Assembly (NCBI GenBank): GCA_964645555.1
Contig: CAZYBP010000001.1
Span: forward strand, 759 to 64,758
Source of the DNA: an uncultured Gammaproteobacteria bacterium
Lineage (GTDB): Bacteria > Patescibacteriota > Microgenomatia > Daviesbacterales > UBA10151
Direction of reading: 5' to 3'
Length of the DNA stretch: 64,000 bases
The translations under genes and the position numbers were made by a program. A model generated the notes under the pieces. The model saw nothing but the letters and a program-made list of their open reading frames with translations. It ran no database searches and had not been told where the DNA came from. Positions 1-64,000 of the stretch are shown here, piece after piece (within the stretch, counting starts at the first letter, position 1; the number at the start of each line of letters is the position of its first letter).

Positions 1-717
1 TTAGTTAAAAAAGCGGTACCAAAAAATAGTCCAGACAGCTTCTACCCCGTCAGCAAAACCGATCTTTTTACCCTCCCCGTAAGTCCTTGGTTGAACTTTA
101 ATTGGGACTTCAAAAACATCATATCCTAATTTTAAGATTTTAATTGTGACTTCCGGCTCAATATTGAATCTATTTGATTTAAGATTAATTTTATCCAAAA
201 CCTCTTTACTGAATAGTTTATAACATGTTTCCATATCTGTCAGGTTTGATCCATACAAGATATTAACCAGCGTAGTTAAAAAACGGTTAGCTAAAAGGTG
301 TAAGGGTAAAACCGTTTTACTTTGACCCCAAAGCTTGAAGGGATAATTAACAAGCCTTGAGCCATATACGACCTTAGTTTTCTTTTGTAGTATTGGGTCC
401 AGTAACTTAACGTAATCTTTTGGATCATATTCCAAATCCGCATCCTGGATAATAATCATATCTCCTGTGATATTTTTTAAAGCGGTTTTCACTGCTGCTC
501 CTTTGCCTTCATTTTTTTCATGCCTTAAAATTTTCAATTTTAAATTTTCAATTTTAAATTCCGATAAAACTTTGGGAGTTTTATCGGTAGATCCGTCATC
601 CACTATAATAATTTCCTTTTTAACTTTTTTAGGAAGCTTGATCAGGGCAACTTTTTCTAAAATAAGTCCGATGGTTTTCTCTTCATTAAAAACAGGAATT
701 ATGATAGATAAAATCAT
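1..717 (-). CDS. Glycosyltransferase family 2 (DPM1/GtrB-like soluble GT-A domain)
   Basis: N-terminal IIIPVFNEE...IIVDDGSTDKT motif and a downstream DAD(L/E) segment typical of GT2. TAA stop at 1-3, ATG at 715-717 overlapping the upstream gene's stop (ATGA). Confidence 0.75.
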   Translation of the reverse strand: MILSIIIPVFNEEKTIGLILEKVALIKLPKKVKKEIIIVDDGSTDKTPKVLSEFKIENLKLKILRHEKNEGKGAAVKTALKNITGDMIIIQDADLEYDPKDYVKLLDPILQKKTKVVYGSRLVNYPFKLWGQSKTVLPLHLLANRFLTTLVNILYGSNLTDMETCYKLFSKEVLDKINLKSNRFNIEPEVTIKILKLGYDVFEVPIKVQPRTYGEGKKIGFADGVEAVWTIFWYRFFN

Positions 718-1406
718 GTTGTCCTTTTTGCAACTACCAGAATTGATGTACCAAAGGGCGGTTTAAAAATATCCTCAAAGGGCAAAATGAAAGGAGCGAC
801 AAAATTAAATATTTTTACTTTCTTTTCATCAACAATTTTTTCCGAGAAGAATTTTGAGGATATCAGCCAACCTAATGCTCCCAAGACATTTAGTATTCTC
901 TCCTTTTCAATTTTAAATCCTGTCTGCTCAAGCAATTTAATTAATTCTTTTTTTTCATATCTTCTGAAATGGCCTATCGATTTGTCAATTGCCCCATATA
1001 GAAACTTATGGGCGGGCACCAGAAGAATCAGGTAGCCTCCTTTTTTTAAAAGAGAGTGCATATTGTTAAGACTTTTTTTATCATCTTTTATATGTTCTAA
1101 AACATTGATGCATAAAATAGTGTCAAATCTTTTTTTAAAAAATAATGATCCGCTCTCAATATCCCCTAAACCAACCTCGGCCCTCTCTCCCAAAAGCCTC
1201 TGTGTCTGACTAATATGTTCTTTATCTATATCAATTGCAAACACTTTGCCAAAGGGAATCAATGCTTGGGTAAAATTACCTATCCCGCAACCTACTTCTA
1301 AAATATCTCCCTTTAGATATTGAACAAATTTTTTTAGGGTCCACTGGTTATACCATACTGCCTGGCTCATTGATTCTAAAGTTTTGGCCCCCAGTTTAGT
1401 GCTCAA
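714..1406 (-). CDS. Class I SAM-dependent methyltransferase
   Basis: Motif I LEVGCGIGNF plus an acidic residue after beta-2 (AIDID). 230 aa. Ends with TGA overlapping the next gene's ATG. Confidence 0.75.
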   Translation of the reverse strand: MSTKLGAKTLESMSQAVWYNQWTLKKFVQYLKGDILEVGCGIGNFTQALIPFGKVFAIDIDKEHISQTQRLLGERAEVGLGDIESGSLFFKKRFDTILCINVLEHIKDDKKSLNNMHSLLKKGGYLILLVPAHKFLYGAIDKSIGHFRRYEKKELIKLLEQTGFKIEKERILNVLGALGWLISSKFFSEKIVDEKKVKIFNFVAPFILPFEDIFKPPFGTSILVVAKRTT

Positions 1407-2215
1407 ATTAATCTCCTTTTCAATTTTCGAAGCGGAGTAAGCAACCGGGCTTTTGCTTTTTCCAATCCTTGCATCCTAAGCCATGGGGAAGGAATAAAAC
1501 TTGGGGTTTTTTGATAAAAAACTTCGGGGAATTTGAATCCGTCTTCTATCTTTTTTCCTATTTCATATTTAAATTTCTCATATTTTCTTTTCAAGGAAGA
1601 TCTTTTCAAATGAGTAACATGCAAAAATGGTGCATTAAGGAAAATTATTTTTTCTCTATCCTGCACAAAACGGTTGTCTTGATCCAAAAAACCTTCTTTT
1701 CCATAAGGAAAATCAACATGAAGACCGGGAATATGTTTACTAAAAGCCTTTAAACTAAGATGTCCTGTTTTCCCTAAAATTTTATATCTTCCTGCTTCCT
1801 GTTGCTGTAAATGATAAATATCTCCCACCGGTACAATCATCGGTACGGCAATTCCTTCAGTATTTCCTTGGTGAATTTTTGAAACTACCTTTTTAATTGA
1901 ATCTTTCCACCAAATTTCATCACCATCTAAAATTAAAATCCAATCACAATCAGACTGTTCAAGCAATTTCTGCCGCATTTTAGTAAATTCGTATCTATCA
2001 ACTGCCCCAACTTCCCTAAAATCCACCTTATCTCCGCAAATTTCCTTTATTTCCCTGATTATATCTACTGTTTTATCTGTTGAACCCGTATCCCAAACTA
2101 AAACCTTATCAACAAAATCCATCACACTCATAATGGAAAACCAAATAAAATTTTCTTCATTGTTTACAATGGTATTTGCCCAAATTTTCATTTTCTTAGT
2201 TTCACTAGCAACCAA
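1403..2215 (-). CDS. GT-A-like glycosyltransferase (GT2-related)
   Basis: VWDTGSTDKT plus LDGDE (DxD-like). Sits in a glycan operon. Confidence 0.55.
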   Translation of the reverse strand: MVASETKKMKIWANTIVNNEENFIWFSIMSVMDFVDKVLVWDTGSTDKTVDIIREIKEICGDKVDFREVGAVDRYEFTKMRQKLLEQSDCDWILILDGDEIWWKDSIKKVVSKIHQGNTEGIAVPMIVPVGDIYHLQQQEAGRYKILGKTGHLSLKAFSKHIPGLHVDFPYGKEGFLDQDNRFVQDREKIIFLNAPFLHVTHLKRSSLKRKYEKFKYEIGKKIEDGFKFPEVFYQKTPSFIPSPWLRMQGLEKAKARLLTPLRKLKRRLI

Positions 2216-3447
2216 ATCAAAGGATAGATAAAGTTAAAAGCCGTACCAACTAGCACAGTAACAGATGCACCTATTATGCCGAAATTTGAAATCATGAAGT
2301 ATCCTACTACTCCTATCACCATTAGATGACCTAAAGCTGCCCAAATAAAAACATCGGGCCTGCTAAAATAAAAAATGATGCTGTGATGTACCGGTATAGA
2401 AAAGAGAAAAACCAGGTTTGCCAGGAATAAAAAAATAAAGGGTATGACTGCCTCAGAGTAGGTGGGACCAAAAAGTATTGGAATAAGATAAGTTGAGACA
2501 GGAATAGTGAGAATCCCCAAAAGACAAAGTCCCAGGACTAAAAACTGGAATTTTTTAAAATAAGTCAACATCTGGGAATTGTTTTGGAAGGAGGCAAATT
2601 TAGGTGAGGAAACAAGGCCTAAGGCTGAAACCAACTGAGGCATAATTTGAACCAGCTGGTTAGCAGCCCCATATATTCCAACTTCCCGGCTGGAAAGCAA
2701 AGCAGCATTCAGATAGGTATCCAATCTGGCCGAAAAAGCGGCAATCAGGCTAAATACTGCAACGGGGATATTATATTTAAAAAGTTCTGCTGACAGGGAA
2801 AATTCCTCCTTAACTTGCAATAACTGCCTGCTGGGAAGAAAAAATAATGCTACAAAGAAACCAAAAAAAGGCAGGAGTATAAAAACAAATAAACTGCTTT
2901 CTATATTAAGTAAGCTTGAAATACCAAGTAGCACTATTAAAACAAGTCTTAAGGCATTGGTGAAAATATTTAACAGGCTCCAAAGAAAATATTTCTGGAA
3001 AGCTTGCAAGGCAGATGTAGCAAACGTAAAAAGTAATGCCCCTCCTGCTCCAAATGCTACCAATCTAAGTGGTAAAATTAGCTCTTCTGTATGGAAAACC
3101 TGGATTGCTAAAAAAGGCGTCAGCAAATAAACTGACAAGAATGTCACTATCCAAGCTACCAGCTTAATTTCCAGGCTCAATTTCAAAAATCTATATGCTT
3201 TTTCCCTGTCTTTTGAAATGTGGGAAGATACAAAACGGATCAATCCGGTATTTGTTCCAATGTCTGCCATGTCAGCAATCAGGACTAAGGTAGTTAAAGA
3301 AACAGTCAGGATGCCAAACTCCGCAGGACCCAAAATCCTGGCCAGCAGGATATAAAACAGCGCACCCAAAACCCCGTTTATAATTGTCCCAATAACTGTA
3401 ATCTGGGATTGTTTCCAGGTGGCTGTAGAAAAAATTTCTTTTAACAT
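2188..3447 (-). CDS. Polysaccharide flippase (Wzx/MOP superfamily, Polysacc_synt-like)
   Basis: 419 aa, about 12 predicted hydrophobic helices. N-terminal G..Y..LAR.LGP..FG pattern typical of Wzx-like O-unit flippases. Confidence 0.7.
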   Translation of the reverse strand: MLKEIFSTATWKQSQITVIGTIINGVLGALFYILLARILGPAEFGILTVSLTTLVLIADMADIGTNTGLIRFVSSHISKDREKAYRFLKLSLEIKLVAWIVTFLSVYLLTPFLAIQVFHTEELILPLRLVAFGAGGALLFTFATSALQAFQKYFLWSLLNIFTNALRLVLIVLLGISSLLNIESSLFVFILLPFFGFFVALFFLPSRQLLQVKEEFSLSAELFKYNIPVAVFSLIAAFSARLDTYLNAALLSSREVGIYGAANQLVQIMPQLVSALGLVSSPKFASFQNNSQMLTYFKKFQFLVLGLCLLGILTIPVSTYLIPILFGPTYSEAVIPFIFLFLANLVFLFSIPVHHSIIFYFSRPDVFIWAALGHLMVIGVVGYFMISNFGIIGASVTVLVGTAFNFIYPLIWLLVKLRK

Positions 3448-3457
3448 CGCACAAGTC

Positions 3458-3688
3458 TCATTCAGAGTTTCTAATATACTCCCAAACTGCCTGCAATATC
3501 CCTATTAACCAACCGATGAAGCTGACTCTCATTAGAGGTTCAGCCAAATTACGAAGAGTTAAAACTGTCAAGACAGCTGCCAGAACAAAAAAACCTAAAG
3601 CTACTTTCATAGAGAAACTGGCCTTTTTTTTCAAAGTCCAGATCACAATTATCCATACCGCCAAAATTGCCCAATAGATTATCTCCAT
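3458..3688 (-). CDS. Small hydrophobic membrane protein (2-3 TM), function unknown
   Basis: 76-aa ORF composed almost entirely of hydrophobic helices. Lies immediately downstream of a family-A membrane gene. Could be a GtrA-like small flippase subunit or spurious. Confidence 0.3.
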   Translation of the reverse strand: MEIIYWAILAVWIIVIWTLKKKASFSMKVALGFFVLAAVLTVLTLRNLAEPLMRVSFIGWLIGILQAVWEYIRNSE

Positions 3689-6606
3689 AATAATTTCCTA
3701 ACAATAATATACACTAGTCCTGCCGCTAGTGACAAAAATGAAACTATCTTACCTGCCTCAAGCACACGTTGAGGAGCAAACTCTAACGTCAGATTAAAAT
3801 CTCCACTTCTCTCTACTAACCAGCCGTTAGCATAAGTATTAGCTAAGAAATGTTTATTAATTCTGGTACCGTCATCTAATGTAGCCTCCCAACTACTGTT
3901 GAATAATTCCGAAAGTACTAAGATAAACGGTTTGTCTGCTGCTTTAATTTGTATTGAATATTTTGTTGGATTATGTTTTATATATGTAATTTTAGGAAGA
4001 GGGGAATCCAATAGAGAATTTTGACTGATTAGTATAGGTAGGGGGTCTATCAAGCGGTTAACGGATAGATTTTTCAGAATAATTTCGGTTGGCATTACAG
4101 AATTTGCCCAAAACATTGCATTAGCTCCTTCGGATCTTTGTGCGTTAAATCCGCCTTTGGCAAATATAAATGAGGTGGAGTTTTTTCCTTTAGTCAGAAG
4201 ATTAAAGTTCGGTGCCTGGAGAACAAGATTATTATTTCTTACCATGTCATTACTCTGATTAAAAATGAATGTGAAGTCCGATCCTGAAGAAATTATGTAG
4301 TTAAATTGTATAAAGTACTTCCCATAAGGATCAAAATTATTGATTTCATAAGAAATTTTTTTATCTTGATTTGTAGAAATAATAAGATCCCTGGGAACAG
4401 AAAGCAGATTTTCAGTTACGGGTCTTTCTATGATAATCTTGTGCTGACCTGGGCTGAAATTAAACAACCCGTATGAAATTTTATTGTTTTGTATCTGGCC
4501 CTTTTGTAAAGCAATTTTATCATCAACAATAACTTTAATATTTGCAGCAATAGATGCTTCATTTGCCTCCAGAATAACATTATCCAAAATAAGCTCATAA
4601 TCAGCATCTTTTTCGGCATTAATTTTATATTCCTTTTTGTGCTCAAAAGATGGTATTTCATCAATAAGAGTTTCCTTTTTTTCTTCCTCAGGATACAAAA
4701 TAGTTACAACGCTCATGCTGTCAATTTCTTTCCGGGTATCGGTTGAAAGTAATACATCATAATGTTCATTGCCCCACAAAACATCTGATATTTTAGATTG
4801 AGGAAAAGTAAATATTGGTTTATTTGCTGCATAAACGGTTCTGTCTGCCCAACTGGTATTTTCCCACAGTTTCAATTTTTCAAATTGAGCAACTTTCTTG
4901 AAACTACCCTCTTCTTCTCTTTCTGCAAGAAGCTTTTCTATAACTTGTGGATCCCTCAACCTTCTTTCCCTGATATCAATATCTGAGCGTGTCAATAAAA
5001 ATTTAACATTTAACAGATTTGCAACTTTAGAAAAATCAGGCTCCCTGACAAACAACTTTTCTAATCCCTCAACTACTTGTGAATAATAAGGGATAGTCGT
5101 ATTAAAAGAGATATTAGGAGTTGAAAAGAGTATCTCGGAAGGCTCTATACCCTGGTAGCCTTTTTCCCATTTATAAGTCATTCCCTCATCACCCAAAGGG
5201 AGACTGATAAACCTAAAATTCTTCCCCTGCCTTTGCAACCAAGTATCAGCCTCCTTATAATAAGATGGCACTTTTACCTGAAAGCCTACTTTGTAATTAT
5301 TATTTGGTGGAGTAACACTGGTAAAAACAAGGCCCGAAAAGAAAGGAAAACCTAAGACGGCCAAAACTAAAAGGAAAAAAACAGAGAAAATTATTAAAAC
5401 GGCTTTTTTACTGTATTCTCCTAATTGAGATACGCCTGCAGCAAAAAGAGGTGCAGAAACTAAAGCGGTTATAAAACCAATTTTTTCAAAAGGGTCTCTT
5501 AAAATTTGCAGAACAGATAATCTGGTAAAAAAGTATTGGAAGACTTCACCAAATGGTTGATTACTACCTTTTGCTATATATAACCCAAAGAAAAATATTA
5601 TAGTCAAATAAAGCACAGATAGCTTTGATCTTAATTGGTAAATTACCCATAAAATTGTTCCGGTAAAACCAAATAGGATTAAACCGGGTAAAAAAGTATT
5701 AAATGCAGCCGACCAAGCCGGACCTTCTCCCTGATAAAAACCTCTATGCATAAATCTTAAAATATCGATTAAATTTCCCAGTTTCCGGCTAAGAATATTT
5801 AGAGTGTAAAGATTGCCTTCGGTAGTTATAAAAAGAGACAGTTCCTTGGCTGTATTTTCAGATTGAACAAACTGAAAAGTGGGGATAATCCACCATGCAT
5901 GCACCAGGATAAAAAAGCTTAAGGTTAATAAAATATATTTGATGGCAAAAAAGGTGAATTCCTTTTTTCTAAAGGCTAAAATGAAAAAAAGCCAGGTGAA
6001 AGCAAGTAATAACCACATAAGAAAGTTAAAAACATACGAAGTAAAGGCATAGGAAAAAATGTAGGTCGCAATACCAAAAATAATACCGGCAATAAAACTT
6101 CGTTTTTGTAACCCCCAAATAAAAAGAAAAAGTAAAATCGGTAAAGCTGCCCAAAAAACCATATAATTATATAAAAACCTGTTCCAGACATTCACCATGG
6201 AAAGAGGGTTAAACCAGTAGAATAAAACTGCCAATAAAACATATTTTTGGGCAAGATTGGGAAATAAAAGTTTTGTTAATCCATACATTCCCACCCCGGC
6301 CGAAATAAATAGAAACCAGAAGGTGAAAGCTTGAAGTATATAGCCTGGTATCCCCAACTTTTGAATTTCCGAAAGCAACCACCAGCTTGGAGCTGATGCA
6401 ACTGTCAGACTTTAGGTACTACCTAACTGAAAATCAGTCCAGGCCCAAGCTGTTTTATCCTTATATCTTTCCAGGTTATGAAACGGAATTATCGCTTCCG
6501 CTGTTCCTAATATATTGCCCTCACGGAACCATATTGAAACTAAAATGCCGGCAAGTAACGCAATTAATATAAAAAAACTTCGTTGCCCAGCAATAAATAA
6601 TTTCAT
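3679..6606 (-). pseudogene. Family-A large polytopic membrane protein (GT-C-like candidate, YfhO/AftD-like architecture) interrupted by one in-frame TAA
   Basis: ORF 6412..6606 (N-terminus ILVSIWFREGNILGTAEAIIPFHNLERY...) and ORF 3679..6378 are in the same frame, separated only by TAA at 6412-6414. The joined product aligns without gaps to the intact paralog 22488..25316 from its N-terminus onward. The ATG at 6604-6606 overlaps the TGA stop of the upstream gene (ATGA). Confidence 0.55.
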
Positions 6607-9272
6607 AGTTTTGTCTTTAATATTACCATCAAAATCCCTATGCTTAAAACCGTCAGCCCCGTTACCAATAAACCTTCCGAAACAAATTTTTGAGCTTTAA
6701 ATTCCAGAATATATTCCCCATTTTTTTCAACCGGGAAAACATTTAGCAAACTATAGCCGGGAAGCGAAGATTTATCATCCAGTTGCCATAAAGGATCATA
6801 GCTTTCAGAAAAAACCAAAAAGCCTGTTCCTTTAAAATCCCTAATCAACACTTTATATTTAGTAGAATTTATTTTCTGATATTCAACTTTCACTGCAGAA
6901 TCGTCAATGGCATTGCTAAATTTTCCAATACTTTGCTGATAAATTAAGGCTTTGTTTTGATAATCAGACCAATCCTCAGGATGCACAAAAATGAGTGCAT
7001 TTATGATATTTATATCCCCGGATGAGGAAACTGTAATTGGAGAATCAGAACTTATTTTTCCTACTTCAAACCATCTGACGTTAGTATCTTTGTCAATTTT
7101 CGTTGAAATTTCCCCGACTAACTGTTCGTCCTGGTAAAAGCTTACTTTCCCGCTTCTTGAGCTCTCCATAACTCTTGCAAGCAATATTTGTCCATTTTTC
7201 AATTTTTCACTCTCAATTTTCAATTTTCTCTCTCCTTCCCCTACTGCCCAGCCCCCTCCGTAATCAAAATCTGTATTGTCTATACCGTATTTTGTCTTAA
7301 GAAAGTACCGAAACCGGATTAAATCCTTTGTCTGTCTTTTCCACCAACCTGATTCATCAGGATCTAATTTCAGTTTCGATGAAGGAAAAATAAACTTAGA
7401 GGCAGGAATAAAAGAAGCAGCCAAATCCAGATTTGTTTTATTATTTAAGATAATTTTTGCATCACTTATTCCTTCCATCCTCTCTGATAACCCCGGGTAT
7501 TCTTCGGCAAAGACTAAAGCATTATTAGATAAACTCAACTTGCTGCTGGTTGTTGCTTCAGCGTAAATACTGTCTGACCCGACTACCCACCAAAAGTTTG
7601 AAGTTACAAAAAATTTATTCTGATGCTTAGTTGTCTTCCAAAGGGGGATGGGGGAATCAGCAATTCTTGATAGCCAGGGAAGTTTATTCAGTTGATCTGA
7701 AAAGGTATCGTAATATTTAACGTTATCCGGATGCAGATCGTCACGCCTTGGATCAAACGCCGGATAGGCAATATACCCTATACCTGCTACATTAAATAAT
7801 TCACCCATAAAGGATGCTTCTCTTAAAAAATTAAATATTTCATAAGTGCCTTTCGTACCTATAGCAAAAGGTCTTTTCTGGACAAACCTGGCTGCCTCGG
7901 CAGAAGGATGATTATCGTCAATCAAACCTAAGGGCGGGATAGCAGGAATCCAAAATATTCGGGAAAATTCCAGGTCATCTCCAACAATATTATTTAATTT
8001 AGAATATTCCTGCTGGTAAATGGGTAAATAAAACGTACCGGTCATTTGCCCCAACCATACAGGTCTAATCAGGAATAAAAGATAGATTATAACTGCGATA
8101 GGAAATAATATCTTAGCTTTCGTACTCTTTAATTTGTTTATAATTTCATCTACCGAAATAGACAGCAGGATCGTAAAGGATAAAGCAACAAGAAAGAAAA
8201 ATTTTGTTGAATCCCGAAATAGGGAAAAACCGGGTATATTATGGAATAAAAAGGGATAAACTTGACTAAGCGGTTCGGATGCTCCTTTTGCTAAAAAGAC
8301 TGACAGTAAAACAACTATCAGCCAAAAACCCACTGTTTTGTCTTTAGGCCGGAATACCGGTGCCAAAAATACAAAAATCGGGATAAGAATAAATTCAAAA
8401 TTCAAAGGACTAATTTTTCCAAAGATATTTTTAAACCAATGAGGAACAATTAAAAACATTGAATGACCTATTGTTGTAAAACTTTCAAAGTTTGTTTGTG
8501 TCAACATTAAATAGGTAGAGTCAGATAACGGTTTTTTAATTATCGGTACAAGCCAATAAGCATTCATCCCCCCGACTATTAAAAGAGAGACAAAAGCCAT
8601 CTGAAATGAATTTTTGATCCAACTTCCCCATTCCTTCCTATTTAAAAATAAGAATTCATAAATGAAACGCAAAAAAGATAGAATTATCAATATATAGACA
8701 AACCTAAAATCTAAAAAACCTAAAACCCAAACGGAATAAGCTGCAATTATCTTATTTATCCATCCTTTTTTGATTGCTGTTTCTATCGCCAAAAAGCTGA
8801 TTGGAAAAAATGCATATGCCATACCAACCACCATCTGTCCCCCGTCAATGACTGAAAGAATATATGTATTAGTTAAATAAAAAATAATCGCTATAGTTTT
8901 TGCCGGCACAGATAATTTAATATTTTGACCGGTTTTCCATATCCCCCAACTACCGAAAGCAAGGATAAAACCGGTTAAAAGAATCCTTTCCAAAAAGGCA
9001 AAAGTAAAACCAAGATGTATCAGTACTGCAGAAATAAACATCATCGGCCAGGACCAAATAGTATAAACTGAATATTCACCCAAACCCTCCGCTCCGAAGT
9101 CAAGCCAAACCCGGGGAATATCAAAAAAGGATTTAAGGGCAGTCTCGGAAACCAGCGGATAGTCAACAGCCACTCTTGGACCGGGTAAAAACCATGTCCA
9201 AAAGATAAATGAAAAAACACAAGTTAAAAGTAATATTGCCGCCTTTTTACTCATGTATTTTTTATCTCCCAT
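6603..9272 (-). CDS. Family-A large polytopic membrane protein (GT-C-like candidate), 889 aa
   Basis: N-terminal multi-TM domain of roughly 12 helices, a large beta-rich C-terminal ectodomain and a final TM anchor (LLVTGLTVLSIGILMVIL). Paralogous to 10964..14386, 22488..25316 and 3679..6606. Confidence 0.7.
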   Translation of the reverse strand: MGDKKYMSKKAAILLLTCVFSFIFWTWFLPGPRVAVDYPLVSETALKSFFDIPRVWLDFGAEGLGEYSVYTIWSWPMMFISAVLIHLGFTFAFLERILLTGFILAFGSWGIWKTGQNIKLSVPAKTIAIIFYLTNTYILSVIDGGQMVVGMAYAFFPISFLAIETAIKKGWINKIIAAYSVWVLGFLDFRFVYILIILSFLRFIYEFLFLNRKEWGSWIKNSFQMAFVSLLIVGGMNAYWLVPIIKKPLSDSTYLMLTQTNFESFTTIGHSMFLIVPHWFKNIFGKISPLNFEFILIPIFVFLAPVFRPKDKTVGFWLIVVLLSVFLAKGASEPLSQVYPFLFHNIPGFSLFRDSTKFFFLVALSFTILLSISVDEIINKLKSTKAKILFPIAVIIYLLFLIRPVWLGQMTGTFYLPIYQQEYSKLNNIVGDDLEFSRIFWIPAIPPLGLIDDNHPSAEAARFVQKRPFAIGTKGTYEIFNFLREASFMGELFNVAGIGYIAYPAFDPRRDDLHPDNVKYYDTFSDQLNKLPWLSRIADSPIPLWKTTKHQNKFFVTSNFWWVVGSDSIYAEATTSSKLSLSNNALVFAEEYPGLSERMEGISDAKIILNNKTNLDLAASFIPASKFIFPSSKLKLDPDESGWWKRQTKDLIRFRYFLKTKYGIDNTDFDYGGGWAVGEGERKLKIESEKLKNGQILLARVMESSRSGKVSFYQDEQLVGEISTKIDKDTNVRWFEVGKISSDSPITVSSSGDINIINALIFVHPEDWSDYQNKALIYQQSIGKFSNAIDDSAVKVEYQKINSTKYKVLIRDFKGTGFLVFSESYDPLWQLDDKSSLPGYSLLNVFPVEKNGEYILEFKAQKFVSEGLLVTGLTVLSIGILMVILKTKL

Positions 9273-9439
9273 AAATATTTAACTGTCCCTACAAAAAAAA
9301 TAAAAAGGGGTAAAATTAAAAGCCGCCCGGCAAACCCTTGATGATTTGAGGCAATTGCTAAAGCTGCCAAAAAAAGAAACACTAACCCAAAAAGAAAGAA
9401 AGACTTAGCAGATAAGCTCATCTTTAAATTATATCCCAA
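9251..9439 (-). CDS. Possible small membrane protein (62 aa)
   Basis: Hydrophobic two-helix ORF in the 196-nt divergent spacer. May simply be promoter-region noise. Confidence 0.2.
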   Translation of the reverse strand: MGYNLKMSLSAKSFFLFGLVFLFLAALAIASNHQGFAGRLLILPLFIFFVGTVKYLWEIKNT

Positions 9440-9467
9440 AACTTTTGATTTAGTATATTATATAAAC

Positions 9468-10967
9468 ATGAAGAAGTTATTCCCCCTGATTATAATATTT
9501 GTAGTTGTTTTCCTCTTATATTATCAGACTCTTTTTGTTTATTTTTCTCAGGATGATTTCTTTATGTTTAAAATCAGTCAAACTGACAATACATTAGGGG
9601 GATTTTTAAACCTGTTTGCCATACATTCTTTTCCGGAAAGAGGCATTGCGTTTTACAGACCCATCTTCAGAGAAGCCTTGCATAATATCTATTTTTCTGC
9701 CTTTGATTTAAACCATCTCCCTTTTAGGATACTAATGCTGATTGTTCATTTTATTAACATATCTTTGGTCTATTTTTTGGTAAATATTATCTTTGGAAAC
9801 AAAATTCTTGCTACCTTGGCAGCTTTTTTCTTCGGCATTACCGCTGCCAATGTTGCTCTTTTATATTATTTGGCCGGGGGAATAGAGACGGGCGGCGCAA
9901 CAATGTTTGCTCTGTTGACATTGATTTTATATAGAAAATATTTAGTAAATAATAATCCGGCGCTGTATCTGGCAACATTTGTTACCTTTTTAATGGCTAT
10001 TTTTTCTCATGAAATAGTGGGAATGACTGCCGGAGTTATGCTTATAATGCTTATTACATCCAACGTTAAAAAAATCTCAAGCAAAGCAATTGCTCTTTTA
10101 CCATTTCTACTTGCTACGGTTTTTCTTTTTTACATAGATTTAGTCAAGATCGGTCTTTCTTCCGGAGAAAAACAATATCAATTTATTTTCAATATCTCTT
10201 CTGTATTAAATTCCATAGTTTGGTATTCTGTTTGGGCTTTTGGCATCCCTGAAATGCTCATTGATTTTATAGGACCGGGGATAAAACTTAATCCGGTACT
10301 CATGCGCTACTGGGGAAATTATTATACGGTTATCTTTATTGCTTTCGGTATTGCTCTTTCCATCTTCCTTTTCATGTTTTTGTATTTAATACTTAAAAAA
10401 AAGTTTGTGTTTTTTGACCGGCGGTTTTGTTTTTTTCTGCTCTGGCTTATGGTGGGGCTGCTGCCGATAATATTTTTACCAAACCATAAATCCACCCACT
10501 ATTTAGTCTTTGTCCTGCCAGCTTTCTGGACTGTTGTGACTTTCATAGTCTTAAATTTTTACACTAACATGTCAAAATATGCTAAATTTACCGCTAGCAT
10601 ACTGACTGCCCTGGTAATTTTTTCCCTTTTAACCCTATCTGCAGTGTCTATAAAACTAGAAGACACTACATATTGGGCAGCAAGCAGAGGAAGACTGGCA
10701 GAAAGATTAATAAATCAAATCAAAACAACTTATCCTAACTTACCCAAAGAAGCTATTATCTACTTCGAAAATGATCCAAATTATCCCCACCTCACTGCAG
10801 AATGGGGTTCCAGTTCCAAACAGGTAGCTGTTATATTAAACAATCAGGACGCTTTAAGACTTATCTATAATGATTCCAACCTGAGAGTATATTATGAGGA
10901 TCTTGACAAACCAGCGGAAAAGCTTCAAGAGACAAATGTCTATCGAATAAAAGCAAAAATATATTAA
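9468..10967 (+). CDS. Family-B polytopic membrane protein (GT-C-fold, GT39/ArnT-like candidate), 499 aa
   Basis: At least 10 TM helices. Acidic FSQDDFFMF motif in the first extracytoplasmic loop, as in the Dx(D/E) loop-1 motif of GT-C enzymes. Stop overlaps the stop of the convergent gene. Confidence 0.6.
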   Translation: MKKLFPLIIIFVVVFLLYYQTLFVYFSQDDFFMFKISQTDNTLGGFLNLFAIHSFPERGIAFYRPIFREALHNIYFSAFDLNHLPFRILMLIVHFINISLVYFLVNIIFGNKILATLAAFFFGITAANVALLYYLAGGIETGGATMFALLTLILYRKYLVNNNPALYLATFVTFLMAIFSHEIVGMTAGVMLIMLITSNVKKISSKAIALLPFLLATVFLFYIDLVKIGLSSGEKQYQFIFNISSVLNSIVWYSVWAFGIPEMLIDFIGPGIKLNPVLMRYWGNYYTVIFIAFGIALSIFLFMFLYLILKKKFVFFDRRFCFFLLWLMVGLLPIIFLPNHKSTHYLVFVLPAFWTVVTFIVLNFYTNMSKYAKFTASILTALVIFSLLTLSAVSIKLEDTTYWAASRGRLAERLINQIKTTYPNLPKEAIIYFENDPNYPHLTAEWGSSSKQVAVILNNQDALRLIYNDSNLRVYYEDLDKPAEKLQETNVYRIKAKIY

Positions 10968-13900
10968 TTTAGTTGCTTCCGGCGAAATTGTTTACCTAAG
11001 AGTAAAAGTGACAGCAGAAAAAATACAGTTAAACTTATCTTCAAACCTGTATACAAATTATCTTGCGGGGTAAATTTTATCCTGAAAGATAATTCACCGG
11101 TTCTATTAATTAACCATCCATTAGCATATCCATTTGTCAAGTAATGATCTTTTTCAGCAACTTCTCCCATTTTTGGAGAATCCATAATCACTTTCCAGCC
11201 ATTATGGAAGCTTTCATTTAATACTATAAACATATCCTGATTGGGATTATTCACTTGCACTTGGTACTCCACCGGGGAAATTTTTTTAAATTCGGCAGTA
11301 ACAGGACTAAAAGTATTGCCAACTGAGCTACTCAACACGACACTACCATTAAAAGATTCAGCTATACTCAAATCCCTAATTTCCACCTTAGATTGATTAT
11401 CGGTAAATATTTTTATCGTTGGCTTATCTGTGCTTCTGTCTAACCGTACTGAAGCCGTATTATTGGTACTTATTGAGAGGGTTAGATATTTCCAATTAAA
11501 ATCATGTGCATTATCACTAATTTCTTTTCTGAGTTTTGGCACTTTAACACCCGTCAGCTTATCAGAATCCTGCCAAAATTGTATCTGCGGGGGGGGACCT
11601 TGAAGCACTTTATAGTTAAAACTCAAGATATACGTTTTATCAGGATTATAGTCCGAAATTGTGTATTCAGTAATTCCCTCTTTGTTGCTATCAACCTTAT
11701 GAAGCACATTCAAATTGTTTTGTATAGATAAACCTATTTCATGTACCCCCGGAGTTAATTCAATCTCACCTAAAGAAAACCAGTTCTTGCTGTCTTCTTG
11801 CTTTAAAACCATATATTTAGCCGTCCCATCAAGATAAACTTTTATAGTCTTGCCGTCTTCTAGACCGAAATGTTTACTATCAACAGATGTTAAAATAAAC
11901 TCCATCCGTGTATGATTACGGATAAAAAACTGGTATACGTTGATCTTGCTGGAATTTTCTACTTCAGTATCAACAAAAGTATAGTAAACCTCAAGACCGA
12001 TATCTTTTAGAAAAGCTGATATCTTTTCAATATCTTCCTTAATTTTCAAATTAATCTCGTTATTGCCGGCGGCATCTATAAAGCTTGTCAGTTTCTTTTT
12101 TTCTTCATCAAGCACTACCTTTATAATGGACTTAGTTTGCGTATCCAAATCTTCCTCAGATAATTTTTTCAACATCCCAGTTGTTTCATCAAGATAAGCG
12201 GAATATTGTGCAATTGACCGATTAAATTCCTGCTCTTTTTTTGCTTGTCTTAAACGATCTGCTTCAATTATTCTCTTTTGAGTTAGAACAAGCATTTTCA
12301 TAGACTTCTCATAAAAAGGCGTAAAATAAAATTCAATTTTTTCCTTCAGAATTACTGCAGGATAAAATATGGAGTCAGGCAAATATTTTATAAATGGTCG
12401 GGGTATTATTATATCAGGAGGGGTTGAAAAAGATTCCAAAGGAATGACCCTCTGCGGATAAAGAATTTCTTTGTAAAGGATACTTTCATCAATATGCTGG
12501 GTACTAAACTCTTGTAAGAAAATGTTGTTTGTATTGATAACATTACCCATAATATAATCCGTTTGGCTTATATCACGGGGGAGGCCACTACCTGATACCA
12601 ATGATATTCCTCCTGCAATATTGACAGCTGACTTGGTTTCGTCTAAAAATTTGTAAACCTTAAGATGTCCTGTTTCTTTAACAATTGAAAGATCTGAAGA
12701 TGTGTTTAAAAAATGCTCTATCTTCTTTGGATTATCAATTCTTCTTTGGGAATAATCTAAATCTTTATTCAAAACAATATATTTTATTCCCAAATTTTTT
12801 AGAATTGCTTTTTGGGCAATATAGTTTTCTTTATGAAAAGTTCTGGCAATTTCCTCAATAAGCCGGTCAACAAAAGGGATATATAACTGCCTGGAGATGG
12901 ATGCTCCGGGAAATAGATGTGAAGCCAGTTCTACTCCGTTATAAGTATATGTCCAGTTATACGTTGCTGCATCCCCTTCTGAAATTGGCAAAATTAATAT
13001 TTTGCCTGGATTTATTGTAAGCTCCTTCGACAAAAAGGCTGAAACTTCTTTGTAATCTGCAGGCACTGTAAAAAAGGGTGGATATTTATCACTCCCAAAT
13101 AACCTATCTCCAAACATTGGCCAAACATAGACAATCATACCCATTACCAAAATAACCGTAATAATTTTTGGAATTAATGCCTTGAATGGCACATTTAGCT
13201 TTATTTTGAATATCCATAAGTTCCGTACTCCCAATGTTATGAGTATGGATGCTGGCAAAAACACCAGCAAGCCAGTTTTTTCGAAAGGATTTCTGATTGC
13301 ACCTAATAAATAAATATTCGCATAAATCCAGGCTGTGATTTTTCCAAAAGGCTCTGCCGCCCCTTTTGCCATAAATACCCCAAAAAGAAAAAGCGTTATC
13401 ATATACCATACTTTTCCTTCTCTTTTGATAAAACTTAACAGAATAAATAGTACTGAAGTCCAGCTTAAAAGCTGGAAGTACGGACTTAAATATACTTCAC
13501 CCCAATCCTTTTCAAAAAACATTATAAAAGGATTAATCCCTCTGATAACATAATTTATTGTGGATTGTGAGCTTAGAGTAAGAAGGGTATCAACATTCCC
13601 TTTATTTGAAAAAGCCGATACTAAATTTGTAGTACTAAACAAAGGATACAACCACCAAAAATTTGTTAATATCCACAAAACAAAAAGTGTAACAGTTAAA
13701 AAAATATTTCTTGTTATTTTTTTAACTTGTCTGCGGTTTTCAAACACGGAGAAAATAAATATAACCGCCACCGCCAGCCAAATTGCTATAACTGGAGCAA
13801 CTGAGGAGAACATATAACTTGCCAGAAATGATATAACAAGGAACAAGAAAATAAATATCATTCTTCCTTTCTCCAAAAGCTTGATATAAAAGAATACAAA

Positions 13901-14386
13901 ATAAGGCAACGATGCCGAGAGGATAAAATTGGCATAAATAAATCTATGCCAAACAATCATCATAAAAGGATTGAATATATAAAATAACCCAGCCAAAAGC
14001 TGCAATCTACCACCATAAGGAATAATTTGCTTACAAAGCAGGCTTACCCCCAAGCCTTGTAAGTAAATTATGATAAAAAATATGACCTTTTGGATCCCGA
14101 TTGCACCAAAACCTAAACGTTCTAAAATACTCATAAAGTAGTAGAAAGGTATTGATGCGGCAACTGTGGGAATTGAAGTACCGGGGCCTAATGCTTCCCA
14201 CCACAACCATCTAATCTGTTCCAATATTTTTCCCGGGGCGTAAGTCGGAATACCTACCTCAGTTCCTCCAAACAATATATTCTTAGTAAACCAAAGTTGC
14301 ACTAATAAAAAAGCAATCAATAAGAAAAAAACTCTTGGATCCAGTAAAATATCTTTTACTTTTTCCAGAGTTTTCATTTTTTCCAT
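10964..14386 (-). CDS. Family-A large polytopic membrane protein (GT-C-like candidate), 1140 aa, with central coiled-coil insert
   Basis: Carries RNPFEKTG, and the C-terminal YANGWLINRTGE motif followed by a TM anchor. Roughly 100 aa of charged helical sequence (EADRLRQAKKEQEF...) sits between the TM domain and the beta-rich ectodomain. Confidence 0.7.
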   Translation of the reverse strand: MEKMKTLEKVKDILLDPRVFFLLIAFLLVQLWFTKNILFGGTEVGIPTYAPGKILEQIRWLWWEALGPGTSIPTVAASIPFYYFMSILERLGFGAIGIQKVIFFIIIYLQGLGVSLLCKQIIPYGGRLQLLAGLFYIFNPFMMIVWHRFIYANFILSASLPYFVFFYIKLLEKGRMIFIFLFLVISFLASYMFSSVAPVIAIWLAVAVIFIFSVFENRRQVKKITRNIFLTVTLFVLWILTNFWWLYPLFSTTNLVSAFSNKGNVDTLLTLSSQSTINYVIRGINPFIMFFEKDWGEVYLSPYFQLLSWTSVLFILLSFIKREGKVWYMITLFLFGVFMAKGAAEPFGKITAWIYANIYLLGAIRNPFEKTGLLVFLPASILITLGVRNLWIFKIKLNVPFKALIPKIITVILVMGMIVYVWPMFGDRLFGSDKYPPFFTVPADYKEVSAFLSKELTINPGKILILPISEGDAATYNWTYTYNGVELASHLFPGASISRQLYIPFVDRLIEEIARTFHKENYIAQKAILKNLGIKYIVLNKDLDYSQRRIDNPKKIEHFLNTSSDLSIVKETGHLKVYKFLDETKSAVNIAGGISLVSGSGLPRDISQTDYIMGNVINTNNIFLQEFSTQHIDESILYKEILYPQRVIPLESFSTPPDIIIPRPFIKYLPDSIFYPAVILKEKIEFYFTPFYEKSMKMLVLTQKRIIEADRLRQAKKEQEFNRSIAQYSAYLDETTGMLKKLSEEDLDTQTKSIIKVVLDEEKKKLTSFIDAAGNNEINLKIKEDIEKISAFLKDIGLEVYYTFVDTEVENSSKINVYQFFIRNHTRMEFILTSVDSKHFGLEDGKTIKVYLDGTAKYMVLKQEDSKNWFSLGEIELTPGVHEIGLSIQNNLNVLHKVDSNKEGITEYTISDYNPDKTYILSFNYKVLQGPPPQIQFWQDSDKLTGVKVPKLRKEISDNAHDFNWKYLTLSISTNNTASVRLDRSTDKPTIKIFTDNQSKVEIRDLSIAESFNGSVVLSSSVGNTFSPVTAEFKKISPVEYQVQVNNPNQDMFIVLNESFHNGWKVIMDSPKMGEVAEKDHYLTNGYANGWLINRTGELSFRIKFTPQDNLYTGLKISLTVFFLLSLLLLGKQFRRKQLN

Positions 14387-15003
14387 TTGATTGCTATTAC
14401 TTGGGCAGCTATATTGGGATTTATATTAGCAACCGGATTCATCAGAAACGAAATAAAATATAACGGCAGCTGTATTAGCTTAATTTCATTACCTGCATGT
14501 GAGTGGCTGCCGTAGACAAGTTTCAACCCTGTGCCAAATACCCGGAAACCCTTTCCTTTAAAATCTTTGGGTAGCCAGGCGGATAAGTGACGTTGATATT
14601 TATTTGCATCATATTCCTCCTGCAAACAATCACCGTTTGGTGTAGTAAGAAGTATCAATGTTTTAGCAATTCTTTCCATCTCTTTTATTAACAAGAAGCC
14701 ATCCTTTTTATCAAGATGCTCTACTGTTTGTAAAGACACAACCATATCAAAACTTTTGTCATCAAAGGGGAGTTTTTTTATCAAATCCACTTTCATAACT
14801 TTTTTATATTTTCCGCCACTTTTACAAATTTTAAGATAGGGTTGGAAGATATCGGCGCCTGTTATCTGATATTTGCCTTCATTATTGACCAAATCTCCAA
14901 ACGCCCCTTTGCCGCACCCCAAATCCAATATGGTATTAATTTTAAATTTCTTAATATTTCTTTTGATCAACCAAGGGTATGTGAAAGGTAAATTATCAAT
15001 CAT
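14374..15003 (-). CDS. Class I SAM-dependent methyltransferase
   Basis: Motif I ILDLGCGKGAFG, 209 aa. Confidence 0.75.
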   Translation of the reverse strand: MIDNLPFTYPWLIKRNIKKFKINTILDLGCGKGAFGDLVNNEGKYQITGADIFQPYLKICKSGGKYKKVMKVDLIKKLPFDDKSFDMVVSLQTVEHLDKKDGFLLIKEMERIAKTLILLTTPNGDCLQEEYDANKYQRHLSAWLPKDFKGKGFRVFGTGLKLVYGSHSHAGNEIKLIQLPLYFISFLMNPVANINPNIAAQVIAIKWKK

Positions 15004-16019
15004 TTGGTTCTTATAAACGAGTCAAAAGAATTTACGATGGCTTTATCATAAAGTAACTTCGTTATCATTTCCTTCCCTGCCTTTTTGGCTTTGCTCTGCA
15101 CTTTTTTGCGCTTTCCGAAAATATCATTTAGATGCAAAGCTACCCAAAGCAGTGAGGTAAATCTTGTTAAACCTAAGTTTATTTTTCTTTTAATAATTAT
15201 CTCCCATAGTCCTGCAGTAAAATAAATAAAAATAGTAACTGGAAGATTTTTCAACAAAAATGGAACAGGATAATTTTTTATCAAAGTTATAATTCTGTTT
15301 TTATTAAAGTGCCATCTGACTTTAATCCTCACCATATCGGATAAATCAGTCGCACCCCGTCTGTGGAAAGCGGAAACTTTAGGAAAATAAACCACTCTAA
15401 ACCCCTGGCTCCAAGCCCGCAGAGCCAAATCAAGATCTTCATATCCGATTCCAAAATCCTCATCAAATAAACCAACTGATTCAACTGATGCTTTTCTAAG
15501 AATTGAGCATGACCCGCTGACCGATAAAACTTCTTTCTCTGCATTAAAATTATCAGCACTCATTCCTGCTCCAATGGTAATTGGGGTTCCAAAAGGATCT
15601 ATCGTCTCCCCCGCACTATCAATAATTTGATGATCAAAGTAGGAAAGTAGTTTGCCTTGTGATAAAGCAATATCTTTATTATTGTCTAAAAACTTGATAA
15701 ATTCCTGGAAATACCCGTTTTCTACCACTACATCATTATTGAAAAAAGCAATATATTCACCGGTTGAATTTTTTATGCCCAAGTTTAATCCTTGGCTATA
15801 CATATTAACGGGATTTTTAATTATTTTTAGTTTTGGAAATTTTTTCCCGGCAACTTCAACACTTTCATCAGTTGAGGCATTATCAACTAAAATAACCTCA
15901 AGATTAGGGTAATTGTTTTTAAATATCGAAGAAACCGCCTCTGTCAGCAGATTTAACTTAAGCCCGTTATAATTTGATATCACAACCGTTACTTTCGGCC
16001 ATTTTTTAACTTTTTTCAT
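15000..16019 (-). CDS. Glycosyltransferase family 2
   Basis: VTVVISNYNG...ILVDNASTDES followed by NNDV, a classic GT2 signature. Confidence 0.8.
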   Translation of the reverse strand: MKKVKKWPKVTVVISNYNGLKLNLLTEAVSSIFKNNYPNLEVILVDNASTDESVEVAGKKFPKLKIIKNPVNMYSQGLNLGIKNSTGEYIAFFNNDVVVENGYFQEFIKFLDNNKDIALSQGKLLSYFDHQIIDSAGETIDPFGTPITIGAGMSADNFNAEKEVLSVSGSCSILRKASVESVGLFDEDFGIGYEDLDLALRAWSQGFRVVYFPKVSAFHRRGATDLSDMVRIKVRWHFNKNRIITLIKNYPVPFLLKNLPVTIFIYFTAGLWEIIIKRKINLGLTRFTSLLWVALHLNDIFGKRKKVQSKAKKAGKEMITKLLYDKAIVNSFDSFIRTK

Positions 16020-17214
16020 TTTTAATCTCTCCTAACTTTTTTATAAACTGGTCAGTCCTATTTTCCCAGTTCCATTCAGATCCAATTAAAGCAATTGCCT
16101 GATTAGATAATTTATTATAAAGGGACTGATTAGTCAAAAGCCGTATAATTTCCGCGGCAAAATCTTCTAAATTCCCCACTCTTACTTTTAACATACCTTG
16201 TGGATAATAACTCTTCAGGGAAGATAAATCAAAACTCACACCCGGCAATCCGAAAGCCATGGCTTCAGCAGCCGCCATACCGCCGGAATCATAAAATGCA
16301 GGATGCAAAACTATTTTACTTTTGGAAAAAATATTGTATTTCTCCGGCCCGTCGAAAACATAACCTAATAGCTTAACATTATCACCTAAATCTAAACGGT
16401 CAATTTTTGCCTGCACATCTTTCATTAACGGCCCATCACCAATCATGGCCAGTTTCGCCTCAGGTAACTTCTTCGTCACCAACTTCCAAATTTCGATTAA
16501 TTCTACTACTCCTTTTTGCGGATGGAATCTGCCCTGAAAAACTGCGTCGTAATTTTTAGGTTTATTTGTACCATTTTCACGAATCCATTTTTTTATCTTT
16601 GAAACATTAACTGCCCCAAGCAAAATCAAGACCTTATTTTGTTTATTTAATTTTGGAAATTGATTTCTTTCCTCCTCGTTGTTAATAAGAACAAAATCAG
16701 CAAATTTTTCAATCAGGGGTTTTACCGGCAGTTGCATCAAATAGTAGCAAAGGGCAGAAAGACGGTAAGTTGTCTGCCTTTTTCCGTTAGTAAAACCCAA
16801 GATAGGATTCGGTGCTGTTTGAAACCAGGCAGCTGCCCAAATCGCTTTAGGAAAACGGAGTTTAAGAATAAATGCCGGTACAGAATCCATCCAGAACTCC
16901 GAGGCAGAATATAAAACCGTGTTATCTGAATTTTCCATTTTTACAGTCAGTGCAATCCTTATCCCCTCAACTATCCGGGCAAGATAGTTAACAAAAAAAC
17001 CGAAGTGCTTCCAAGGATACATACCTGACACACGGTAGTTAATACTCAATCCCTCAAGCATTTGGCTTTTGCACATTCTTAGTCCGTCCTCCCAAAGATA
17101 AATTGCAATCTGATAACCTCTGCTTTGTAGGTTCCTGGCAAGCTCAATAAAAATCCTGTCACTTCCTGAAAGCCCTTTACCTAAAGCCGCCATTGCTATA
17201 ATATAAAACTTCAT
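16006..17214 (-). CDS. Glycosyltransferase family 4 (GT-B fold)
   Basis: C-terminal ...SGGMAAAEAMAFGLPGVSFD..., the E-x7-E / GLP region typical of GT4. Confidence 0.75.
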   Translation of the reverse strand: MKFYIIAMAALGKGLSGSDRIFIELARNLQSRGYQIAIYLWEDGLRMCKSQMLEGLSINYRVSGMYPWKHFGFFVNYLARIVEGIRIALTVKMENSDNTVLYSASEFWMDSVPAFILKLRFPKAIWAAAWFQTAPNPILGFTNGKRQTTYRLSALCYYLMQLPVKPLIEKFADFVLINNEEERNQFPKLNKQNKVLILLGAVNVSKIKKWIRENGTNKPKNYDAVFQGRFHPQKGVVELIEIWKLVTKKLPEAKLAMIGDGPLMKDVQAKIDRLDLGDNVKLLGYVFDGPEKYNIFSKSKIVLHPAFYDSGGMAAAEAMAFGLPGVSFDLSSLKSYYPQGMLKVRVGNLEDFAAEIIRLLTNQSLYNKLSNQAIALIGSEWNWENRTDQFIKKLGEIKNEKS

Positions 17215-17232
17215 ATAAGGTTGATTATACTT

Positions 17233-19038
17233 ATGAAGCTATCGTTAAAACAACTGCTCTGGATTGTAATTGGCATTCCTCTGGTTTCTTATCTACTGTT
17301 AAAACCTACGTTCAATTTGTCTTTATTTGGTGATGATTGGGAGCAGCTTTATTTTATGTGGCTGGAATTTGAATCCAGACATTCCTTTAGCTGGTTTGAC
17401 ATTAAATCTTATCTAGGACCATATAACTTTTCTTATTCTTATTTGGGGATAATAAATAATTTCTTTGGTCTAAATTCCGCAGCTTATTTTTATGCTTCAT
17501 TTCTTTTTAGGGTTCTATCAATAATCTCGGTATATTTTCTGGTTAATTTTCTGACCAAAGAAAAATTAGCCCCCTTTTTAGCTTCGCTAATATTTATTTT
17601 CTCTGCCGCAGGCTTAGAAACCACCAACTGGGTATTCAATATGAATACCTATATGGCCATATTTTTGTTTAATCTTAGCGTAATATTTTATTTAAAATTC
17701 CGATTAAAGCCAAAAATAAATCTGCCGGACCTCGCTTGGTTTATCCTTCTTTTTGCAGCTGCACTCTTTGTAGCCTCAACCAGGATGCATGGAGCAGCCC
17801 CTTTCATAATATTGATCGATTTGATCCTAATATTCCTGTTTGAAAAGAACAAACCAAGCTTAATTTCATATTCGAGATTAATCATTCCCCCGCTTGTACT
17901 TTTGACTCTGATATATTACGGAGCCTTCGGTCATATTGGAGCCGGCGGGTTTACAGACCGTCTCAAGCTGGGAATGGAAACTGCATTAGCTCTTTTGTCA
18001 AAAGGACAATACTTATTTTTATTTTTTCTTCCGGGTATTATCGGCCATATCAGTTTACCGGATTCTTTAACCCTAAACTATAAAACATCTACCTATTTAA
18101 TTGTTGCTATCTTTTCTTTATCTGCTTTATTGTCACTTATTATATGGTTCATTGTAAGCATTGTTAAATTTGAAAAAGCGCAAAAAGATTTAGGCTTGCA
18201 AAGTTTCTTTGGAGTTACATTTATTTGGGCAATTCTGGTATATATAGTCTCTGTATCAAACACTATTATCCCTATCGGCCAATTTTTCTCAATTTTTGTT
18301 GGGGGCGAAATTCTTTTTCTAATTTTTTGGTTATTTTTCTTTCTTAAACATAAGTTCCCCCTGGTTTCTTTTACCTGCATTTTTTCACTACTATATCTTT
18401 TGGCTTTTACCTTAATTTATTGGTTATTCAGTCCGGCGGTTTTTTCTGAAACTACCAGCAGGTATTTAACAATGGGCGGAGTGGGATTTGCTATTTTCTT
18501 TGGTGTATTTTTAAGTTTCCTATTTAAAACACTTCCCTCTGGATTGCAGGTATTACCTATTACATTTTTGTCAATCTGGCTTTTTGTTAATTTTTGGGCC
18601 GGCAGGGAATATTGGATGTTTATGGAAACAAACCGGAACTCCCAATTGGCAAAATCTATTTGGAATTCCTTAACAGCAGATATTAAAGATCTTGATATAG
18701 AAAACCCGACGGTATTTTTTCTGACAGCCGACAACCCCTCTCTGCTCTATTGGAACGTTGACTTTGGTTTTCCCTCCCATATGGGTTTGACTTATAAAAT
18801 ACCTGATTTAAATAACACTCCTGTTTCCACATCGGATTATTCAACATTACTTGAATACGCAAAAGACGGCTCACCCCTTAAAAAAATCCACGGCAGGCCG
18901 GTTAAAGAAATTCCCTTAGATCATATTTATGCATATCATTTAACTCAGGATAAATTTGTTTCTCAAACTGATTTAGTCAGAAAGAAGCTCAAGGAAGATT
19001 TGGACAAAATTACTTCACAACCAAAAGCCGGTTATTAA
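17233..19038 (+). CDS. Family-B polytopic membrane protein (GT-C-fold candidate)
   Basis: LFGDDWEQLYFMW motif after TM1 and more than 12 TM helices. The ORF track starts at TTG 17221; the ATG at 17233 (MKLSLKQLL) is more plausible. The 3' end overlaps the convergent carbamoyltransferase by 29 nt. Confidence 0.6.
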   Translation: MKLSLKQLLWIVIGIPLVSYLLLKPTFNLSLFGDDWEQLYFMWLEFESRHSFSWFDIKSYLGPYNFSYSYLGIINNFFGLNSAAYFYASFLFRVLSIISVYFLVNFLTKEKLAPFLASLIFIFSAAGLETTNWVFNMNTYMAIFLFNLSVIFYLKFRLKPKINLPDLAWFILLFAAALFVASTRMHGAAPFIILIDLILIFLFEKNKPSLISYSRLIIPPLVLLTLIYYGAFGHIGAGGFTDRLKLGMETALALLSKGQYLFLFFLPGIIGHISLPDSLTLNYKTSTYLIVAIFSLSALLSLIIWFIVSIVKFEKAQKDLGLQSFFGVTFIWAILVYIVSVSNTIIPIGQFFSIFVGGEILFLIFWLFFFLKHKFPLVSFTCIFSLLYLLAFTLIYWLFSPAVFSETTSRYLTMGGVGFAIFFGVFLSFLFKTLPSGLQVLPITFLSIWLFVNFWAGREYWMFMETNRNSQLAKSIWNSLTADIKDLDIENPTVFFLTADNPSLLYWNVDFGFPSHMGLTYKIPDLNNTPVSTSDYSTLLEYAKDGSPLKKIHGRPVKEIPLDHIYAYHLTQDKFVSQTDLVRKKLKEDLDKITSQPKAGY

Positions 19039-20710
19039 AAACCAGCACATCCATCTTAGTCCGCAAATAACAATCAATTGCCTCCTGCGGGGTACAGACA
19101 ATCGGCTCATTTTCATTAAATGAAGTATTGAGCAAAACAGGAACACCGCTAAGCTTCTCAAAACTTTTAAGCAGTGAGTATATATGCGGTGAAATATTCC
19201 GTCTGACAGTCTGAATTCTGGCAGTTCCGTCCGCATGTGTTATGCTGGGCAAAAGTTTTGGATCCTTAACCCTTGCGACTATCGTCATAAATGGACTCTC
19301 GTCAAGAATATCAAAATACTTATTTGCATCCTCGTAGGTCACCATCGGTGCAAACGGACGGAAAAACTCCCTTTTTTTAATCCTCGAGTTAAGTATATCT
19401 TTAATGTCACCTCTACGGGCATCCGCCAAGATCGACCTATGTCCCAAAGCCCGCGGTCCAATCTCCATCCCGCCGTCAAAGTAGCCAACAATTTTACCCT
19501 CAAACAGTAACTTTGCCAAAGCAGATGATTGGTCATTGCTAACATCAGCAACCAGTCCTGACTCAGACAAAGCTTTTTCACATTCTTCCATTGTAAACTT
19601 AGGTCCGAAATCAACCCTGTCAAGGATAAATTCGCGTTTTCCACCAAGTTCCTGATGATGTACTGTTAATGCTGCCCCTAAACTGCAACCCCCGTCATAA
19701 GCCACAGGCGGGACATAAATTTTTTTAAACTTTCCTTTCTCAAGCAATATGGTATTCATGAGGACGTTTTGAGCAACACCACCGGCAATACAAAGATTTG
19801 TACTGCCGGTAGAATCATATAGATAAGTGCCCAGATTTAAAGCAATCTCTTCGAGTCTTTTTTGAGCTGAACAGGCAATATCAAAATGTTTTTGTTTATA
19901 TTTTGTACCGTACTCACGTGCCGGACCTAAAGCTTTTGCTAATTTTTGCGAAAAATGCTTTCCTACTCCTTGTGAATATAAACTAATATAATCAACATTC
20001 AGTTTATAAAATGGACTGCCATCATTTTTGAGAATATCTTCAAATATTTTCTGATACCGGTTATGACCATAGGCTGCCATTCCCATCACTTTATACTCAT
20101 CATTAAGCGGTCTGAACCCCAAATATTGAGTGATTGCTCCGTAAAACACCCCCAAAGAGTCATAATAAGGCAGCGAAGTCAATTTTGTAATACTGTTACC
20201 CCGGCCTTTAAATAGAGTAGTTGCCGTATCTTCCCCAAAACCGTCTACTACTAAAATTGCAGCGTCATTAAATTTACTGACCCAGTAAGTACTATAGGCG
20301 TGAGCTGTGTGATGGGCTACATACCTAACAGGCGGTACTTTACCGGTAAAATACTTACGGAAGACTCTTGTCAGATTTGCCATTTGTAGTTTTGTAGCCA
20401 GAGGTGTATAGCTGGCACCTTTTTTAAGAAGGTTTAAACTGGTGGGCAATTGTCTAATAGCAGACAAAAGTTGCATTTTAAGAAACTCCCATGGAAGCCA
20501 GCAGTAAGCAATATAATCAACTTCACTTAAGTTTATCCCAGCACTGTTAAGACAAAAATTAATTGCATTTACAGGGAACGCGTAGGTGTGTTTTTGGCGG
20601 GTAAAACGTTCTTCCTCTGCCATGGCAATTAATTTGCCATTCTTTAAAATACAGGCAGAGGAATCATGGAAATAACAATTAATACCCAATATATATTTTG
20701 ACTTGCTCAT
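19010..20710 (-). CDS. Carbamoyltransferase (NodU/CmcH/NovN/TobZ family)
   Basis: N-terminal ILGINCYFHDSSACILKNGKLIAMAEEERFTRQKH is the hallmark start of NodU-type O-carbamoyltransferases. 566 aa fits the family size. Confidence 0.85.
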   Translation of the reverse strand: MSKSKYILGINCYFHDSSACILKNGKLIAMAEEERFTRQKHTYAFPVNAINFCLNSAGINLSEVDYIAYCWLPWEFLKMQLLSAIRQLPTSLNLLKKGASYTPLATKLQMANLTRVFRKYFTGKVPPVRYVAHHTAHAYSTYWVSKFNDAAILVVDGFGEDTATTLFKGRGNSITKLTSLPYYDSLGVFYGAITQYLGFRPLNDEYKVMGMAAYGHNRYQKIFEDILKNDGSPFYKLNVDYISLYSQGVGKHFSQKLAKALGPAREYGTKYKQKHFDIACSAQKRLEEIALNLGTYLYDSTGSTNLCIAGGVAQNVLMNTILLEKGKFKKIYVPPVAYDGGCSLGAALTVHHQELGGKREFILDRVDFGPKFTMEECEKALSESGLVADVSNDQSSALAKLLFEGKIVGYFDGGMEIGPRALGHRSILADARRGDIKDILNSRIKKREFFRPFAPMVTYEDANKYFDILDESPFMTIVARVKDPKLLPSITHADGTARIQTVRRNISPHIYSLLKSFEKLSGVPVLLNTSFNENEPIVCTPQEAIDCYLRTKMDVLVFNNRLLVVK

Positions 20711-20786
20711 TTAAATTAAGGTAAACATTAACAAAAAACTTAAAAAAAGTATAGACTTTAAATAATACTCATTATATGATGATCTC

Positions 20787-22541
20787 ATGTCCAAAGGTTT
20801 GATTCAAAGTTTACTTCTTTGCTCCATTATAATAGTTATCAGTCTCTTTACACTTTATCCTTCCTTTAAACTTGCTTTGTTTGGAGACGATTGGCAGCAA
20901 ATCTTTCATTATTTTCTTTATCTTGGGCCAAAGAGCAGCGTTTTCGATCATTTAACTTATTTTGTAGGGGGCTATGGGGCTTTTGGAGTTATTACAGGAA
21001 TATCTTACCTGGCTTTTGGCCATGATTATAAAATGTATTATATATTTTCATATATATATAAGTTACTTTCTGCCTTTGCAATTTTTCCCCTTGCTTTTTA
21101 CTTAACCCGTTCAAAACTTGCAGCCTTTTATGCTTCACTATTTTTATCTGTCACCATCATCGGGCTTGAGAGTACTAATTGGGTAGTCAATTCCCCCGCT
21201 TACCTGGCTGTTGCCAACCTATCGTTATTTCTGTATTTTTTTCTAAAGTCCAGGGAAAATTTAAAACCACTCTATTTTATTGGGGCGGCAATATTTTTTT
21301 ACCTTGCCCATATTTTTGCCCCCGTCAGAATGACCGGTCTGCTGCCGTTTACAATAATTTTGGAGATATTTCTATACATTAAATCTCTCAATATTAAATT
21401 ATCGTTTATACGCTTGGTCATTCTATTTGTTGTATTTGCAATCATTACTGTTACGGGAGCATCTGCAGGCAGAACTGATACATTAGCCGGACAAGCATCA
21501 AAAACACTATTTTCCGGGTTTAGCCAAATTGCTGCTGCATTAGACAAAGGCCGCACAGACTTTTTATTTTATCCGGTCATGACTGTTGGCCGTATTGTTG
21601 TACCGGATACCACAGCTATTAAAATATTTCCCATGCTGATTTATCTGATTGTATTTATGGCAGTTTTTTATGCAAATGCCAACAAAAGTAAAAAAGTAAT
21701 TGCCGGTATAGCAGTGGGGATAGCCGTTTGGTCACTAATCAGTATGCTGATTTATGAATCCAATAAACTCACGTTATCAGCCCGCGATGCTTTATCCCTG
21801 GCTATTGGAGGATATTTTTTAACAACTGCCATTATATTATTGTTTTTTTTAAAAAAGCATTTGCTTTTTTACTCTGTATTTATAGCCAGCTTTTGGTCCG
21901 TATTTTCATTTATATTCCCTTGGATTAGAGCACCGGAGACGCTGAACCCGACTGAACATAGATACTTAGTTGCTTCATCGGTTGGTGTTGCAATTTTCTT
22001 TGCCAGTATTATCGGGCTGGGTAAGCAGTTAAAAAACCGTGTTTATCTTTTTTTGGTAGTAATACCGTTTTTATTAATAAATATTTTGGCCACCCGGAGT
22101 TTTCTTACCGACGCTGTCCAAAATAGCCATGGCAGTGAGGCAATAAATAAAATTTGGCCGCAATTTCCCCGTATTGCTGAAATTGGTAAAACGGAAAAAC
22201 CATTAATGTTCTTCTTCACCTCTTCTCCTGAAAAAGAAAAATTAAAACATCATTCTCTGACATTCGGTTTTCCTTTCAGAATGGCCTTTATCTATAATAT
22301 CGACAATTACTGGAAAATGCCTATTGCTACCAACAGCTGGGAAGATATCGTCTCGGCAGTTTCGGACGGACAATCTTTATTTATGAACAATTTCCCCAAA
22401 GATCCTATCCCTGTTGAAAATATTTATGCATTCTACCTTACTTCTGATAACAATTTATTAAATATAACAGAAGCGACAAGAGAAAAATTAAAGGATTTTC
22501 TTAAACAAAACCCAGAGAGTAATAATCAGACCGGAAATTAG
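20787..22541 (+). CDS. Family-B polytopic membrane protein (GT-C-fold candidate)
   Basis: LFGDDWQQIFHYFLYLGP motif, many TM helices. 3' end overlaps the convergent family-A gene by 54 nt. Confidence 0.6.
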   Translation: MSKGLIQSLLLCSIIIVISLFTLYPSFKLALFGDDWQQIFHYFLYLGPKSSVFDHLTYFVGGYGAFGVITGISYLAFGHDYKMYYIFSYIYKLLSAFAIFPLAFYLTRSKLAAFYASLFLSVTIIGLESTNWVVNSPAYLAVANLSLFLYFFLKSRENLKPLYFIGAAIFFYLAHIFAPVRMTGLLPFTIILEIFLYIKSLNIKLSFIRLVILFVVFAIITVTGASAGRTDTLAGQASKTLFSGFSQIAAALDKGRTDFLFYPVMTVGRIVVPDTTAIKIFPMLIYLIVFMAVFYANANKSKKVIAGIAVGIAVWSLISMLIYESNKLTLSARDALSLAIGGYFLTTAIILLFFLKKHLLFYSVFIASFWSVFSFIFPWIRAPETLNPTEHRYLVASSVGVAIFFASIIGLGKQLKNRVYLFLVVIPFLLINILATRSFLTDAVQNSHGSEAINKIWPQFPRIAEIGKTEKPLMFFFTSSPEKEKLKHHSLTFGFPFRMAFIYNIDNYWKMPIATNSWEDIVSAVSDGQSLFMNNFPKDPIPVENIYAFYLTSDNNLLNITEATREKLKDFLKQNPESNNQTGN

Positions 22542-25316
22542 TGCAAATTGCGATATTAAACTATCTTTGTCTAAATCATTTTGCAGACTATATTCCAAAT
22601 TCAAGTCAAAATCTCCTAGTCTGTCGATTAACCAACCGTTAGCAAAAGAGTTGGTCAGGAAATGTTTCTCAACTTTAGTCCCGTCCGGATAACTCAATTG
22701 CCAGCCACTGTTAAAAATAGAGGAGAAAACAACCACAAACGGATTTAAGGAATTTTCAATACGGATGTTGTATCTTGACGGGCTGATTTTGTCATAAGAA
22801 AGATTAGGTGTTTTATTAATTCTATCTTCTAATTTATTGATTAAAACTAAATCCGGTAGCATTAGTTCTCTTACGTTCATATTTTTAACCTTTAAGTTGT
22901 CTAAGTCAGGCCAAAAGTATATATTTAGCGCACTGGCTGTTGAGCGTGCTTCAAACAAATCATTAAACGACTCAAAACGATCTAAAGTGGTAGTTGTTAA
23001 ATCTTTCATATGATACGGACGAATCTTACCTTTTTCTTTTTGATCATTATCAAAAGAAATAACTAACTTTTTTTCTTGTAGTGTCGAATAATCAAAGGAA
23101 ACCAAATATTTTGAGAAAGGATTGATATTTAAGACAGTAAAACTGTTTTTATCATCAGATAAGGTTGTAAGATTACCTGAATACGAAATATTTATTATTA
23201 CTGTGTGTAATCCTTCTGTTAAGTTGAGTTCGCCATAAGACCACCTGCCGTCTTCTCTTAAAACCGGATTTCCTTGTAGCCTGACACCATCAACTAAAAT
23301 ATCTCCAGGTTCCGATAACTTATCCGAAATTAACTCATATTTGCCGCTATTTTTAATATCAAATTTGTAGTAACCGGGTTTGCGCTCCGGATTTTTCAAA
23401 TCATCAGGATGGATAACCCTTAAGTTAACCAGGTCGTCAAGATAGGATATATTTGAAATAGCAGTTCCGGCTGAAGAAGCCTCAGAAAAAGTAAAGTCTT
23501 TTAATTGAACCGTTGGCGATACATCCATTAAATTACCTGTTACATACAGGCTCTTGTCGGTCCAAAATGGGTTTTCCCAAAATTCAAGTTTGCCGAAAGA
23601 TAAGGTTTTTACCAATTCTCCTTTCTTACTTTTGTCCATGGCGATTTTTTGTATTGTTTGAGGATCCCTCATTTTTCTCTCGTAAATATCTACATCGGAT
23701 CTGATTAGTAGATATTTAGCGTTTAAAACATTCATAACCTCATAAAATTTGGGCTTACTGACAAATAACTCTTCCAGTTGATCAGCAACTTTGTCAAAAT
23801 ATAAAATAGTGGTAGAAGACATAATATGCGGAGTATCGAATAGCCACATTGATGTTTCTATTCCTTGGTAGCCTTTTTCCCAATTATAGGTTACCCCTTG
23901 TCCGCTGAAAGGAAAACCGATAAATCTAAAATTATTACCCTGGAACTTGAGCCAATTGTTGGCCTGCTCATAATACTGCGGCACTTTTACCTTATACCCT
24001 ACCGAATAATTGTCTGTCGGCGGGAAAAAACCGGTAAAAACAAGGCCTGACCAAAAGGGATAGCCGTATAAAGCAACTATAATGAATAAAGTGGCTGTAT
24101 AAACTGCTAAATGTAGCTTCTTTTGAAATTTTGACAATAAACCTTCAAGCCCCGCAGCCAATAAGGGTACTGCAGCAAGTAAGGTTATAAAACCAAATTT
24201 TTCAAATGGATTTCTAAAAAATTGCAGAGGAGAAATATTAATAAATAAAAATTGAAATAATTCTCCAAAGGGGGGATTATTTCCTTTGGCAAAGTATAGG
24301 CTTAGAAAAAACAATACGGCCAAAGCTAAAACATTAATATTTTTTCGGGCTTGAAATATAAAAATCAAGATAACTGCGGAAACTAAAAATTCTATTACTA
24401 CCGCTGCCGGCATGGAAAATAACTTCGGCCATTCAATTTGCGGAGTGGTGAAGAATGGCCCATGAAATAATCTAAAAAGGTATGTTAAATCCCCTAATGT
24501 TTTACTTGAGGCGGTCAGCGTCGATAGGCTTACATCGAATTGGAAAAAGGAAGATAATTCTTCAGAATATTTACCTATAAAAAGACTCCTTACAACCTGA
24601 CCAATCCACCATAAATTGACTAAAGAAAAATAAATTAAATTTATAGCAATAAAGCTTAGAGAAAATATTCTTTCCTTGGTTGTCTTAACTGTGATAAATT
24701 TAAATAAGGTAAAGTAAGTAAAAATAAACCATAAAATTATATTAAAGACAGGGTTTGATAATCCTAAAGAAAAAACAGCACAAGTTATCCCCACTACGGA
24801 AACATAATAAAAATTCTGTTTCTGTAAACCTTTGATATAAAAAGCGGAAACCAGAGGCAGAAGTGCCCAAAAAGCTATGTAATTATATAGAAATCGATTC
24901 CAAATATTAACTAAAGAGATAGAATTAAACCAATAAAATATAACTGCTACTACCAAATACTTCCTGCCAATGTGGGGAAAAAATTCCCGGGTAAATAAAG
25001 TAATTCCAACTCCGGATACTACAAGAAAAAACCAAAAAAGTCCGGCTTCAATTATATAATTGGCTACGCCAATTTTCTCAAGTAAAGAAAGCGCAAAAAA
25101 AGTAGGGGAGTATGCAGTCACAATACCGTTGGCAAATCCCAATCCGGAATTTGTGTCGGACCAGGCGCCCTTAACCTGACTATGAAATCTGGATAAATTA
25201 TAAAAGCTAATCTGGCTTTCGGCAGTACCTAATAATAAACCATCTTTAAACCAAGTAAATACCAAAATTGAACTGGCAATGGCTAAAACAGCTAAAAGTA
25301 GAAGGATGCTCCGCAT
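22488..25316 (-). CDS. Family-A large polytopic membrane protein (GT-C-like candidate), 942 aa
   Basis: Carries RNPFEKFGF, and the C-terminal FANGWLIDRLGDF motif with a TM anchor. Serves as the intact reference paralog. Confidence 0.7.
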   Translation of the reverse strand: MRSILLLLAVLAIASSILVFTWFKDGLLLGTAESQISFYNLSRFHSQVKGAWSDTNSGLGFANGIVTAYSPTFFALSLLEKIGVANYIIEAGLFWFFLVVSGVGITLFTREFFPHIGRKYLVVAVIFYWFNSISLVNIWNRFLYNYIAFWALLPLVSAFYIKGLQKQNFYYVSVVGITCAVFSLGLSNPVFNIILWFIFTYFTLFKFITVKTTKERIFSLSFIAINLIYFSLVNLWWIGQVVRSLFIGKYSEELSSFFQFDVSLSTLTASSKTLGDLTYLFRLFHGPFFTTPQIEWPKLFSMPAAVVIEFLVSAVILIFIFQARKNINVLALAVLFFLSLYFAKGNNPPFGELFQFLFINISPLQFFRNPFEKFGFITLLAAVPLLAAGLEGLLSKFQKKLHLAVYTATLFIIVALYGYPFWSGLVFTGFFPPTDNYSVGYKVKVPQYYEQANNWLKFQGNNFRFIGFPFSGQGVTYNWEKGYQGIETSMWLFDTPHIMSSTTILYFDKVADQLEELFVSKPKFYEVMNVLNAKYLLIRSDVDIYERKMRDPQTIQKIAMDKSKKGELVKTLSFGKLEFWENPFWTDKSLYVTGNLMDVSPTVQLKDFTFSEASSAGTAISNISYLDDLVNLRVIHPDDLKNPERKPGYYKFDIKNSGKYELISDKLSEPGDILVDGVRLQGNPVLREDGRWSYGELNLTEGLHTVIINISYSGNLTTLSDDKNSFTVLNINPFSKYLVSFDYSTLQEKKLVISFDNDQKEKGKIRPYHMKDLTTTTLDRFESFNDLFEARSTASALNIYFWPDLDNLKVKNMNVRELMLPDLVLINKLEDRINKTPNLSYDKISPSRYNIRIENSLNPFVVVFSSIFNSGWQLSYPDGTKVEKHFLTNSFANGWLIDRLGDFDLNLEYSLQNDLDKDSLISQFALISGLIITLWVLFKKIL

Positions 25317-25362
25317 AACTTACTAGTTATTATACCAATTAATTTTAAGGTATAATCGAACA
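25317..25362. promoter_or_regulatory. Compact divergent promoter region with back-to-back TATAAT boxes
   Basis: The 46-nt spacer between divergent starts holds ggTATAAT on the + strand at 25347-25352, 10 nt before ATG 25363. The complementary TATAAT on the - strand (from ...ggtataataactagtaagttATG) sits 13 nt before the - gene ATG. This suggests very short leaders. Confidence 0.35.
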
Positions 25363-26229
25363 ATGTCTAATCCTGTTTGTCCTAATTGCAAAAACAATAA
25401 GGATATTTCAAAATTGATTTTTGCCAAAAATCTTTATATATGTAACCTCTGCAATAACGGTTTTTTATTTCCTATTGAAAAAAATTTATCCAGATTCTAC
25501 CCTGCCTCTTACTGGAAATACCCCGGCCAACTATCTTTTATTAGATCCGGATTACATAATTTGCTTCAGTACAGAAGAAAAAAATGGCTAATAAAATATC
25601 TTAAAAGAGGTGCCATTCTGGATGTTGGAGCTGGGGAAGGGGTATTTGGGAAAATATTAGGCTCAGATTATCAAATTACAAATTTAGAATCACCTTTTGC
25701 TGAAATTAGTAATAAAAATACTATCAAAGTTGACTTTCTGGCTTGGAAAACCAACCAAAGATTTGATGGAATCGTATTCCTGGAAAGCTTAGAACACGTA
25801 CCCGGTCCGCAAGAGTATTTAAAAAAAGCACAAAGTCTGCTGAAAAAAGGAGGATATATTTTTGTGGAATGTCCGCGTTTTGACTCATGGGAAGCAAAGT
25901 TTTTCAAAGATAAATGGCTGCATTTAGACTTACCAAGACATCTTGTACATTTAACCAGAGGTGGTTTAGCCACTTTAGCTTCAAGAAGCAAACTTAAAGT
26001 GGTCAGCCAAAAAGGTATGCTTGTATATGAATTTTCATCTTACTGCTTCACGGTCAGTTTAATGCATCTGTTAAAAATAAAGCCCCTAAATTTACGGGAA
26101 AAATCTATTAGTAATTTTACTTCCATTTTACTTGCTTTAGTTCTCCTGCCGGTTGGCTTTATATTTGAAACAATCCTTCATTTATTTGACCAGGATCCTG
26201 TCCAATTATCAGTTTTCCAAAAACAATAG
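25363..26229 (+). CDS. SAM-dependent methyltransferase with N-terminal zinc-ribbon
   Basis: CPNC...CNLC pair followed by motif I ILDVGAGEGVFG. Confidence 0.7.
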   Translation: MSNPVCPNCKNNKDISKLIFAKNLYICNLCNNGFLFPIEKNLSRFYPASYWKYPGQLSFIRSGLHNLLQYRRKKWLIKYLKRGAILDVGAGEGVFGKILGSDYQITNLESPFAEISNKNTIKVDFLAWKTNQRFDGIVFLESLEHVPGPQEYLKKAQSLLKKGGYIFVECPRFDSWEAKFFKDKWLHLDLPRHLVHLTRGGLATLASRSKLKVVSQKGMLVYEFSSYCFTVSLMHLLKIKPLNLREKSISNFTSILLALVLLPVGFIFETILHLFDQDPVQLSVFQKQ

Positions 26230-26238
26230 CTTAAATAT

Positions 26239-26943
26239 ATGTCTTATAAATTCAAAATAAAGAACAAAAAACTATTTCAACATGGTTTAGAAACTTTTGA
26301 CAGACAATATTTTAATCACTTTTTTAAAAAATACAACGAACATGAAATTATGCTTTACTATAGTTTTTTTAGAGGCTGGATAAGGTTTTTGGATAAATTT
26401 CTTCCACTTAAAAACGGGCAGGGAAAAAAGGTACTGGAAATAGGTTGCGGTATAGGAGCTTTTGCCAAAATTCTTGCCGAGAGAGGCTTTGAGGTGGTAG
26501 CTACAGATATTTCTTCCTTTATTATTAATAAGGCAAAGAGGAATATTACAGGCGTTAACTTTCGAGTATTAGATATTGAAAAGGGTACAAATCATGAAGA
26601 GAAATTTGACTATATTTTCGCTTTTGAAGTTTTGGAGCACTTATCAAACCCAATAAAGGCTTTGGAAAATATGAAAAAGAAATTGGGCAAGAAAGGAGTA
26701 TTGATTTTTTCGACCCCTTACCCTACCAAAGAAACTTTAGCAGACCCTATGCATATTAACGTCCATCCGCCGGAATTCTGGTTATCAAATGGCAAAAAAA
26801 TAGGTTTTAACCACGTAACTGTAAAAAATGCATCTTTTATTCCTTATCTTTATAGAATCAATTCATTCTTTAGTAGAGCTATTCCTATAAGGATAAATTC
26901 CCATTTTGTAAACAGTACTTGTTTTTATATTTTTAATATGTAA
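26239..26943 (+). CDS. Class I SAM-dependent methyltransferase
   Basis: VLEIGCGIGAFAKIL...VVATDIS and FAFEVLEHL motifs. Confidence 0.75.
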   Translation: MSYKFKIKNKKLFQHGLETFDRQYFNHFFKKYNEHEIMLYYSFFRGWIRFLDKFLPLKNGQGKKVLEIGCGIGAFAKILAERGFEVVATDISSFIINKAKRNITGVNFRVLDIEKGTNHEEKFDYIFAFEVLEHLSNPIKALENMKKKLGKKGVLIFSTPYPTKETLADPMHINVHPPEFWLSNGKKIGFNHVTVKNASFIPYLYRINSFFSRAIPIRINSHFVNSTCFYIFNM

Positions 26944-26959
26944 TTTTGTATACAAGACA

Positions 26960-27808
26960 ATGAATAATCAAAAACTTAAGTTTTTATACACTGATATTAA
27001 AGATTCGTACCTGGAATTATTGAAAGACACTTTAACTCATATAATTTATGGTAATTATGAGGTAGGTGCAACGCTCTCATCCCGTTTCCTGATCGAGAAA
27101 ATAATATCAAAGATATTGGGTCTAGTACATTTAAAATTAGTATTTAATAAACCTTTTAATCTCAAAGACAGAGAATATGGAAATGACTGGCCGCTAAGCG
27201 CTCACACAATGATTGGAAAAAGACGTCTAAATAATATTCAGTTCTGCATTGAGAATATCTTAAAGGAAAAAATCCCAGGAGATTTGATTGAAGCGGGCGT
27301 GTGGAGAGGAGGAGCCAGCATTTTTATGAAAGGAGTTTTAAAAGCATGCGGAGATAACAAACGGTGTGTTTGGTTAGCGGACTCGTTCCGGGGATTACCG
27401 CCTCCGGATATTAAAATGTACCCCCAGGATAAGGGAGATATTTTTTATCAAGTTGGTTACTTAGCTGTACCGGTTGAGGAGGTAAAAAATAATTTCAAAG
27501 CATACAACCTATTGGATGATAGGGTAAAATTTTTGATTGGATGGTTTAAAGATACATTGCCAAAAGCGCCTATAGGCAAACTTGCCCTTATCAGATGTGA
27601 TGGCGATATGTACGAATCAACTATGGATATATTAGTAAATTTATATCACAAACTTTCTACTGGCGGTTATGTAATTATTGATGACTATTATTATATTCCT
27701 GCATGCAAACAAGCAGTCGATGATTTTAGGAAAAAAAACAATATAAAAGACAAAATATTTGATATTACAGATATCAAAGGGGGAATATATTGGAAAAAAT
27801 TACAATGA
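26960..27808 (+). CDS. Macrocin-O-methyltransferase (TylF/MycF) family sugar O-methyltransferase
   Basis: GDLIEAGVWRGGASIF...WLADSFRGLP...CDGDMYEST...GGYVIIDDY reproduces the conserved blocks of TylF-family MTs. Confidence 0.8.
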   Translation: MNNQKLKFLYTDIKDSYLELLKDTLTHIIYGNYEVGATLSSRFLIEKIISKILGLVHLKLVFNKPFNLKDREYGNDWPLSAHTMIGKRRLNNIQFCIENILKEKIPGDLIEAGVWRGGASIFMKGVLKACGDNKRCVWLADSFRGLPPPDIKMYPQDKGDIFYQVGYLAVPVEEVKNNFKAYNLLDDRVKFLIGWFKDTLPKAPIGKLALIRCDGDMYESTMDILVNLYHKLSTGGYVIIDDYYYIPACKQAVDDFRKKNNIKDKIFDITDIKGGIYWKKLQ

Positions 27809-27827
27809 AAAGCCCAACATTAGAAAA

Positions 27828-29930
27828 CTATTCCCATGGCCAAATTTTAAATAATATATCAATTGTATAATCTCCCTTATTGTCTATCAACCAACCATTG
27901 GCAAACCCATTAACTAAAAAATGTTTGTCTACTACCTGGTTATCGATCCGTGCTTGCCAAAAACCATTGTATGTATCATTTAAAACTAATACAAAAGGTG
28001 TCCTTGCCCCTACTTGGACCTTGAAACGGGTGGGAGATTTCTTTTCAAACACCAAATCAACTGAAGAATCTGAATTTTGGCTAAGCTCGCCTGAAGAGCC
28101 GATAGACTGGTAATTTTCTGTATCGACAAAAGCAGCCTCAGTTGTATCAAACCCGCCGCTGCTTATACTATTTAATGCCTGATCAATGGAATCAAATTCT
28201 GCCAAAGATGTCACTGCGAAGATTTCCGGCTTAACAATGCTTTTTTCTAAAGTGTAAACAGTTAAAGGCCCGAACTCTGCATCCTTAGTAATTTCCCGCC
28301 ACTGGTCTATTTTGACTGTATTTAAATCCAACTGAGGATAAATCATATCACGGTGCAAAATAATATGATCAACTCCCAAAAGTCCTAATGTCCTTGGTAA
28401 GAAATTCTGGGAGAGGTATTTGGGGATTAATATATAGTAGTTGTTAAAAGTAGGTACTGTTGAGCGGGAGACGTTTTGTGAGTCAAACAGATTTTCAGCA
28501 GGGTCCTGTCCAATATAACCCCATGAATATTTTAATAATTCTGCCTGTACTGAAACAGGCAGATGAAAAATTCTTTGGCTTGAATTTGAGTTCAAATAAT
28601 CATTAGCCTGGGTATAATACGGAGGAATTGTCAGCCTGTCTTTAGAAGGGAATATTCTACCATTCCACATCGGATAAACTAAAATGCCATATAATAAGAC
28701 TATCAAAAAAACTCTTAATACCCGGCCGCTTTTTCCGGTAAATTTCTTAAAAATGTAATTCAAACCAAGTGCAAAAAAGACTGAGTAAGGCAAAAGGAAA
28801 ACTAATCAAAATTTCTCATAGGGGTTTCTCAAAGCTGCGCTGAATGGGAATGTTGAAAAGATCACAGAAAAAAATTGGTATCCCAAAGGAAAGTTTGAAC
28901 CCTTACTGACAAACCAGCCAATCAGTAATAAACTAATTAAATATTTAAAATTTTTTTGGGTCTTTTCCTTTACAATACCCAGTATAACAATAGCCAAAAC
29001 AACTAAACTTATTAAGTAACTAAAGAAATTATTATAGAACTCAAACCATCCGGTACTTAAAGAGCTTCCCTTTTCAAAAAAAGCTTTCTGGCGCAGCATT
29101 AAAATATCGGTAGTTCCAAAGTATTTACTTACACCTATTAGTGACTCACGGTGTATTCTCCATTCCTCTGAAAACTTAGCTAAGGTAGCTCCCTGTGCAG
29201 TTGACTTGTGAATTAAAGGATAAATCCACCAGGTGTTGACTAAAACTGTCACAATAACCGTGAATATACACTTTAATAAAAGTTTTAATAAATAAGTTTT
29301 ATTTTTTCTATTTTGAATAAATTTAATAAGGGCATAAATACCTGCCACTGTTAGGTAAACAAACAAATATGCAGGATGGGAAAAAGCATGCGAGAATACT
29401 GTCATGCTTGCAGCAATAAAAATTAGCCAATAAATTTTACCCTCGTCCAACCATTTTATCCAAAGAAAGATAAACAGTGGCAGGTAAGCCCAGGGAAACA
29501 TGCCTTGATAAATGTTCCTTTTCCAAACCTGGGTCATGGAGTATAGATTAAGTAAGTAAAAAAAACTTCCTAGTATAGATATTAGCTTACTTTGTCCAAA
29601 ACCTTTGTAAAGCAAAAGGTACATAAAGACTACACCTGAAAACATGATTATCCAATATGAAAGTGCCTGAATCAAAAAGGGCGCAAATCCGGCCTTTTGA
29701 AACAAGCTCAAAAATGTCAGATAGGGAAATCTTACAAATTCAAAAATATTTACGCTACCTGTACCAGAAGGATACCAACTGCTAGAAAAATATTTTGCAG
29801 TTCTTTCAAAGTTAACAAAAGATAAATTCTCCTCACTATTGTTTGAAACAAAAGTTTTTGTCGAGAACCAGGAAAATATGATTATGAAAGTCACAAAAAA
29901 TGCAAGCAGTAAGAATGATCTGGTCTTCAT
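27828..29930 (-). pseudogene. Family-A membrane protein paralog (shortened) interrupted by in-frame TGA at a conserved Gly codon
   Basis: ORFs 28806..29930 and 27828..28793 are in the same frame. Sequence reads ...RNPYEKF-TGA-LVFLLPYS..., where intact paralogs have RNPFEK(F/I/T)-G-(F/L).... The C-terminal part keeps the FANGWLIDNKGDY motif but lacks the final TM anchor. Confidence 0.55.
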
Positions 29931-31178
29931 TTAAAATTGCAATATTGTACGGGTTGATAAAACTCTTTGTATTTCCTCTTGGCTTCTTTTAATCTCCCTC
30001 AAAATAATCTTGTGCGGTACTAAAACCACCAAAAGGTCTTTACCCAAACAAAGATTCAGTAGAGTCTTCGGATATTTTAAAGCGGAAACTAACGGATCAA
30101 AATGAGAAACAGTAATACCCCTCTTTTTTAATATTTTAACTACCTTAATTGCAGGACTCTCTCGGGTATCAGTAGAATCAACTTTATATGATGCTCCTAA
30201 AACTAGTACTTTAGGCTTTTTAATACCTCTTAGCTTGCTCGCTATGCGTTCTGCAATGTTAGCCGGCACTTGATCGTTAATTTTCCTTGAGGTTGAAATT
30301 AATTTTGAGTTTATCTGATCCACCTCATAAATGAACCAGGGATCTATAGGGATACAGTGTCCTCCGACGCCAATACCAGGATTTAAAATATTGACCCGTG
30401 GATGTTTGTTGGCCAAAGCAATTACTTTTCGGGCTTCTACACCTAAATTTTTCGCGGTTTGGGCAAACTCATTTGCCAAAGCAATATTTACATCTCTAAA
30501 AGAGTTTTCCATCAATTTGCAAAGTTCCGCACTTACTATATCTGTTTTGTATATGTTCCCTTTGACAAAGGACTTGTAAACTTTCTCAGCAAGCTGGCAG
30601 GATTTCTCATCTACACCTCCGATAATCCTGTCATTATGGACAATTTCATAGTAGATATTTCCCGGTAAAATCCGTTCCGGGCAATGCGCTAGGGAAATAT
30701 CTTTACCGGCAATAAGTCCGGTTTTTTCCAGAATTGGTATTGCTAAATTGTTACAAGTATTAGGAGGAATTGTGGATTCAATAATCACCAAATCACCTTT
30801 TTTTAAAAATGGTATGGTTGCCTCTAAGGCTTTTTTCACAAAAGAAAGATCTGCCTTTTTTTTGTTATGAAGCAGCGGGGTTGGAACTGTTATGATAAAA
30901 GTATCTGCTTGAGTCGGAGTCTGCCTTAAAAACAAATTTTTCTTTACTTTAGGGTTTTTTAATAAACGCTGCAGTTGGCTTTCCTGAACTTGAGGCGGCA
31001 ATAAACCATTTTTTAAACCGTCAATTACCTTCCTATTAATATCTACCCCAATAACTTTGTAGCCCGCTTTGGCAAGAAGCAAGGCTGCAGGCAAACCTAC
31101 CACCCCTAAACCCAAAACTACAACATTACTTTTTTCCATATACCTCTCTTTGCCATTCAATTGTTTTCGGTATTCCAA
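29931..31178 (-). CDS. Nucleotide-sugar dehydrogenase (UDP-N-acetyl-D-mannosamine dehydrogenase WecC-like / Ugd family)
   Basis: N-terminal Rossmann motif VVVLGLGVVGLPAALLLA, catalytic GGHCIPIDP, about 415 aa. The start may be the internal Met (MEKSNVVV...). Confidence 0.7.
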   Translation of the reverse strand: MEYRKQLNGKERYMEKSNVVVLGLGVVGLPAALLLAKAGYKVIGVDINRKVIDGLKNGLLPPQVQESQLQRLLKNPKVKKNLFLRQTPTQADTFIITVPTPLLHNKKKADLSFVKKALEATIPFLKKGDLVIIESTIPPNTCNNLAIPILEKTGLIAGKDISLAHCPERILPGNIYYEIVHNDRIIGGVDEKSCQLAEKVYKSFVKGNIYKTDIVSAELCKLMENSFRDVNIALANEFAQTAKNLGVEARKVIALANKHPRVNILNPGIGVGGHCIPIDPWFIYEVDQINSKLISTSRKINDQVPANIAERIASKLRGIKKPKVLVLGASYKVDSTDTRESPAIKVVKILKKRGITVSHFDPLVSALKYPKTLLNLCLGKDLLVVLVPHKIILREIKRSQEEIQRVLSTRTILQF

Positions 31179-32055
31179 CAGACAAGGGTGTCATACTTGC
31201 ATGCTTTAAATCCTTTACCGCCTTTTTTATATTGGATTTTTTGTCTTTTGTGTTGTGTTTTTCAAACTGTACGTATTTAACAAGTTTATCTGTTTTACCC
31301 AAATACGCAAGTATCATATCGGATAAACTTTTAATATCGTGATACTGCGTTCCGGCAATATTATAAACCTCACCGGGTTTGAAATTCTTAACAATGTTTG
31401 CCAAAGTTTGGACTGTATCATCTATATAGGAAGAGGTCCGGTGGTGATTAAGATACACTGTATAGGGCAAATCAAAAAGAGCCTTATAGATAAATTGGCA
31501 TATTACACTACGGTACTCCGAAAAGTATTCCCCCGGGCCATAAGTATTAAAGAGGCGAACTCGGACAGTTTCTGTCCCGAATCTATCTGCAGAGTTTAGA
31601 ATCTGCATCTCATTTACCCATTTCGAAATAGCATAATCGTTCATTTGCCTGATTGGATGCTTACTTATTACATCCTCCCCCATTACATCCGGCCAATCTC
31701 CATACACCTCACTGCTGCTTGCAAAAATCATTTTAAATTTATTTTTCTCCTGAAATCTTAAGATGTTTTTAGTACCTATTGCATTACTTTTCCAAAGCCG
31801 TCCGTAGTAATCTTCACCGTTATGTCTTCCAAATTCAGCAGCCAAATGGTAAACAAAATCAAAGTCCGATCTCTCAAACAAATGTTCAACCTCACGGTAT
31901 TCACTCACATCGCAACGTATATAATTTGGTCCCCCGCTGTGCAAAAGATCACATACCCAAACTTCATGCCCCCCGTCACGCAGTAATTTGACTAAAGGAG
32001 CGCCAACAGCTCCTAATCCTCCGGTTACCAAAATTTTTAGTTTCTTTTTAGACAT
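31126..32055 (-). CDS. NAD-dependent epimerase/dehydratase (extended SDR)
   Basis: ILVTGGLGAVGAPLV glycine-rich NAD motif, 309 aa. Confidence 0.65.
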   Translation of the reverse strand: MSKKKLKILVTGGLGAVGAPLVKLLRDGGHEVWVCDLLHSGGPNYIRCDVSEYREVEHLFERSDFDFVYHLAAEFGRHNGEDYYGRLWKSNAIGTKNILRFQEKNKFKMIFASSSEVYGDWPDVMGEDVISKHPIRQMNDYAISKWVNEMQILNSADRFGTETVRVRLFNTYGPGEYFSEYRSVICQFIYKALFDLPYTVYLNHHRTSSYIDDTVQTLANIVKNFKPGEVYNIAGTQYHDIKSLSDMILAYLGKTDKLVKYVQFEKHNTKDKKSNIKKAVKDLKHASMTPLSVGIPKTIEWQREVYGKK

Positions 32056-33214
32056 AATTTAAAACCCTTGATATATTCTTATCAAATAATTTACCACAAT
32101 CAAACTGACTAACAAAATTTAAAGCATTTTCTCTGTACTCTTTTAATAATTTCCTATCAGATAGAAGTTTAATTACCGCCTTTGTTAAATCCTCTTTTTT
32201 ATAATTAACAACTAATCCTGACCTGGTTTTAATAATCTGTTTACTATAAGAAACAGCACAGGTAGTGATAACCGGCATACCCATTAACATATAATCTTTT
32301 ATTTTACCGGGATCGCCGTTTTTTACCCTGTCGTCGGTAATTTTAGTATTGAAAGTGGCAATACCTAAGGCTCCGTCAGACATGCACTCTTCAAGTATTT
32401 TTCTGTCTTTTACCCAACCATAAAATTTTACGCAACCGCCAACCTTAAGTCTTTGTACTTCACTTTCCAAATGCGCTCGATATTGCCCGTCGCCAAAAAT
32501 TTCTAAAACTGCTCCGGGGATTTTTTTAACTATTTGGGGCATGGCATTGATTATCAAATCAACTCCCATCCAATCAAAAAGAGACCCCCTATAAACAATT
32601 TTTTTTGTGTTTATTTTATTAAATGGTAATCTTTTAGTTTTATTAACCCAGACACAGATGGGAAAAACATACTGTTTGGCATCTCTTTTTAATCCCATCC
32701 TTTTTTCTCTTGCATCAATCATATATTCTGAAACATTCCAGGTTTCATCCGCATACTGGACACAAATCTTATCAAATTGGAAATAAAGCCAATTTAAAAA
32801 TTTATTATCAAATCTGGTAGGCTCATAATCAACCGGGTGATAAATAACTTTCCTTATTTTTCCCATTTTTTTCAGAAGCAATGCTACTAATACATTAATA
32901 TTATTTATTCCAAAAAAAGCATCCCAAATACCTTCATACTTTAAACACCAAAGAAATGTATATACCATATCTTTTAAATGAAGTAGCGGTCTCGGCATAA
33001 CCCAATGAAATGCATTTTTCTTTATGATTAATTTACTGTTTTTAAAATATTCAAACCGCGAACTTCCTTTATAGCTTTCTTTATTCTCAAGTAACGGATG
33101 ACCTATTAGGAGTAATTCCGTGGAGTATTTCTCCAGCAGATATTCTTTAATGTGTTCACCGATGTAACAAGGCAAAGTCTCATGGTAAGCAATAACCACT
33201 CTATATTTTTTCAT
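32048..33214 (-). CDS. Glycosyltransferase, GT-B fold (GT4-like)
   Basis: C-terminal domain of GT4 type (…EIFGDGQYRAHLESEVQRL…GMPVITT). Starts MKKYR with the shared 5' cassette. Confidence 0.6.
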   Translation of the reverse strand: MKKYRVVIAYHETLPCYIGEHIKEYLLEKYSTELLLIGHPLLENKESYKGSSRFEYFKNSKLIIKKNAFHWVMPRPLLHLKDMVYTFLWCLKYEGIWDAFFGINNINVLVALLLKKMGKIRKVIYHPVDYEPTRFDNKFLNWLYFQFDKICVQYADETWNVSEYMIDAREKRMGLKRDAKQYVFPICVWVNKTKRLPFNKINTKKIVYRGSLFDWMGVDLIINAMPQIVKKIPGAVLEIFGDGQYRAHLESEVQRLKVGGCVKFYGWVKDRKILEECMSDGALGIATFNTKITDDRVKNGDPGKIKDYMLMGMPVITTCAVSYSKQIIKTRSGLVVNYKKEDLTKAVIKLLSDRKLLKEYRENALNFVSQFDCGKLFDKNISRVLNYV

Positions 33215-33290
33215 AAAAATTCAAGATACTTCTTCTATTTTTTCATAAAAATTCAAGATTCTTCTTCTATTTTTTCATAAAATTCAACTA
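33206..33290. repeat. Tandem 32-nt repeat (about 2.6 copies) spanning the wecB stop / GT4 start junction
   Basis: The unit ttttttcataaaaattcaagatWcttcttctattt occurs at 33206-33240 and 33238-33272, with a partial third copy to 33290. On the coding strand each unit carries ...TAGAAGAAG.ATCTTGAATTTTTATGAAAAAA. The copies encode both the C-terminal YEKIEEES of the epimerase and the MKK start of the next gene. Confidence 0.6.
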
Positions 33291-34344
33291 ATGTTTTTAC
33301 TATTAGTTGGCCTGAATTACCTTTACCAAAAACGTTTTTCTTCCAGTAAACCTTTCCTTTTCTATATGCATCAATTGCCTTCTTTAATTTATCTTTGTTT
33401 AAACCAACCAAAAAATTGGCAGTTAAAGTCTCTGGCCTTTCGGTAGATTCCCTTAAGGTAATGAGCCATTTTTTCAATATATATGCCTCTTCCTGAATAC
33501 CGCCCGAATCTGTCAAGATAATATGCGAGAAGTTTATCAAAGTAAGCATATCTAAATAATTTATCGGTGGAAATGTTTTTATTTTCTTGTCCAATTTAAT
33601 TTTATTTAATTTCAAACGCTTATATGTATGGGGATGTATCGGCCAAATAATTTCCCTGTTTAAAAAGCTTATTGCATATTCAAACAATAAAATAAGCTGC
33701 TTAAGACGATTTATATCGTCGACATTTTCTGTACGGTGTGCAGTAACCAGAATATAATTATTTTTTTTCAAACCTAACTTTTCTAAAATATCAGACTTTT
33801 CTCCAGCATCAAAGTGTTTTCTCAAAGCATCAACAATAGTATTACCCGTGACAAATATCCGTTCTTTGGCTATACCATCACGCAGTAAGTTTTCTTTTGT
33901 ACCTTTTGTTGGAGCAAATAATATATCACTAATTTTGTCGGTAATAATTCTGTTTATCTCTTCAGGCATTTTATTATCAAAGCTTCTAAGTCCTGCCTCA
34001 ACATGCGCTACTGCTATATGTAGCTTTTTGGCAGCCAGTGACCCTGCCAGCATTGTATTAGTATCCCCATGAACAACTAAAATCTTCGGTCTCTCTTCTT
34101 TTAAAACCCTCTCCACTTCTATCATAATTTTTCCTGTTTGCTCGGCATGGGAGCCTGAACCAATGTTAAGTGTATAGTTAGATTTGGGAAGAATTAAATC
34201 ATCGGTGATATTTTTATTAAGCTCATCAGAATAATGCTGACCGGAATGTATTAAAATATACGGCAATTTTTTTAGCTCTAATTCCTTAATGACAGGAGCC
34301 AGTTTTATAAACTCAGGCCTGGTCCCAAAAAGTACCGCAATCAT
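33253..34344 (-). CDS. wecB: UDP-N-acetylglucosamine 2-epimerase (non-hydrolysing; WecB/MnaA family)
   Basis: MIAVLFGTRPEFIKLAPVI...IHSGQHYS...HVEAGLRSFD, near-diagnostic for the family. Confidence 0.85.
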   Translation of the reverse strand: MIAVLFGTRPEFIKLAPVIKELELKKLPYILIHSGQHYSDELNKNITDDLILPKSNYTLNIGSGSHAEQTGKIMIEVERVLKEERPKILVVHGDTNTMLAGSLAAKKLHIAVAHVEAGLRSFDNKMPEEINRIITDKISDILFAPTKGTKENLLRDGIAKERIFVTGNTIVDALRKHFDAGEKSDILEKLGLKKNNYILVTAHRTENVDDINRLKQLILLFEYAISFLNREIIWPIHPHTYKRLKLNKIKLDKKIKTFPPINYLDMLTLINFSHIILTDSGGIQEEAYILKKWLITLRESTERPETLTANFLVGLNKDKLKKAIDAYRKGKVYWKKNVFGKGNSGQLIVKTLVEFYEKIEEES

Positions 34345-34379
34345 AAATGGTATTATACATTAACAATAGAGGATATAAT

Positions 34380-36716
34380 ATGCTCTCCATGATACCTTTA
34401 CTGTATCTAATTTTATTAACAGTTACTCTCATCGGCACTGTATTATCCCGAAGCCTCATTGATGAAAAAAGACTTTTTATTAATATTCCTGTAGGGATGA
34501 TTTTAGGGACTAGCCTCTATATTTTTTTACTGAATATATTTTCAAAGTTTTTTCCGGGTCAGATGGGCATCATTTTTTCCACAATCAGTCTATTGCTGAT
34601 AGCAATATTTACTTCCTTTTTCCACTATAAAAAAATTATTAATGTTAAATGGCCAAAGCTTCTAAATATATTACTTCTTCTGGTTATAACAATTCCAGTT
34701 ATTTATTTTGCAAGACTCAAGATGACTTCAGTTTTTCCCGTAGCAGATTCTGACATGCAGTGGGCTTATGCTGCCAGTTTCACAAGAGGCAATTATCCGC
34801 TAAAAGTTCCCTGGCAACCTGATTTGACTCCAAATTATCATCTTGGGGCATATTTTTTTGAAGGAGCATTATTGACTCTTACCGGCTTACCTTTAATAAC
34901 TATACACTCTGTGTTAAATGTTTACTTTTTAATAGCGGGAGTTTTATTTGCAATTTTTCTTTTTTGGGAAAAAAACCGATTTCAAAACATTTGGCTTATT
35001 TTGGCTTCCATCGTAACTTATATATCCTTTGGAGTATTAATATTAATATTACCAAGTCAAAATTTTTTTCAGGTTTTAGATATCCACTCTCTCTTTAATG
35101 CAATTACACAACTTCCCTATTTGTGGGCAAAAGGAACTGCAGGGGCAGCTTTAGTTGACCTCAATTCATTGAGTTATCTGCCTGCCCGTTCGCTTGGTAT
35201 TGGGTTGGCTTTTTTAGCTTATTATTTTACTTTCATACCCTTTAGAAACTCAAAAATAAAGATTTTGTCCTTCGTTTTACTTTTTTCTGTTACTGCCTTG
35301 GTTGAGGAATCGGTATTTCTACCGTTATTTTTAACCTTAGTGTCAATATACCTGCTATCCCTTTTACAATTCCTCCCCTCCCTTAATGATTTAAAAAAAC
35401 ATAGCAAAGGTTTATTAATAACAATTTCTGCCATAGCCGTTACCGTCTTACTACAAGGCGGATTTGTCTCGGATTTATTAACTCAAAAAGGCTCGGCTTA
35501 TAATATCCTCCTGCCTCTTTCTAAGTCTTTTTTGGACAGATTCCCTGCAAGTTTTTCTATAATGCCTTCAATCTCAACACCATATAATTTACTGATCCTC
35601 TCCCCATTTATTCTTTCAGTGATAGTTTTGGTTTATTCCATTTTCAAAAAAAGAAGAAACTTGGCCGTTTTCTGCCTTTTTTCTTTAGTTTCTCTTTTCT
35701 CCTATTTGACAATTGAATATAAATATTCTCCTACAAATAATATCAGGTTTTATAATTTTGCCTCCATTAGTTCAGGCCTAGCCTTCGTTTATTTTCTTTA
35801 TGATTTGATGAAGGATAGGTCTTTGTCAAAGAATCTTGTTGTGTTTTCCGTTTTAAGCTTTCTAATGCTTCCCTCATTTATACCGGAGATTATAAACCAG
35901 TCAAAACAACTTCAAACAGCCCGGATGAATGATAACCGCTCCAAAATATTAATATCTTCTCATCCTTTAACCCCTTTTGAAAAAATAAGTGATTGGGCAA
36001 ATAAAAATTTACCCCCGGATAGTAGGCTGGTAAGTATTGATACTGATATACCGTCTCCAAAACGGTCTGTGCAATTTCAATATAAAGGCCTATACACCAC
36101 TCTTGCCCCTCAATATATTCATACTACCCGTCCCGAACCAGGTACGGAGTATTTTGACCTCATATTGACCTTAAACCCTTCAATCCTCAAGCAAACAAAA
36201 ACGCAATATGTGTATATAGAATCAGAATCCGATGCATACAAACAACTGCCTAAATTTAGGAAAGATGAGCTGGAAGACGAAAACTATTTTGAAAAGTTAC
36301 AATCAGTGGATTACCAGGATAATCAAAAAAAGGAGATCTTTTTCAGATTATACAGGGTCCTCCCTCAATACTTAGATCCTCAAAGTGGCGTAAAAGAGAT
36401 TAATGAGGGAACATTAAGGACTTTAAACATTTTAATTCCTAACTTGTCTACTGTTTATATCTCAGATTATGGCGACCCGCCGCATTTTTCTTTTTGGTAT
36501 AGAATGGCCGTAGTCTTACAGTTAAAGGACAAACAAATCAGAAGAAATATCTCACAAACCGATTACCAGGCTATTGAGACTAACCTTATTTATACAACCG
36601 GAAATTCAAACCAAAGGTATGATTATTATATTTCAGCTCCCAATCAGAAGCCCTTCTTACCGGCAACACTTATCTGGTCAAATATTTATGCCTCGGCTTG
36701 GAAAATTGATGGTTGA
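34380..36716 (+). CDS. Family-C polytopic membrane protein with C-terminal soluble domain (GT-C-like candidate)
   Basis: About 12 TM helices. Conserved loop ADSDMQWAYAASFTRGN...WQPDLTPNYHLGAYFFEGAL is shared with 53137..55452. Start chosen at ATG 34380, preceded by AGAGGA. Confidence 0.6.
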   Translation: MLSMIPLLYLILLTVTLIGTVLSRSLIDEKRLFINIPVGMILGTSLYIFLLNIFSKFFPGQMGIIFSTISLLLIAIFTSFFHYKKIINVKWPKLLNILLLLVITIPVIYFARLKMTSVFPVADSDMQWAYAASFTRGNYPLKVPWQPDLTPNYHLGAYFFEGALLTLTGLPLITIHSVLNVYFLIAGVLFAIFLFWEKNRFQNIWLILASIVTYISFGVLILILPSQNFFQVLDIHSLFNAITQLPYLWAKGTAGAALVDLNSLSYLPARSLGIGLAFLAYYFTFIPFRNSKIKILSFVLLFSVTALVEESVFLPLFLTLVSIYLLSLLQFLPSLNDLKKHSKGLLITISAIAVTVLLQGGFVSDLLTQKGSAYNILLPLSKSFLDRFPASFSIMPSISTPYNLLILSPFILSVIVLVYSIFKKRRNLAVFCLFSLVSLFSYLTIEYKYSPTNNIRFYNFASISSGLAFVYFLYDLMKDRSLSKNLVVFSVLSFLMLPSFIPEIINQSKQLQTARMNDNRSKILISSHPLTPFEKISDWANKNLPPDSRLVSIDTDIPSPKRSVQFQYKGLYTTLAPQYIHTTRPEPGTEYFDLILTLNPSILKQTKTQYVYIESESDAYKQLPKFRKDELEDENYFEKLQSVDYQDNQKKEIFFRLYRVLPQYLDPQSGVKEINEGTLRTLNILIPNLSTVYISDYGDPPHFSFWYRMAVVLQLKDKQIRRNISQTDYQAIETNLIYTTGNSNQRYDYYISAPNQKPFLPATLIWSNIYASAWKIDG

Positions 36717-36732
36717 TGATAGTATATATAAA

Positions 36733-38151
36733 ATGAAAACTTATCAATTTGATGTAGTTATAGTTGGATCAGGACCTGCAGGAGTCCATGCTGCATACCC
36801 TTTAATTAAGGCGGGATTAAAAGTTGCTATTATTGACGGTGGTCTGGATAGCAAAAAGCAAGATAAGAAACTTAGCGATTTTTTAGATGTTCATTTCAGA
36901 GAAACAAGCAACGCGTACGATCTGATCAAACAAAGCAGTTATGTATTCAATAAAACCTACCAACTCCTAAAAATAAACAGTAATATCGAAATCATTCAAA
37001 GCTTAGCAAAAGGAGGATTGTCGCAACAATGGCATGGTATCAGTGATTTTTTCTCAAATAAGGAATTAGAAAGAATTGGACTACCATCAAACGAGATACA
37101 AGCTGAATATAAAGAGATAGCTAAACTTATAAAACTTAAATTGGAAGGAAATCTGGACTACCATGCTAAGGCACTTTTAAAAACTGCAGAGAGTAAGCCT
37201 AATCTTAAAGAGAAACTATACCGGGTCCCGCTCGCCTTTCCTTACCGAACCAGTTCTGATATTGAATATTTCAAAAAATTTAAAAACTTTACATATATCC
37301 CCAATCAATTAGTGTTTACAGTAAAGGATATTAAAACTTGTGTGAAAATTGAAAGCCGATCAATTAATAAACAATCTACACTACAAACTAAAGCAGGATA
37401 TGTAATTTTGGCAGCCGGCTCAATTAACACTACCAGAATATTACTAAGAAGCTTAAACCTATTTAACTACAAAACCACATTTTTAACTAAAGCTCATTAT
37501 ATTACCGCCTGTATGCATCCAAGGACTTTCTTACTCCGATCATCTGAAAAATACTTAAAAAAATCAGGATTAGGGCAACTTGTCATCGCTGATAAAAAAA
37601 TAGGTAAAGGAGTCGGTGCTTTTTTTATACAACTATATAGATTTAATCCGCTGGTGATACATAAAGTATTAAAGCATATTCCTTTACCCAAAATAATGGC
37701 ATTACCTCTAATGTCAATTTTTGCTCCCTTTTTAATGATAGCTGACATAAGATTTGCAGCTTCTGAATCGAAAAAGAGATTCTGTAGATTATTAAAAGAT
37801 GCCGATAAAAATGATGTTTTAGAAATTTCATTCCAAGAATCTTTAAAAGAAATGAAAAATCATGAAAGTGAGTTTGTCAAAATTTCCCGTCAGTTAAATT
37901 CCCTCGGGTTATTCCCTCTTAAGACGGTTAAGGACTACACCACCTCCCATTATGCCGGAGGGGTACCTTATATGAAAAATCCGGGTAAAATATCAGTTAA
38001 TTTAAACGGCAGGCTACACCAGGCAAACAGAATTTATGTTGCTGACTCTGCAAGTTGGCGGGCACTACCGGCTAAAGCACCAACCTTGACAATAATGGCC
38101 AACGCTGCCAGAATTGGTAAAAAAGTTTTAGCAAAATTAGCGTTACACTGA
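36733..38151 (+). CDS. FAD-dependent oxidoreductase (GMC-like)
   Basis: FDVVIVGSGPAGV Rossmann FAD motif at the N-terminus. C-terminal YVADSASWRALPAKAPTLTIMANAARIG resembles the GMC C-terminal signature. Confidence 0.5.
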   Translation: MKTYQFDVVIVGSGPAGVHAAYPLIKAGLKVAIIDGGLDSKKQDKKLSDFLDVHFRETSNAYDLIKQSSYVFNKTYQLLKINSNIEIIQSLAKGGLSQQWHGISDFFSNKELERIGLPSNEIQAEYKEIAKLIKLKLEGNLDYHAKALLKTAESKPNLKEKLYRVPLAFPYRTSSDIEYFKKFKNFTYIPNQLVFTVKDIKTCVKIESRSINKQSTLQTKAGYVILAAGSINTTRILLRSLNLFNYKTTFLTKAHYITACMHPRTFLLRSSEKYLKKSGLGQLVIADKKIGKGVGAFFIQLYRFNPLVIHKVLKHIPLPKIMALPLMSIFAPFLMIADIRFAASESKKRFCRLLKDADKNDVLEISFQESLKEMKNHESEFVKISRQLNSLGLFPLKTVKDYTTSHYAGGVPYMKNPGKISVNLNGRLHQANRIYVADSASWRALPAKAPTLTIMANAARIGKKVLAKLALH

Positions 38152-38174
38152 GTAATGTTCGCTATACTCAAATT

Positions 38175-39161
38175 ATGAAAAAAATTATTATTACAGGTGG
38201 CGCAGGTTTCATCGGCAGTAATCTGATTGATTCACTGTTAAAAGATAATCCCAGTATTCAAATCACTTGTATCGACAATTTCGATTCCTTCTATGGCAAG
38301 GATATAAAAATGCGCAATATAAAAAGACATCTAAGAAACCCTAGATTTAAACTGATAGAAGGAGATATACTCGATATTGACACTATAAAAAAACTTTACT
38401 CCGCAATAAAAAATAATCTAGATAAAAAAATTGACGCTATAGTGCATTTGGCGGCCAAAGTAGGAGTCAGGCCAAGTGTAGAAAATCCCGGAATCTATAC
38501 ACAAGTTAATATTGTGGGCACTCAAAACATGTTGGAATTGGCACGTCAGTTGCAATGTGAAAAATTTATTTTTGCTTCGTCAAGCAGCGTATACGGCTTA
38601 AACTCAAATTTCCCCTGGAAGGAAGAAGACCGTCTGCTTTTACCTGCCAGTCCTTATGCCCTTTCCAAAATTTCCGGAGAACTGCTTGGGTCTGTTTACT
38701 CTAGATTGTTCGGCATCCAGTTTATAGCCCTTAGACTATTTACTGTTTACGGTCCCAGACAAAGACCGGATTTAGCAATTCATAAATTCACAAAACTTAT
38801 CCTGCAAGGAAAACCCATTCATCTTTTTGGTAACGGAGAAAGCCTCAGGGATTACACTTATATTGATGATATTGTCAGAGGATTTAAGGCAGCGCTAAAT
38901 TATTCATCCTCAAAATATGAAATTATCAATTTAGGCAATAACAAACCTATCAAACTAATCGAGCTTATATCTCTACTGGAAAAAGTGATAAAAAAGAAAG
39001 CAATCATTAAAAAAAGGCCAAATCAGGCAGGAGACGTACCTCTGACTTTTGCTGATATAAGCAAGGCTCAAAAGCTGCTGGGGTATCTGCCAAAAAATAA
39101 TGTAAAAGCCGGTCTGCAAAGATTTTTCAATTGGTTTAAAAAACAAAATATTCAATTATGA
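38175..39161 (+). CDS. NAD-dependent nucleotide-sugar epimerase (UDP-glucuronate 4-epimerase-like extended SDR)
   Basis: IIITGGAGFIGSNL, catalytic YALSK, and TVYGPRQRPDLA resembling the TVYGPWGRPDMA block of UDP-GlcA 4-epimerases. Confidence 0.6.
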   Translation: MKKIIITGGAGFIGSNLIDSLLKDNPSIQITCIDNFDSFYGKDIKMRNIKRHLRNPRFKLIEGDILDIDTIKKLYSAIKNNLDKKIDAIVHLAAKVGVRPSVENPGIYTQVNIVGTQNMLELARQLQCEKFIFASSSSVYGLNSNFPWKEEDRLLLPASPYALSKISGELLGSVYSRLFGIQFIALRLFTVYGPRQRPDLAIHKFTKLILQGKPIHLFGNGESLRDYTYIDDIVRGFKAALNYSSSKYEIINLGNNKPIKLIELISLLEKVIKKKAIIKKRPNQAGDVPLTFADISKAQKLLGYLPKNNVKAGLQRFFNWFKKQNIQL

Positions 39162-41014
39162 TATTTGTCCATCCAAAGAGCCAATATTAAAAGGGCAAAA
39201 ATATTATTGTCATAACTTAAATTTGTATTAAAATAATTATCCAAATAAACTTTTAAATTCTGTTTTTCAAATATTTTGCCGACCATGCTAGAATTCATAA
39301 TTTTGTTTATAAGATAGTTTTTCAGCTTTCCTTTAAACCACTTATTTTGCGGAATATTGAAACCGTGTTTAGATCTATAAATTATTTCTTGGGGCAAAAG
39401 TTTTTTTCTGAGTGCAATTTCTTTAAGGATTTTCTTTTTTGTTATAAGATTGAATTTCTTATCCGAAGGCATAGCAGCTACTTTCTCCATTAAAGCATGA
39501 TCTAAAAAAGGTGACCGGAGCTCTAATCCGAATGCCATTGAGGCGCTGTCGGTTTTATATAGTAAATCATCCGGCAAGTAGGTATTGATGTCAAATTTCA
39601 ATGCGTTATCCAAAATATCCAGGTTTTTATCATAGAGTTTATGGAAAATTTCAAAAGTATCATTTTTATTTACCGTTTCTTTAAAAAAATTAGTATAAAG
39701 ACTGCTTTTTACTTTATTTGTAAAAAATGAATTATAATTTACATATCTTCTGTAAAATGAATCCTCCAAAGTCACCATAAATCTGGCCATTCTTTCGGTC
39801 TGTTTACTCTCATATAATAAATGAGCAGATTTGGCTGTTAGAAGCAGCGATTTTTTTATAAACTTTGGTAATTTGGAAAACAATTTGGATATACAGGCAA
39901 TTGTATACCTGTCATAGCCGGCAAAATTCTCATCTCCACCGTCTCCGGTTAAAGCTACTTTGACTTTGCTGCTTGCCAGTTTTGAAATTAGCATTGTCGG
40001 AAGTATAGAATTATCACTTATAGGTTCATCATAAATTTCCCCAATTTCATCTATATTAGTTATTAAGTCCTTATCAGTTACATTAAGTTGAGTGTGACTC
40101 GTTTTATAAAGCCTGGATACTAATTTAGCATAGCCACTTTCATCAAATCTCTTATCATTAAAACCTATGCTAAAAGTATTAATCCTTTGAGATGAAAATT
40201 TGGACATTAAACTAACGATAATACTGGAATCAAGTCCTCCGCTTAAAAGGACACCGACCGGGACATCGGAAATTAAATGTGATTTAACACATTTCTCCAA
40301 CTCATCGAATACAAGATCACACCATTGTCCATCTGATAAATTTAATTTTTTGCCAAAATTTAACGACCAATATCTATGTATAGATAATTTATTTTCTTTA
40401 TATAAAAAGAAGTGCCCTGATGGTAATTTATAAATATCCTCAAATCCGGTTTTGGGAGCAGGAACATATTGTAATGTCAAAAAATCATCAATTGCTACAT
40501 TATCTATATCAGGTTTAAAAGCAAGCAAAGACATAATTGCTTTGATTTCGGAAGCAAAAATAAATTTGCCACCATTTATATAGTACTTCAAAGGTTTTTG
40601 ACCTAATCTGTCTCTTGCCCCAAACAATAAATTATTTTTTCTATCAAAGATTACAAAACTAAACATACCGTTTAACTTTTCCAGACATTTCACTCCCCAC
40701 TCTTGATAAGAATACAGAATAACCTCTGTATCTGTTTGTGTTACAAAATGATATTTTTTTTCAAGTAATTTCTTAATTTCATTAAAATTATAAATTTCTC
40801 CATTGAATGTAATACAAAGTGTTTTGTCCTGATTGAACATGGGTTGATGTCCTTTGGAAGAAAGATCTATAATAGAAAGCCGCGTATTTCCTAGCGCCAC
40901 CCCGTCAAAATATTGTCCTCCATGGTCATCCGGACCACGATGGCTAATTGCTTCTATCGCTTTTTTAAGAGAAACTCTTTTTCTAAAACCTGCATAACCC
41001 ACTACTCCGCACAT
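39152..41014 (-). CDS. Asparagine synthetase B-like glutamine amidotransferase (AsnB/WbpS-type)
   Basis: MCGVVGY Cys2 class-II GATase start, SGGLDSS PP-loop, 620 aa. Confidence 0.85.
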   Translation of the reverse strand: MCGVVGYAGFRKRVSLKKAIEAISHRGPDDHGGQYFDGVALGNTRLSIIDLSSKGHQPMFNQDKTLCITFNGEIYNFNEIKKLLEKKYHFVTQTDTEVILYSYQEWGVKCLEKLNGMFSFVIFDRKNNLLFGARDRLGQKPLKYYINGGKFIFASEIKAIMSLLAFKPDIDNVAIDDFLTLQYVPAPKTGFEDIYKLPSGHFFLYKENKLSIHRYWSLNFGKKLNLSDGQWCDLVFDELEKCVKSHLISDVPVGVLLSGGLDSSIIVSLMSKFSSQRINTFSIGFNDKRFDESGYAKLVSRLYKTSHTQLNVTDKDLITNIDEIGEIYDEPISDNSILPTMLISKLASSKVKVALTGDGGDENFAGYDRYTIACISKLFSKLPKFIKKSLLLTAKSAHLLYESKQTERMARFMVTLEDSFYRRYVNYNSFFTNKVKSSLYTNFFKETVNKNDTFEIFHKLYDKNLDILDNALKFDINTYLPDDLLYKTDSASMAFGLELRSPFLDHALMEKVAAMPSDKKFNLITKKKILKEIALRKKLLPQEIIYRSKHGFNIPQNKWFKGKLKNYLINKIMNSSMVGKIFEKQNLKVYLDNYFNTNLSYDNNIFALLILALWMDKYHN

Positions 41015-41075
41015 ATTAATGAATCTCCCCTAACTTATGTCATGGTATCTTCTTGATTCTTGCCTCCGGCAGAAA

Positions 41076-41933
41076 TCAATAAAAATTAAATCTTCTTAAG
41101 AAATCAAAAATTAAAAATCTTAGCCATACAGGAACCAAACCAATACTTAACTCCTGTAAAAAATTATAAAGCTTATCAGATGGTGTCATGTTATATCCAA
41201 GTATTAAAACAGCATTAAGCCGGATAAGGACGGTATTTTTAAGCTGTAAGTCATTTCTGGTTATAGAAACAGACTGTTTATGTATTCGGAGTTTTAATAA
41301 CGGCTTATTTAAGTTCATAAATTTTCCAATTTTACCAACCCGGAAATATAGTTCATAATCCTGACTTACTCTGATCACCTCATTATAGAGCTCTTTTTTT
41401 AAGACTTCAGCCTGCCAGATCGTTGCAGGATGCGCAAAGGGACTATACCTGAATAAATGTTTTCTTATGCTAATATCGTCAATATTGTATTTTCTTATAT
41501 GTTTATATCTTAACTTCGAATCACAGATTTCTATAAAGGATCCGCTCACCACTACATCCGGATTATCCTGCATAAGTTTTACTTGAAGCTTAAATCTCTC
41601 CGGGTAAGACCAGTCATCACCATCCATACGGGCAATATACTCTCCTTTTGAAAGTCTAATTGCCTTATTGAGGCTTTTACTCACTCCTAAATTATTTTTA
41701 TTTCTCCTTAGAACTATTCTTTTATCCTTTTTTTTGAAGGACTTTAAAATTTCAAAGGTACCATCATTACTGTCATCATCAATAATTATGAATTCAAAGT
41801 TGGCGTATGTTTGGTTCAAAATACTTTCTATAGCACTACCAACATATTGTTTAACATTGTATACCGGCATTATTACTGAAACCAAAGGTTTCCTATGATA
41901 TAACAGACTCTTTTTTTTATGCTTTTTTCTCAT
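41076..41933 (-). CDS. Glycosyltransferase family 2
   Basis: VSVIMPVYNVKQYV...IIIDDDSNDGT. Confidence 0.75.
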   Translation of the reverse strand: MRKKHKKKSLLYHRKPLVSVIMPVYNVKQYVGSAIESILNQTYANFEFIIIDDDSNDGTFEILKSFKKKDKRIVLRRNKNNLGVSKSLNKAIRLSKGEYIARMDGDDWSYPERFKLQVKLMQDNPDVVVSGSFIEICDSKLRYKHIRKYNIDDISIRKHLFRYSPFAHPATIWQAEVLKKELYNEVIRVSQDYELYFRVGKIGKFMNLNKPLLKLRIHKQSVSITRNDLQLKNTVLIRLNAVLILGYNMTPSDKLYNFLQELSIGLVPVWLRFLIFDFLRRFNFY

Positions 41934-41950
41934 AATTGATAATTGTGTGA

Positions 41951-42730
41951 CTATGCGTTTTTACATAATAGTTTAAGAAACTCTTGCAAGTATTCTTCAG
42001 ATGTCTTTAGCTTTGGGTATAACTTCTTTATTTTCCTCACACTCATCTCATAAGTTTGTGTTTCAGCATCAGCAGAAATCCGGATTTTTTTCTTAAGAAA
42101 CTTTTGGATTCTTGCAAAATGGAAACTACCATCACCACCGATATTTAAAGTCTGATTTACTACAGACTTTTTTAAAAGTGTTTTTATAATTTGAGCTATA
42201 GCCTGGGTTGTGATAAGTTGTAACCGCGAGCTTAGAGTAATATAGAGAGGCTGATTTTGGATAATATCATAGATTGGACCCTTTCTAAGATTGGACCCTA
42301 AAATCATTGAACAACGCAGTATCAGGAATTTTTCTTTATATTTTTTTACGATAACCTCTGCCAAATGTTTATGAAAGCCGTAGGGAGAAAGATTTGTTGA
42401 AACAGTTGAGTCTCCTTCCTTAGTGTATTTTTTAGCCGTATGATTTTCATAAACATCAGATGAACTAACGTAGATAAAAAATTTAGATGGAAAATCAAAA
42501 ATACTGTTAATTACCGATACTGTTGAAGAAAAAAAATCATCACGGGGGTTTTGATTTGCCCAGTAGCGCCTACTGTTACCATTAGCATTTATCACTATAT
42601 CAAACTCTTTTTGTGTATTTTGGGCATAATTGTCTTTGGTAATTGAGGTAACTGAGTAAGTTGAACTTAAGTACTTAACTAAATCCGAACCTAACATACC
42701 GTTACCTCCGATGACTGCAATTTTTTTCAA
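41951..42730 (-). CDS. SDR-family NAD(P)-dependent sugar reductase/epimerase (RmlD-like size)
   Basis: IAVIGGNGMLGS N-terminal motif and an SPYGFHK (Y-x3-K) catalytic pair. 259 aa. Confidence 0.45.
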   Translation of the reverse strand: MKKIAVIGGNGMLGSDLVKYLSSTYSVTSITKDNYAQNTQKEFDIVINANGNSRRYWANQNPRDDFFSSTVSVINSIFDFPSKFFIYVSSSDVYENHTAKKYTKEGDSTVSTNLSPYGFHKHLAEVIVKKYKEKFLILRCSMILGSNLRKGPIYDIIQNQPLYITLSSRLQLITTQAIAQIIKTLLKKSVVNQTLNIGGDGSFHFARIQKFLKKKIRISADAETQTYEMSVRKIKKLYPKLKTSEEYLQEFLKLLCKNA

Positions 42731-42734
42731 GTGT

Positions 42735-43703
42735 TTAATATGTGATTGCTTTCTTATAATTTTTTGAAAACCATCTAACAGTTTCCTTTATCCCTTTTTC
42801 TATCGATGTTTTTGGCACCCAGCCCAAATGTTTTTTCATTTTGTCAATTCCAAAAATTTTATGCAAAGCTCCGTCAGCTTTAGAGGTGTTATAGACTAAA
42901 ATTCCTTTGTACCCGATTACTTTCTGGATTGTCTCAGCTAATTCTTTCACTGAGATACCTATTCCTGTCGCTATATTCATTGGCTCAATATCGTTGTATC
43001 TTTCTCCTGCACGCAATATTCCTTCAGCCCCATCTTTAACATATAACCAATCTCTTACCGGTTTACCCGTTCCCCATACTTCCACCTGGGGAATTCTATT
43101 TACTTTAGCCTCATATATCTTTTTTATTAATCCGGCAAGAGCTTTACTCTGCTCCGGGTTAAAATGCTCTCCCGGCCCAAACATATTGGCCATAATAAGA
43201 TGAATTGAATTAAAGTTATATTGTTTTTTTAATGCCAAACCGTACACAACTGAGGCCTTCCGTGAAAACCCGTAACTGAAAATGCTTTCATGAATTTGTC
43301 CATTCCAATAATCTTCCTCATTCATTTCACCCTCTTTCAAATATCCCGGATATGAGCATCCTGCCACAATATTAATAAATTTACCAACTCCTACTTTTTG
43401 TGCAACCTGCATAAGGTAAGACCCCATTAGTATATTATCCATAAATAATTCAGCTTGCCTGCCAACATGATAAGCAATCCCTCCCTGATTGGCGGCACAA
43501 TTAATAACAACATCTGGTTTTATTTTCTTAAAATATGACAGGCAAATCCCTTTTTTACGAAAATCTATTCCGTCTTTAGTTTTAGGAATAAATATTTTAC
43601 AAGGTACTTGTTTCAGGGAGTTGATGATATGAGAACCAAAAAAACCTCCTCCCCCGGTAATGACAATTTTTTTATGATCGTAAAACCCTCTATATTTTTT
43701 CAT
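42735..43703 (-). CDS. GDP-L-fucose synthase-like (GDP-4-keto-6-deoxymannose 3,5-epimerase/4-reductase family)
   Basis: The C-terminal half (WGTGKPVRDWLYVKDGAEG...TIQKVIGYKG...SKADG...GWVP) parallels E. coli Fcl blocks. Starts MKKYR with the shared 5' cassette. Confidence 0.55.
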   Translation of the reverse strand: MKKYRGFYDHKKIVITGGGGFFGSHIINSLKQVPCKIFIPKTKDGIDFRKKGICLSYFKKIKPDVVINCAANQGGIAYHVGRQAELFMDNILMGSYLMQVAQKVGVGKFINIVAGCSYPGYLKEGEMNEEDYWNGQIHESIFSYGFSRKASVVYGLALKKQYNFNSIHLIMANMFGPGEHFNPEQSKALAGLIKKIYEAKVNRIPQVEVWGTGKPVRDWLYVKDGAEGILRAGERYNDIEPMNIATGIGISVKELAETIQKVIGYKGILVYNTSKADGALHKIFGIDKMKKHLGWVPKTSIEKGIKETVRWFSKNYKKAITY

Positions 43704-43727
43704 AAAAATTCAAGGTCCTTCTTCTAC
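43688..43727 (-). promoter_or_regulatory. Single copy of the same start-region cassette upstream of the GDP-fucose-synthase-like gene
   Basis: 43691-43727 (tatattttttcataaaaattcaaggtccttcttctac) is identical to 33199-33235 over about 27 nt (ctctatattttttcataaaaattcaag) plus the ttcttcta tail. Both genes therefore begin MKKYR after the same 5' context. Confidence 0.4.
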
Positions 43728-43761
43728 CCCATTATGCACTTAATTTTACTACAAAATATTT

Positions 43762-43790
43762 TTGATACAAGTGAAGATTTTAAATTAATA
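43762..43790 (+). promoter_or_regulatory. Candidate sigma70-type promoter for the GT2 operon starting at 43821
   Basis: TTGATA at 43762-43767, a 17-nt spacer, then TTAATA at 43785-43790, about 30 nt upstream of the ATG. Only a sequence-pattern match. Confidence 0.3.
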
Positions 43791-43820
43791 TATGTTAGAA
43801 TTAATCTTTAACAAAAGCCT

Positions 43821-44525
43821 ATGATTAAATTGGCGCCATCAATTAGTATAATAATACCCACCTATAATGAAGCAAGTAATATCGCCAAGATACTAAAGCG
43901 GACGAAAAAATTAGCTGATATTTACTCAATAGAAATTATAGTAGTTGACGGAGGCTCGAAAGACGGAACACCCGATATAGCAAAAAAAATAGGAGTCAAT
44001 AAACTAATTAAGCTTAAGCAAAGACGGGGAAAAGGAATTGATTTTTGGGAAGGAGTACAAGCTGCAAAAGGCGATTATGTAATCCAAATAGATGCTGATA
44101 TGCAATTTGATCCCCAGCAAATACCTTTATTTATAAAAGCATTTAATAAAGGAGCAGACGTAGTAATAGCCAGGAGGGAAAATTATAAAGAATCTCCTTT
44201 TTGGAGAACGATAGGAAATAAATCACTGTCACTTCTTACATCAATAGTTATAATGTATCGAATTCATGATGTTTTGGCAGGCTTTAAAGGGGCAAGGAGA
44301 GAAGTTATGCTTTCCTTAAAGCTAGAAGAGAAAGGTTTTATGTACGAGTCTGAGCTGGTTATTAAAACAATTAGAATGGGCTATAAATTAGCTCAAATTC
44401 CTGTCCGGTATCATAGGAGGGTGCACGAGAATTCAAAAGTTAATTTAATAAAAGACGGATTAGGATATCTCCGGTCAATCCTTTACTTTGGATTTATTAT
44501 TCCACCGCCACCCAAGCTATCTTAA
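43821..44525 (+). CDS. Glycosyltransferase family 2 (DPM1-like)
   Basis: ISIIIPTYNEASNI...VVDGGSKDGT. Confidence 0.75.
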   Translation: MIKLAPSISIIIPTYNEASNIAKILKRTKKLADIYSIEIIVVDGGSKDGTPDIAKKIGVNKLIKLKQRRGKGIDFWEGVQAAKGDYVIQIDADMQFDPQQIPLFIKAFNKGADVVIARRENYKESPFWRTIGNKSLSLLTSIVIMYRIHDVLAGFKGARREVMLSLKLEEKGFMYESELVIKTIRMGYKLAQIPVRYHRRVHENSKVNLIKDGLGYLRSILYFGFIIPPPPKLS

Positions 44526-44528
44526 ACT

Positions 44529-45242
44529 ATGACAAACATCAAACAAGGTCTTTCTCTTATCATCCCGGTCTTCAATGAGGAAAAAACAATAGAGTTAATA
44601 ATTAAAAGGTGTCACAGTCTACCTCTCGCAAAACAATTAATTGTCGTAAATGACGGATCAAAAGACAAAACTAAATCAGTTTTAGGTAAAATAAGCAAAA
44701 AGTATCCGTCAGTTACCATAATCCACCATCAAACAAATCTTGGTAAAGGAATGGCCATAAAAACAGGACTCAGTCAGGCATTGGGTAAATATGTTTTGGT
44801 TCAGGATGCAGATTTAGAATATTACCCGGAAGAAATTGTTAGATTATATGAAAAAGCCGAAGGAGCGTCGGATGGTATTGTTTTTGGCAATAGATCCGCC
44901 AATAAACAAAAGGGTTATATTCTAGCCCAACTTGGAAATTGGTATTTAAATTTACTCTTTTTTTCGCTTTTTGGATTGCAGTTGCAGGATAGTTATACAT
45001 GTTATAAATTAATACCTAGAAAAATCTGGCAGAGAATCAATTTACAAAGTAATGGCTTTGAAATTGATGCTGAACTGGTTTCTAAGCTCGGTAGAGAAGG
45101 TTATAAAATAATAGAGGTTCCCATCTCCTACCATCCTAGAAAATATTCAGAAGGCAAAAAGATAAATTGGATTGATGTAATTTGGGCAACAAAAGTTGCC
45201 TTTAAAATACGGTTTTTCACCAAGAAGGATTTGTATGAATAG
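44529..45242 (+). CDS. Glycosyltransferase family 2 (DPM1-like)
   Basis: LSLIIPVFNEEKTI...VVNDGSKDKT. Paralogous to the gene at 1..717. Confidence 0.75.
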   Translation: MTNIKQGLSLIIPVFNEEKTIELIIKRCHSLPLAKQLIVVNDGSKDKTKSVLGKISKKYPSVTIIHHQTNLGKGMAIKTGLSQALGKYVLVQDADLEYYPEEIVRLYEKAEGASDGIVFGNRSANKQKGYILAQLGNWYLNLLFFSLFGLQLQDSYTCYKLIPRKIWQRINLQSNGFEIDAELVSKLGREGYKIIEVPISYHPRKYSEGKKINWIDVIWATKVAFKIRFFTKKDLYE

Positions 45243-46380
45243 TTACAGTAAATACACAAAAGGCTTTATCAAATCATATAATGACCCCAATCTGAAAGTA
45301 TTGGAACTAGAAGAAGGAAAAGATGATTTCATAAAATTTTTTAAAAAACTTCATAAAAAATCCAAACGCAAAACAAGAATTGCCCTAATATCAATTAATT
45401 CATTATGGAAACTGATAATTTATATCGCCAGAGTATTAAAGTTAACAACTCTCAAAGTTTCTTATACCTGGATTTCACTCAATCAACTAGAACATATCGC
45501 TACTATTTCTAACTTTAAAGTTTTAGAAAGGGGTTATCGGGTAATCATGCCTAAAGATATACCTCTTGTATCAAACTTCATAAACAAATTATCTGTAAAC
45601 CTTCCCATTTTAAGAAGACTCGGTCTTATTCAATATATAATACTTACTCCTGATAAAATTACTAAACCTTCTCCTTTATCCTGCTCCATTATAGTACCGT
45701 GCTTTAATGAGGAAGATAATGTTGAAAATTGTATAAAAAGATGTCCCAAGATCGGCAAAGGAACAGAAATTATAATTGTTGATGACGGATCAACAGATAA
45801 CACATTAGAAAAGGCCAAAAAAATGGCCAAAAAAAATCCCTTTGTCAAAATCATTTCCTATAAACCAAACCGTGGTAAAGCTTATGCAGTAGAAAAAGGA
45901 TTCAATGCAGCAAAGGGAGAAATCATTATGATTTGGGACGCTGATCGAACAGTACCGGAATCGGAATTACATTTATTTTATGACGTATTAGCCGGAAACA
46001 AAGCAGATTTTGCAAACGGCACAAGACTGATTTATCCGATGGAAAATCAGGCTATGAAATGGTTAAATTTATTTGGTAATAAGATTTGCGGTACGGTATT
46101 TAGTTGGATACTTAGTACACCTATCTCCGATACCTTATGCGGGACAAAAGCTTTGTTTAAAAAAGACTACAAAAAAATCAAAATGGGTAATGAACCGTGG
46201 GGGGATTTTGATCTTTTATTCGGAGCTTCTAAACTAAACCTGAGAATACTTGAAATACCAGTACATTACCGCAAAAGAGTTGCCGGGGAATCTAAAATGA
46301 AAATATTCAAACACGGCCTGGTTTTATCTAAGATGGCTATTATCGGAACGTTAAGATTAAAATTCAATTATAAAAACTAG
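45235..46380 (+). CDS. Glycosyltransferase family 2 with about 150-aa N-terminal extension of unknown function
   Basis: The GT2 core starts at CSIIVPCFNEEDNV...IIVDDGSTDNT. The ATG at 45235 overlaps the upstream stop (ATGAATAG). Confidence 0.65.
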   Translation: MNSYSKYTKGFIKSYNDPNLKVLELEEGKDDFIKFFKKLHKKSKRKTRIALISINSLWKLIIYIARVLKLTTLKVSYTWISLNQLEHIATISNFKVLERGYRVIMPKDIPLVSNFINKLSVNLPILRRLGLIQYIILTPDKITKPSPLSCSIIVPCFNEEDNVENCIKRCPKIGKGTEIIIVDDGSTDNTLEKAKKMAKKNPFVKIISYKPNRGKAYAVEKGFNAAKGEIIMIWDADRTVPESELHLFYDVLAGNKADFANGTRLIYPMENQAMKWLNLFGNKICGTVFSWILSTPISDTLCGTKALFKKDYKKIKMGNEPWGDFDLLFGASKLNLRILEIPVHYRKRVAGESKMKIFKHGLVLSKMAIIGTLRLKFNYKN

Positions 46381-47633
46381 ATAATTTTAGGTTCAGGGAT
46401 GGGAATAATAAATTTACCTCCCCCCTCTCTAAACCACTTTTCTTTCTCCATAATATTTTGTGCATAATTCCATGCTGTAATTACAATATAGTCCGGTGTA
46501 TTACTTTTTAAAATTTCCGGTTTGACAATCAGGATATGATTACCCGGCGTAAACTTTCCTTGCTTGGAAGGGGCACTATCAGTTATATAATCAATCACCT
46601 TAGGACCAATATTGCAATATTGTAGTAAAGTCGTTGCTTTTGCCGATGCTCCATACGCTGCAATTTTTTTACCTTTTTTCTTTAACTCCCCAAGCATCTC
46701 GGTTAATTTCTTTTTTACAAGCGGAGGCCTTTGGGCAAATTTTCTATATGTTGACAATTGATCAAGACCTAATTTTTTTTCGTTTTTCAAAAACTTACTA
46801 ACAGCTTTACCTACTGGTAATGGGGCAAGTGCGTGGGATGCAAAAACCATAATCCCCCCTCCATGAGTATCAGTATGAATAATATCAATTATTTTCATTG
46901 AATGCATATTTAATAAATAGGCTAACGGCCTAACTGCATAAAAACAAATATGTTCATGATAGGTATTATCAAATTCATTATGTGTTAATAAATCTGCCAA
47001 ATACTGTACTTCAAAAACAAAAATACCCTTATCATCCAATAAATCTTTTACACCTTCGAAAATATCATGTAAAACATCCGTATGGGCGAGGGTATTATTT
47101 GATGTAATAATTCCAGCCTTACCGTATTTCTTTATAAGATTTGGTACTTTATCTTTACCAAAAAAATCGGCAATAGTTTCGATACCTTCCTTATTTGCAA
47201 TTTTGGCGATATTTTTTGCCGGGTCTATTCCTAAAACTCTGGCTCCTAATCTTTTAAACGGCTTGAGTAAAACCCCGTCATTGCTTCCTATATCAACAAC
47301 GAGTTTCCTTGATTGATCCGGAAAGCGGCTGAAAACTTCTTTGGCATATTCCTCAAAGTGTTTGACAAGCATCGGTGAGGTTGAAGAAAAATAGGCATAA
47401 TTACTAAAAATGACCGACCTGTCTACTATATGTAAAAGCTGGGCTAACTTACAGTTTCTGCAAAAATAAACTTCAAGAGGGGCTTTAAATTCTTTTTGTC
47501 TAAGTTGCTTTCCAGTCAGATAAGAATTAGCCGGAGCTGCTTTGCCAAGCGATAAATAACAAGTTAATTTCTTCTCTCCGCAGATAAGACACACATTACT
47601 TTTTTTGTATATTTTTTTTATAGATAAAGTCAT
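46377..47633 (-). CDS. NDP-hexose C-methyltransferase (TylCIII/NovU/EvaC family)
   Basis: N-terminal C-x2-C...C-x2-C zinc ribbon, the DIGSNDG motif, about 418 aa with a C-terminal domain, as in sugar C3/C5-methyltransferases. Confidence 0.75.
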   Translation of the reverse strand: MTLSIKKIYKKSNVCLICGEKKLTCYLSLGKAAPANSYLTGKQLRQKEFKAPLEVYFCRNCKLAQLLHIVDRSVIFSNYAYFSSTSPMLVKHFEEYAKEVFSRFPDQSRKLVVDIGSNDGVLLKPFKRLGARVLGIDPAKNIAKIANKEGIETIADFFGKDKVPNLIKKYGKAGIITSNNTLAHTDVLHDIFEGVKDLLDDKGIFVFEVQYLADLLTHNEFDNTYHEHICFYAVRPLAYLLNMHSMKIIDIIHTDTHGGGIMVFASHALAPLPVGKAVSKFLKNEKKLGLDQLSTYRKFAQRPPLVKKKLTEMLGELKKKGKKIAAYGASAKATTLLQYCNIGPKVIDYITDSAPSKQGKFTPGNHILIVKPEILKSNTPDYIVITAWNYAQNIMEKEKWFREGGGKFIIPIPEPKII

Positions 47634-47637
47634 AGTG

Positions 47638-48615
47638 TCAAAACCTTATTGGAGTCTTTTTAATTATAGACTGCTGGGCTAAATCAAGTATTTTACTCAC
47701 CAGTAATGCCTGATTTATATCCGTTTGGTCTTTTTCTCCTTTAATAACTTGAAGAAAGTTTAGTACTTCCGCCCCTAAAGGTAAATCATCGCTGTATGCA
47801 GGGTAACTTATTTTAGGTTCTTTTTGTCTAAATTCACCCTTTAAAAACTCAGGCCCCATATCTTTGAAGTAGGTTAACTTTTTTTCTGCTAAATTATTAT
47901 AGATTATTGTATCCTTCGTACCTACCACAACCAATTCCCTTTTTTTTACAGCAGATAACCAACTCACTTTAATAAATGCAACTGTTCCGTTTGGAAAAAC
48001 CAAGCGGATAAAAGCCATATCATATAATTTACTGTTTGGATACAAACTGCTTACGGCCCAAGCTGTTACTTCCTCAGGTTTTAGTTTTAAGATTTTTAAT
48101 ATCATTGAAACTCCGTGAGGTCCCCATTCCCAGATAACAGACATATCAGAGCGGAACACTCCATTATTTAATCCTTCAAAGCTTATGTAGCGGATCTCAC
48201 CAATGCTGTTAGTGTATTCCTGCAGTTTAATAAAGGGGGGATTATATAAATCTATATATCCTACTAGTACAGCAGGCTTTTTCTTCAGATTGTCATAAAT
48301 ATCTTTTAACTTTAGAGCTTCTTGATAATTTACAGTAAGCGGTTTCTCTACCAGCAGGTTGAAACCATTTTTAAGTAACTCGGATGAAATCTTAAAATGG
48401 GTAGAGCCGGGAGTTGCTATAATCACACCATCGATATCGCTGTATTTAAATAAGCTTTTGTAATTTGTTAGTTTAATATAATCACTGTCAAATGAGTTAA
48501 GTGTCTTTATGCTTGTCGCACAAATATACTTTAGTTTGCAACCCGGAAGAGACTTTATTGTATTTACGTAATTTCTTCCCCACTGACCTGCACCTATCAA
48601 AGCAAGTATCTTCAT
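47638..48615 (-). CDS. Gfo/Idh/MocA-family NAD(P)-dependent oxidoreductase
   Basis: MKILALIGAGQWGRNY N-terminal Rossmann. 325 aa, sits in a sugar-modification operon. Confidence 0.6.
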   Translation of the reverse strand: MKILALIGAGQWGRNYVNTIKSLPGCKLKYICATSIKTLNSFDSDYIKLTNYKSLFKYSDIDGVIIATPGSTHFKISSELLKNGFNLLVEKPLTVNYQEALKLKDIYDNLKKKPAVLVGYIDLYNPPFIKLQEYTNSIGEIRYISFEGLNNGVFRSDMSVIWEWGPHGVSMILKILKLKPEEVTAWAVSSLYPNSKLYDMAFIRLVFPNGTVAFIKVSWLSAVKKRELVVVGTKDTIIYNNLAEKKLTYFKDMGPEFLKGEFRQKEPKISYPAYSDDLPLGAEVLNFLQVIKGEKDQTDINQALLVSKILDLAQQSIIKKTPIRF

Positions 48616-48616
48616 T

Positions 48617-49681
48617 TTAACTGAATTTATATTCCGATTTAAACCAGGTTATAGATTTTTTAAGTCCCGTTTCTAAACCAACTTTTGGATAGTAACCGAC
48701 ATCATTTTTTATTTTAGTTAAATCCGGACAACGTCTGGTAGGCTCACCTGCCGGATAATGTCTTGGGTAACTTTTACGTCTTGGTTTGGCGCCATTTTTC
48801 AGTAAATTGCAAATCGTAGATGCCAGCTCAAACATACTTACTTCCGGCTGATTATTACCAACATTGTAGACCTCCCCATTTTTACCCAAAAGCAAAACTT
48901 TAAAAATAGCAGTAAGGGCATCCGTGATATAACAAAAAGTCCGTGTTTGAATTCCCTTATCATGAACGGGTAAACTTCTACCCCTCAAACCATGATATAA
49001 AAATGTGGGGATAACACGGTAGTCTGTGTGTCTCATGCCCGGGCCATAAATATTGAAAGGTCTAACAATTTTAATAGGTACTTTATAAATGTCATAATAA
49101 ATCATACATAGAGTTTCTGCCAATCTTTTTGATTCATCATAACAAGCCCTAGGTCCAACACTGGAAACACGTCCGGCGTATGTTTCCGGGGTAGGAACGG
49201 CTGTACCTTCGGGATCTCCGTATATTTCACTTGATGAAAAAAATAAAAAACTTTCTACTTTATTAAGGCGTGCCAATTCCAAAAGGTTTTTGGCTCCTAA
49301 AATTGCACTTTCGATTGTTTCCAACGGGTACTTTTTATAATAAAAGGGTGATGCCAGTCCCGCAGCATGGATTATATAATCAATTTTTTCATCAAGATTA
49401 AGTGGCAACCTGACATCTGAATGTAAAAATTTAAATCTTTTATCTTTTATATCGATGATAAAATTTTTTCTTGAGCCGGTTATATAGTTATCTAAAGAAA
49501 TAACTTTGCATTTTTCTTTTAAGACGTTTTTATTGAGAAGATAAAGTACTGCGTTTAAATAAGTACCTATAAAACCTGATCCTCCGGAAATTAGAATAGT
49601 CTTTCCTTCCAGTAATTTGGCCTCTTTTTTTATATCATCCAATACTACCTTTAAATCATTTACAACTGATCTATTGCTCAT
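48617..49681 (-). CDS. UDP-glucuronate decarboxylase / NDP-sugar 4,6-dehydratase family (extended SDR)
   Basis: ILISGGSGFIGTYL and CYDESKRLAE...RPFNIYGPGM resemble the UXS/ArnA-type YDEGKR block. Confidence 0.6.
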   Translation of the reverse strand: MSNRSVVNDLKVVLDDIKKEAKLLEGKTILISGGSGFIGTYLNAVLYLLNKNVLKEKCKVISLDNYITGSRKNFIIDIKDKRFKFLHSDVRLPLNLDEKIDYIIHAAGLASPFYYKKYPLETIESAILGAKNLLELARLNKVESFLFFSSSEIYGDPEGTAVPTPETYAGRVSSVGPRACYDESKRLAETLCMIYYDIYKVPIKIVRPFNIYGPGMRHTDYRVIPTFLYHGLRGRSLPVHDKGIQTRTFCYITDALTAIFKVLLLGKNGEVYNVGNNQPEVSMFELASTICNLLKNGAKPRRKSYPRHYPAGEPTRRCPDLTKIKNDVGYYPKVGLETGLKKSITWFKSEYKFS

Positions 49682-50067
49682 ACCAATTTCAATCTGACAA
49701 GATCCCCTTCATATTTGTCTTGCTCCCTCGGCTCTGTGGTAAATGCCAAAAACACACTGTCTTCTAAAAATTCCATAGCGTGCGCGACCATCGGACGTGA
49801 TAAAACCAAATCCCCCGGTTTTAAGATAACCGATTCTCTCTTTGAATTTTTCTTACTCATATCTTTTTCGCTATAGCGGAATTTACCTGATAAACAATAC
49901 ACAAAATGGGCATCTGTTTTATGATAGTGGTTACCACGGGTACTACCTTTTTTGCTGACAATATATAACACAGCCCTGAGGGGATATTTGTCTTGATCTA
50001 TTAACCGGGTAATGTAACCTCGCTCGTCGGTAAATTCAGGTTTATTTTTTATAACTTTAATTGGCAT
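49678..50067 (-). CDS. Cupin sugar isomerase (FdtA/WxcM-like NDP-4-keto-6-deoxyhexose 3,4-ketoisomerase) candidate
   Basis: 129 aa with ERGYI...RGNHYHK...H motifs typical of WxcM-like cupins. Confidence 0.5.
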   Translation of the reverse strand: MPIKVIKNKPEFTDERGYITRLIDQDKYPLRAVLYIVSKKGSTRGNHYHKTDAHFVYCLSGKFRYSEKDMSKKNSKRESVILKPGDLVLSRPMVAHAMEFLEDSVFLAFTTEPREQDKYEGDLVRLKLV

Positions 50068-50138
50068 CTGAAGTGAAGTTAGTATAGCTTTAGCCTAAAT
50101 TGGTGTCAAGAATTACTTTTTTGATATACTCAACTTTC

Positions 50139-51215
50139 ATGCTTAACAAAAATACATATGATGCGGTAGTAATAGGCGGGGGGTTTTATGGCTGCATTAT
50201 AGCTCTTTTTTTAAAAAGAAAATTTAAAAGGGTACTTCTGATAGAAAAAGGCTCTGACTTGCTACTGAAAGCTTCTTATAATAATCAAGCAAGAATTCAT
50301 AACGGCTATCATTACCCCAGAAGCCATATGACTGCTTTAAGATCACACATAAACTATTCCCGATTTATCTCGGATTTTAAAGATGCAGCTTGTGATAAAT
50401 ACTTAATGATTTATGCCATCGCTGCCAATAATTCAAAAGTTACAGCCGGCCAGTATGTTAAATTTTGTAAATCAATCGGAATCCCCCTTTCGCCTGCAGC
50501 TGATAACATCCGTAAGCTTTTTAACGACAGACTCATTGAGGAAGTATTTGTAGTTGATGAGGCAGTGTTTAATGCCGGAAAGATACGGGATATTCTCAAG
50601 AAAAAACTCTTCTCAGCCGGAGTAAAGGTTATCTATCGAAAAGAAGTTACTAAAGTTACATCAGCAGGACAATTATTAACTTTATATCTTAAAAATGATA
50701 TCACTATAAATAGTAAAAGCGTTTATAACTGCACTTATTCGGCAATTAATCAGATTTTAACTAATTCTTCTTTACCTAAATTACCTTTAAAACACGAGCT
50801 GACAGAAATGCCTCTTATTCAAATGCCCGGAAGATTAAAAAATATGGGTATTACGGTTATGGACGGACCCTTTTTTTCTATAATGCCTTTCCCCGATCTA
50901 AAGATGCATACAATTCACCATGTCCGCTATACACCACACTATTCTACTTTAGATAACTTAGATAACCCCACAAAACCAAACTCTGAATACACTTTTATGA
51001 TTAAAGATGCAATACGTTATATTCCCGAGTTAAGCAAAGTCAAGTATAAAACATCTATTTATGAAACAAAATCTGTCCTTATTGCAGATGAAATAACTGA
51101 CGCCAGACCTATTTTATTTAAAAAAGATTATGTAATAAAAAATTTCCATGTAATTTTGGGTGCAAAGATTGACAATATCTATGACGTTGTTGAAGAAATT
51201 GATAAAAACCTTTAA
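50139..51215 (+). CDS. FAD/NAD(P)-binding oxidoreductase
   Basis: YDAVVIGGGFYGC dinucleotide-binding motif. Start moved to the ATG at 50139 so the Rossmann motif is N-terminal. Confidence 0.45.
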   Translation: MLNKNTYDAVVIGGGFYGCIIALFLKRKFKRVLLIEKGSDLLLKASYNNQARIHNGYHYPRSHMTALRSHINYSRFISDFKDAACDKYLMIYAIAANNSKVTAGQYVKFCKSIGIPLSPAADNIRKLFNDRLIEEVFVVDEAVFNAGKIRDILKKKLFSAGVKVIYRKEVTKVTSAGQLLTLYLKNDITINSKSVYNCTYSAINQILTNSSLPKLPLKHELTEMPLIQMPGRLKNMGITVMDGPFFSIMPFPDLKMHTIHHVRYTPHYSTLDNLDNPTKPNSEYTFMIKDAIRYIPELSKVKYKTSIYETKSVLIADEITDARPILFKKDYVIKNFHVILGAKIDNIYDVVEEIDKNL

Positions 51216-52000
51216 GGATTATATGTACCAAATGCAGTTTTTATAACAGTTACTAGAAAATCCAGATGTCCTGTTACACTTTTAATCTTTGTCGGTATCT
51301 CATGTTTTGGGTACGCTCTTGAAACTGGAAGCTCTGTTACTTTAAACCCCAATTGAGCTGCTTTAACAGGTAAATAAAAAAGCAATTCATATTTAATGAA
51401 TAAATCTCTAAACAGTTTAACTTTTGGACTAAGTAAAACTCTTTTACTGTAAGCACGGAAACCATTGGTTATGTCTGAAAACCAATATCCGGAAGCTATA
51501 CTGAGAAAAGGAGAAATTAAAAACCTTATTCCTAACCACCTAAGAGGCGGTGTATTTATCGCCTTGCCCCCTTTCATAAAACGGGAGCCCTGGATATAAT
51601 CAAATCCCCGGTCCAATTGTTTAATGAATGCTGGTATAGCCTCCACCCCATCTTTACCATTACCATCTATAGTAATAATACCCTCATATCCCTCACGTAA
51701 AGCATATGAAAAACCCATTCTTAATTGTGTACTTTGTCTGCCCGGTGATGTCTTTGTTAATAATGTCCTCACCGCCATTTCTTTCAAGAAGGATTTATCT
51801 AAAGAATCATCAGTACTGCCACCATCTAAAATAAGAATATCTATTAATTTAGCATATTTCTTAGTTTTAAATAATTGTTTCCTGATTCTTTCACCTTCAT
51901 TAATAACAGGTATGCAAAGACAATATTTTGTCTTTCTTTTCCTAAACTCCTCAACAGTAAACTTAGGCAATTGCCAATTTTGATCGTTTAGATTACTCAT
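51212..52000 (-). CDS. Glycosyltransferase family 2
   Basis: CLCIPVINEGERI...ILDGGSTDDS. Confidence 0.65.
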   Translation of the reverse strand: MSNLNDQNWQLPKFTVEEFRKRKTKYCLCIPVINEGERIRKQLFKTKKYAKLIDILILDGGSTDDSLDKSFLKEMAVRTLLTKTSPGRQSTQLRMGFSYALREGYEGIITIDGNGKDGVEAIPAFIKQLDRGFDYIQGSRFMKGGKAINTPPLRWLGIRFLISPFLSIASGYWFSDITNGFRAYSKRVLLSPKVKLFRDLFIKYELLFYLPVKAAQLGFKVTELPVSRAYPKHEIPTKIKSVTGHLDFLVTVIKTAFGTYNP

Positions 52001-52998
52001 ACCACATTAAGCTTATCTTTATTTAAATTAATAACTGATTTGTCCATCTCATCAGCAATAAAATATAACGGTTCATTTCGGGATTCATTTAAGATTCTTA
52101 TTATATATTCTGAGATTAATGTCAGAAGTGAGAATAAAAGAAAAAACATACCTCCAAGCACACTAGCCAAAGTTACCCATCCTTTTGGTGCAAAGTAAGT
52201 TTTGAAAAAAACAGCTGATATGACAACAAAAATAACGTACATCAAAAATACCATACTGATGATCATCCCGGCTGTTGCTAATATTCTGATCGGCTTGAAA
52301 GAGTTTGAGATAACAATATCTGTTACTATCAGTAATATCTCAAAAAAATTTGGAGTCTTAACTTTGATATTGCCCATTAAAGGCTTATATTCCATAATCA
52401 ATCTTCTAAAACCTATTAGATGAGAGATATAACTAAGATTCCTGCTTTTTCTTCTAATTCTGGTTATCGAATTGATAGCCTTTCTATTAACTCCCAGAAG
52501 GTGAATCGGTTCATAACTAAATCCGTGAGTTGACAATTTTTCAATGGTTGATAAAAATAGTCCGCTAAGAGACCATTTCGCTATGGTTCTTTCAACGGAT
52601 TTGGCAATTACAATGTCGTACTTTTCCAAAAGCGGATCTATTAGATAAAGTATTGCACTGGGTGACACTACTTTAATGTCTAAAAGTACAGCATAATCTC
52701 CAATACAATTATCTAATCCCGCTGAAAAAGCTATATCGGTACTTGTTGCTTTTGATAATCTAATAATCTTAATGTGGGGAATTTGACGGTGTAAAGCTCG
52801 GACTTTACTCACTGTATCATCCTTGGAATTATTATCCACTATTAATATTTCGTAATTTTGATAGTTATTTGACAGAACTTCGTTTATTTTCTTGAGTATC
52901 TTTCCAACCACCTGACCATCATTATCAGTTACAATAATGGTAGTAATGATTATTTCTCTGGTAGACGCTATCTCTTTTGGGCTTTTCTTGTTTTTCAT
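51997..52998 (-). CDS. Polyprenyl-phosphate glycosyltransferase (GtrB/ArnC-like GT2 with two C-terminal TM helices)
   Basis: GT2 core (ILIVDNNSKDDT) plus a C-terminal pair of hydrophobic helices (…IISMVFLMYVIFVV… / …GGMFFLLFSLLTLI…), the architecture of lipid-phosphate sugar synthases that feed GT-C enzymes. Confidence 0.7.
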   Translation of the reverse strand: MKNKKSPKEIASTREIIITTIIVTDNDGQVVGKILKKINEVLSNNYQNYEILIVDNNSKDDTVSKVRALHRQIPHIKIIRLSKATSTDIAFSAGLDNCIGDYAVLLDIKVVSPSAILYLIDPLLEKYDIVIAKSVERTIAKWSLSGLFLSTIEKLSTHGFSYEPIHLLGVNRKAINSITRIRRKSRNLSYISHLIGFRRLIMEYKPLMGNIKVKTPNFFEILLIVTDIVISNSFKPIRILATAGMIISMVFLMYVIFVVISAVFFKTYFAPKGWVTLASVLGGMFFLLFSLLTLISEYIIRILNESRNEPLYFIADEMDKSVINLNKDKLNVV

Positions 52999-53014
52999 GA
53001 TTTATTGTCACATA

Positions 53015-53068
53015 ATACCGAGCAGCCCTTCGGTCTGAGCACTCAGTGTCCAAGACCTGCTGCGGGGT
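53015..53068 (+). other. GC-rich (about 65% GC) structured element in a 139-nt divergent spacer; candidate cis-regulatory RNA / small ncRNA
   Basis: accgagcagcccttcggtctgagcactcagtgtccaagacctgctgcgggg. Outer gcagc/gctgc helix (53022-26 with 53059-63), internal C(UUCG)G tetraloop motif at 53028-33, ctga/tcag hairpin at 53035-46 and gtc/gac hairpin at 53048-56. Surrounding DNA is under 35% GC. Confidence 0.3.
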
Positions 53069-53136
53069 AATTCATTAATCTGAATATTAACAGAATATTT
53101 ATCTATGTTACAATATTTTAAAGATCACTAGTTTAA

Positions 53137-55452
53137 ATGTTTTTTTTAATCGCTCTTTTTCTCATTATCATATTATCAGGATTTGTGATTGTCAGAACAA
53201 TCACTAAAGAGACTGATTCATTTATATTACTGCCTGTTTCTCAAATAGTTGGAGCAATTTTTTATATCTTTTTGCTCAATCTAGTTTCCAAGATTTTTCC
53301 CGGGCTAGCAGGCATCAGTATATCTACCATCGGATTAATATTTCTGACGGCTCTTGTTTTTCTAAAATATAAATCCGGTTGGATTAAATTAAGCCCCTTA
53401 TCCTCAAATAATAAATTTTTGGTCCTTCTGATAATTTCTGTAATTTTAATCTTATCAATCCTGAGAATGTTTACTGTACTCCCGGCTGCGGATTCCTCTA
53501 TGCAGTGGGCATATGCAGCAAGCTTTGCCCGGGGAAATCAACCGTTGATGACTTCTTGGCAACCTGATTTGACTCCGAATTATCATCTTGGGGCATATTT
53601 TCTGGAAGGGGCATTATATAGGCTGACAGGAGCAACTTTTCTATTAATTCACACAATATTTAATATTTATTTGCTTCTGGCAGGTAGTTTAATGGTGATA
53701 TTTTTGCTGTGGAAAAAAGGGGGAAACTATACAAAAATTTGGGCAATTGTCTCTGTGATAATATTTTTCATCTCATACGGGGTGATTATTGTAGCTTTAC
53801 CTAATTTTTCCTCTCAACCACAACTGGTTGAAATTTATAAATTGAAGGATTTTGTTTTGGCTAAAGGAGACGCAGGCGCATCTTTGATTGACTTAAATTC
53901 CCTAAGCTATTTACCCGCCAGATCACTAAGTATTGGTTTTGCTTTAACACTTTTATATTTTATGAGCACTCCTTTTAAAAAGAATTTGCTTAAAATTATT
54001 TCCCTTTCAATACTTTTGTCTATATCCGCCCTGGTTGAAGAATCACTGTTTTTACCGCTGATGCTGACTGTCGTTTCTATTTTTATATTGTCGCTTTTTT
54101 CATTCATTCCTAAACTAGAGTATATCGCCAAAATTAGGAAACTGCTGTTTGTCGTCATAATGCTGACAACTGTTATTGTTATTTTCCAGGGAGGTTTTGT
54201 CACCGATAATATGTTCGGCGCCAAAAGAGAGTCGCAAGCTTACAGGATTGTTAACCCGTTGGCTGGTGAGGATGCCTTCATCAGTACTAATATATTCAAA
54301 GATATTTATTTTAAATCCAATCTATGGTTTCCTTTTTCCGGATGGTTTGTACCCTCGCCGCTCTGGTTTATACTGATTTTGGTAATTTATTCGTATATTA
54401 AAAAGGAACCCTTCACCGGTTCAACAGCCCTATTTGCCGCCGTATGTTTTACATTGTTTTTGACTGCTCAATATAAATATTGTACCCAGTGCAATATAAG
54501 ACTGCATAGTTTCGGATACATAGCCTTAGGATTTGGCATTTTTTATCTGATTATCGACCTGCTCAAAAAAACCTCCAAAAAGAAAAACCTAATAAGTTTA
54601 GTCCTATTTATAGTTTTCATACTGATACCAACTATTAGTTCTGATCTTTATTATCAAGATAAAAATATTAATGAGGGTATTCGAGAAAAAAAACCAAGCA
54701 TTATACTTTCCCCGCGGAATTCCATTCCGGATGAGATTGGTATATGGGCCAGAGATAATATTCCCCCCAACGAAAGAATCATTGTGCTTGATGCCGGCTT
54801 CCCCTCTCCCGGAGGCTCTCTTAATTTTCAATATCACGGGTTATATACTATCTTAGGTCCTCAATATGTCAGGGTTAACCGGCAAGAACCGGGTATGGAG
54901 TTTTTTGATCTTGCACTAACTCTAAATCCGTCTTTACTCACCAAAACGAAAACCCGTTATGTTTATATAGAATCGTCATCGCCTGCCTACAAACAACTTC
55001 CTGATTTCAGAAAACAGGAATTAAATAATCCTAATTTCTTTCAGATTCTGAAACGGCTTGAAAGTAATGGTGTCTTTTATGAAATATTACAAGTACTGCC
55101 TCAATATTTAAATGAAAGTATAGGCGGCAAGGAGATAAATGAAGGCAGGTTGGACCAATTAAAAACACTCGTACCAAAAGAGTCCTCAGTTTATCTAAGT
55201 GATTATGGAGACACTCCAGAACTCCTCTCATTCTGGTACAGAATGGCAACAACTTTTAGCCTCGGAGAACACAATCTGGTAATGAATCTTTCACAAACAA
55301 CCTATCAGGTGATCGAAACGGAATTTACCAGAAGACAGGTGCAAGAAGGAGAGGTTTACGATTATTATGTCTTGGGCCCGGGCAAAAAATTGGATTTTAA
55401 CGCGGAACTTATTTGGTCTAATATGTTTGCCTCAGCCTGGAAAAGAATATAA
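53137..55452 (+). CDS. Family-C polytopic membrane protein with C-terminal soluble domain (GT-C-like candidate)
   Basis: AADSSMQWAYAASFARGN...WQPDLTPNYHLGAYFLEGAL. About 50% identical to 34380..36716 along its length. Confidence 0.6.
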   Translation: MFFLIALFLIIILSGFVIVRTITKETDSFILLPVSQIVGAIFYIFLLNLVSKIFPGLAGISISTIGLIFLTALVFLKYKSGWIKLSPLSSNNKFLVLLIISVILILSILRMFTVLPAADSSMQWAYAASFARGNQPLMTSWQPDLTPNYHLGAYFLEGALYRLTGATFLLIHTIFNIYLLLAGSLMVIFLLWKKGGNYTKIWAIVSVIIFFISYGVIIVALPNFSSQPQLVEIYKLKDFVLAKGDAGASLIDLNSLSYLPARSLSIGFALTLLYFMSTPFKKNLLKIISLSILLSISALVEESLFLPLMLTVVSIFILSLFSFIPKLEYIAKIRKLLFVVIMLTTVIVIFQGGFVTDNMFGAKRESQAYRIVNPLAGEDAFISTNIFKDIYFKSNLWFPFSGWFVPSPLWFILILVIYSYIKKEPFTGSTALFAAVCFTLFLTAQYKYCTQCNIRLHSFGYIALGFGIFYLIIDLLKKTSKKKNLISLVLFIVFILIPTISSDLYYQDKNINEGIREKKPSIILSPRNSIPDEIGIWARDNIPPNERIIVLDAGFPSPGGSLNFQYHGLYTILGPQYVRVNRQEPGMEFFDLALTLNPSLLTKTKTRYVYIESSSPAYKQLPDFRKQELNNPNFFQILKRLESNGVFYEILQVLPQYLNESIGGKEINEGRLDQLKTLVPKESSVYLSDYGDTPELLSFWYRMATTFSLGEHNLVMNLSQTTYQVIETEFTRRQVQEGEVYDYYVLGPGKKLDFNAELIWSNMFASAWKRI

Positions 55453-55462
55453 AAAGTTTTAA

Positions 55463-56362
55463 TTATTTGTAGGCTTTAATAAAGATGGTTGTTCCAGTTG
55501 ACGGATGATTACATCCATTAAACCCGTCTGCAAACTCTGCTAGAGCATAATACAACTTAATCAGCGAAGATCTTTTTTTTACATCAAAGTGTTCAAATTT
55601 ATTAGCTTGCCTGGCAAACTGTTTAGATAATTTATTACCGGCTAATAAACGTGCTCCTAAATTAATTAGGTAGTGATTAAAAGGCAAACACCATCTGGTC
55701 TGAACTTCCAATATTTTAATTTTAAATCCTGCCTTTTTTACTACACTGACAATCTCATCTTTGCTATATAATCTAAGATGCTGATTCCAAATACCCGCTA
55801 AAAAACCACTCTTAAAGTGGAAGTTTAACAATCTTTCCGAAACCCAGTTAACCGGATCCCATAAAAAAGGATAGTTTTTGTTTGGGACAGTCAGCAGTAG
55901 TATTCCTTCTTTTTTCATACACCTGTATACTTCTTTTAATCCTGCTAAGTCATCAGGTAAGTGCTCAGCCACCTCGCTCATAACCACCTTGTCAAAAAAA
56001 TTATCTTCAAACGGCATTTTAACAATATCGCCCTCTATTAAGTAGATTCCTTTTTTAATATTTTTTTCCCAGCTGGTAACTTTCTTATATTTAATTTTTA
56101 AATTACTAAAATTCCTTTCAGCCGCAAGTAAGTTTTTTGCATCATACTCTAAACCCACACCGAATATTTTTTCCAGCTGAGAGGCAAGTAAAATATAGTA
56201 CCCATCACCACAACCAACATCCAATATCCTATCGCTCGTTTTGGGATTTAGCTCTGTTAAAATTCTTCTGGCTTTTCTTTTTAGCGAAAGATCAGCTGTA
56301 TTTTCAAGTAGTCTGCTTATTCTTTTATTAAGCTTTGATTTCATATTCATTGACAAAAACAC
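55463..56362 (-). CDS. Class I SAM-dependent methyltransferase
   Basis: ILDVGCGDGYYIL motif I. 299 aa. Confidence 0.75.
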   Translation of the reverse strand: MFLSMNMKSKLNKRISRLLENTADLSLKRKARRILTELNPKTSDRILDVGCGDGYYILLASQLEKIFGVGLEYDAKNLLAAERNFSNLKIKYKKVTSWEKNIKKGIYLIEGDIVKMPFEDNFFDKVVMSEVAEHLPDDLAGLKEVYRCMKKEGILLLTVPNKNYPFLWDPVNWVSERLLNFHFKSGFLAGIWNQHLRLYSKDEIVSVVKKAGFKIKILEVQTRWCLPFNHYLINLGARLLAGNKLSKQFARQANKFEHFDVKKRSSLIKLYYALAEFADGFNGCNHPSTGTTIFIKAYK

Positions 56363-57473
56363 TAGCGTTTTTATTACTATAAAGTTTTTCTATATGACCT
56401 CTGGAGTTTTGCTGTAATCTTTTGTATAAATTCTCATCTTTATACAATTTAATTATTGCATCTGCAATAGCTTTCGCTTCCACATCAACCAATATTCCCA
56501 CCGTCTCGTCAACAACTTCCTTTATCCCGCCGGTACTGGCTGCGACAACAGGTGTCTTACAGGCCAAAGCTTCCATACTGACTCTGCCTAAAGTTTCTTC
56601 AAAGGAAGGCACCACTACTATATCTGCAGCACTGAAAAAAATTGGTGTTAAAGTATTATCAATTTTTCCCAAAAAATGTAAATTAGGATATTTTTTAGCC
56701 ACACCTTCTATCTCTTCTTTTAACGGACCATCACCAATAATATAAAGTTGAATTTGCCCCGGCAGCAAGGATACAGCTTTCAAAAGAGGCCCTATTCCCT
56801 TCTCTTCTATTAATCTTCCGATGAACAGGACAGAGAATTTATCCTCCCAATTTAGTTTATCTTTAGCAACCCTTTTATCCGTAGGTTTAAAAACATCCAA
56901 ATCTATCCAATAAGCACACTTGCCGATTTTACTCTCGGGAATACCTAACTCCCTTACTTCCTGCTCGGATGCCAATGACACACACAAGACCCTATCTGCA
57001 ATATTAAGCATCTGTTTGGAAAACCAGCCAAAGAAATTCTTTTTGAAATGAAAAACAAATTGCATACTGATAAGTACCCTTTTGCCAAAAAGCTTACTTA
57101 AAACTCCTCCTGCCACAATTCCGCTTATACCTTGAACATGTACAACTTCTATTGAGGGGTATTTAATTAAAGCAATCAGTAGGCCGGCAAAAAGAGGCGG
57201 GGTTAAATAGAAAAATTCCAGCAGAGGATAGTTTAATAATCTGTGAAAGAGGTTTTTTCCAAACCAGGGAATTCTCCAGATAGTCAAATTCTCATCATTC
57301 TCAAGCATTGGCGCCGACACCCTCGTTGAAATAGGCGGCAAAGTAACTACCAACAGTTGATACTTTTTTTTGAGCTCATTTGTTAAATCCGTTAAGTGAG
57401 TTTCCAAACCACCAATGTTTGGCCTAAAACCTATTGAAAGTATTACTGCCTTGGGAGAGAAATTATTTTTCAT
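56328..57473 (-). CDS. Glycosyltransferase family 4 (GT-B)
   Basis: N-terminal GG-containing loop (IGGLETH) and C-terminal GT4 block (…EETLGRVSMEALACKTPVVA…). Confidence 0.7.
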   Translation of the reverse strand: MKNNFSPKAVILSIGFRPNIGGLETHLTDLTNELKKKYQLLVVTLPPISTRVSAPMLENDENLTIWRIPWFGKNLFHRLLNYPLLEFFYLTPPLFAGLLIALIKYPSIEVVHVQGISGIVAGGVLSKLFGKRVLISMQFVFHFKKNFFGWFSKQMLNIADRVLCVSLASEQEVRELGIPESKIGKCAYWIDLDVFKPTDKRVAKDKLNWEDKFSVLFIGRLIEEKGIGPLLKAVSLLPGQIQLYIIGDGPLKEEIEGVAKKYPNLHFLGKIDNTLTPIFFSAADIVVVPSFEETLGRVSMEALACKTPVVAASTGGIKEVVDETVGILVDVEAKAIADAIIKLYKDENLYKRLQQNSRGHIEKLYSNKNASVFVNEYEIKA

Positions 57474-58284
57474 TTGCTAATCTGCCTTTTATATAACCTA
57501 AACCGCCGGCTATTTGCTCTAAAGTTAACATAAAAAACATCCCTATTGCTAGTACCGGATGGGAAAATAAAATCCTAAAGTTACGGTAAAAAACAGGCCT
57601 TAGAAAATAAATAGTCTTAGGACTGAAAACGGAAATATTATTCTTCCCTAAATACCGATGGCTTTTTAGAGCATAATAATATTTCTTACTGATTAGTTTA
57701 CGTATCGAAGGAATTCTCTCATAGTGATAGATCTTAGATTTTATTCTCACGAGCTTAAAACCATTTTTTCTAACATTTTCGGGAAAATCCCAATCCTCCG
57801 GGCCGGTAATTGATTCATCATATCCCTCTACTTTATTAAATGCCTCCCTGGTAAAAAATCTGGCAGCATCAGTTGTAATATCGCCTTCAATGTTATAAAA
57901 GGAGCGCTCAAAGGCTTTTACTTTTTCCCAAAAATTTTCACCTATTGATTGTTCCGGTATAACTATTCCGCCTATGCTTGAATCTTTCTCGCATTCCGCA
58001 ACACATTCTGCTACTACATCTTTTTGTAAAACCATATCTGCATCTAAAATCATCAAATATTTACCACTGGATCTTTTTACACCCATATTTCTCTGTGCAC
58101 TTCTTTCGGGACCAAATGTATACACTTTTATCCCCATTTTTTTAGCAATTTGAAAGGTCCCGTCCGTAGAATTGTTATCTACCAGGATTATCTCCAAATT
58201 CTGATAACTTTGATTTCTGATCGAATCAATGAGTCTTTTGATAACATCCTTCTCGTTTTTAGTCGTGATTATAATGGAAACCAT
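57463..58284 (-). CDS. Glycosyltransferase family 2
   Basis: VSIIITTKNEKDVI...ILVDNNSTDGT followed by MILDADM. Confidence 0.8.
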   Translation of the reverse strand: MVSIIITTKNEKDVIKRLIDSIRNQSYQNLEIILVDNNSTDGTFQIAKKMGIKVYTFGPERSAQRNMGVKRSSGKYLMILDADMVLQKDVVAECVAECEKDSSIGGIVIPEQSIGENFWEKVKAFERSFYNIEGDITTDAARFFTREAFNKVEGYDESITGPEDWDFPENVRKNGFKLVRIKSKIYHYERIPSIRKLISKKYYYALKSHRYLGKNNISVFSPKTIYFLRPVFYRNFRILFSHPVLAIGMFFMLTLEQIAGGLGYIKGRLANEK

Positions 58285-58317
58285 TTTTAAATTATATCTT
58301 ACTTTATTGTATATAAT

Positions 58318-58944
58318 ATGTATAATATCGTCATGATTAAAGCTATAATATTTGATTTAGATGGTGTGCTAATTGACGCAACAGAATGGCATTATGAAGC
58401 ATTAAATGATGCACTGAAAATTTTTGGTTATGAATTAGGCCTAGAAGAACACTTAACTACCTATAATGGGTTACCCACAGCCGAAAAGCTCAAGCTACTA
58501 TCGGAGAAAAAAGGGCTTCCTTTGGGTTTACATGAAATTATCAAAGTAATGAAAAGAAAATTAACAGATGAAAGAGTCAGACAACTTTGCAGTCCCAGTC
58601 ACGAAAAACAAATCATGCTCACAAATTTGAAACATAAAGGGTATAAACTTGCCTGTTGTTCCAATGCACAAAAATATTCGGTCATGAATATGTTAGAGTC
58701 TGCAAAGATTGATCATTTTTTTAGTGTTATCATGGGAAATGATGAAGGTTATAAACCTAAACCAGCGCCGGATATATATTTGGCAACATTTAAAGAGCTT
58801 AAAGTTCCTCCAAACGAAGTTATAATTGTTGAGGATGCTTCACACGGCATAGAAGCTGCCAAAAGAAGTGGGGCGAAGGTAATTGCAGTACGTGGTTTCG
58901 AAGATGTAAACTTATCATTGTTTTTGGATTTAAACTTAGTATAG
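58318..58944 (+). CDS. HAD-superfamily hydrolase (beta-phosphoglucomutase/phosphatase subfamily)
   Basis: IIFDLDGVLIDAT motif I (DxDG) and C-terminal EDASHGIEAAKRSG (motif IV region). Confidence 0.7.
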   Translation: MYNIVMIKAIIFDLDGVLIDATEWHYEALNDALKIFGYELGLEEHLTTYNGLPTAEKLKLLSEKKGLPLGLHEIIKVMKRKLTDERVRQLCSPSHEKQIMLTNLKHKGYKLACCSNAQKYSVMNMLESAKIDHFFSVIMGNDEGYKPKPAPDIYLATFKELKVPPNEVIIVEDASHGIEAAKRSGAKVIAVRGFEDVNLSLFLDLNLV

Positions 58945-59703
58945 ATGAAAAACAGCCGTAATTTAAACATTGTTATACCGATGTCTGGAGGTGGCGCCAG
59001 CTTTACTGCTGCCGGTTATACTTTCCCAAAACCCTTAATAGACATTAACGGCAAACCGATGATTCAGTTAATAATTGAAAATTTAACTCCTAAATTTATT
59101 CATCAATTTATATTGATTCCTAAAAAAGAACATTTCGATAAATACTCCCTGCATCAAGTATTTAATAATGTAGCCAAGGGAAATTTTATTACAATTTTGC
59201 AAACTGCACCGACACAGGGAGCAGCGTGCACTGTTTTAAATGCCATCGATTACATCAAGAGTGACACGGAGTTAATCATTGCCAATGCCGACCAAATAAT
59301 TGATGTTGATATCAATAAATTTATTCAGTTTGCCAGAAAATCGAAAGCGGACGGAGTAATCATGACTTTTAATTCTCAACACCCTAAGTGGAGTTATGCC
59401 AGAGTTGATAAAAAAGGGCGGGTCTTAGAGGTAGCGGAAAAAAAGGTTATATCGGATCAGGCAACGGTTGGAATTTATTATTTTAAAAAGGGTTCGGATT
59501 TTGTAACCTCCGCTTTCTCTATGATTGAAAAAAATATCAGGTTTAATAATGATTTTTATGTTTGCCCTACCTTTAATGAAATGATTCTTGCCGGAAAAAA
59601 TATTATCAATTGGGAAATAAAACAATCTCAAATGCATGGCCTGGGTACACCTGAAGATTTAAATAAATATTTGTCTAAGTTAGAACAAAAAACCAAAAGA
59701 TGA
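58945..59703 (+). CDS. Sugar-phosphate nucleotidyltransferase (NTP_transferase fold)
   Basis: VIPMSGGGASF...PKPLIDINGKPMI matches the (I/V)PMAG-G-RF / KPL...GKPMI signature. 252 aa. Confidence 0.6.
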   Translation: MKNSRNLNIVIPMSGGGASFTAAGYTFPKPLIDINGKPMIQLIIENLTPKFIHQFILIPKKEHFDKYSLHQVFNNVAKGNFITILQTAPTQGAACTVLNAIDYIKSDTELIIANADQIIDVDINKFIQFARKSKADGVIMTFNSQHPKWSYARVDKKGRVLEVAEKKVISDQATVGIYYFKKGSDFVTSAFSMIEKNIRFNNDFYVCPTFNEMILAGKNIINWEIKQSQMHGLGTPEDLNKYLSKLEQKTKR

Positions 59704-60470
59704 AAATTATCATTCCGATGGCGGGTAAGGGTTCTAGGTTTTTAGATGCAGCAAACTTAAATCCTGAATATAAAAAGCCAAAACCTTTAATTAAAATACT
59801 GGGTAAACCGATGATCGCCTGGGCAATTGATTCCCTTGCAAAGTTTAAAGTAAAACCCGCCGGTTACATCTTCATTTGCCGTAAGGATCATGAGGATGAA
59901 TTTAAAATCTCTCAATCATTAAAGAATCTATTTGGCAGTCAGATTAAAATAATTTTAATTGATCAAATAACGAGGGGTGCTGCGGAAACTGTCTTGAAGG
60001 CTGAAGAATATATAAATACAGATGAAGATATTTTAATTTCTGACTCAGACCATTATTTTGACGGTAGTTTCCTATATGACAAAATCCGCAGTAAAGATTC
60101 TAAAACGGCGGGCATCATTCCGGTTTTCCAACCCCCTGATCAGGACCCAAAATGGAGTTTTTCTTTAGTTGAGAAAGCTGACGTAATTACAGCAGTAGGA
60201 GAAAAGGATAAAGAGTTAGCTGCCAAGGGAGCACTGGCTAATATTGGTGGTTATTATTTTACTCATGGCAATGTTTTTGTTAAAGAAGTGAAAGAGGCCA
60301 TTTTAAAAAATCATTTAACAGGTGATGAGGGCAAAAAAGAATTTTATGTGGCACCAATTTATCAAAGGCTAATTAATAAAGGAATGAAGATTGTGGCAGC
60401 AATTACCCCCAGGGTTTGGGGTTTAGGTACCCCAAAAGATGTTGAATATTTTGAGAAAAATTTTATCTAA
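59700..60470 (+). CDS. Sugar-phosphate nucleotidyltransferase (paralog of the preceding gene)
   Basis: IIPMAGKGSRF...KPKPLIKILGKPMI. 256 aa. Start overlaps the previous stop (ATGA). Confidence 0.6.
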   Translation: MKIIIPMAGKGSRFLDAANLNPEYKKPKPLIKILGKPMIAWAIDSLAKFKVKPAGYIFICRKDHEDEFKISQSLKNLFGSQIKIILIDQITRGAAETVLKAEEYINTDEDILISDSDHYFDGSFLYDKIRSKDSKTAGIIPVFQPPDQDPKWSFSLVEKADVITAVGEKDKELAAKGALANIGGYYFTHGNVFVKEVKEAILKNHLTGDEGKKEFYVAPIYQRLINKGMKIVAAITPRVWGLGTPKDVEYFEKNFI

Positions 60471-61443
60471 ATCCCTGGTAGCCCTGATAGCAAACTCTTG
60501 CCAATTCCAATACATCATCATGCATAGGACCATTTGTACCTATCGCAACCTGAGTTGATTCATTTACAGAATGTCCATTAACATCTGTAAATTTTCCACC
60601 GGCTTCAATAATTGCCAAACCTCCGGCAGCCAGGTCAAAGAAACCTCCTACTGCATCAGTTAAAGTTAGTCTGGCTGAACCTTTAGCAACCTTTAGCTGC
60701 TGGTCAATATTGCTCCCGCTCATCCTAAAACCTAAATTATTACCAGCTAGATCAACCAAACCCGCCATAAAAGTAAACTTAGAATCTCTGGTTTTTGAAT
60801 TAAACAAAGCATCAATGTAAGCTATACCGCCCACTAAAGTTGGGGCTTTGGAAACCTCTATCTGTCGGCAATCAGTGGTCATAAATAAACCTTCAACTTT
60901 GAGTCCCGAGGGGCTTCCCCAAAGATCTTCTAATTCTTTTTCCCCTGCCAATCTATACAGAAAGGCTCCTTTTCCAGCCACTGCTACAACTAATTCTCTT
61001 TCAAAGGGATGACAAATAACAGCTGCATATGGCCTCTTGCTGCTGTAAACAGCAATGCCAACTGTTGAGTAACGCTGCCCTTCTGCGTAGCTTGATGTTC
61101 CATCCAACGGATCCACATGCCAAGCATTACCTTCACTTGCCGTACCTTTTTCGTCGCCGCTTTCTTCTTCATTAATTCTGTCTTCCGGAAACTGATCGCG
61201 GATCAATCTCTTGATTACAGTACCCGAGTGAGTATCGGCCACCGTTTTAGGAGTGTCTCCATCTTTAGCTTTATACTCAACTTTTAAAACCTCAGGACTG
61301 GCACCATGAATAGCCAATACTTCTCTTGCTCCCTCAATGGCGGCAGCTGCTGCAATAGTAACTCTTGGATCGGAAAGACCTATGGTCTGCAATCTCTCAT
61401 GAGTTTCATTTAGTAAAGATGCACGTTCCGGATTAACTGACAT
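60463..61443 (-). CDS. Inositol-monophosphatase-family phosphatase (IMPase/FBPase fold)
   Basis: WHVDPLDGTSSY, the W-x-(V/I)DP(I/L)DGT metal-binding signature, plus upstream acidic EE residues. Confidence 0.65.
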   Translation of the reverse strand: MSVNPERASLLNETHERLQTIGLSDPRVTIAAAAAIEGAREVLAIHGASPEVLKVEYKAKDGDTPKTVADTHSGTVIKRLIRDQFPEDRINEEESGDEKGTASEGNAWHVDPLDGTSSYAEGQRYSTVGIAVYSSKRPYAAVICHPFERELVVAVAGKGAFLYRLAGEKELEDLWGSPSGLKVEGLFMTTDCRQIEVSKAPTLVGGIAYIDALFNSKTRDSKFTFMAGLVDLAGNNLGFRMSGSNIDQQLKVAKGSARLTLTDAVGGFFDLAAGGLAIIEAGGKFTDVNGHSVNESTQVAIGTNGPMHDDVLELARVCYQGYQGFR

Positions 61444-61540
61444 ACAAAGGGTATGTTAGCATAATATAATACTTGGTACAACTATAAGCTAAACAATTTA
61501 TTGTTGAGTACTATTAAACCTCTATGCTATTATCATTTAA

Positions 61541-62389
61541 GTGAACCAGATAAAAGTTATTTCTCACCGTGGGGGATTCCTACCGGAGGGGCCTATACCT
61601 ACCGTGCAAAATCAATATAAATTGCCGGAGAATACTTTGGAGGCATTTGAAAGAGCTTTCCAAAACGGATGGGGTATTGAGACAGATGTTAGGCTCACAG
61701 GTGATGGAAATTTTATTATCATCCATGACGCAGATATAGTTAGGTTTTCAGGAAATCAGGGTGTAATTGATCAAATGACTGCTTCTCAAATCCAAAAGGT
61801 TGGTTTTAAAACAAATCCCAGTTTTAAAATCCCCGCCTTAGACGAACTCTTTGAACTTACCCAAAAGTATAGTCAAAAAAACCAACTGCCTTTCATTGCC
61901 TTTCAAATTAAACGAGGTAGTAACCCAAAAAGCGGAGTCGAAGTTGGAGAAGCAATCGCAAACGGAATGCAAAAATTTAATTTGCAAACAAGCATTGTCT
62001 TTGATGCAACATTGGAAGAAGCTAAACAATTGCATCGCGAATTTCCCTGGCTTAATTTGTCCGTATCGGTTGGTGAAGAAAATTACAGTCCTACTATTTA
62101 TACACCCTCTCAAGTACTATCAGATGAATTCAGCACCGTTTATACTTCTGTCTGGGCAGATGAATGGAAAAAGCCTTATTCTATATACAAAAAGCGATTA
62201 TTTGAGAACCTACGTAATGTTTACAAGGGCAGGATTGATGTTATCTCACCTGAACTCCATTACAATGAAGATCATCCTACTGCCAGAGATTTAGCCAAAT
62301 TAAAAGCTCTTTGGCAAGAAATTATCAGTTGGGATATTGCAGATGGAATTTGCACTGATTATCCAACAACACTGCAATTGCTTACATAA
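61541..62389 (+). CDS. Glycerophosphodiester phosphodiesterase (GDPD) family protein
   Basis: HRGG...ENTLEAFERAFQNGWGIETDVRLTGDGNFIIIHD, the HR-x-ENT-x-FE-x-D-x-HD pattern of GDPD. Start is GTG in the sequence. Confidence 0.65.
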   Translation: MNQIKVISHRGGFLPEGPIPTVQNQYKLPENTLEAFERAFQNGWGIETDVRLTGDGNFIIIHDADIVRFSGNQGVIDQMTASQIQKVGFKTNPSFKIPALDELFELTQKYSQKNQLPFIAFQIKRGSNPKSGVEVGEAIANGMQKFNLQTSIVFDATLEEAKQLHREFPWLNLSVSVGEENYSPTIYTPSQVLSDEFSTVYTSVWADEWKKPYSIYKKRLFENLRNVYKGRIDVISPELHYNEDHPTARDLAKLKALWQEIISWDIADGICTDYPTTLQLLT

Positions 62390-62413
62390 ATTAGTTATCA
62401 TATAATCCCATTA

Positions 62414-63583
62414 ATGACTGGCTCATTTACTAAAGGTAAGGGACTTACCTTAATCCCTAAAAATATTGATAACCTATTTCGTCTTAGTCCCAAAATTAAG
62501 GAAGAAAGTTTGGATTATGTCCATCTTAAAAAGTTTGTAGAAAAAAGAAAATTTGCACCCATTCTTTTAAAAGAATGCTTCTTTGTAATAAAGCCCAAAG
62601 GGTATTTAACTATTGATTATAAACCTTCAAAACAGATTAATTTTATATCTTTAGAAGAATTACTTTGGTGGTTATTTAGAGGAAACTACACCATTATCTT
62701 ACACAAAGAAGGTGAAATTAACCGTTTGATCATTCAAAAAAAGAAAACTGTTTTTGCAAAAGAAGACAGTATTGATAACTGGTCTTTTGGCATTATCACA
62801 AACGGAGACAGGGATGACTGGATGGAAATGATCATAGAATCAATTAAAAAGCAAAAGATCCCTCATTATGAAATTATCATTTGCGGCAAATACAGAAAAC
62901 GCCCGGAAAAAAATATAACTTACATTCCCTTTAGCGAAAGAGCGGACAGGGGATGGATTACCAAAAAAAAGAATTTAATAGTAGAAAAAGCAAAATATGA
63001 AAATCTTTGTATGATTCATGACCGCCTTGTTTTAAATTCAAACTGGTATCAGGGCATGAAAAAATACGGAAATGCTTTTGAGCTGCTCGGTTGCGTTCAA
63101 AGACAAAGTAACGGAGAACAGGCGGGAGACTGGCTGACTTGGGGAGGTCCATTATATAGCTTTTATAAAATAGCCGGGATGGAATATTCAGACTGGGATT
63201 ATAATACCTATCTGTCAGGGCAGTTAGTAATTATTAAAAAAAGAATATATGAAAAGGTTTTATGGGATGAGACAACTTTTTGGATACCTAAAACCAAACG
63301 CGACCTGGTGGCAGACGGAGATTTTAGTTTTAGGGCCAGAGATTTAGGACATTTAATCAGGTTTAACCCCTACTCTTCCTGCTTGGCGCTTTCCTGGCGC
63401 CACGGACATGTGCCGCTGCGTTATGACCCCACCAAAGGGATTATTCCCGATATGTTAATTCGAAGAACTATCCGGCTTTTCGGAAGAAGGTTTCATAATA
63501 TTCAACCAATCAATTGGCTTGCTCTTAAAATATTAGCTGTTTTAGTAAAAACTGGTGTCTATCAAAAAATAGTCTCCAAATAA
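62414..63583 (+). CDS. Hypothetical protein (possible divergent GT-A-like enzyme)
   Basis: 389-aa ORF with coding-like composition. The internal WSFGIITNGDRDDW...YEIIICG segment weakly resembles a GT-A nucleotide-binding core. No confident family assignment. Confidence 0.4.
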   Translation: MTGSFTKGKGLTLIPKNIDNLFRLSPKIKEESLDYVHLKKFVEKRKFAPILLKECFFVIKPKGYLTIDYKPSKQINFISLEELLWWLFRGNYTIILHKEGEINRLIIQKKKTVFAKEDSIDNWSFGIITNGDRDDWMEMIIESIKKQKIPHYEIIICGKYRKRPEKNITYIPFSERADRGWITKKKNLIVEKAKYENLCMIHDRLVLNSNWYQGMKKYGNAFELLGCVQRQSNGEQAGDWLTWGGPLYSFYKIAGMEYSDWDYNTYLSGQLVIIKKRIYEKVLWDETTFWIPKTKRDLVADGDFSFRARDLGHLIRFNPYSSCLALSWRHGHVPLRYDPTKGIIPDMLIRRTIRLFGRRFHNIQPINWLALKILAVLVKTGVYQKIVSK

Positions 63584-63595
63584 GACCAATATGTC

Positions 63596-64000
63596 ATTTC
63601 TAATTCCAGCTGCCATTATTTTTTTGATTAGCCTCTTTACTTTTTATCCGAGTTTTTCCTTGGGGTTGTTTGGGGATGACTGGCTGGAACTTTGGATGTA
63701 TATGCATTATTTCGGACCGCAAGCAACTCCTGGCATAACCAATCCTTTTAGTTATTTTCTAAGTGGGTATGGCCCTTATGGTACTACTATGGCCTTAATT
63801 TATAAGTTCTTTGGACAAAATCACAGTGTTTATTATCTTTTCTCATACATATTCAGACTGTCTGCCGCTTTTGCCATCTGGCCATTGGTGAACTATTTAA
63901 CCGGCAGTAAATTGGCTGCCTTCTATGGATCATTATTTTTGTCTATCACTTTTATTGGATTGCAGACTACCGATTGGACATTTAATTTAACATCATACCT
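63596..64000 (+). CDS. Family-B polytopic membrane protein (GT-C-fold candidate), 5' partial at window end
   Basis: LGLFGDDWLELWMYMHYFGP matches the LFGDDW motif of 17233.., 20787.. and 9468... Truncated by the window edge. Confidence 0.55.

What the first reader, a model, noticed from the sequence alone, without database searches (positions are those of the whole stretch)
33199..33290. A 27-40-nt start-region cassette is tandemly repeated across one gene junction and reused in front of an unrelated gene about 10 kb away
The sequence ctctatattttttcataaaaattcaag..ttcttcta is the reverse complement of ...TAGAAGAAG.A.CTTGAATTTTT-ATG-AAA-AAA-TAT-AGA-G. It occurs about 2.6 times in tandem with a 32-nt period at 33206-33290. 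There it supplies both the last 9 codons and TGA of the UDP-GlcNAc 2-epimerase and the first codons (MKKYR) of the GT4 gene, with a tiny MKK-stop uORF in between. It occurs again as a single copy at 43691-43727 in front of the GDP-fucose-synthase-like gene, which also begins MKKYR. Two unrelated enzymes sharing an identical 5' context points to a portable translation-initiation/promoter cassette, gene conversion between loci, or a recombination site used to shuffle modules.
Basis: seen in the sequence. Interest (0 to 1): 0.6.

Follow-up and report, generated by a model that had tools for sequence, protein, structure and literature searches.

The report
Duplicated gene-start patch shared by two genes
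A 32-41-base piece of DNA that carries a start codon has been duplicated in tandem in front of one sugar-pathway gene and also copied into the start of an unrelated gene 10 kb away, replacing that gene's original start; it is a tidy scar of small DNA rearrangements, not a new kind of mobile or regulatory element.

Summary
A 32-nt unit (minus strand TAGAAGAAGNATCTTGAATTTTTATGAAAAAA) occurs twice in tandem at 33206-33269, behind an older third copy of the start region at 33268-33288. An exact 27-mer (40/44 nt in all) recurs at 43683-43726; chance expectation is 0. The source is an uncultured Candidatus Daviesbacteria. Three assemblies give the identical array.

Six orthologous epimerase-GT4 or GT4 start regions in relatives lack the array. 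That junction is very plastic: stop-to-start spacing is -14, -14, -4, +12 and +31 nt in relatives, and +38 here. The MKK[YF][RK] start is native to GT4.

In the GDP-fucose-synthase-like gene it is imported. Removing a 41-nt block (43686-43726) restores ATG GGG TTT TAC (MGFYDHKK), the family-typical start. The old ATG GGG survives as a fossil that now runs straight into TAG.

The head is shared by three lineages (86-89% identical), so the import is old. Yet the two loci in this genome are 27/27 identical, where orthologues differ 5/27. That requires later exchange or constraint.

I found no promoter, SD, RNA structure or Rfam match, and no related copies in public collections. Best reading: tandem duplication plus non-allelic copying of a start region. 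It works as the start codon and leader. It is not a portable cassette. Direction of transfer and the origin of the GAAGAAG spacer are unresolved.

The parts
33253..34344 (-). UDP-GlcNAc 2-epimerase gene (363 aa). Its last residues ...LVEFYEKIEEES* are encoded by the repeat array. Stop TGA is at 33253-33255.
   Evidence: PF02350, E=1e-101, domain ends at residue 352. ORF. A TATAAT box at 34352-34357 lies 7 nt before the ATG.
33268..33288 (-). Oldest copy of the start region (GTTGAATTTTATGAAAAAATA), now read in the epimerase frame as V-E-F-Y-E-K-I. It contains a dead start, ATG AAA AAA TAG, at 33267-33278.
   Evidence: Sequence. Relatives L021 (...YLYEKI*) and L019 (...KNEKI*) end their epimerase by reading the live GT4 start tATGAAAAAATTTAG in the same frame, a 14-nt overlap.
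33238..33269 (-). Tandem unit 1 (32 nt): TAGAAGAAGAATCTTGAATTTTTATGAAAAAA. It supplies epimerase codons E-E-E-S and the stop TGA, and a dead start (mini-ORF ATG AAA AAA TAG, 33235-33246).
33206..33237 (-). Tandem unit 2 (32 nt): TAGAAGAAGTATCTTGAATTTTTATGAAAAAA. It differs from unit 1 at one base. It contains the working GT4 start codon (33212-33214) and its 20-nt leader.
   Evidence: The GT4 N-terminus MKK[YF][RK]VVIAYHE is conserved in homologues.
32048..33214 (-). GT4-type glycosyltransferase gene (388 aa), downstream partner of the junction.
   Evidence: PF00534/PF13692. Homologues.
43686..43726 (-). 41-nt block TAGAAGAAGGACCTTGAATTTTTATGAAAAAATATAGAGGG. It equals the 32-nt unit (2 mismatches) plus GT4 codons 4-5. 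It sits inside the 5' end of the fcl-like gene and carries that gene's working ATG (43701-43703).
   Evidence: Deleting it restores MGFYDHKKIV, which aligns with L014 MGYYDNKKIV.
43724..43732 (-). Fossil start of the fcl-like gene: ATG GGG followed at once by the block's TAG.
   Evidence: L014 has ...cataaaATGGGATATTAC at the same place. 118 of the 120 listed homologues, plus P0241 from the 90% cluster, show that only three lineages carry the MKK head.
42735..43703 (-). NAD-dependent epimerase / GDP-fucose-synthase-like gene (322 aa), starting MKKYR+GFYDHKKIVITGGGG.
   Evidence: PF01370. Homologues.
43743..43757 (-). Upstream block ATTTTGTAGTAAAAT, conserved in the window, L010 and L014. It is probably the -10 region of the fcl-like operon promoter, and ends 10 nt before the fossil ATG. 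The promoter role is inferred.
   Evidence: Alignment, coordinates.

Best explanation
What it is. This is a scar of small DNA rearrangements at the 5' ends of two genes in one glycan-biosynthesis cluster. The organism is an uncultured Candidatus Daviesbacteria (CPR).

Epimerase-GT4 junction. A 32-nt unit holds a stop (TAG), 20 nt of A/T-rich leader, and the first three GT4 codons (ATG AAA AAA).
- The unit is present twice head to tail.
- In front of it sits an older copy of the same start region, now translated as the epimerase's last residues (YEKI...).
- Only the last ATG opens the GT4 frame. The two upstream ATGs are dead starts (MKK-stop).

Distant locus, 10.5 kb away. The same unit plus GT4 codons 4-5 (41 nt) lies between the ancestral start of the fucose-synthase-like gene (ATG GGG) and its ancestral third codon. 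That gene now initiates at the imported ATG and begins with GT4's MKKYR. Its old ATG reads M-G-stop.

How it arose.
- Shown: the leader plus MKK[YF][RK] is native to GT4 and foreign to the other gene.
- Inferred: it was copied by a non-allelic event, either a templated insertion or short-patch gene conversion using very short homology.
- Inferred: the tandem copies came from slippage or unequal exchange between the repeated start regions.
- Shown: the import is old (it is shared by three lineages), while the copies in this genome are almost identical. A later exchange between the loci, or sequence constraint, is therefore required.

Function (inferred). The last copy at each locus is simply the working start codon with an unstructured, SD-less, A/U-rich leader.

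Side effects.
- Four extra residues on the epimerase tail.
- Stop-to-start spacing changed from an overlap to +38 nt, with a 3-codon mini-ORF in between.
- Four extra N-terminal residues on the fcl-like enzyme, plus a 2-codon upstream ORF.
For: - Anatomy and statistics.
- The array is lineage-specific. Six relatives' junctions or GT4 starts (L011, L017, L018, L019, L020, L021; GT4 70-85% identical) have no 32-nt array and no GAAGAAG spacer.
- The junction is plastic. Spacing is -14 (L019, L021), -4 (L020, with a 7-nt ATGAAAA duplication), +12 (L011, with degenerate 27-nt and 16-nt direct repeats of tail and start) and +31 (L017).
- The start is native to GT4. MKK[YF][RK]VVIAYHE is conserved, and more distant homologues keep ..KKYRFCIVTYE. 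The L017 leader plus start matches the 27-mer 26/27, although CDS identity is only 74%.
- The head is foreign to the fcl-like gene. Among the 120 listed homologues only P0001 and P0002 carry it, and P0241 from the 90% cluster also does. The others start M[GKND][YF]Y.. or MNYLKYF...
- Removing 43686-43726 gives cataATGGGGTTTTACGAT = MGFYDHKK, aligned to L014 cataaaATGGGATATTACGAC = MGYYDNKK.
- Junction microhomology: GT4 ATATAGAGTGGTT versus ancestral fcl ATAATGGGGTT, 8/11 (read from the sequences).
- Timing. The head-bearing proteins form a clade at 86-89% identity, with headless sister P0003 at 81%. The window versus L010 differs 5/27 in the 27-mer and 18% over the CDS (38% at third codon positions). 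The two window loci differ 0/27 and the units differ 1-2/32.
- Not a mobile or regulatory family. Only unrelated chance hits appear in the GTDB genome, JGI metagenome and IMG/VR scans. No promoter-like or terminator-like site lies in the tract. Fold z-scores are -1.0, 0.06 and -1.05. No Rfam hit.
Against: - Direction and number of transfers between the loci are not resolved. The locus-2 block is old, while the locus-1 array looks young, which mildly favours a recent locus 2 to locus 1 copy. X plus MKKYR, however, is native to GT4.
- The 11-13 nt GAAGAAGNANC spacer has no detectable source in the window or in the relatives' loci. It is not significantly similar to the native epimerase tail (p=0.63) or to the L017 spacer (p=0.64).
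- All three differences among the units fall on just two positions, and the window-L017 27-mer is 26/27. Both could mean functional constraint rather than recency.
- The rest of the source genome could not be searched, so copy number outside the 64 kb is unknown.
- The assemblies may all derive from one or two read sets, and a k=31 assembler could collapse extra identical units.
Confidence: 0.65

Rival explanations
1. Shared cis-acting translation module kept by selection. On this view the TAG-N20-ATG AAA AAA unit is a functional restart or initiation element for SD-poor, often leaderless-type CPR messages. A ribosome that terminates at the preceding tiny ORF (ATG AAA AAA TAG, or ATG GGG TAG) or at the epimerase stop reinitiates 20 nt downstream. 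Having the same element on both genes would co-ordinate GT4 and fucose-synthase-like expression.
For: - Identity is 27/27 between the loci against 5/27 between orthologues, and differences among the units fall on two positions only.
- A related leader, CT[TA][GTA]AATTT(TT)ATGAAAAAAT[AT]TA[GA]AG, appears wherever the start is free-standing: L017 and L018 GT4, and L010 fcl.
- In all three window copies the unit begins with a stop that closes a 2-3-codon ORF.
- SD-like motifs are rare in the window (11/50), and 9/50 genes have a -10 box 6-12 nt from the ATG.
- Coupling by reinitiation tolerates spacings up to about +40 nt, but tolerates overlaps poorly (review PMC12548453).
Against: - There is no significant RNA structure and no Rfam match.
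- The element is absent from GT4 in four of six relatives, where the genes simply overlap or carry other spacers.
- It is found before no other gene in the window.
- A stop at the start of the unit is an automatic consequence of duplicating a segment out of frame.
- No expression data exist.
Confidence: 0.15
2. Recombination substrate for module gain or loss. The two direct repeats (27 bp exact, 40/44) bracket 10.5 kb of glycan genes: fcl-like, SDR, GT2, AsnB-like, three plus-strand genes and the epimerase. They might mediate RecA-dependent deletion or duplication of that block, which would fuse the fcl-like promoter to GT4.
For: - The repeats are direct and on the same strand.
- From general knowledge, 27 bp is about the minimal efficient length for RecA recombination in E. 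coli.
- The cluster's content differs among relatives.
Against: - No relative shows the predicted deletion joint.
- The closest relative has the same gene order without the repeats.
- Both near-identical assemblies carry the full 10.5 kb.
- Differences among relatives do not map to the repeat positions.
Confidence: 0.05
3. Phase-variable tandem tract. Slippage in the number of 32-nt units would switch or tune expression of surface-glycan genes, as in contingency loci.
For: - The location is a polysaccharide gene cluster, and the units are near-identical.
- Other small duplications occur at the same junction in relatives.
Against: - The epimerase stop lies in the first unit and the GT4 ATG in the last. 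Any copy number of one or more leaves both ORFs intact, and only the spacing (6+32n) changes.
- Copy number is identical in three assemblies, including two strains that differ by 4 SNPs in 12.4 kb.
- There are only two full units.
Confidence: 0.05
4. Assembly artefact or chance low-complexity match.
For: - The source is a metagenome-assembled genome.
- The core 22-mer is A/T-rich and turns up by chance in unrelated genomes, either as coding LNFYEKI or at MKKI/MKKY starts.
Against: - Zero matches are expected in shuffles.
- The sequence is identical from different assemblers and assemblies.
- The array (85 nt) is shorter than a read.
- Both ORFs are intact, and their N-termini match homologues.
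Confidence: 0.02

Closest known systems
Short tandem duplication by replication slippage or unequal exchange between short direct repeats
   Same: The copies are head to tail with a fixed 32-nt period and are near-identical. The array is absent from orthologous sites. The flanking sequence already held short direct repeats (TTGAATTTT, ATGAAAAAA). Relatives show smaller duplications at the same junction.
   Different: The unit is not a simple copy of the neighbouring native sequence, because its GAAGAAGNANC part has no local source. The same unit also exists 10.5 kb away.
Templated insertion / template switching, or short-patch ectopic gene conversion between non-allelic sites
   Same: A 38-41-nt tract identical to another locus on the same replicon is inserted at a precise point. 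One junction has microhomology (8/11, GGG duplicated). Orthologues lack the tract.
   Different: Donor and recipient are non-homologous genes. The patch carries a start codon in frame, so the recipient gene survives with a chimeric N-terminus. The left junction has essentially no homology. There is evidence for more than one exchange over time.
Translationally coupled or overlapping gene junctions (ATGA-type overlaps, termination-reinitiation) and minimal upstream ORFs
   Same: Relatives have -4 and -14 overlaps at this junction. In the window, tiny ORFs end 20 nt before the real ATG, a spacing compatible with reinitiation (PMC12548453).
   Different: No experimental evidence exists here. The arrangement looks like a by-product of duplication rather than a conserved design.
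Contingency-locus repeats in surface-polysaccharide genes (phase variation)
   Same: A tandem repeat in a glycan gene cluster.
   Different: The unit is 32 nt and there are only two full units. Copy-number change does not shift either reading frame. No length variation appears among assemblies.
Dispersed intergenic repeats (REP/MITE-like) and integron attC sites
   Same: A short sequence recurs at gene boundaries.
   Different: There are only two loci. It has no inverted-repeat structure and no stable fold. No copies were found in public collections, and there is no associated recombinase signal.

Membership tests
Tandem duplication (slippage / unequal exchange) | Head-to-tail copies with constant period and high identity | tested here: met
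   Period 32, 96% matches. Units differ at 1 of 32 positions.
Tandem duplication (slippage / unequal exchange) | Single-copy state at the orthologous site in relatives | tested here: met
   L011, L017, L019, L020 and L021 have no array.
Tandem duplication (slippage / unequal exchange) | The unit is derivable from the local pre-duplication sequence | tested here: inconclusive
   The 21-nt start-region part is local. The 11-nt GAAGAAGNATC part has no local or orthologous source.
Templated insertion / ectopic gene conversion | Tract identical to a second locus, bounded by unrelated sequence | tested here: met
   27/27 exact and 40/44 overall, and the flanks do not align.
Templated insertion / ectopic gene conversion | The recipient's orthologues lack the tract, and its removal restores the ancestral sequence | tested here: met
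   Deleting 43686-43726 restores ATG GGG TTT TAC, aligned with L014. 118 of the 120 listed homologues lack the head.
Templated insertion / ectopic gene conversion | The tract is native at the donor locus | tested here: met
   The GT4 N-terminus is conserved. The L017 leader plus start matches 26/27.
Templated insertion / ectopic gene conversion | Paralogous copies are more alike than orthologous copies (recent exchange) | tested here: met
   0/27 differences between paralogues versus 5/27 between orthologues. CDS divergence from the L010 lineage is 18%.
Templated insertion / ectopic gene conversion | Microhomology at both junctions | tested here: inconclusive
   The right junction has 8/11 with GGG duplicated. 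The left junction has at most 2 nt (read from the sequences).
Phase-variable contingency repeat | Copy-number change shifts a reading frame or promoter spacing | tested here: not met
   The epimerase stop is in the first unit and the GT4 ATG is in the last. No promoter lies in the tract.
Phase-variable contingency repeat | Length polymorphism within or between populations | tested here: inconclusive
   Three assemblies are identical.
Mobile or dispersed repeat (MITE/REP/attC-like) | Many copies in the genome or in related genomes | tested here: not met
   There are two loci in 64 kb. The relatives' loci have none. Collection scans gave only unrelated hits. The rest of the source genome was not searchable.
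Mobile or dispersed repeat (MITE/REP/attC-like) | Terminal inverted repeats or a stable hairpin | tested here: not met
   Fold z-scores are -1.0, 0.06 and -1.05. No inverted repeat in the tract is listed.
Sigma-70-type promoter | -35/-10 hexamers with 16-18 nt spacing inside the tract | tested here: not met
   No site lies within 33199-33290 or 43686-43727.
Shine-Dalgarno ribosome-binding site | GGAGG-like motif 5-10 nt upstream of the ATG | tested here: not met
   The leader is aagaag(t/a)atcttgaattttt. Only locus 2 has AGGA, at -16..-13.
Known structured RNA (Rfam) | Match to a covariance model | tested here: not met
   No hit at E<=1 over 32500-44500.

The most novel reading that the evidence does not exclude
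The 5' ends of two non-homologous genes evolve in concert. On this reading a TAG-N20-ATG-AAA-AAA 'restart module' is repeatedly exchanged between the GT4 and fucose-synthase-like genes, and duplicated. It is kept nearly identical because it acts as a termination-reinitiation relay in an organism with few SD sites and many leaderless-type messages. It would thereby couple the expression of two branches of one glycan pathway. The hints are these. The head is old in three lineages, yet it is 27/27 identical to GT4 in this genome. The L010 fcl leader best matches a GT4 leader variant from another lineage (L018, 21/22). Substitutions fall on only two positions of the unit.
Probability: 0.1. Interest if true: 0.6.

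Novelty: new member of a known kind. Interest (0 to 1): 0.3.

Why it matters
This is a clean natural example of how a bacterial gene can lose its own start codon and survive, because the inserted patch brings a new in-frame start from an unrelated neighbour. It also shows how an overlapping stop/start junction can be pulled apart by duplicating the start region.

For annotation, it warns against two readings. Identical 5' contexts in unrelated genes need not mark a regulatory element. C-terminal tails and N-terminal heads next to such junctions can be rearrangement by-products.

For CPR biology the value is modest. The finding adds evidence that gene starts in these SD-poor genomes tolerate such rewiring. 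It opens no new system.

Tried and rejected
- Widespread cassette. Exact scans with the 22-mer core in GTDB genomes and JGI metagenomes, and with the 32-nt unit in IMG/VR, found only four unrelated sequences (coding LNFYEKI, or MKKI/MKKY starts) or nothing.
- Promoter or terminator in the tract: none.
- RNA structure or a known RNA family: not significant, and no Rfam hit.
- Alternative genetic code (TGA read as sense) extending the epimerase. Rejected because long ORFs are intact under table 11, and TGA ends 17 of 50 ORFs.
- A longer homology (about 60 nt) between window locus 2 and the L017 spacer appeared in a local alignment. The part outside the 27-mer is not significant (p=0.64).
- Origin of the GAAGAAG spacer from the native epimerase tail: not significant (p=0.63). 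There is no other copy in the window or in the loci.
- A third protein search, using only the first 60 residues to find more head-bearing homologues, returned nothing.
The direction of the recent exchange therefore stays open.
- The exact look-up of the window's fcl-like protein failed at first. The window comes from a second assembly whose protein (P0242) differs by one residue from P0001.
Full report
**1. What is in the sequence**

Coordinates below are window coordinates, read on the minus strand. The region reads:

...tta GTTGAATTTTATGAAAAAATA | GAAGAAGAATC TTGAATTTTTATGAAAAAATA | GAAGAAGTATC TTGAATTTTTATGAAAAAATA | TAGAGTGGTT...

Tandem Repeats Finder gives 33204-33287, period 32, 2.7 copies, 96% matches, score 154, the top score in the window.

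Written in register, two 32-nt units lie at 33238-33269 and 33206-33237. Each reads TAGAAGAAG[A/T]ATCTTGAATTTTTATGAAAAAA, and they differ at one base. They follow an older 21-nt copy of the start region at 33268-33288, which has four T's where the units have five.

The exact 27-mer CTTGAATTTTTATGAAAAAATATAGAG occurs at 33199-33225 and again at 43688-43714, with 0 expected by chance. The similarity runs over 44 nt at 91%. With one gap it covers TAGAAGAAG..CTTGAATTTTTATGAAAAAATATAGAG(T)GGT. No other dispersed repeat of this size exists in the 64 kb. The spacer-plus-leader motif occurs only at these three places.

**2. Genes**

- 33253..34344 (-) is a UDP-GlcNAc 2-epimerase (PF02350, E=1e-101). 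Its Pfam domain ends at residue 352, so the tail VEFYEKIEEES lies outside the domain.
- 32048..33214 (-) is a Glycos_transf_1 (GT4-type) enzyme starting MKKYRVVIAY.
- 42735..43703 (-) is an NAD-dependent epimerase starting MKKYRGFYDHKKIVITGGGG. Some sources name its homologues GDP-L-fucose synthase.
- The epimerase stop TGA (33253-33255) lies in unit 1.
- ATG AAA AAA TAG occurs twice: at 33267-33278 inside the epimerase tail, and at 33235-33246 in the intergenic gap.
- The third ATG (33212-33214) opens GT4.

**3. Source and reliability**

The proteins belong to Candidatus Daviesbacteria.

- The window matches NCBI GCA_016187055.1 contig JACPKN010000001.1 at 100% over 6.5 kb, and at 4 SNPs over 12.4 kb.
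- The window itself corresponds to a second assembly with an 86-kb contig. Its fcl-like protein (P0242) differs by one residue from P0001.
- An independent Logan assembly of SRR12113424 is 100% identical over 3.1 kb, including the array.

All three versions have the same copy number. Read-level variation could not be examined.

**4. Not a widespread element**

Exact scans with the 22-nt core in GTDB species genomes and JGI metagenomes returned four unrelated sequences. In two of them the core is simply coding sequence for LNFYEKI. In the other two it sits at MKKI... or MKKY... gene starts. The 32-nt unit has no match in IMG/VR. The source genome itself is not in those collections, so copies outside the window remain untested.

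**5. The epimerase-GT4 junction in relatives**

Six relatives with GT4 at 70-85% identity were recovered (sequences). None has the array or the GAAGAAG spacer. The junction differs in every lineage:

| Locus | Epimerase tail | Stop-to-start spacing | Note |
|---|---|---|---|
| L011 | ...LVKFLK* | +12 nt | spacer is a degenerate repeat of both the tail (16/22, period 27) and the start (ATGAAAGATTTTAG vs ATGAAAAAATTTAG, 12/14, shuffle p=0.02) |
| L017 | ...LVNFLKIR* | +31 nt | |
| L020 | not recorded | -4 (ATGA overlap) | 7-nt duplication of ATGAAAA (p=0.015) |
| L019 | ...KNEKI* | -14 | the epimerase reads through the live GT4 start tATGAAAAAATTTAG |
| L021 | ...YLYEKI* | -14 | same read-through of the live GT4 start |
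| L018 | no epimerase upstream | not applicable | |

The window's first copy, tATGAAAAAATA read as Y-E-K-I, is the same configuration as in L019 and L021. The difference is that 64 nt (two units) now separate it from TAGAG.... I read it as a former GT4 start that has become part of the epimerase tail. This is an inference. An alternative is that it is a later copy fused into the tail.

**6. The start is native to GT4**

Close GT4 homologues start MKK[YF][RKS]VVI(A/T/G)YHETLPCY. More distant ones keep ..KKY[RN]FCIVTYE. L017 has gCTTTAATTTTTATGAAAAAATATAGAG, which matches the window's 27-mer 26/27 although the two GT4 genes are only 74% identical in DNA. At a background identity of 72%, P is about 0.002.

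**7. The start is foreign to the fucose-synthase-like gene**

Of the 120 listed homologues, only the window's protein and P0002 (86%, MKKFKGFYEH) have a four-residue head. P0241 (89%, MKKYRGFYDH) also has it. The remainder start M[GKND][YF]Y(x)NKKIV (318 aa) or MNYLKYFxGKKIV (321 aa).

In the window the sequence reads:

...gtagTAAAATtaagtgcataATGGGG | TAGAAGAAGGACCTTGAATTTTTATGAAAAAATATAGAGGG | TTTTACGATCATAAAAAA

Deleting the 41-nt block (43686-43726) gives ATG GGG TTT TAC GAT CAT AAA AAA = MGFYDHKK. This aligns with L014...gtagTAAAATatatccaaacataaaATGGGATATTACGACAATAAAAAA = MGYYDNKK.

The old start survives at 43730-43732 and now reads ATG GGG TAG. GGG flanks the block on both sides. The right joint shows 8/11 similarity between GT4 (ATATAGAGTGGTT) and the ancestral fcl start (ATAATGGGGTT). 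The block is therefore an insertion that brought its own in-frame ATG.

**8. Timing and direction**

The three head-bearing proteins are 86-89% identical to one another and about 81% identical to headless P0003. The simplest reading is one old import in their common ancestor.

L010, the DNA of P0002, has a diverged version (...gaactgaaatttATGAAAAAATTTAAAGGATTTTAC) and has lost the fossil ATG.

Between the window and L010, the 27-mer differs at 5 positions, the CDS by 18%, and third codon positions by 38%. Inside the window the two loci differ at 0 of 27 positions, and the three units differ at 1-2 of 32. Independent evolution since the old import is unlikely, since 0.81^27 = 0.003. Either the loci exchanged sequence again recently or the sequence is constrained.

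The array at locus 1 is young and lineage-specific, while the block at locus 2 is old. A recent locus 2 to locus 1 copy followed by one tandem duplication is mildly favoured. Local array formation followed by a locus 1 to locus 2 conversion is not excluded.

The 11-13-nt GAAGAAGNANC segment has no identifiable source.

**9. Function**

- No sigma-70-like site or terminator lies in either copy.
- GT4 sits in an operon whose first gene, the epimerase, has TATAAT 7 nt before its ATG.
- The unit has no GGAGG-type site at a normal distance.
- Predicted folding is no better than in shuffles: z = -1.0, 0.06 and -1.05.
- There is no Rfam match.

The copies therefore act, as far as sequence can show, simply as the working start codon with an A/U-rich leader.

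Consequences:
- The epimerase gains EEES at its tail.
- The epimerase-GT4 spacing is +38 nt, with a three-codon ORF placed 6 nt after the stop and 20 nt before the GT4 ATG.
- The fcl-like enzyme gains KKYR ahead of its Rossmann strand.
- The fcl-like message probably begins close to a two-codon ORF. The conserved ATTTTGTAGTAAAAT block ends 10 nt before the fossil ATG.

A review of translational coupling reports that coupling is best at -4 to +3 nt, persists with reduced efficiency to about +40 nt, and falls off faster with longer overlaps (PMC12548453). Moving from a -14 overlap to short termination-reinitiation hops is therefore plausible, but untested.

Changing the unit number leaves both ORFs intact, so the array is not an on/off frame switch.

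**10. Verdict**

The 'translation-initiation cassette' idea holds only in the sense that the tract supplies both start codons. The promoter and module-shuffling-site ideas are not supported.

This is an instance of known mutational processes, namely tandem duplication and templated non-allelic copying. It has an instructive outcome, start-codon replacement with a visible fossil. One open question remains: why are the copies so alike?

Noticed in passing
window 34352-34357 (-), 25363 (+), 38175 (+), 58284 (-), 62414 (+) and others: Nine of 50 long ORFs have a TATAAT/TATACT-type box ending 6-12 nt before the ATG, and only 11 of 50 have even a loose SD-like motif. Leaderless or very short-leader messages seem common in this Daviesbacteria genome.
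   Followed up: partly
L011 7014-7075; L020 about 25-45: At the same epimerase-GT4 junction, relatives carry their own small degenerate duplications. L011 has a 27-nt-period copy of the epimerase tail and a 16-nt-period copy of the GT4 start. L020 has a 7-nt ATGAAAA duplication. The junction is a recurrent hotspot.
   Followed up: partly
window 30818 and the whole window: The NCBI contig JACPKN010000001.1 ends at window position 30818, inside the UDP-glucose dehydrogenase gene, whereas the window runs on. The window comes from a second, 86-kb contig of a near-identical strain (4 SNPs in 12.4 kb, at 43180, 41352, 41349 and 38714).
   Followed up: yes
L010 742-772 versus L018 2131-2161: The fcl-like leader and head of the L010 lineage (AAATTTATGAAAAAATTTAAAG) best match the GT4 leader and head of another lineage (L018, 21/22). 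L019, from the same sample as L010, has a GT4 that also begins MKKFK. This is a possible sign of co-variation between the two gene starts. Whether these loci come from the same genome is unknown.
   Followed up: partly
L002 1164-1185; L003 128-149; L004; L005/L008: The 22-nt core recurs by chance in unrelated organisms (Paceibacterota, Micrarchaeota and others). There it is coding sequence for LNFYEKI or an MKKI/MKKY gene start, which shows how easily this A/T-rich string arises.
   Followed up: yes
window 36574-36716: The mechanical ORF 36574..38151 (TTG start) overlaps the end of the 789-aa membrane-protein ORF by 143 nt. NCBI calls a 472-aa product, so the real start is further downstream.
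   Followed up: no
window 38511-38545 and 49269-49303: A 35-nt inverted repeat at 77% complementarity, 10.7 kb apart. It probably reflects a conserved motif in paralogous sugar-nucleotide epimerase genes on opposite strands.
   Followed up: no
window about 27800-47600, also L011, L014, L017, L022: This stretch of the window is a dense glycan-biosynthesis cluster (GT2, GT4, several SDR epimerases, an asparagine-synthase-like gene, UDP-glucose dehydrogenase). Its gene content is reshuffled among Daviesbacteria relatives. For example, L017 has extra methyltransferase, GT2 and P-loop genes ahead of the epimerase.
   Followed up: no

What the first reader, a model, noticed from the sequence alone, without database searches (positions are those of the whole stretch)
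46377..50067. Operon for a branched, C-methylated deoxy/keto-sugar: cupin isomerase, UXS-like SDR, Gfo/Idh/MocA oxidoreductase and TylCIII-type C-methyltransferase
Four co-directional, tightly packed genes on the minus strand: a 129-aa FdtA/WxcM-like cupin, a UXS/4,6-dehydratase-family SDR, a Gfo/Idh/MocA oxidoreductase and a 418-aa zinc-ribbon C-methyltransferase (DIGSNDG). C-methyltransferases of this family are best known from antibiotic deoxysugar pathways (mycarose, noviose, vancosamine). Their presence in a surface-glycan locus, together with the TylF-type O-MT (26960..27808) and the NodU/NovN-type carbamoyltransferase (19010..20710), is the same enzyme trio that decorates noviose. It predicts a highly unusual C-methyl, O-methyl, O-carbamoyl sugar on this organism's surface.
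Basis: partly seen in the sequence, partly recalled or inferred. Interest (0 to 1): 0.65.

Follow-up and report, generated by a model that had tools for sequence, protein, structure and literature searches.

The report
Conserved module for a C-methyl pentose
Four tightly packed genes in an uncultured Daviesbacteria (CPR) genome form a module conserved across many uncultured bacteria that most likely turns UDP-glucuronic acid into a methyl-branched five-carbon sugar for the cell surface, a route to branched sugars that I could not find described.

Summary
Four co-directional, translationally coupled minus-strand genes at 46377..50067 encode a 129-aa cupin, a 354-aa SDR, a 325-aa Gfo/Idh/MocA oxidoreductase and a 418-aa TylCIII/MtmC/TcaB9-type sugar C-methyltransferase with its motifs intact.

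The SDR is a UDP-glucuronate decarboxylase type (S-S-E triad, YxxxK, Asn, conserved Arg; closest solved structure human UXS1), not a 4,6-dehydratase. The likely substrate is therefore a UDP-4-keto-pentose, not a 6-deoxyhexose.

The cupin is nearest the FdtA/QdtA 3,4-ketoisomerases by sequence and modelled fold, by a narrow margin over epimerases.

The four genes recur together in more than 12 independent loci (32-61% GC; CPR, Rhodospirillales MAGs), in at least three gene orders and with C-methyltransferases from two distinct clades. That argues for one functional unit.

The proposed noviose-like trio is not supported. TylF and the carbamoyltransferase lie 18-27 kb away and do not travel with the module. 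ArnC/AglJ-like polyprenyl-phosphate GT2 genes do.

Best reading: a UDP-linked C-methyl pentose pathway, a new combination of known enzyme families. The methylated carbon and the product's stereochemistry remain unknown.

The parts
50081..50109 (-). Promoter-like site (TTGACA, 17 nt, TATACT) 13 nt upstream of the cupin ATG
   Evidence: It is the best-scoring sigma-70-like match in 46000..50400 (11 of 12), and the sequence was read. The number of such sites in the region is not above the shuffle expectation, so this is only positional support.
49678..50067 (-). 129-aa cupin acting on an NDP-keto-sugar; nearest to FdtA/QdtA 3,4-ketoisomerases
48617..49681 (-). 354-aa extended SDR of the UDP-glucuronate decarboxylase (UXS/ArnA) type
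   Evidence: PDB best hit is human UXS1 at 193 bits, against 106 bits for the best 4,6-dehydratase. The alignment to hUXS1 shows SSSE/STSE, YDESK/YDEGK, FNIYGP/FNTFGP and QTRTF/QTRAF. These motifs are invariant in 14 module orthologs. The criteria come from PMC10338323.
47638..48615 (-). 325-aa Gfo/Idh/MocA oxidoreductase of an uncharacterised subfamily; proposed terminal sugar ketoreductase
   Evidence: Pfam N- and C-terminal domains. E90-K91-P92 and H167 are invariant. The profile matches PDB 3C1A (Magnetospirillum putative oxidoreductase, function unknown) at 202 bits, against at most 98 bits for characterised enzymes. The best NCBIfam hit is UDP-GlcNAc 3-dehydrogenase at 99 bits, far below its 450 cutoff. 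It lies directly downstream of the UXS-like gene in every locus that carries both.
46377..47633 (-). 418-aa TylCIII/MtmC/TcaB9-type NDP-sugar C-methyltransferase
   Evidence: Three-domain Pfam architecture. PDB hits: MtmC 300 bits, KijD1 252, TcaB9 238, all full length. It is 36.7% identical to MtmC without gaps. It carries CxxC...CxxC, DIGSNDG, AH and YHEH.
43821..46380 (+). Three consecutive GT2 genes (234, 237 and 394 aa) of the polyprenyl-phosphate sugar synthase type; candidates for loading the product onto a lipid carrier. The last one converges on the C-MT gene and overlaps its stop by 4 nt.
   Evidence: Best NCBIfam matches are AglJ, dolichyl-P-hexose transferase, ArnC and PpgS, all below equivalog cutoffs. 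Homologs lie next to the module in 8 of 14 loci. The role is inferred.
51212..52998 (-). Two further GT2 genes (262 and 333 aa); the second has a GtrB/ArnC-like full-length match and C-terminal TM segments
   Evidence: They are conserved beside the module in L005 at 74-76% identity. The role is inferred.
53137..55452 (+). 771-aa protein with about 13 hydrophobic TM-like segments and no family hit; candidate GT-C-type transferase using the lipid-linked sugar
   Evidence: No Pfam or NCBIfam hit. 13 hydrophobic segments. Conserved beside the module in L005 at 67%. The role is speculative.
50100..51215 (+). Divergently transcribed DAO-family FAD oxidoreductase; accessory neighbour of unknown role
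   Evidence: Pfam DAO 67 bits. It keeps the same position in L005 (76%), and in L007 a 59% homolog overlaps the end of a Gfo homolog that has no other module genes nearby. It is absent from the other module loci.

Best explanation
The four genes are one biosynthetic module that converts a UDP-uronic acid, most likely UDP-glucuronic acid, into a UDP-linked C-methyl-branched pentose.

Proposed steps:
(1) The UXS/ArnA-type SDR oxidises C-4 and decarboxylates C-6, releasing UDP-4-keto-xylose. The family chemistry is established. Release of the keto form here is inferred.
(2) The FdtA-like cupin moves or re-sets the carbonyl region through an enediol(ate). The favoured reading is 3,4-ketoisomerisation to a UDP-3-keto-pentose. 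C-3 epimerisation is the alternative.
(3) The TylCIII-type methyltransferase uses SAM to methylate the carbon next to the keto group. That is C-3 if it acts on the 4-keto sugar, or C-4 or C-2 if it acts after isomerisation. The position is not determinable here.
(4) The Gfo/Idh/MocA enzyme reduces the remaining keto group with NAD(P)H. Its role is inferred by elimination and by the invariant UXS-Gfo adjacency.

The product is then probably loaded onto polyprenyl phosphate by one of the flanking ArnC/AglJ-like GT2 enzymes and transferred outside the membrane by a polytopic GT-C-like protein. This resembles the Arn (L-Ara4N) pathway, and both of these steps are inferred.
For: Enzyme identities:
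- The SDR is the decarboxylase type and not a 4,6-dehydratase. hUXS1 scores 193 bits against 106 bits for the best dehydratase. S-S-E, YxxxK, N and R align with hUXS1 and are invariant in 14 orthologs. The criteria are from PMC10338323.
- The C-MT is a full-length relative of MtmC, KijD1 and TcaB9 with all motifs.
- The cupin is nearest the NDP-sugar 3,4-ketoisomerases, with the His-x-His dyad conserved.
- The Gfo protein has an intact EKP motif.

Functional linkage:
- Cupin + C-MT + UXS-like + Gfo occur together in L005, L006, L008/9, L011-L015, L019, L027 and L092, at 32-61% GC.
- At least three gene orders are seen: cupin-SDR-Gfo-CMT, cupin-CMT-SDR-Gfo and cupin-Gfo-GT17-CMT.
- The module uses C-MTs of two clades only 40-45% identical to each other. 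The window's clade is seen both between cupin and SDR (L092) and after Gfo (window, L005, L091).
- L028 has cupin-UXS-Gfo without a C-MT. That fits a core 'keto-pentose rearrange and reduce' pathway onto which methylation is added.

Redox book-keeping: one oxidising SDR plus one other oxidoreductase is exactly what a release-keto, tailor, reduce pathway needs.

Neighbours: ArnC/AglJ-like GT2 genes recur in 8 of 14 loci, and the window holds about ten proteins with 8-13 TM-like segments.

Precedent: UDP-4-keto-pentose released by CalS9, AtmS9, ArnA and EvdS6 serves as a tailoring substrate (PMC10338323).
Against: - No biochemical data exist for any of the four proteins or for close homologs. 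Everything about order, regiochemistry and product is inference.
- Sequence cannot tell whether the SDR releases the 4-keto sugar or finishes to UDP-xylose. The EvdS6 paper says structures do not explain this either.
- No clear UDP-glucose 6-dehydrogenase is in the window. The only NDP-sugar dehydrogenase is WecC-like (UDP-ManNAc DH 351 bits against UDP-Glc DH 145 bits), and none lies next to the module elsewhere.
- The SDR is far below the NCBIfam equivalog cutoffs for U4kpxs (81 against 294) and ArnA (64 against 777).
- All characterised C-MTs of this family use dTDP-hexose substrates. A UDP-pentose would be new.
- Very close relatives of the window's C-MT (78-80% identical) sit beside a different 309-aa SDR with no module genes nearby (L001, L002). 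The C-MT clade is therefore not tied exclusively to this module.
- The cupin's margin over epimerases is small, and a broader profile (A2) gave no discrimination.
Confidence: 0.55

Rival explanations
1. One reading: the operon makes a C-methylated 6-deoxy (or keto) hexose of the mycarose/noviose/virenose kind from a dTDP- or GDP-hexose. The SDR would act as a 4,6-dehydratase. The distant TylF O-MT and the carbamoyltransferase would then decorate the same sugar, as in noviose.
For: The C-MT's characterised relatives all act on dTDP-4-keto-6-deoxyhexoses. FdtA and QdtA also act on dTDP-4-keto-6-deoxyglucose. The SDR's best NCBIfam hit by score is the dTDP-glucose 4,6-dehydratase model (137 bits, cutoff 365). 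Nucleotidyltransferases and a HAD phosphatase lie at 58318..60470. TylF and the carbamoyltransferase are in the same 64-kb glycan locus, and a TylF homolog lies about 3 kb from the module in L008/L009.
Against: The SDR lacks the dehydratase Asp (S-S-E, not T-D-E), has the decarboxylase Arg, and scores almost twice as high to UXS1 as to any dehydratase structure. No nucleotidyltransferase is part of the module in any locus. TylF is near the module in 1 of 14 loci and the carbamoyltransferase in 0 of 14. In the window they are 18-27 kb away, separated by other sugar-nucleotide pathways and many glycosyltransferases.
Confidence: 0.12
2. The same module logic applies, but the SDR decarboxylates a 2-acetamido uronic acid such as UDP-GlcNAcA or UDP-ManNAcA, as UXNAcS of Bacillus cereus does (from my own knowledge). 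The product would be a C-methyl-branched 2-acetamido-pentose.
For: The only NDP-sugar dehydrogenase in the window is WecC-like and lies near a UDP-GlcNAc 2-epimerase. L092 also has a UDP-GlcNAc 2-epimerase about 2 kb from the module. The module SDR is a diverged UXS paralog with an invariant Ser in place of the usual Thr of the triad.
Against: WecB/WecC-like genes are absent from the flanks of most module loci. In the window they are 15 kb away, in their own gene group with another SDR. No direct evidence of substrate specificity exists either way.
Confidence: 0.13
3. The cupin-UXS-Gfo trio makes an unbranched pentose isomer (for example a ribo-, lyxo- or arabino-configured UDP-pentose). The adjacent C-methyltransferase would belong to a different pathway and be co-transcribed only by accident of gene order in this lineage.
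For: L028 has the trio without any C-MT. The window's C-MT clade also occurs with a different SDR and no module genes (L001, L002) or alone (L003, L004). In the window the C-MT is at the operon's 3' end rather than in the commonest position.
Against: A C-MT is present in nearly all module loci, from two different clades and in different positions, including a window-type C-MT in the canonical internal position in L092. Repeated independent association is hard to explain without a shared pathway. There is only a 4-nt gap to the Gfo gene.
Confidence: 0.1
4. The C-MT methylates C-5 of the UDP-4-keto-pentose, as NovU does at C-5. This rebuilds a 4-keto-6-deoxyhexose, which the FdtA-like cupin and a C-3 ketoreductase then process. 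The route would give a 6-deoxyhexose without a 4,6-dehydratase.
For: It would give the cupin its canonical substrate type, a 4-keto-6-deoxyhexose, and the Gfo enzyme a KijD10-like C-3 ketoreductase role. The NovU and KijD10 details are from my own knowledge. All four enzymes get one step each.
Against: It is purely a chemical possibility. It is metabolically roundabout compared with a 4,6-dehydratase. No sequence evidence distinguishes C-5 from C-3 methyltransferases here, because no NovU-type sequence was available to compare.
Confidence: 0.05

Closest known systems
TylCIII / EryBIII / MtmC / TcaB9 / KijD1 NDP-hexose C-3-methyltransferase pathways (mycarose, tetronitrose, kijanose), and the proposed virenose pathway of the Coxiella burnetii O-antigen (CBU_0691)
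   Same: The methyltransferase family and architecture are the same (Zn ribbon + SAM domain + C-terminal domain, YxEH motif), and so is the logic of methylating the carbon next to a sugar keto group and then reducing it. Virenose shows the family is already known in surface-glycan loci (PMC3539893).
   Different: Those pathways start from a 4,6-dehydratase product (a dTDP- or GDP-4-keto-6-deoxyhexose). Here the keto sugar is supplied by a UXS-type decarboxylase, implying a UDP-pentose. The reductase is Gfo/Idh/MocA rather than an SDR 4-ketoreductase.
UDP-4-keto-pentose tailoring pathways: ArnA/ArnB/ArnC/ArnT (L-Ara4N on lipid A), CalS9 and AtmS9 (4-aminopentoses), and EvdS6 (eurekanate and L-lyxose of everninomicin)
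   Same: A UXS/ArnA-type decarboxylase supplies a 4-keto-pentose that other enzymes then modify (PMC10338323). The flanking ArnC-like GT2 genes and polytopic membrane proteins suggest the same lipid-carrier delivery as in Arn.
   Different: Known tailoring of the keto-pentose is transamination or attachment of a two-carbon (acetyl) branch. SAM-dependent C-methylation of a decarboxylase-derived pentose is not among them. The paper calls a branched sugar that starts from a decarboxylase unique to eurekanate.
FdtA / QdtA / FdtD / WlaRA / HCAN_0198 NDP-sugar 3,4-ketoisomerases
   Different: Identity is only about 20-27%. The module cupins have additional invariant residues D52 and H54, so that four His (47, 49, 54, 96) occupy the classic cupin metal-ligand positions, where FdtA has Gln at the third. 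The CapF C-3-epimerase cupin and RmlC-type epimerases are almost as close structurally. The presumed substrate is a UDP-pentose rather than a dTDP-6-deoxyhexose.
PDB 3C1A, putative oxidoreductase of Magnetospirillum magnetotacticum MS-1 (structural genomics, no assigned function)
   Same: It is an ortholog-level match to the module's Gfo/Idh/MocA profile (202 bits, full length). Rhodospirillales MAGs carry the module (L027, L028).
   Different: Its function and gene neighbourhood are unknown to me and could not be retrieved with these tools.

Membership tests
TylCIII/MtmC/TcaB9-type NDP-sugar C-methyltransferase | N-terminal four-Cys zinc ribbon (Pfam Methyltransf_13) | tested here: met
   PF08421 scores 64.7 bits (cutoff 31.3). 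C15xxC18 and C58xxC61 are conserved in the window protein and all relatives.
TylCIII/MtmC/TcaB9-type NDP-sugar C-methyltransferase | Class I SAM-binding domain with a glycine-rich motif | tested here: met
   Methyltransf_23 scores 55 bits. DIGSNDG at residues 114-120 is essentially invariant.
TylCIII/MtmC/TcaB9-type NDP-sugar C-methyltransferase | C-terminal C-methyltransferase domain (Pfam Methyltransf_14) | tested here: met
   PF08484 scores 184 bits and covers 2-160 of 160 profile positions.
TylCIII/MtmC/TcaB9-type NDP-sugar C-methyltransferase | Active-site Tyr-x-Glu-His and upstream His (TcaB9 Y222/E224/H225 and H181; residue numbers are from my memory of the Holden-lab work) | tested here: met
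   YHEH at 225-228 aligns with MtmC YHEH and KijD1 YDEH. LAH at 182-184 aligns with MtmC FAH.
TylCIII/MtmC/TcaB9-type NDP-sugar C-methyltransferase | SAM-dependent C-methylation of an NDP-keto-sugar, including which carbon and which nucleotide | not testable with these tools
   This needs an enzyme assay and NMR.
UDP-glucuronate decarboxylase (UXS/ArnA/EvdS6-type extended SDR) | T/S-S-E triad, in contrast to the dehydratase T-D-E | tested here: met
   SSSE aligns with hUXS1 STSE and is invariant in 14 orthologs. The first residue is Ser rather than Thr. The criterion is from PMC10338323.
UDP-glucuronate decarboxylase (UXS/ArnA/EvdS6-type extended SDR) | GxxGxxG, YxxxK, the Asn needed for the reductive half-reaction, and the conserved Arg (ArnA R619) | tested here: met
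   GGSGFIG, YDESK, RPFN and QTR all align with the hUXS1 equivalents and are invariant. That this Arg is hUXS1 R277 is from my own memory.
UDP-glucuronate decarboxylase (UXS/ArnA/EvdS6-type extended SDR) | Passes a curated equivalog model (NCBIfam U4kpxs or ArnA) | tested here: not met
   81 bits against a cutoff of 294, and 64 bits against 777. It is a diverged paralog. The closest solved structure is still hUXS1 (193 bits).
UDP-glucuronate decarboxylase (UXS/ArnA/EvdS6-type extended SDR) | Decarboxylation of UDP-GlcA, and release of the 4-keto product versus UDP-xylose | not testable with these tools
   According to PMC10338323 this is not predictable from sequence or structure.
NDP-hexose 4,6-dehydratase (RmlB/Gmd type) | Catalytic Asp-Glu pair (T-D-E) | tested here: not met
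   Ser replaces the Asp in all 14 orthologs. Dehydratase structures score about half as high as UXS1.
FdtA/QdtA-type NDP-sugar 3,4-ketoisomerase | Small single-domain cupin with the catalytic His-x-His dyad | tested here: met
   It is 129 aa. H47-Y-H49 aligns with FdtA H49-A-H51 and is invariant. The H49N and H51N mutant entries score lower than wild type.
FdtA/QdtA-type NDP-sugar 3,4-ketoisomerase | Closer to ketoisomerases than to RmlC/CapF-type epimerases | tested here: inconclusive
FdtA/QdtA-type NDP-sugar 3,4-ketoisomerase | Catalyses the 4-keto to 3-keto shift | not testable with these tools
   This needs an assay. The extra invariant D52 and H54 hint at a metal site that FdtA lacks.
Gfo/Idh/MocA oxidoreductase | N-terminal Rossmann domain, EKP motif with the catalytic Lys, and C-terminal alpha/beta domain | tested here: met
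   PF01408 61 bits, PF22725 41 bits and PF02894 26 bits. E90, K91, P92 and H167 are invariant in 28 homologs.
Gfo/Idh/MocA oxidoreductase | Membership of a characterised subfamily (UDP-GlcNAc 3-dehydrogenase, inositol dehydrogenase, GFOR and so on) | tested here: not met
   The best NCBIfam hit is 99 bits against a cutoff of 450. Characterised PDB proteins score at most 98 bits, against 202 bits for the uncharacterised 3C1A.
Noviose-type decoration set (C-MT + TylF/NovP-type O-MT + NovN-type carbamoyltransferase acting on one sugar) | The three enzymes are genetically linked and travel together | tested here: not met
   In the window they are 18-27 kb from the module. Among 14 module loci a TylF homolog is nearby in 1 and a carbamoyltransferase in 0. 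Flanks in those loci were limited to 7-10 kb.
Noviose-type decoration set (C-MT + TylF/NovP-type O-MT + NovN-type carbamoyltransferase acting on one sugar) | All three modifications sit on the same sugar residue | not testable with these tools
   This needs glycan mass spectrometry and NMR.

The most novel reading that the evidence does not exclude
The module makes a UDP-activated C-methyl pentose, a sugar class I could not find reported in bacterial glycans. It would use a route in which a TylCIII-type methyltransferase acts on a decarboxylase-derived keto-pentose, possibly after 3,4-ketoisomerisation. That would mean methylation at C-4 or C-2, a new regiochemistry for this family. The sugar would then be delivered through polyprenyl phosphate to decorate the envelope of many CPR bacteria and some other uncultured lineages.
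Probability: 0.35. Interest if true: 0.65.

Novelty: new variant of a known kind. Interest (0 to 1): 0.5.

Why it matters
Branched-chain sugars are normally built on 4,6-dehydratase products. A conserved module that couples a UXS-type decarboxylase to a SAM-dependent C-methyltransferase would add a new entry point, pentose-based C-methyl branching, to nucleotide-sugar biochemistry, and it would extend the substrate range of the TylCIII family.

The module is widespread in Candidate Phyla Radiation genomes, whose cell-surface chemistry is almost entirely unknown. It therefore gives a concrete, cheaply testable prediction about what these uncultured cells display: four soluble enzymes and commercially available substrates are all that is needed. 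It also proposes a function for an uncharacterised Gfo/Idh/MocA subfamily that already has a crystal structure (3C1A).

Tried and rejected
- **Single-sequence genome scan.** A scan of the genome collection with the Gfo protein found nothing. The alignment-based rescan worked.
- **'One-off displacement' of the C-MT.** My first reading of the tree was that the window's C-MT had displaced the canonical one once. L092 showed a window-type C-MT in the canonical position, so I replaced that idea with 'two C-MT clades serve the module'.
- **Broad cupin profile.** I therefore used a subfamily alignment of database homologs.
- **Apiose/xylose synthase as the SDR's identity.** Rejected, because no UAXS structure appears among the 20 PDB matches at E<=1e-20, whereas UXS1 is at 8e-56.
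- **The 309-aa SDR at 31126..32055 as a second decarboxylase.** It has an SSSE-like motif, but its best match is a crystallised 'dTDP-glucose 4,6-dehydratase related protein' at 350 bits, so I left it as a side note.
- **Literature.** Searches for a C-MT acting on UDP-4-keto-pentose, or for C-methyl pentoses in bacterial polysaccharides, found nothing relevant. One query failed on syntax. The library covers open-access papers only, so absence is weak evidence.
- **Promoter and terminator scan.** Counts are at chance level. Only the position of the best promoter-like site is suggestive.

Full report
**Observation.** The cupin stop and SDR start overlap in ATGA. The SDR and Gfo genes are 1 nt apart, and the Gfo and C-MT genes 4 nt apart. 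The best sigma-70-like match of the region (TTGACA, 17 nt, TATACT) lies 13 nt upstream of the cupin ATG, although the number of such matches is no higher than in shuffled sequence. Exact matches in the protein database name the source as a Candidatus Daviesbacteria (CPR, Microgenomates) contig of 85,981 bp. The window as a whole is a very large glycan locus. It holds many GT2 and GT4 genes, AftD-like GT-C proteins, about ten proteins with 8-13 TM-like segments, a Wzx-type flippase, several SDRs, a WecB/WecC-like pair, an AsnB-like amidotransferase, several methyltransferases including TylF, a NodU-type carbamoyltransferase, and a HAD phosphatase with two nucleotidyltransferases.

**The methyltransferase.** It has the complete three-domain architecture: Methyltransf_13 zinc ribbon, SAM domain and Methyltransf_14 C-terminal domain. 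It aligns end to end, without gaps, to the crystallised sugar 3-C-methyltransferase MtmC (300 bits, 36.7% identity). KijD1 (252 bits) and TcaB9 (238 bits) follow. Both CxxC pairs, DIGSNDG, the AH motif and the YHEH motif are present.

**The SDR.** Human UDP-glucuronate decarboxylase is the best solved relative at 193 bits, against 106 bits for the best dTDP-glucose 4,6-dehydratase. The EvdS6 paper (PMC10338323) gives the distinguishing features: a T-S-E triad where dehydratases have T-D-E, YxxxK, an Asn needed for the reductive half-reaction, and an Arg equivalent to ArnA R619. In the window protein these appear as SSSE, YDESK, RPFN and QTR. All align to the hUXS1 equivalents and are invariant in 14 orthologs. 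The dehydratase Asp is absent. The protein is nevertheless a diverged paralog, well below the NCBIfam equivalog cutoffs for ArnA and for the bifunctional keto-pentose/xylose synthase. The same paper stresses that neither sequence nor structure predicts whether such an enzyme releases the 4-keto-pentose or completes the reaction to UDP-xylose.

**The oxidoreductase.** It has the Gfo/Idh/MocA domains and an invariant EKP motif but belongs to no characterised subfamily. Its best NCBIfam hit is UDP-GlcNAc 3-dehydrogenase at 99 bits against a cutoff of 450. A profile of 28 homologs matches the function-unknown structural-genomics protein 3C1A of Magnetospirillum magnetotacticum at 202 bits, while inositol dehydrogenase, GnnA and GFOR score 80-98 bits.

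**Conservation.** This is the strongest evidence that the four genes form a unit. Close C-MT homologs (77-80% identical) are sometimes found with a different 309-aa SDR (L001, L002), and more distant ones (53-56%) stand alone in L003 and L004. Starting instead from the rarer Gfo protein shows that cupin, C-MT, UXS-like SDR and Gfo occur together in L005, L006, L008/L009, L011-L015, L019, L027 and L092.
- These loci range from 32% to 61% GC. They are labelled Levyibacteriota, Andersenbacteria, Rhodospirillaceae and other MAGs.
- Gene order varies. It is cupin-CMT-SDR-Gfo in most, cupin-SDR-Gfo-CMT in the window, L005 and (as far as its truncated contig shows) L091, and cupin-Gfo-GT17-CMT in L010. 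The SDR-Gfo pair is always adjacent.
- The module's C-MTs fall into two clades only 40-45% identical to each other. The window's clade is found both at the 3' end (window, L005, L091) and in the internal canonical position (L092, where the C-MT is 77%, the SDR 81% and the cupin 73% identical to the window's). Recruiting a C-MT from two clades and in several positions argues that the pathway needs one.
- Variants are informative. L028 has cupin-SDR-Gfo without a C-MT. L017 and L023 have a C-MT-like protein that has lost the YHEH motif, and no cupin.

**Mechanism proposed.** The family chemistry of each enzyme is established knowledge. Their order and the product are my inference.
1. The SDR converts UDP-GlcA to UDP-4-keto-xylose.
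2. The cupin isomerises it to a 3-keto-pentose, or epimerises C-3.
3. The C-MT methylates the carbon alpha to the keto group.
4. The Gfo enzyme reduces the keto group.

This scheme gives each enzyme one step and balances the redox chemistry with exactly the two oxidoreductases present. If the cupin really is a ketoisomerase it must act before any C-3 methylation, because a methylated C-3 has no proton left to remove. Methylation would then fall on C-4 or C-2, a new regiochemistry for this family. If the C-MT acts directly on the 4-keto sugar, the branch is at C-3. These tools cannot decide between the two.

Downstream, ArnC/AglJ/PpgS-like GT2 genes flank the module on both sides in the window. 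Homologs adjoin it in 8 of 14 loci. PMT_2-family or unannotated polytopic proteins also lie nearby. This suggests delivery through a polyprenyl-phosphate carrier, as in the Arn pathway.

**Weak points.** There are no biochemical data. No UDP-glucose dehydrogenase is evident in the window (the only NDP-sugar dehydrogenase is WecC-like) or beside the module elsewhere, so the uronic-acid substrate could be a 2-acetamido sugar. The C-MT clade is also not exclusive to this module.

**The noviose analogy.** TylF (26960..27808) and the carbamoyltransferase (19010..20710) are real. They sit 18-27 kb from the module, beyond other sugar-nucleotide pathways. Among 14 module loci a TylF homolog is nearby in one (L008/L009) and a carbamoyltransferase in none. 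The organism's glycans may well be O-methylated and carbamoylated, but nothing ties those groups to the C-methyl sugar. A TylCIII-type enzyme in a surface-glycan locus is also not unprecedented, since Coxiella's virenose pathway was proposed on that basis (PMC3539893).

**Novelty and score.** Every enzyme belongs to a known family, so this is not a new kind of system. The combination is what is new: a UXS-type decarboxylase feeding a SAM-dependent C-methyltransferase, with an FdtA-like cupin and a Gfo-type reductase. I did not find it described. The EvdS6 paper states that starting a branched sugar from a pentose-generating decarboxylase was unique to eurekanate, which carries a two-carbon branch. 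I rate it a new variant of a known kind, with interest 0.5. It is a concrete and easily testable prediction about the surface chemistry of CPR bacteria and about the substrate range of an established enzyme family, but it is unproven and not paradigm-changing.

Noticed in passing
L017:7652-8830 and L023:7709-8887: In these two loci (Nomurabacteria and Saccharibacteria MAGs) the protein upstream of the UXS-like/Gfo pair is a 392-aa C-MT homolog. It has lost the catalytic YHEH motif (YLDR / YFDR) and the AH motif (TH), and no cupin gene was detected. It may be an inactivated or re-purposed methyltransferase.
   Followed up: partly
L028:8444-10891: A Rhodospirillales MAG carries cupin, UXS-like SDR and Gfo with no C-MT anywhere in the 20.9-kb locus. 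This is possibly the unmethylated version of the pathway, giving a pentose isomer.
   Followed up: partly
window 50100..51215 (+); L005:4401-5477; L007:7923-9011: A DAO-family FAD oxidoreductase is divergent from the module in the window and in L005. In L007 a 59% homolog overlaps the 3' end of a Gfo homolog that has no other module genes nearby. A Gfo-DAO partnership of unknown function may exist. The window ORF probably starts at the internal ATG near 50139 (358 aa, as in L005) rather than at the TTG at 50100.
   Followed up: partly
L008:7969-8790 and L009:5717-6538: An AP_endonuc_2 (xylose-isomerase-like TIM barrel) protein overlaps the end of the Gfo gene in this version of the module. Its best NCBIfam hits are 5-keto-L-gluconate epimerase and psicose 3-epimerase, so it may be an extra epimerisation step.
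   Followed up: partly
window 31126..32055 (-): A 309-aa SDR overlapping the WecC-like NDP-sugar dehydrogenase gene (29931..31178) matches the crystallised 'dTDP-glucose 4,6-dehydratase related protein' 8W3U/9AR1 at 350 bits, with UXS1 next at 94 bits. It carries an SSSE / YAISK / RLFN pattern. Together with a GT4 gene and the UDP-GlcNAc 2-epimerase gene (33253..34344) it looks like a separate uronic-acid-derived sugar pathway.
   Followed up: partly
window 3679..25316, 34347..36716 and 53137..55452: About ten large proteins (499-1140 aa) have 8-13 hydrophobic TM-like segments. Most have no Pfam hit, and two hit the AftD GT-C domain (22488..25316 and 27828..28793). This is an unusually dense set of probable lipid-linked-sugar glycosyltransferases for one locus.
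   Followed up: partly
L092 compared with the window: Within the module the Gfo enzyme is much less conserved than its partners. It is 47% identical where the SDR is 81%, the C-MT 77% and the cupin 73%. Different Gfo clades might set different stereochemistry at the reduced carbon and so diversify the sugar.
   Followed up: no
L001:5085-7260 and L002:5097-7272: C-MTs 78-80% identical to the window's overlap an upstream 309-aa SDR (SSISAYG and YGVSK, reductase/epimerase type). A nucleotidyltransferase and a HAD phosphatase lie a few kb away, and no cupin, UXS or Gfo gene was detected. The same C-MT clade therefore appears to serve a second, different pathway.
   Followed up: partly
window 34347..36716 and 36574..38151 (+): The listed ORFs overlap by 143 nt. 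The second, a GMC/FAD oxidoreductase-like protein whose FAD motif starts near residue 59, probably begins at a later start codon.
   Followed up: no
window 58318..61443: A HAD phosphatase, two sugar-phosphate nucleotidyltransferase-family genes and an inositol-monophosphatase-family gene lie together. They form a possible separate NDP-sugar activation cassette at the edge of the glycan locus.
   Followed up: no

What the first reader, a model, noticed from the sequence alone, without database searches (positions are those of the whole stretch)
58318..62389. HAD mutase/phosphatase, two tandem nucleotidyltransferases, an IMPase-family phosphatase and a GDPD: possible polyol- or inositol-phosphate headgroup module
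At the right edge the locus switches from GTs to small-molecule phosphate chemistry. These genes are a beta-PGM-like HAD (DLDGVLIDAT), two paralogous roughly 250-aa NTP-transferases (IIPMAG.GSRF), an inositol-monophosphatase-family enzyme (WHVDPLDGT) and a glycerophosphodiester phosphodiesterase. That combination resembles pathways that make CDP-activated polyols or inositol (CDP-glycerol/ribitol for teichoic acids, CDP-inositol for di-myo-inositol phosphate) rather than ordinary NDP-hexoses. It suggests phosphodiester-linked substituents on the glycan. Two tandem paralogous nucleotidyltransferases imply two different activated headgroups.
Basis: inference. Interest (0 to 1): 0.5.

Follow-up and report, generated by a model that had tools for sequence, protein, structure and literature searches.

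The report
Unusual activated-sugar module in CPR bacterium
Five real genes at the edge of a large cell-surface glycan locus in a tiny uncultured (Candidate Phyla Radiation) bacterium belong to a conserved but uncharacterised cassette that probably makes and attaches an unusual nucleotide-activated sugar, more likely a ketose- or pentose-type unit than the inositol or teichoic-acid-style headgroup first proposed.

Summary
All five genes exist at the stated coordinates. They lie on both strands, so they are not one operon. The core is a tightly packed operon, HAD–NT1–NT2. In 16 related Microgenomates loci the NT pair is present in 15. A HAD is present in 11, and an FGGY kinase replaces it in 4. 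A GDPD lies within 10 kb in 12, a homolog of the next ORF (U389, 62414–63583) in 9, and the IMPase-family gene in 5. The two nucleotidyltransferases are not RmlA/GalU-type, TarI/IspD-type, TagD-type or IPCT-type. By sequence and predicted structure they are closest to PDB 4EVW, which I assign to the BcbE clade. The only functional data for that clade link it to adding a fructose (ketose) side chain to capsules. In other phyla the same tandem, sometimes fused, NT pair sits beside ketose/pentulose-phosphate enzymes. NT1 has lost the signature catalytic Arg in every ortholog and is probably a non-catalytic partner. U389 is a divergent GT-A glycosyltransferase. The window has no inositol-phosphate synthase and no CDP-alcohol, TagF or LicD transferase. 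"Unusual non-hexose-1-P activation" is plausible. Inositol and "two headgroups" are not supported. The substrate remains unknown.

The parts
58318..58944 (+). HAD-IA sugar-phosphate phosphatase-like protein (208 aa). First gene of the core operon.
   Evidence: Pfam HAD_2 133.9 bits. Below the beta-PGM cut-offs: 93.7 vs 189.4 for the equivalog and 106.6 vs 153.35 for the subfamily. Best PDB matches are the TM_1254 sugar phosphatase, phosphoglycolate phosphatase, beta-PGM and CbbY. The beta-PGM cap motif KGVSR is replaced by YNGLP. An ortholog is present in 11 of 16 CPR loci.
58945..59703 (+). NT1: 4EVW/BcbE-clade nucleotidyltransferase-fold paralog (252 aa) that lacks the signature Arg. Probably a non-catalytic or modulatory partner.
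   Evidence: PF00483 60 bits. Best PDB match is 4EVW, E 4.9e-17. The glycine-rich loop reads GGGASF, and every ortholog has GxG[TSAG][SA]F. The other active-site positions are kept. The clade has NJ bootstrap 99.
59700..60470 (+). NT2: 4EVW/BcbE-clade nucleotidyltransferase (256 aa) with an intact GxGSRF...K signature. The likely catalytic subunit.
   Evidence: PF00483 45.6 bits. Best PDB match is 4EVW, E 6.1e-13. AF2 pLDDT 93.8. Foldseek best hit is 4EVW, E 1.3e-18, TM 0.76/0.79. It is 60-93% identical across Daviesbacteria, Levybacteria and Blackburnbacteria. Bootstrap 100.
60463..61443 (-). IMPase/FBPase-superfamily phosphatase (326 aa), convergent with NT2. A loosely linked accessory phosphatase.
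   Evidence: PF00459 118.8 bits. No equivalog cut-off is reached for HisN, SuhB, CysQ or FBPase/IMPase. Only the N-terminal half aligns with solved IMPases. The motifs EEE, WHVDPLDGT and DLAAGG are visible in the sequence. Orthologs lie near the module in L005, L007, L009, L088 and L093. GC is 0.432 against 0.351 for the window.
61541..62389 (+). Glycerophosphodiester-phosphodiesterase-family protein (282 aa) with intact catalytic motifs. Recurrent partner of the NT pair.
   Evidence: PF03009 60.3 bits, over the N-terminal part only. Best PDB match is the GDPD 2pz0, E 1e-12. The motifs HRG, ENT, ExD and HD are present in the sequence. A GDPD lies within 10 kb of the NT pair in 12 of 16 CPR loci. 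A small protein with a GDPD-like motif (c23) accompanies the NT pair in distant phyla.
62414..63583 (+). U389: divergent GT-A-fold (GT2-like) glycosyltransferase with an extra N-terminal domain. The candidate committed transferase of the module.
   Evidence: No Pfam hit. AF2 pLDDT 87.1, pTM 0.84. Foldseek PDB hits are K4CP, RmlT, TarP, SpsA, GlfT2 and WrtF at E about 1e-8. H202 and R204 are invariant and D203 is at least 90% conserved, at what appears to be the DxD position. Named homologs among the 120 hits listed are CPR bacteria and DPANN archaea. It is operonic with the kinase/HAD or NT2 in L003, L009, L010, L090 and L093.
63590..64000 (+). Start of a hydrophobic multi-pass membrane ORF that runs off the window. 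Possibly a GT-C/PMT-like glycosyltransferase.
   Evidence: Open frame seen by translating 63501-64000. PMT_2-like proteins follow the module in L005 and L008. Its family was not tested.

Best explanation
This is a conserved Microgenomates cassette that probably makes a nucleotide-activated, non-standard sugar unit and attaches it to the envelope glycan built by the surrounding 60-kb locus.

Proposed flow (all steps inferred unless marked as shown):
1. A phosphorylated sugar, most plausibly a ketose or pentulose/pentose phosphate or bisphosphate from central metabolism, is trimmed to the right monophosphate. The HAD phosphatase would do this, and in some genomes the IMPase/FBPase-family, Cof-type HAD or His_Phos_1 phosphatase. 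Sister genomes supply the phosphate with an FGGY (xylulokinase-like) kinase instead.
2. NT2 couples the sugar phosphate to an NTP. NT2 has a complete nucleotidyltransferase active site (shown at the level of sequence and predicted structure). NT1 is its tandem paralog and has lost only the signature Arg. It probably acts as a non-catalytic partner in a hetero-oligomer, as in GlgC/GlgD or the plant ADP-glucose pyrophosphorylase large subunit.
3. U389, a divergent GT-A glycosyltransferase, transfers the activated unit.
4. The role of the GDPD is unknown. It is clearly linked to the module. It might hydrolyse a phosphodiester by-product such as a cyclic sugar phosphate, or edit the product.

The logic resembles the kinase, phosphatase, nucleotidyltransferase route to NDP-heptoses (HddA/GmhB/HddC).

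Sub-claim probabilities:
- NT2 is an active NTP:sugar-phosphate nucleotidyltransferase: about 0.75.
- NT1 is a non-catalytic partner: about 0.5.
- The substrate is ketose/pentulose-derived: about 0.4.
- U389 is the cognate transferase: about 0.5.
For: Clade:
- Both NTs match 4EVW best by sequence.
- NT2 matches 4EVW best by predicted structure (E 1.3e-18, against about 1e-14 for GalU, RmlA, IPCT, MurU and GlmU). All top 50 hits are nucleotidyltransferases and none is a glycosyltransferase.
- NT1 and NT2 align over their full length with Vibrio and Providencia 4EVW-type proteins (26-28% identity, E 1e-15 to 1e-22).
- They share the WS[FY], AEK and [DE][FL]Y..P.[YF]N motifs.

Functional anchors for the clade:
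- P. multocida bcbE and bcbG mutants lose the fructose side chain (PMC13552107).
- A 'bcbE-like' Vibrio ORF, annotated 'capsular biosynthesis protein', carries IPR016873 (PMC11641403).
- The gammaproteobacterial cassette is small HAD, a ~525-aa protein with a weak APH-kinase hit, a 4EVW-type protein, then WavE or another partner.
- The three-gene cassette also occurs in E. coli kps capsule and O-antigen clusters.

Partner genes of the tandem NT pair in other phyla:
- ribulose-phosphate 3-epimerase, which passes its equivalog cut-off
- xylulokinase-like FGGY kinase
- PRK-family kinase
- a HAD whose best match is ribulose-1,5-bisphosphate 5-phosphatase
- class II aldolase family
- Zn-MDR dehydrogenase
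- xylose-isomerase-like TIM barrel

Physical coupling:
- NT-NT fusion in L013 and NT-NT-GT2 fusion in L021.
- The NT1 Arg loss is conserved in all 7 HAD-type orthologs sampled, while the other catalytic positions are kept.

Synteny in 16 CPR loci: the counts are given in the observation check, and phosphatase types vary between loci.

U389 has a GT-A fold.
Against: - No member of this NT clade has a demonstrated biochemical activity, so the substrate and the nucleotide are unknown.
- I did not compare NT1/NT2 directly with the P. multocida BcbE sequence. The link goes through 4EVW-type proteins, shared annotation and my recollection that these correspond to the BcbE family.
- Deep branching among CPR NTs, gammaproteobacterial 4EVW-type proteins and the distant A/B pairs is unresolved (bootstraps 30-62).
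- The closest relatives of the window differ in their accessory genes. L001 has neither IMPase nor GDPD within 10 kb, and L088 has IMPase but no GDPD.
- This window has no kinase, epimerase or reductase adjacent to the module, so its substrate may differ from that in the distant loci.
- U389 has H-D-R at what appears to be the DxD position, so its chemistry may be atypical.
- NT1 may still be active using another basic residue.
- Gene-neighbourhood counts are not phylogenetically independent.
Confidence: 0.5

Rival explanations
1. The NTs are cytidylyltransferases that make CDP-activated polyols (glycerol, ribitol, arabinitol or glucitol phosphate), possibly through a CDP-ketose intermediate. 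These are then installed as phosphodiester-linked substituents, teichoic-acid style. The GDPD and IMPase would process phosphodiester and phosphomonoester intermediates.
For: - Characterised pathways activate ketose phosphates as CDP-ketoses and then reduce them to CDP-polyols: HS5.18/HS5.17 and Mnp1/Mnp2 (PMC10918830).
- Distant tandem-NT loci carry a Zn-MDR dehydrogenase, a ribulose-phosphate 3-epimerase and a TIM-barrel isomerase. From my own knowledge, this resembles TarJ-type ribulose-5-P reduction.
- Kinase-type CPR loci have a xylulokinase-like FGGY kinase.
- An SDR lies just downstream of NT2 in L001 and near it in L088.
- A phosphodiesterase-family gene is the most consistent accessory gene, in 12 of 16 loci.
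- NT2 gives a weak IspD hit (20.6 bits).
Against: - Neither NT reaches the PF01128 threshold. There is no PF01467 hit, and no TarI or IspD structure appears at E<0.01 in the PDB sequence searches.
- No ORF of 150 aa or more in the window has a TagF, LicD, CDP-alcohol phosphatidyltransferase or Stealth domain.
- The operonic transferase candidate has a Leloir GT-A fold.
- In L021 the NT pair is fused to an ArnC-like polyprenyl-phosphate glycosyltransferase. That implies a glycosyl donor, not an alditol-phosphate donor.
- The only genetics for the clade concern a glycosidically linked fructose.
Confidence: 0.2
2. CDP-inositol / di-myo-inositol-phosphate-like chemistry. One NT would be an inositol-1-phosphate cytidylyltransferase, and the IMPase-family enzyme would dephosphorylate the phosphorylated product.
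For: - An IMPase-family gene is adjacent to the NTs.
- T. maritima IPCT (4jd0) appears among NT2's structural neighbours at E 4e-14.
- There are weak NCBIfam hits to IPCT/DIPPS.
Against: - The IPCT/DIPPS scores are 19.4 and 22.8 bits against a cut-off of 580.
- 4jd0 is not distinguishable from GalU, RmlA, MurU or GlmU in the fold ranking.
- The window has no inositol-3-phosphate synthase and no CDP-alcohol phosphatidyltransferase (DIPPS) domain.
- IMPase is the least conserved partner (5 of 16 loci), and the slot it occupies in L009 is filled by a Cof-type HAD in L003.
- The IMPase superfamily also includes sugar bisphosphatases (FBPase/IMPase model hit, E 3.9e-13).
Confidence: 0.03
3. Ordinary components that happen to be adjacent. 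The NTs make common NDP-hexoses for the neighbouring glycosyltransferases, the IMPase is a housekeeping SuhB/HisN/CysQ, and the GDPD serves lipid-headgroup scavenging, which CPR bacteria need.
For: - Both NTs pass the general PF00483 threshold, and their best NCBIfam models are rmlA_long and archaeal GlmU.
- CPR genomes are gene-dense.
- The five genes lie on both strands.
- The IMPase gene has a different GC content.
- L001, a close relative, lacks IMPase and GDPD near the operon.
Against: - Scores are far below every equivalog cut-off.
- 4EVW is the best match by a wide margin.
- GDPD (12 of 16), U389 (9 of 16) and IMPase (5 of 16) recur near the pair in varied orders and orientations.
- The NT pair and a protein with a GDPD-like motif co-occur even in Clostridia, Planctomycetota and Omnitrophota.
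- NT2 is 60-93% conserved across candidate classes. That is unusual for a redundant NDP-hexose enzyme in a variable glycan locus.
Confidence: 0.1
4. The BcbE-like proteins are glycosyltransferases, as NCBI's name 'glycosyltransferase family 2 protein' implies. On this reading NT1 and NT2 would transfer sugars rather than activate them.
For: - NCBI and UniRef names for 4EVW-type proteins.
- bcbE is required for fructose addition.
- The nucleotidyltransferase and GT-A folds are related.
Against: - NT2 has the nucleotidyltransferase signature GxGSR(x)nK.
- Both NTs pass PF00483.
- All top 50 structural neighbours of NT2 are pyrophosphorylases.
- A separate GT-A protein (U389, or WavE in Vibrio) accompanies the NT.
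Confidence: 0.07

Closest known systems
4EVW / BcbE-type 'capsular biosynthesis protein' family. This covers InterPro IPR016873 (BcbE, predicted), V. cholerae RC9 PDB 4EVW and P. multocida BcbE. From memory only, it also covers E. coli K4 region-2 orf1/KfoH.
   Same: - A single-domain nucleotidyltransferase fold of 240-270 aa.
- 4EVW is the best sequence and structure match.
- Shared N-terminal (I/V)(I/V)PMAG..SRF...PK motif and the WS[FY], AEK and [DE][FL]Y..P.[YF]N motifs.
- Encoded next to a HAD phosphatase and a dedicated transferase inside surface-glycan loci.
   Different: - Only 26-28% identity.
- The CPR proteins come as a tandem paralogous pair, one of which lacks the Arg. Gammaproteobacteria have a single copy next to a ~525-aa protein with a weak kinase signature.
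- The HAD is a 208-aa capped HAD-IA here, against a 126-aa capless HAD there.
- The transferase is U389, not WavE.
- GDPD and IMPase partners were not seen in the gammaproteobacterial cassettes examined.
- The CPR proteins still pass PF00483, while the V. cholerae protein does not (14 bits).
NDP-heptose pathway: HddA or HldE kinase, then the GmhB HAD phosphatase, then the HddC or HldE nucleotidyltransferase.
   Same: - The logic of kinase, then HAD phosphatase, then nucleotidyltransferase, which moves a phosphate to the position that gets nucleotidylated.
- HddC-like structures (6jq8, 5xhw) are NT1's next-best PDB sequence hits (E about 3e-8).
   Different: - The HddC equivalog is not reached: 31.9 bits against a cut-off of 300.
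- There is no GmhA isomerase and no GHMP kinase.
- The HAD is subfamily IA rather than the GmhB type (IIIA).
- This window has no kinase.
CDP-ketose to CDP-polyol pathways: C. jejuni HS5.18/HS5.17 (CDP-6-D-fructose to CDP-6-D-glucitol), S. pneumoniae Mnp1/Mnp2 and, from memory, AbpA/AbpB.
   Same: - Nucleotidylation of a ketose phosphate for a surface glycan.
- In related loci the NT genes are associated with reductases (SDR or MDR) and pentulose-phosphate enzymes.
   Different: - Those NTs belong to the IspD family, PF01128. NT2 scores 20.6 bits (cut-off 27) and NT1 has no hit.
- This window has no reductase adjacent to the module.
- The partner transferase here has a GT-A glycosyltransferase fold.
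Catalytic/regulatory paralog pairs in the sugar-phosphate nucleotidyltransferase superfamily: GlgC/GlgD, plant ADP-glucose pyrophosphorylase small and large subunits, GalU/GalF. This comparison rests on established knowledge.
   Same: Tandem paralogs in which one copy has lost a catalytic residue in the glycine-rich loop while keeping the fold and the ligand-binding residues.
   Different: - No hetero-oligomer has been demonstrated here.
- The family and substrate are different.
- In distant lineages both copies keep the Arg.

Membership tests
4EVW / BcbE-type family (IPR016873) | Closest relative among solved or characterised nucleotidyltransferase-fold proteins is 4EVW | tested here: met
   phmmer against PDB: NT1 E 4.9e-17 and NT2 E 6.1e-13 to 4EVW. 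The next-best hits are 2.6e-8 and 6.6e-3. Foldseek on the NT2 model: 4EVW E 1.3e-18, the rest about 1e-14.
4EVW / BcbE-type family (IPR016873) | Clade motifs: N-terminal PMAG..SRF...PK, WS[FY], AEK, and C-terminal [DE][FL]Y..P.[YF]N | tested here: met
   All are present in NT2. NT1 has all except the Arg of SRF.
4EVW / BcbE-type family (IPR016873) | Match to the InterPro/PIRSF signature, and direct homology to P. multocida BcbE | not testable with these tools
The link rests on a 'bcbE-like' IPR016873 ORF annotated 'capsular biosynthesis protein' in a Vibrio strain (PMC11641403), on the same generic name being used for 4EVW-type proteins, and on my recollection of CDD GT2_BcbE_like.
4EVW / BcbE-type family (IPR016873) | Required for ketose (fructose) side-chain addition | not testable with these tools
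   Genetic evidence exists only for P. multocida (PMC13552107). It cannot be assessed for an uncultured CPR bacterium.
Sugar-1-phosphate nucleotidyltransferases (PF00483; RmlA, GalU, GlmU, RfbF, HddC equivalogs) | Pfam gathering score | tested here: met
   NT1 60 bits and NT2 45.6 bits against 21.2.
Sugar-1-phosphate nucleotidyltransferases (PF00483; RmlA, GalU, GlmU, RfbF, HddC equivalogs) | NCBIfam equivalog cut-off for any named enzyme | tested here: not met
   Best scores: rmlA_long 67.5 and 47.8 against 320; Arch_glmU 50.5 and 51.4 against 292; HddC 31.9 against 300; galU 24-28 against 327.
Sugar-1-phosphate nucleotidyltransferases (PF00483) | Catalytic signature G-x-G-[ST]-R ... K | tested here: inconclusive
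   NT2 has GKGSRF...KPKP and meets it. NT1 has GGGASF, with Arg replaced by Ser and the Lys retained, so it does not. The Arg loss is conserved in all 7 orthologs.
TarI / IspD / HS5.18-type cytidylyltransferases (PF01128) | Pfam gathering score | tested here: not met
   NT2 scores 20.6 against 27. NT1 has no hit. ispD TIGR00453 scores 17.4 against 181.
TagD / TarD glycerol-3-phosphate cytidylyltransferase (PF01467) | CTP_transf_like domain | tested here: not met
   No hit for NT1 or NT2 at E<=0.01. The predicted fold is RmlA-like.
IPCT / DIPPS (CDP-inositol pathway) | IPCT equivalog score, plus a companion CDP-alcohol phosphatidyltransferase and an inositol-phosphate synthase | tested here: not met
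   NF041135 scores 19.4 and 22.8 against 580. No PF01066 or MIPS domain was found in any window ORF of 150 aa or more.
beta-Phosphoglucomutase (TIGR01990 / TIGR02009) | Curated cut-offs, and the cap-domain KG(V/I)SR distal-phosphate motif | tested here: not met
   Scores are 93.7 against 189.4 and 106.6 against 153.35. In the alignment to L. lactis beta-PGM, YNGLP sits where KGVSR is. The role of Arg49 is from my knowledge of the beta-PGM literature.
Inositol monophosphatase superfamily (PF00459) | Pfam gathering score and metal-binding motifs | tested here: met
   118.8 bits against 27. EEE, WHVDPLDGT and DLAAGG are visible in the sequence. No SuhB, HisN, CysQ or FBPase equivalog is reached.
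Glycerophosphodiester phosphodiesterase (PF03009) | Pfam gathering score and the catalytic HR(G), EN(T), ExD and HD motifs | tested here: met
   60.3 bits against 23.6, covering residues 26-106 only. The motifs are in the sequence. No equivalog is reached (42.7 against 264).
GT-A fold, GT2-like glycosyltransferases (for U389) | GT-A fold | tested here: met
   AF2 pLDDT 87. Foldseek hits are K4CP, RmlT, TarP, SpsA and GlfT2 at E about 1e-8, with 259 hits at E<=1e-3.
GT-A fold, GT2-like glycosyltransferases (for U389) | Pfam GT2 model and a canonical DxD motif | tested here: not met
   No Pfam GT2 hit even at E<=1. The conserved triad at what appears to be the DxD position is H202-D203-R204. I assigned that position by inspecting strand order, not by a structural superposition.

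The most novel reading that the evidence does not exclude
The 4EVW/BcbE-clade nucleotidyltransferases, with their obligatory phosphatase (and a kinase where needed), form a widespread and unrecognised route to nucleotide-activated ketofuranoses or other pentulose-derived donors. An example route is ketose phosphate, then ketose bisphosphate, then ketose 2-phosphate, then NDP-ketofuranose, parallel to the NDP-heptose pathway.

This would answer the open question of what donates fructofuranose and xylulofuranose to bacterial capsules and O antigens. CPR bacteria and DPANN archaea would use a heteromeric (NT1/NT2) version, with a lineage-specific GT-A transferase (U389), to decorate their envelopes. 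The GDPD-family partner would recycle the cyclic phosphodiesters that such labile furanosyl nucleotides shed.
Probability: 0.15. Interest if true: 0.8.

Novelty: new variant of a known kind. Interest (0 to 1): 0.5.

Why it matters
CPR bacteria and DPANN archaea depend on cell-surface contact with hosts, yet their envelope glycans are chemically unknown. This cassette is well conserved: NT2 is 60-93% identical across several candidate classes, inside otherwise variable glycan loci. That suggests a specific sugar substituent matters to these organisms.

More generally, the 4EVW/BcbE clade has thousands of members in pathogens, including the V. cholerae core-OS cluster, E. coli capsule and O-antigen clusters, and P. 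multocida type B. It has no known enzymatic activity. According to a 2019 review, the activated donors of ketose residues and Ribf in E. coli O antigens are unknown.

The cross-phylum association with ketose/pentulose-phosphate enzymes found here gives a short, concrete substrate list to test. The Arg-less NT1 and the natural NT-NT fusions give a testable prediction of a heteromeric enzyme.

Tried and rejected
- Looking up the window's own proteins to find the source contig and read beyond the right edge failed. NT2 and the 100%-identical P0241 are not in the position index.
- tRNA and Rfam scans of the window found nothing.
- The promoter and terminator scan of 57.4-64 kb gave 23 promoter-like sites against 21.9 expected, and 2 terminator-like sites against 5.2 expected. 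It is uninformative for operon boundaries.
- The pneumococcal CDP-2-glycerol (Gtp1-3) lead went nowhere. The only paper held gives no family information.
- A literature search on Patescibacteria, teichoic acid and nucleotidyltransferase returned no papers.
- BLASTP of the gammaproteobacterial cassette partners (126-aa HAD, 527-aa protein, WavE, 301-aa protein) against the window's HAD, IMPase, GDPD and U389 found nothing significant. The cassettes share only the NT and the general logic.
- The 65 Bacteroidota 'single-copy' loci from the genome scan (about 30% identity, 333-aa proteins) sit in a different, conserved housekeeping-like neighbourhood. I set them aside as another subfamily and used two as an outgroup.
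- I tried to use E. coli O20/O137 as a chemical anchor. The review says the O20 structure does not fit its galF-gnd cluster, and the O137 structure was not available.
- Source names of cluster members are generic and never say BcbE.
- The AFDB fold library was unavailable.
- The first bootstrap script timed out and was re-implemented.
- I considered and rejected reading the HAD as a true beta-phosphoglucomutase.

Full report
**1. Observation**

| Gene | Coordinates | Strand | Length | Motif |
|---|---|---|---|---|
| HAD | 58318-58944 | + | 208 aa | FDLDGVLIDAT |
| NT1 | 58945-59703 | + | 252 aa | VIPMSGGGASF |
| NT2 | 59700-60470 | + | 256 aa | IIPMAGKGSRF |
| IMPase-family | 60463-61443 | - | 326 aa | WHVDPLDGT |
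| GDPD | 61541-62389 | + | 282 aa | – |

All pass their Pfam gathering scores. NT1 and NT2 are paralogs (34% identity, E 2e-36).

Two corrections are needed. Second, the genes are not one operon:
- HAD, NT1 and NT2 abut or overlap.
- The IMPase gene is convergent with NT2, with an 8-nt overlap.
- GDPD is divergent from IMPase.
- GDPD is followed, co-directionally, by a 389-aa ORF with no Pfam hit (U389, 62414-63583).
- After U389 comes the start of a hydrophobic membrane ORF that runs off the window.

The window has 35% GC and comes from a Patescibacteria (CPR) Microgenomates genome close to Candidatus Daviesbacteria (best NT2 hit 93% identical). No tRNA or Rfam feature is present.

**2. What the proteins are at family level**

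None of the five reaches any curated NCBIfam equivalog cut-off.
- The NTs' best models are rmlA_long (67.5 and 47.8 bits against 320) and archaeal GlmU.
- TarI/IspD (PF01128) is below threshold for NT2 (20.6 against 27) and absent for NT1.
- The IPCT/DIPPS model scores 19-23 bits against 580.
- No TagD-type domain is present.

Against all PDB sequences, both NTs hit 4EVW best. 4EVW is an uncharacterised structural-genomics 'nucleoside-diphosphate-sugar pyrophosphorylase' from Vibrio cholerae. The E-values are 4.9e-17 and 6.1e-13, far ahead of HddC-like proteins, RfbF, RmlA and LicC.

A confident AlphaFold model of NT2 (pLDDT 93.8) again matches 4EVW best (E 1.3e-18, TM 0.76/0.79). GalU, RmlA, GlmU, MurU, IPCT and KdsB follow in an undifferentiated group near 1e-14. 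All top 50 hits are pyrophosphorylases, not glycosyltransferases.

The other three proteins:
- **HAD.** It is a HAD-IA enzyme whose nearest solved relatives are a sugar phosphatase (TM_1254), phosphoglycolate phosphatases, beta-PGM and the xylulose-bisphosphate phosphatase CbbY. It lacks the beta-PGM cap motif KGVSR, so a phosphatase role is more likely than a mutase role. The role of Arg49 is from my knowledge of the beta-PGM literature.
- **IMPase-family protein.** It keeps the metal-binding motifs but aligns with solved IMPases only over its N-terminal half.
- **GDPD.** It keeps the HR, EN, ExD and HD catalytic motifs.

**3. Conservation of the neighbourhood**

I collected loci around NT2 relatives from long contigs, species-representative genomes and metagenomes. 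I scored them with tblastn and BLASTP. The 16 CPR loci have NT2 relatives at 44-83% identity:

| Feature within 10 kb of the NT genes | Loci (of 16) |
|---|---|
| Tandem NT pair | 15 |
| HAD directly upstream | 11 |
| FGGY kinase (closest to xylulokinase) in place of the HAD | 4 |
| GDPD | 12 |
| U389 homolog | 9 |
| IMPase-family gene | 5 |

U389 is often operonic, lying directly upstream of the kinase or HAD, or directly downstream of NT2.

In the kinase-type loci the slot just downstream of NT2 holds a Cof-type HAD in L003 and the IMPase-family gene in L009. In L093 a GDPD sits there, followed by the IMPase gene. His_Phos_1 genes lie elsewhere in L003, L009 and L095, and in L095 one lies between the two NTs. 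So a phosphatase step seems to be required, and different phosphatase families may supply it.

For a single-copy gene in an assumed ~1-Mb genome, about 2% co-occurrence is expected by chance. The counts are not phylogenetically independent, but gene order and orientation vary between loci, which argues for retention rather than simple inheritance. The closest relatives differ in accessory genes: L001 has neither IMPase nor GDPD nearby, and L088 has IMPase only.

**4. The NT pair**

All seven NT1 orthologs in HAD-type loci have lost the Arg of the G-x-G-[ST]-R signature (GGGASF, GSGTSF, GAGTSF, GAGSSF, GEGTSF, GRGGAF). They keep the downstream Lys, the Mg-binding Asp, the 'EK' Lys and the C-terminal Asp. 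NT2 always keeps the full signature. In this superfamily that Arg contacts the NTP phosphates and is needed for catalysis. That is established for GlmU and RmlA, and its loss marks the modulatory subunit of plant ADP-glucose pyrophosphorylase (my knowledge).

Tandem pairs of the same broad clade also occur in:
- DPANN archaea
- Saganbacteria
- Schekmanbacteria
- Planctomycetota
- Clostridia
- Omnitrophota

In those lineages the pairs form two old paralog groups (bootstrap 91 and 85). They are fused into a single polypeptide in L013 (NT-NT) and in L021 (NT-NT-GT2, where the GT2 is closest to ArnC-type polyprenyl-phosphate glycosyltransferases). The fusions argue that the two NTs work together physically, rather than making two unrelated donors. 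Deep branching among CPR NTs, 4EVW-type proteins and the distant pairs is unresolved (bootstraps 30-62).

**5. Clues to the substrate**

Partner genes of the distant pairs are consistently ketose/pentulose-phosphate enzymes:
- ribulose-phosphate 3-epimerase (passes its equivalog cut-off, 217.6 against 212.6)
- a Zn-MDR dehydrogenase
- a xylose-isomerase-like TIM barrel
- a class II aldolase-family protein, directly upstream of the NT in about 13 metagenome loci
- a membrane-fused PRK-family kinase
- a HAD whose best model is ribulose-1,5-bisphosphate 5-phosphatase
- B12-radical-SAM enzymes
- a small protein with a GDPD-like AHR...EIDIR...HHDP motif

The 4EVW-type proteins form a large family (4,322 homologs at E<=1e-10). 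NCBI calls them 'capsular biosynthesis protein' or 'GT2 family protein'.

In V. cholerae the 4EVW gene lies in the wav core-oligosaccharide cluster, within a conserved cassette:
- a small HAD
- a 527-aa protein with a weak APH-kinase hit
- the 4EVW-type protein
- WavE

The first three genes recur in Providencia and V. chaetopteri; WavE follows in V. chaetopteri, while Providencia has an unrelated 301-aa protein there. The HAD, ~525-aa protein and 4EVW-type protein also occur in 134 of 5,426 E. coli genomes. There they sit in kps capsule region 2, or right after galF in the O20/O137 cluster.

A Vibrio paper annotates a 'bcbE-like' ORF of this kind with InterPro IPR016873 (PMC11641403). A 2026 study shows that P. 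multocida bcbE and bcbG mutants make a type B capsule that lacks its fructose side chain (PMC13552107). E. coli K4, whose capsule is fructosylated chondroitin, loses the fructose when kfoE is deleted (PMC8858990). That the kps-linked cassette in L170 corresponds to K4 orf3-kfoE-orf1 is my recollection of the K4 gene order, not a tested result.

A review states that the nucleotide donors of Ribf and xylulofuranose in E. coli O antigens are unknown (PMC7685785).

Together these point to activation or handling of a ketose- or pentose-type sugar rather than a hexose-1-phosphate. No enzyme of this clade has been assayed, and I could not compare NT1/NT2 with the P. multocida BcbE sequence itself.

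**6. The transferase and the rest of the locus**

U389 models confidently (pLDDT 87.1). Its core is a GT-A, GT2-like fold (K4CP, RmlT, TarP, SpsA and GlfT2 at E about 1e-8). It has an extra N-terminal domain and a conserved H-D-R where a DxD is expected. Its named homologs are CPR bacteria and DPANN archaea.

The rest of the window encodes:
- many GT2 and GT4 enzymes
- three AftD-like GT-C proteins, plus a weaker fourth match
- small ArnC-like GT2s
- a Wzx-type flippase
- SDRs
- UDP-glucose dehydrogenase
- UDP-GlcNAc 2-epimerase
- a TylF-like O-methyltransferase and a sugar C-methyltransferase
- a carbamoyltransferase
- an asparagine-synthase-like enzyme
- two FAD oxidoreductases

No ORF of 150 aa or more has a TagF, LicD, CDP-alcohol phosphatidyltransferase, Stealth or inositol-phosphate synthase domain. 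So the machinery that a CDP-polyol or CDP-inositol model needs is not visible, whereas Leloir and polyprenyl-phosphate-dependent glycosyltransferases are abundant.

**7. Best explanation and rivals**

- **Most likely (about 0.5).** The cassette is a dedicated supply-and-transfer module for an unusual activated sugar. A phosphatase (the HAD, and sometimes an IMPase-family or other phosphatase) produces the right sugar monophosphate. NT2, probably with NT1 as a non-catalytic partner, nucleotidylates it. U389 transfers it. The logic parallels the kinase, GmhB, HddC route to NDP-heptoses. The GDPD is a genuine partner of unknown role.
It remains a live rival, because characterised pathways do nucleotidylate ketose phosphates and reduce them to CDP-polyols (PMC10918830). 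Those enzymes are IspD-family members, which these NTs are not.
- **Inositol chemistry (about 0.03).** Not supported.
- **Ordinary NDP-hexose enzymes plus coincidental housekeeping genes (about 0.1).** Unlikely, given the synteny and the clade assignment.
- **The NT-fold proteins are themselves glycosyltransferases (about 0.07).** Unlikely, given the signature motif and the structural neighbours.

**8. Novelty and interest**

All component superfamilies are known. The 4EVW/BcbE family has an InterPro entry, a crystal structure and recent genetics. What appears undescribed is the CPR/DPANN version:
- a tandem pair with an Arg-less member
- a capped HAD-IA or an FGGY kinase
- a lineage-specific GT-A
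- a GDPD, and variable phosphatases

The cross-phylum association of the clade with ketose/pentulose-phosphate enzymes also appears undescribed. I rate this a new variant of a known kind, with moderate interest (0.5). It will not surprise a glycobiologist that a CPR glycan locus encodes odd nucleotide-sugar enzymes. It does give a concrete handle on two open questions: the biochemical activity of BcbE-type proteins, and the donors of ketofuranose residues.

Noticed in passing
window 62414-63583 (+): U389 has no Pfam hit, but its model has a GT-A glycosyltransferase core plus an extra N-terminal alpha/beta domain. A conserved H202-D203-R204 triad sits where a DxD is expected. Named homologs among the listed hits come from CPR bacteria and DPANN archaea.
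   Followed up: partly
window 60463-61443 (-): The IMPase-family gene has GC 0.432, against 0.351 for the window and 0.345-0.359 for the HAD, NT1 and NT2 genes. This may reflect separate ancestry or a composition bias (the protein is Ala/Gly-rich).
   Followed up: no
window 10964-14386, 22488-25316, 27828-28793, weakly 3679-6378 (all -): Three ORFs match the AftD-type GT-C domain (arabinofuranosyltransferase, polyprenyl-phosphate-sugar dependent), and a fourth matches weakly, below the gathering score. The window also has small ArnC-like GT2s (1-717, 43821-44525, 44529-45242), two FAD oxidoreductases (36574-38151, 50100-51215) and several SDRs. This raises the possibility of a lipid-phosphate-linked pentofuranose pathway reminiscent of the mycobacterial DPA pathway.
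   Followed up: no
L021 9989-12328; L013 708-2291: Natural gene fusions. In an Omnitrophota MAG the fusion is NT-NT-GT2, with an ArnC-like polyprenyl-phosphate GT. In a DPANN archaeon it is NT-NT. The second domain in L013 has a degenerate glycine loop (AGDMRDF).
   Followed up: partly
L014, L015, L016, L017, L129, L159, L163: In Saganbacteria, Schekmanbacteria, Planctomycetota and Clostridia the tandem NT pair sits in a recurring set: Zn-MDR dehydrogenase, ribulose-phosphate 3-epimerase, xylose-isomerase-like TIM barrel, small GT2, a 205-aa protein with a GDPD-like motif, and often B12-radical-SAM genes and large membrane proteins. This looks like an uncharacterised conserved glycan-modification system.
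   Followed up: partly
L003 8420-9994; L095 (between the NTs): In Levybacteria-type loci a B12-binding radical SAM gene (L003) or a His_Phos_1 phosphatase/mutase gene (L095) is inserted between the two NT genes.
   Followed up: no
L005 10786-11217, L007 4594-, L088 (after NT2): A small HIT-family-like protein with an HxHxH motif directly follows NT2 in three CPR loci but is absent from this window. A 114-aa protein that I labelled cupin-like, without testing the family, also recurs in L005, L008, L011, L096 and L100.
   Followed up: no
L171 (E. coli O20:H12, NZ_CP062855.1 1839807-1842519): The O20/O137-type O-antigen cluster starts, right after galF, with the cassette of small HAD, 529-aa protein and 4EVW-type protein. 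A 2019 review says the published O20 structure does not fit this cluster. The cassette may encode an unrecognised substituent.
   Followed up: partly
L167 (V. cholerae, 5050-8685): The 4EVW structural-genomics protein is encoded in the wav LPS core cluster, between a 527-aa protein (weak APH-kinase hit, N-terminus reminiscent of a degenerate NT motif) and WavE. From memory, V. cholerae core oligosaccharide contains fructose.
   Followed up: partly
window 26960-27808 (+), 46377-47633 (-), 19010-20710 (-), 39152-41014 (-): The window has a strong TylF-type O-methyltransferase (325 bits), a sugar C-methyltransferase (Methyltransf_14/13), a carbamoyltransferase and an asparagine-synthase-like amidotransferase. 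The glycan made by this locus is probably heavily tailored.
   Followed up: no
window 63590-64000 (+): A hydrophobic multi-pass ORF begins 7 nt after U389 and runs off the window end. PMT_2-like GT-C proteins follow the module in Blackburnbacteria loci.
   Followed up: no
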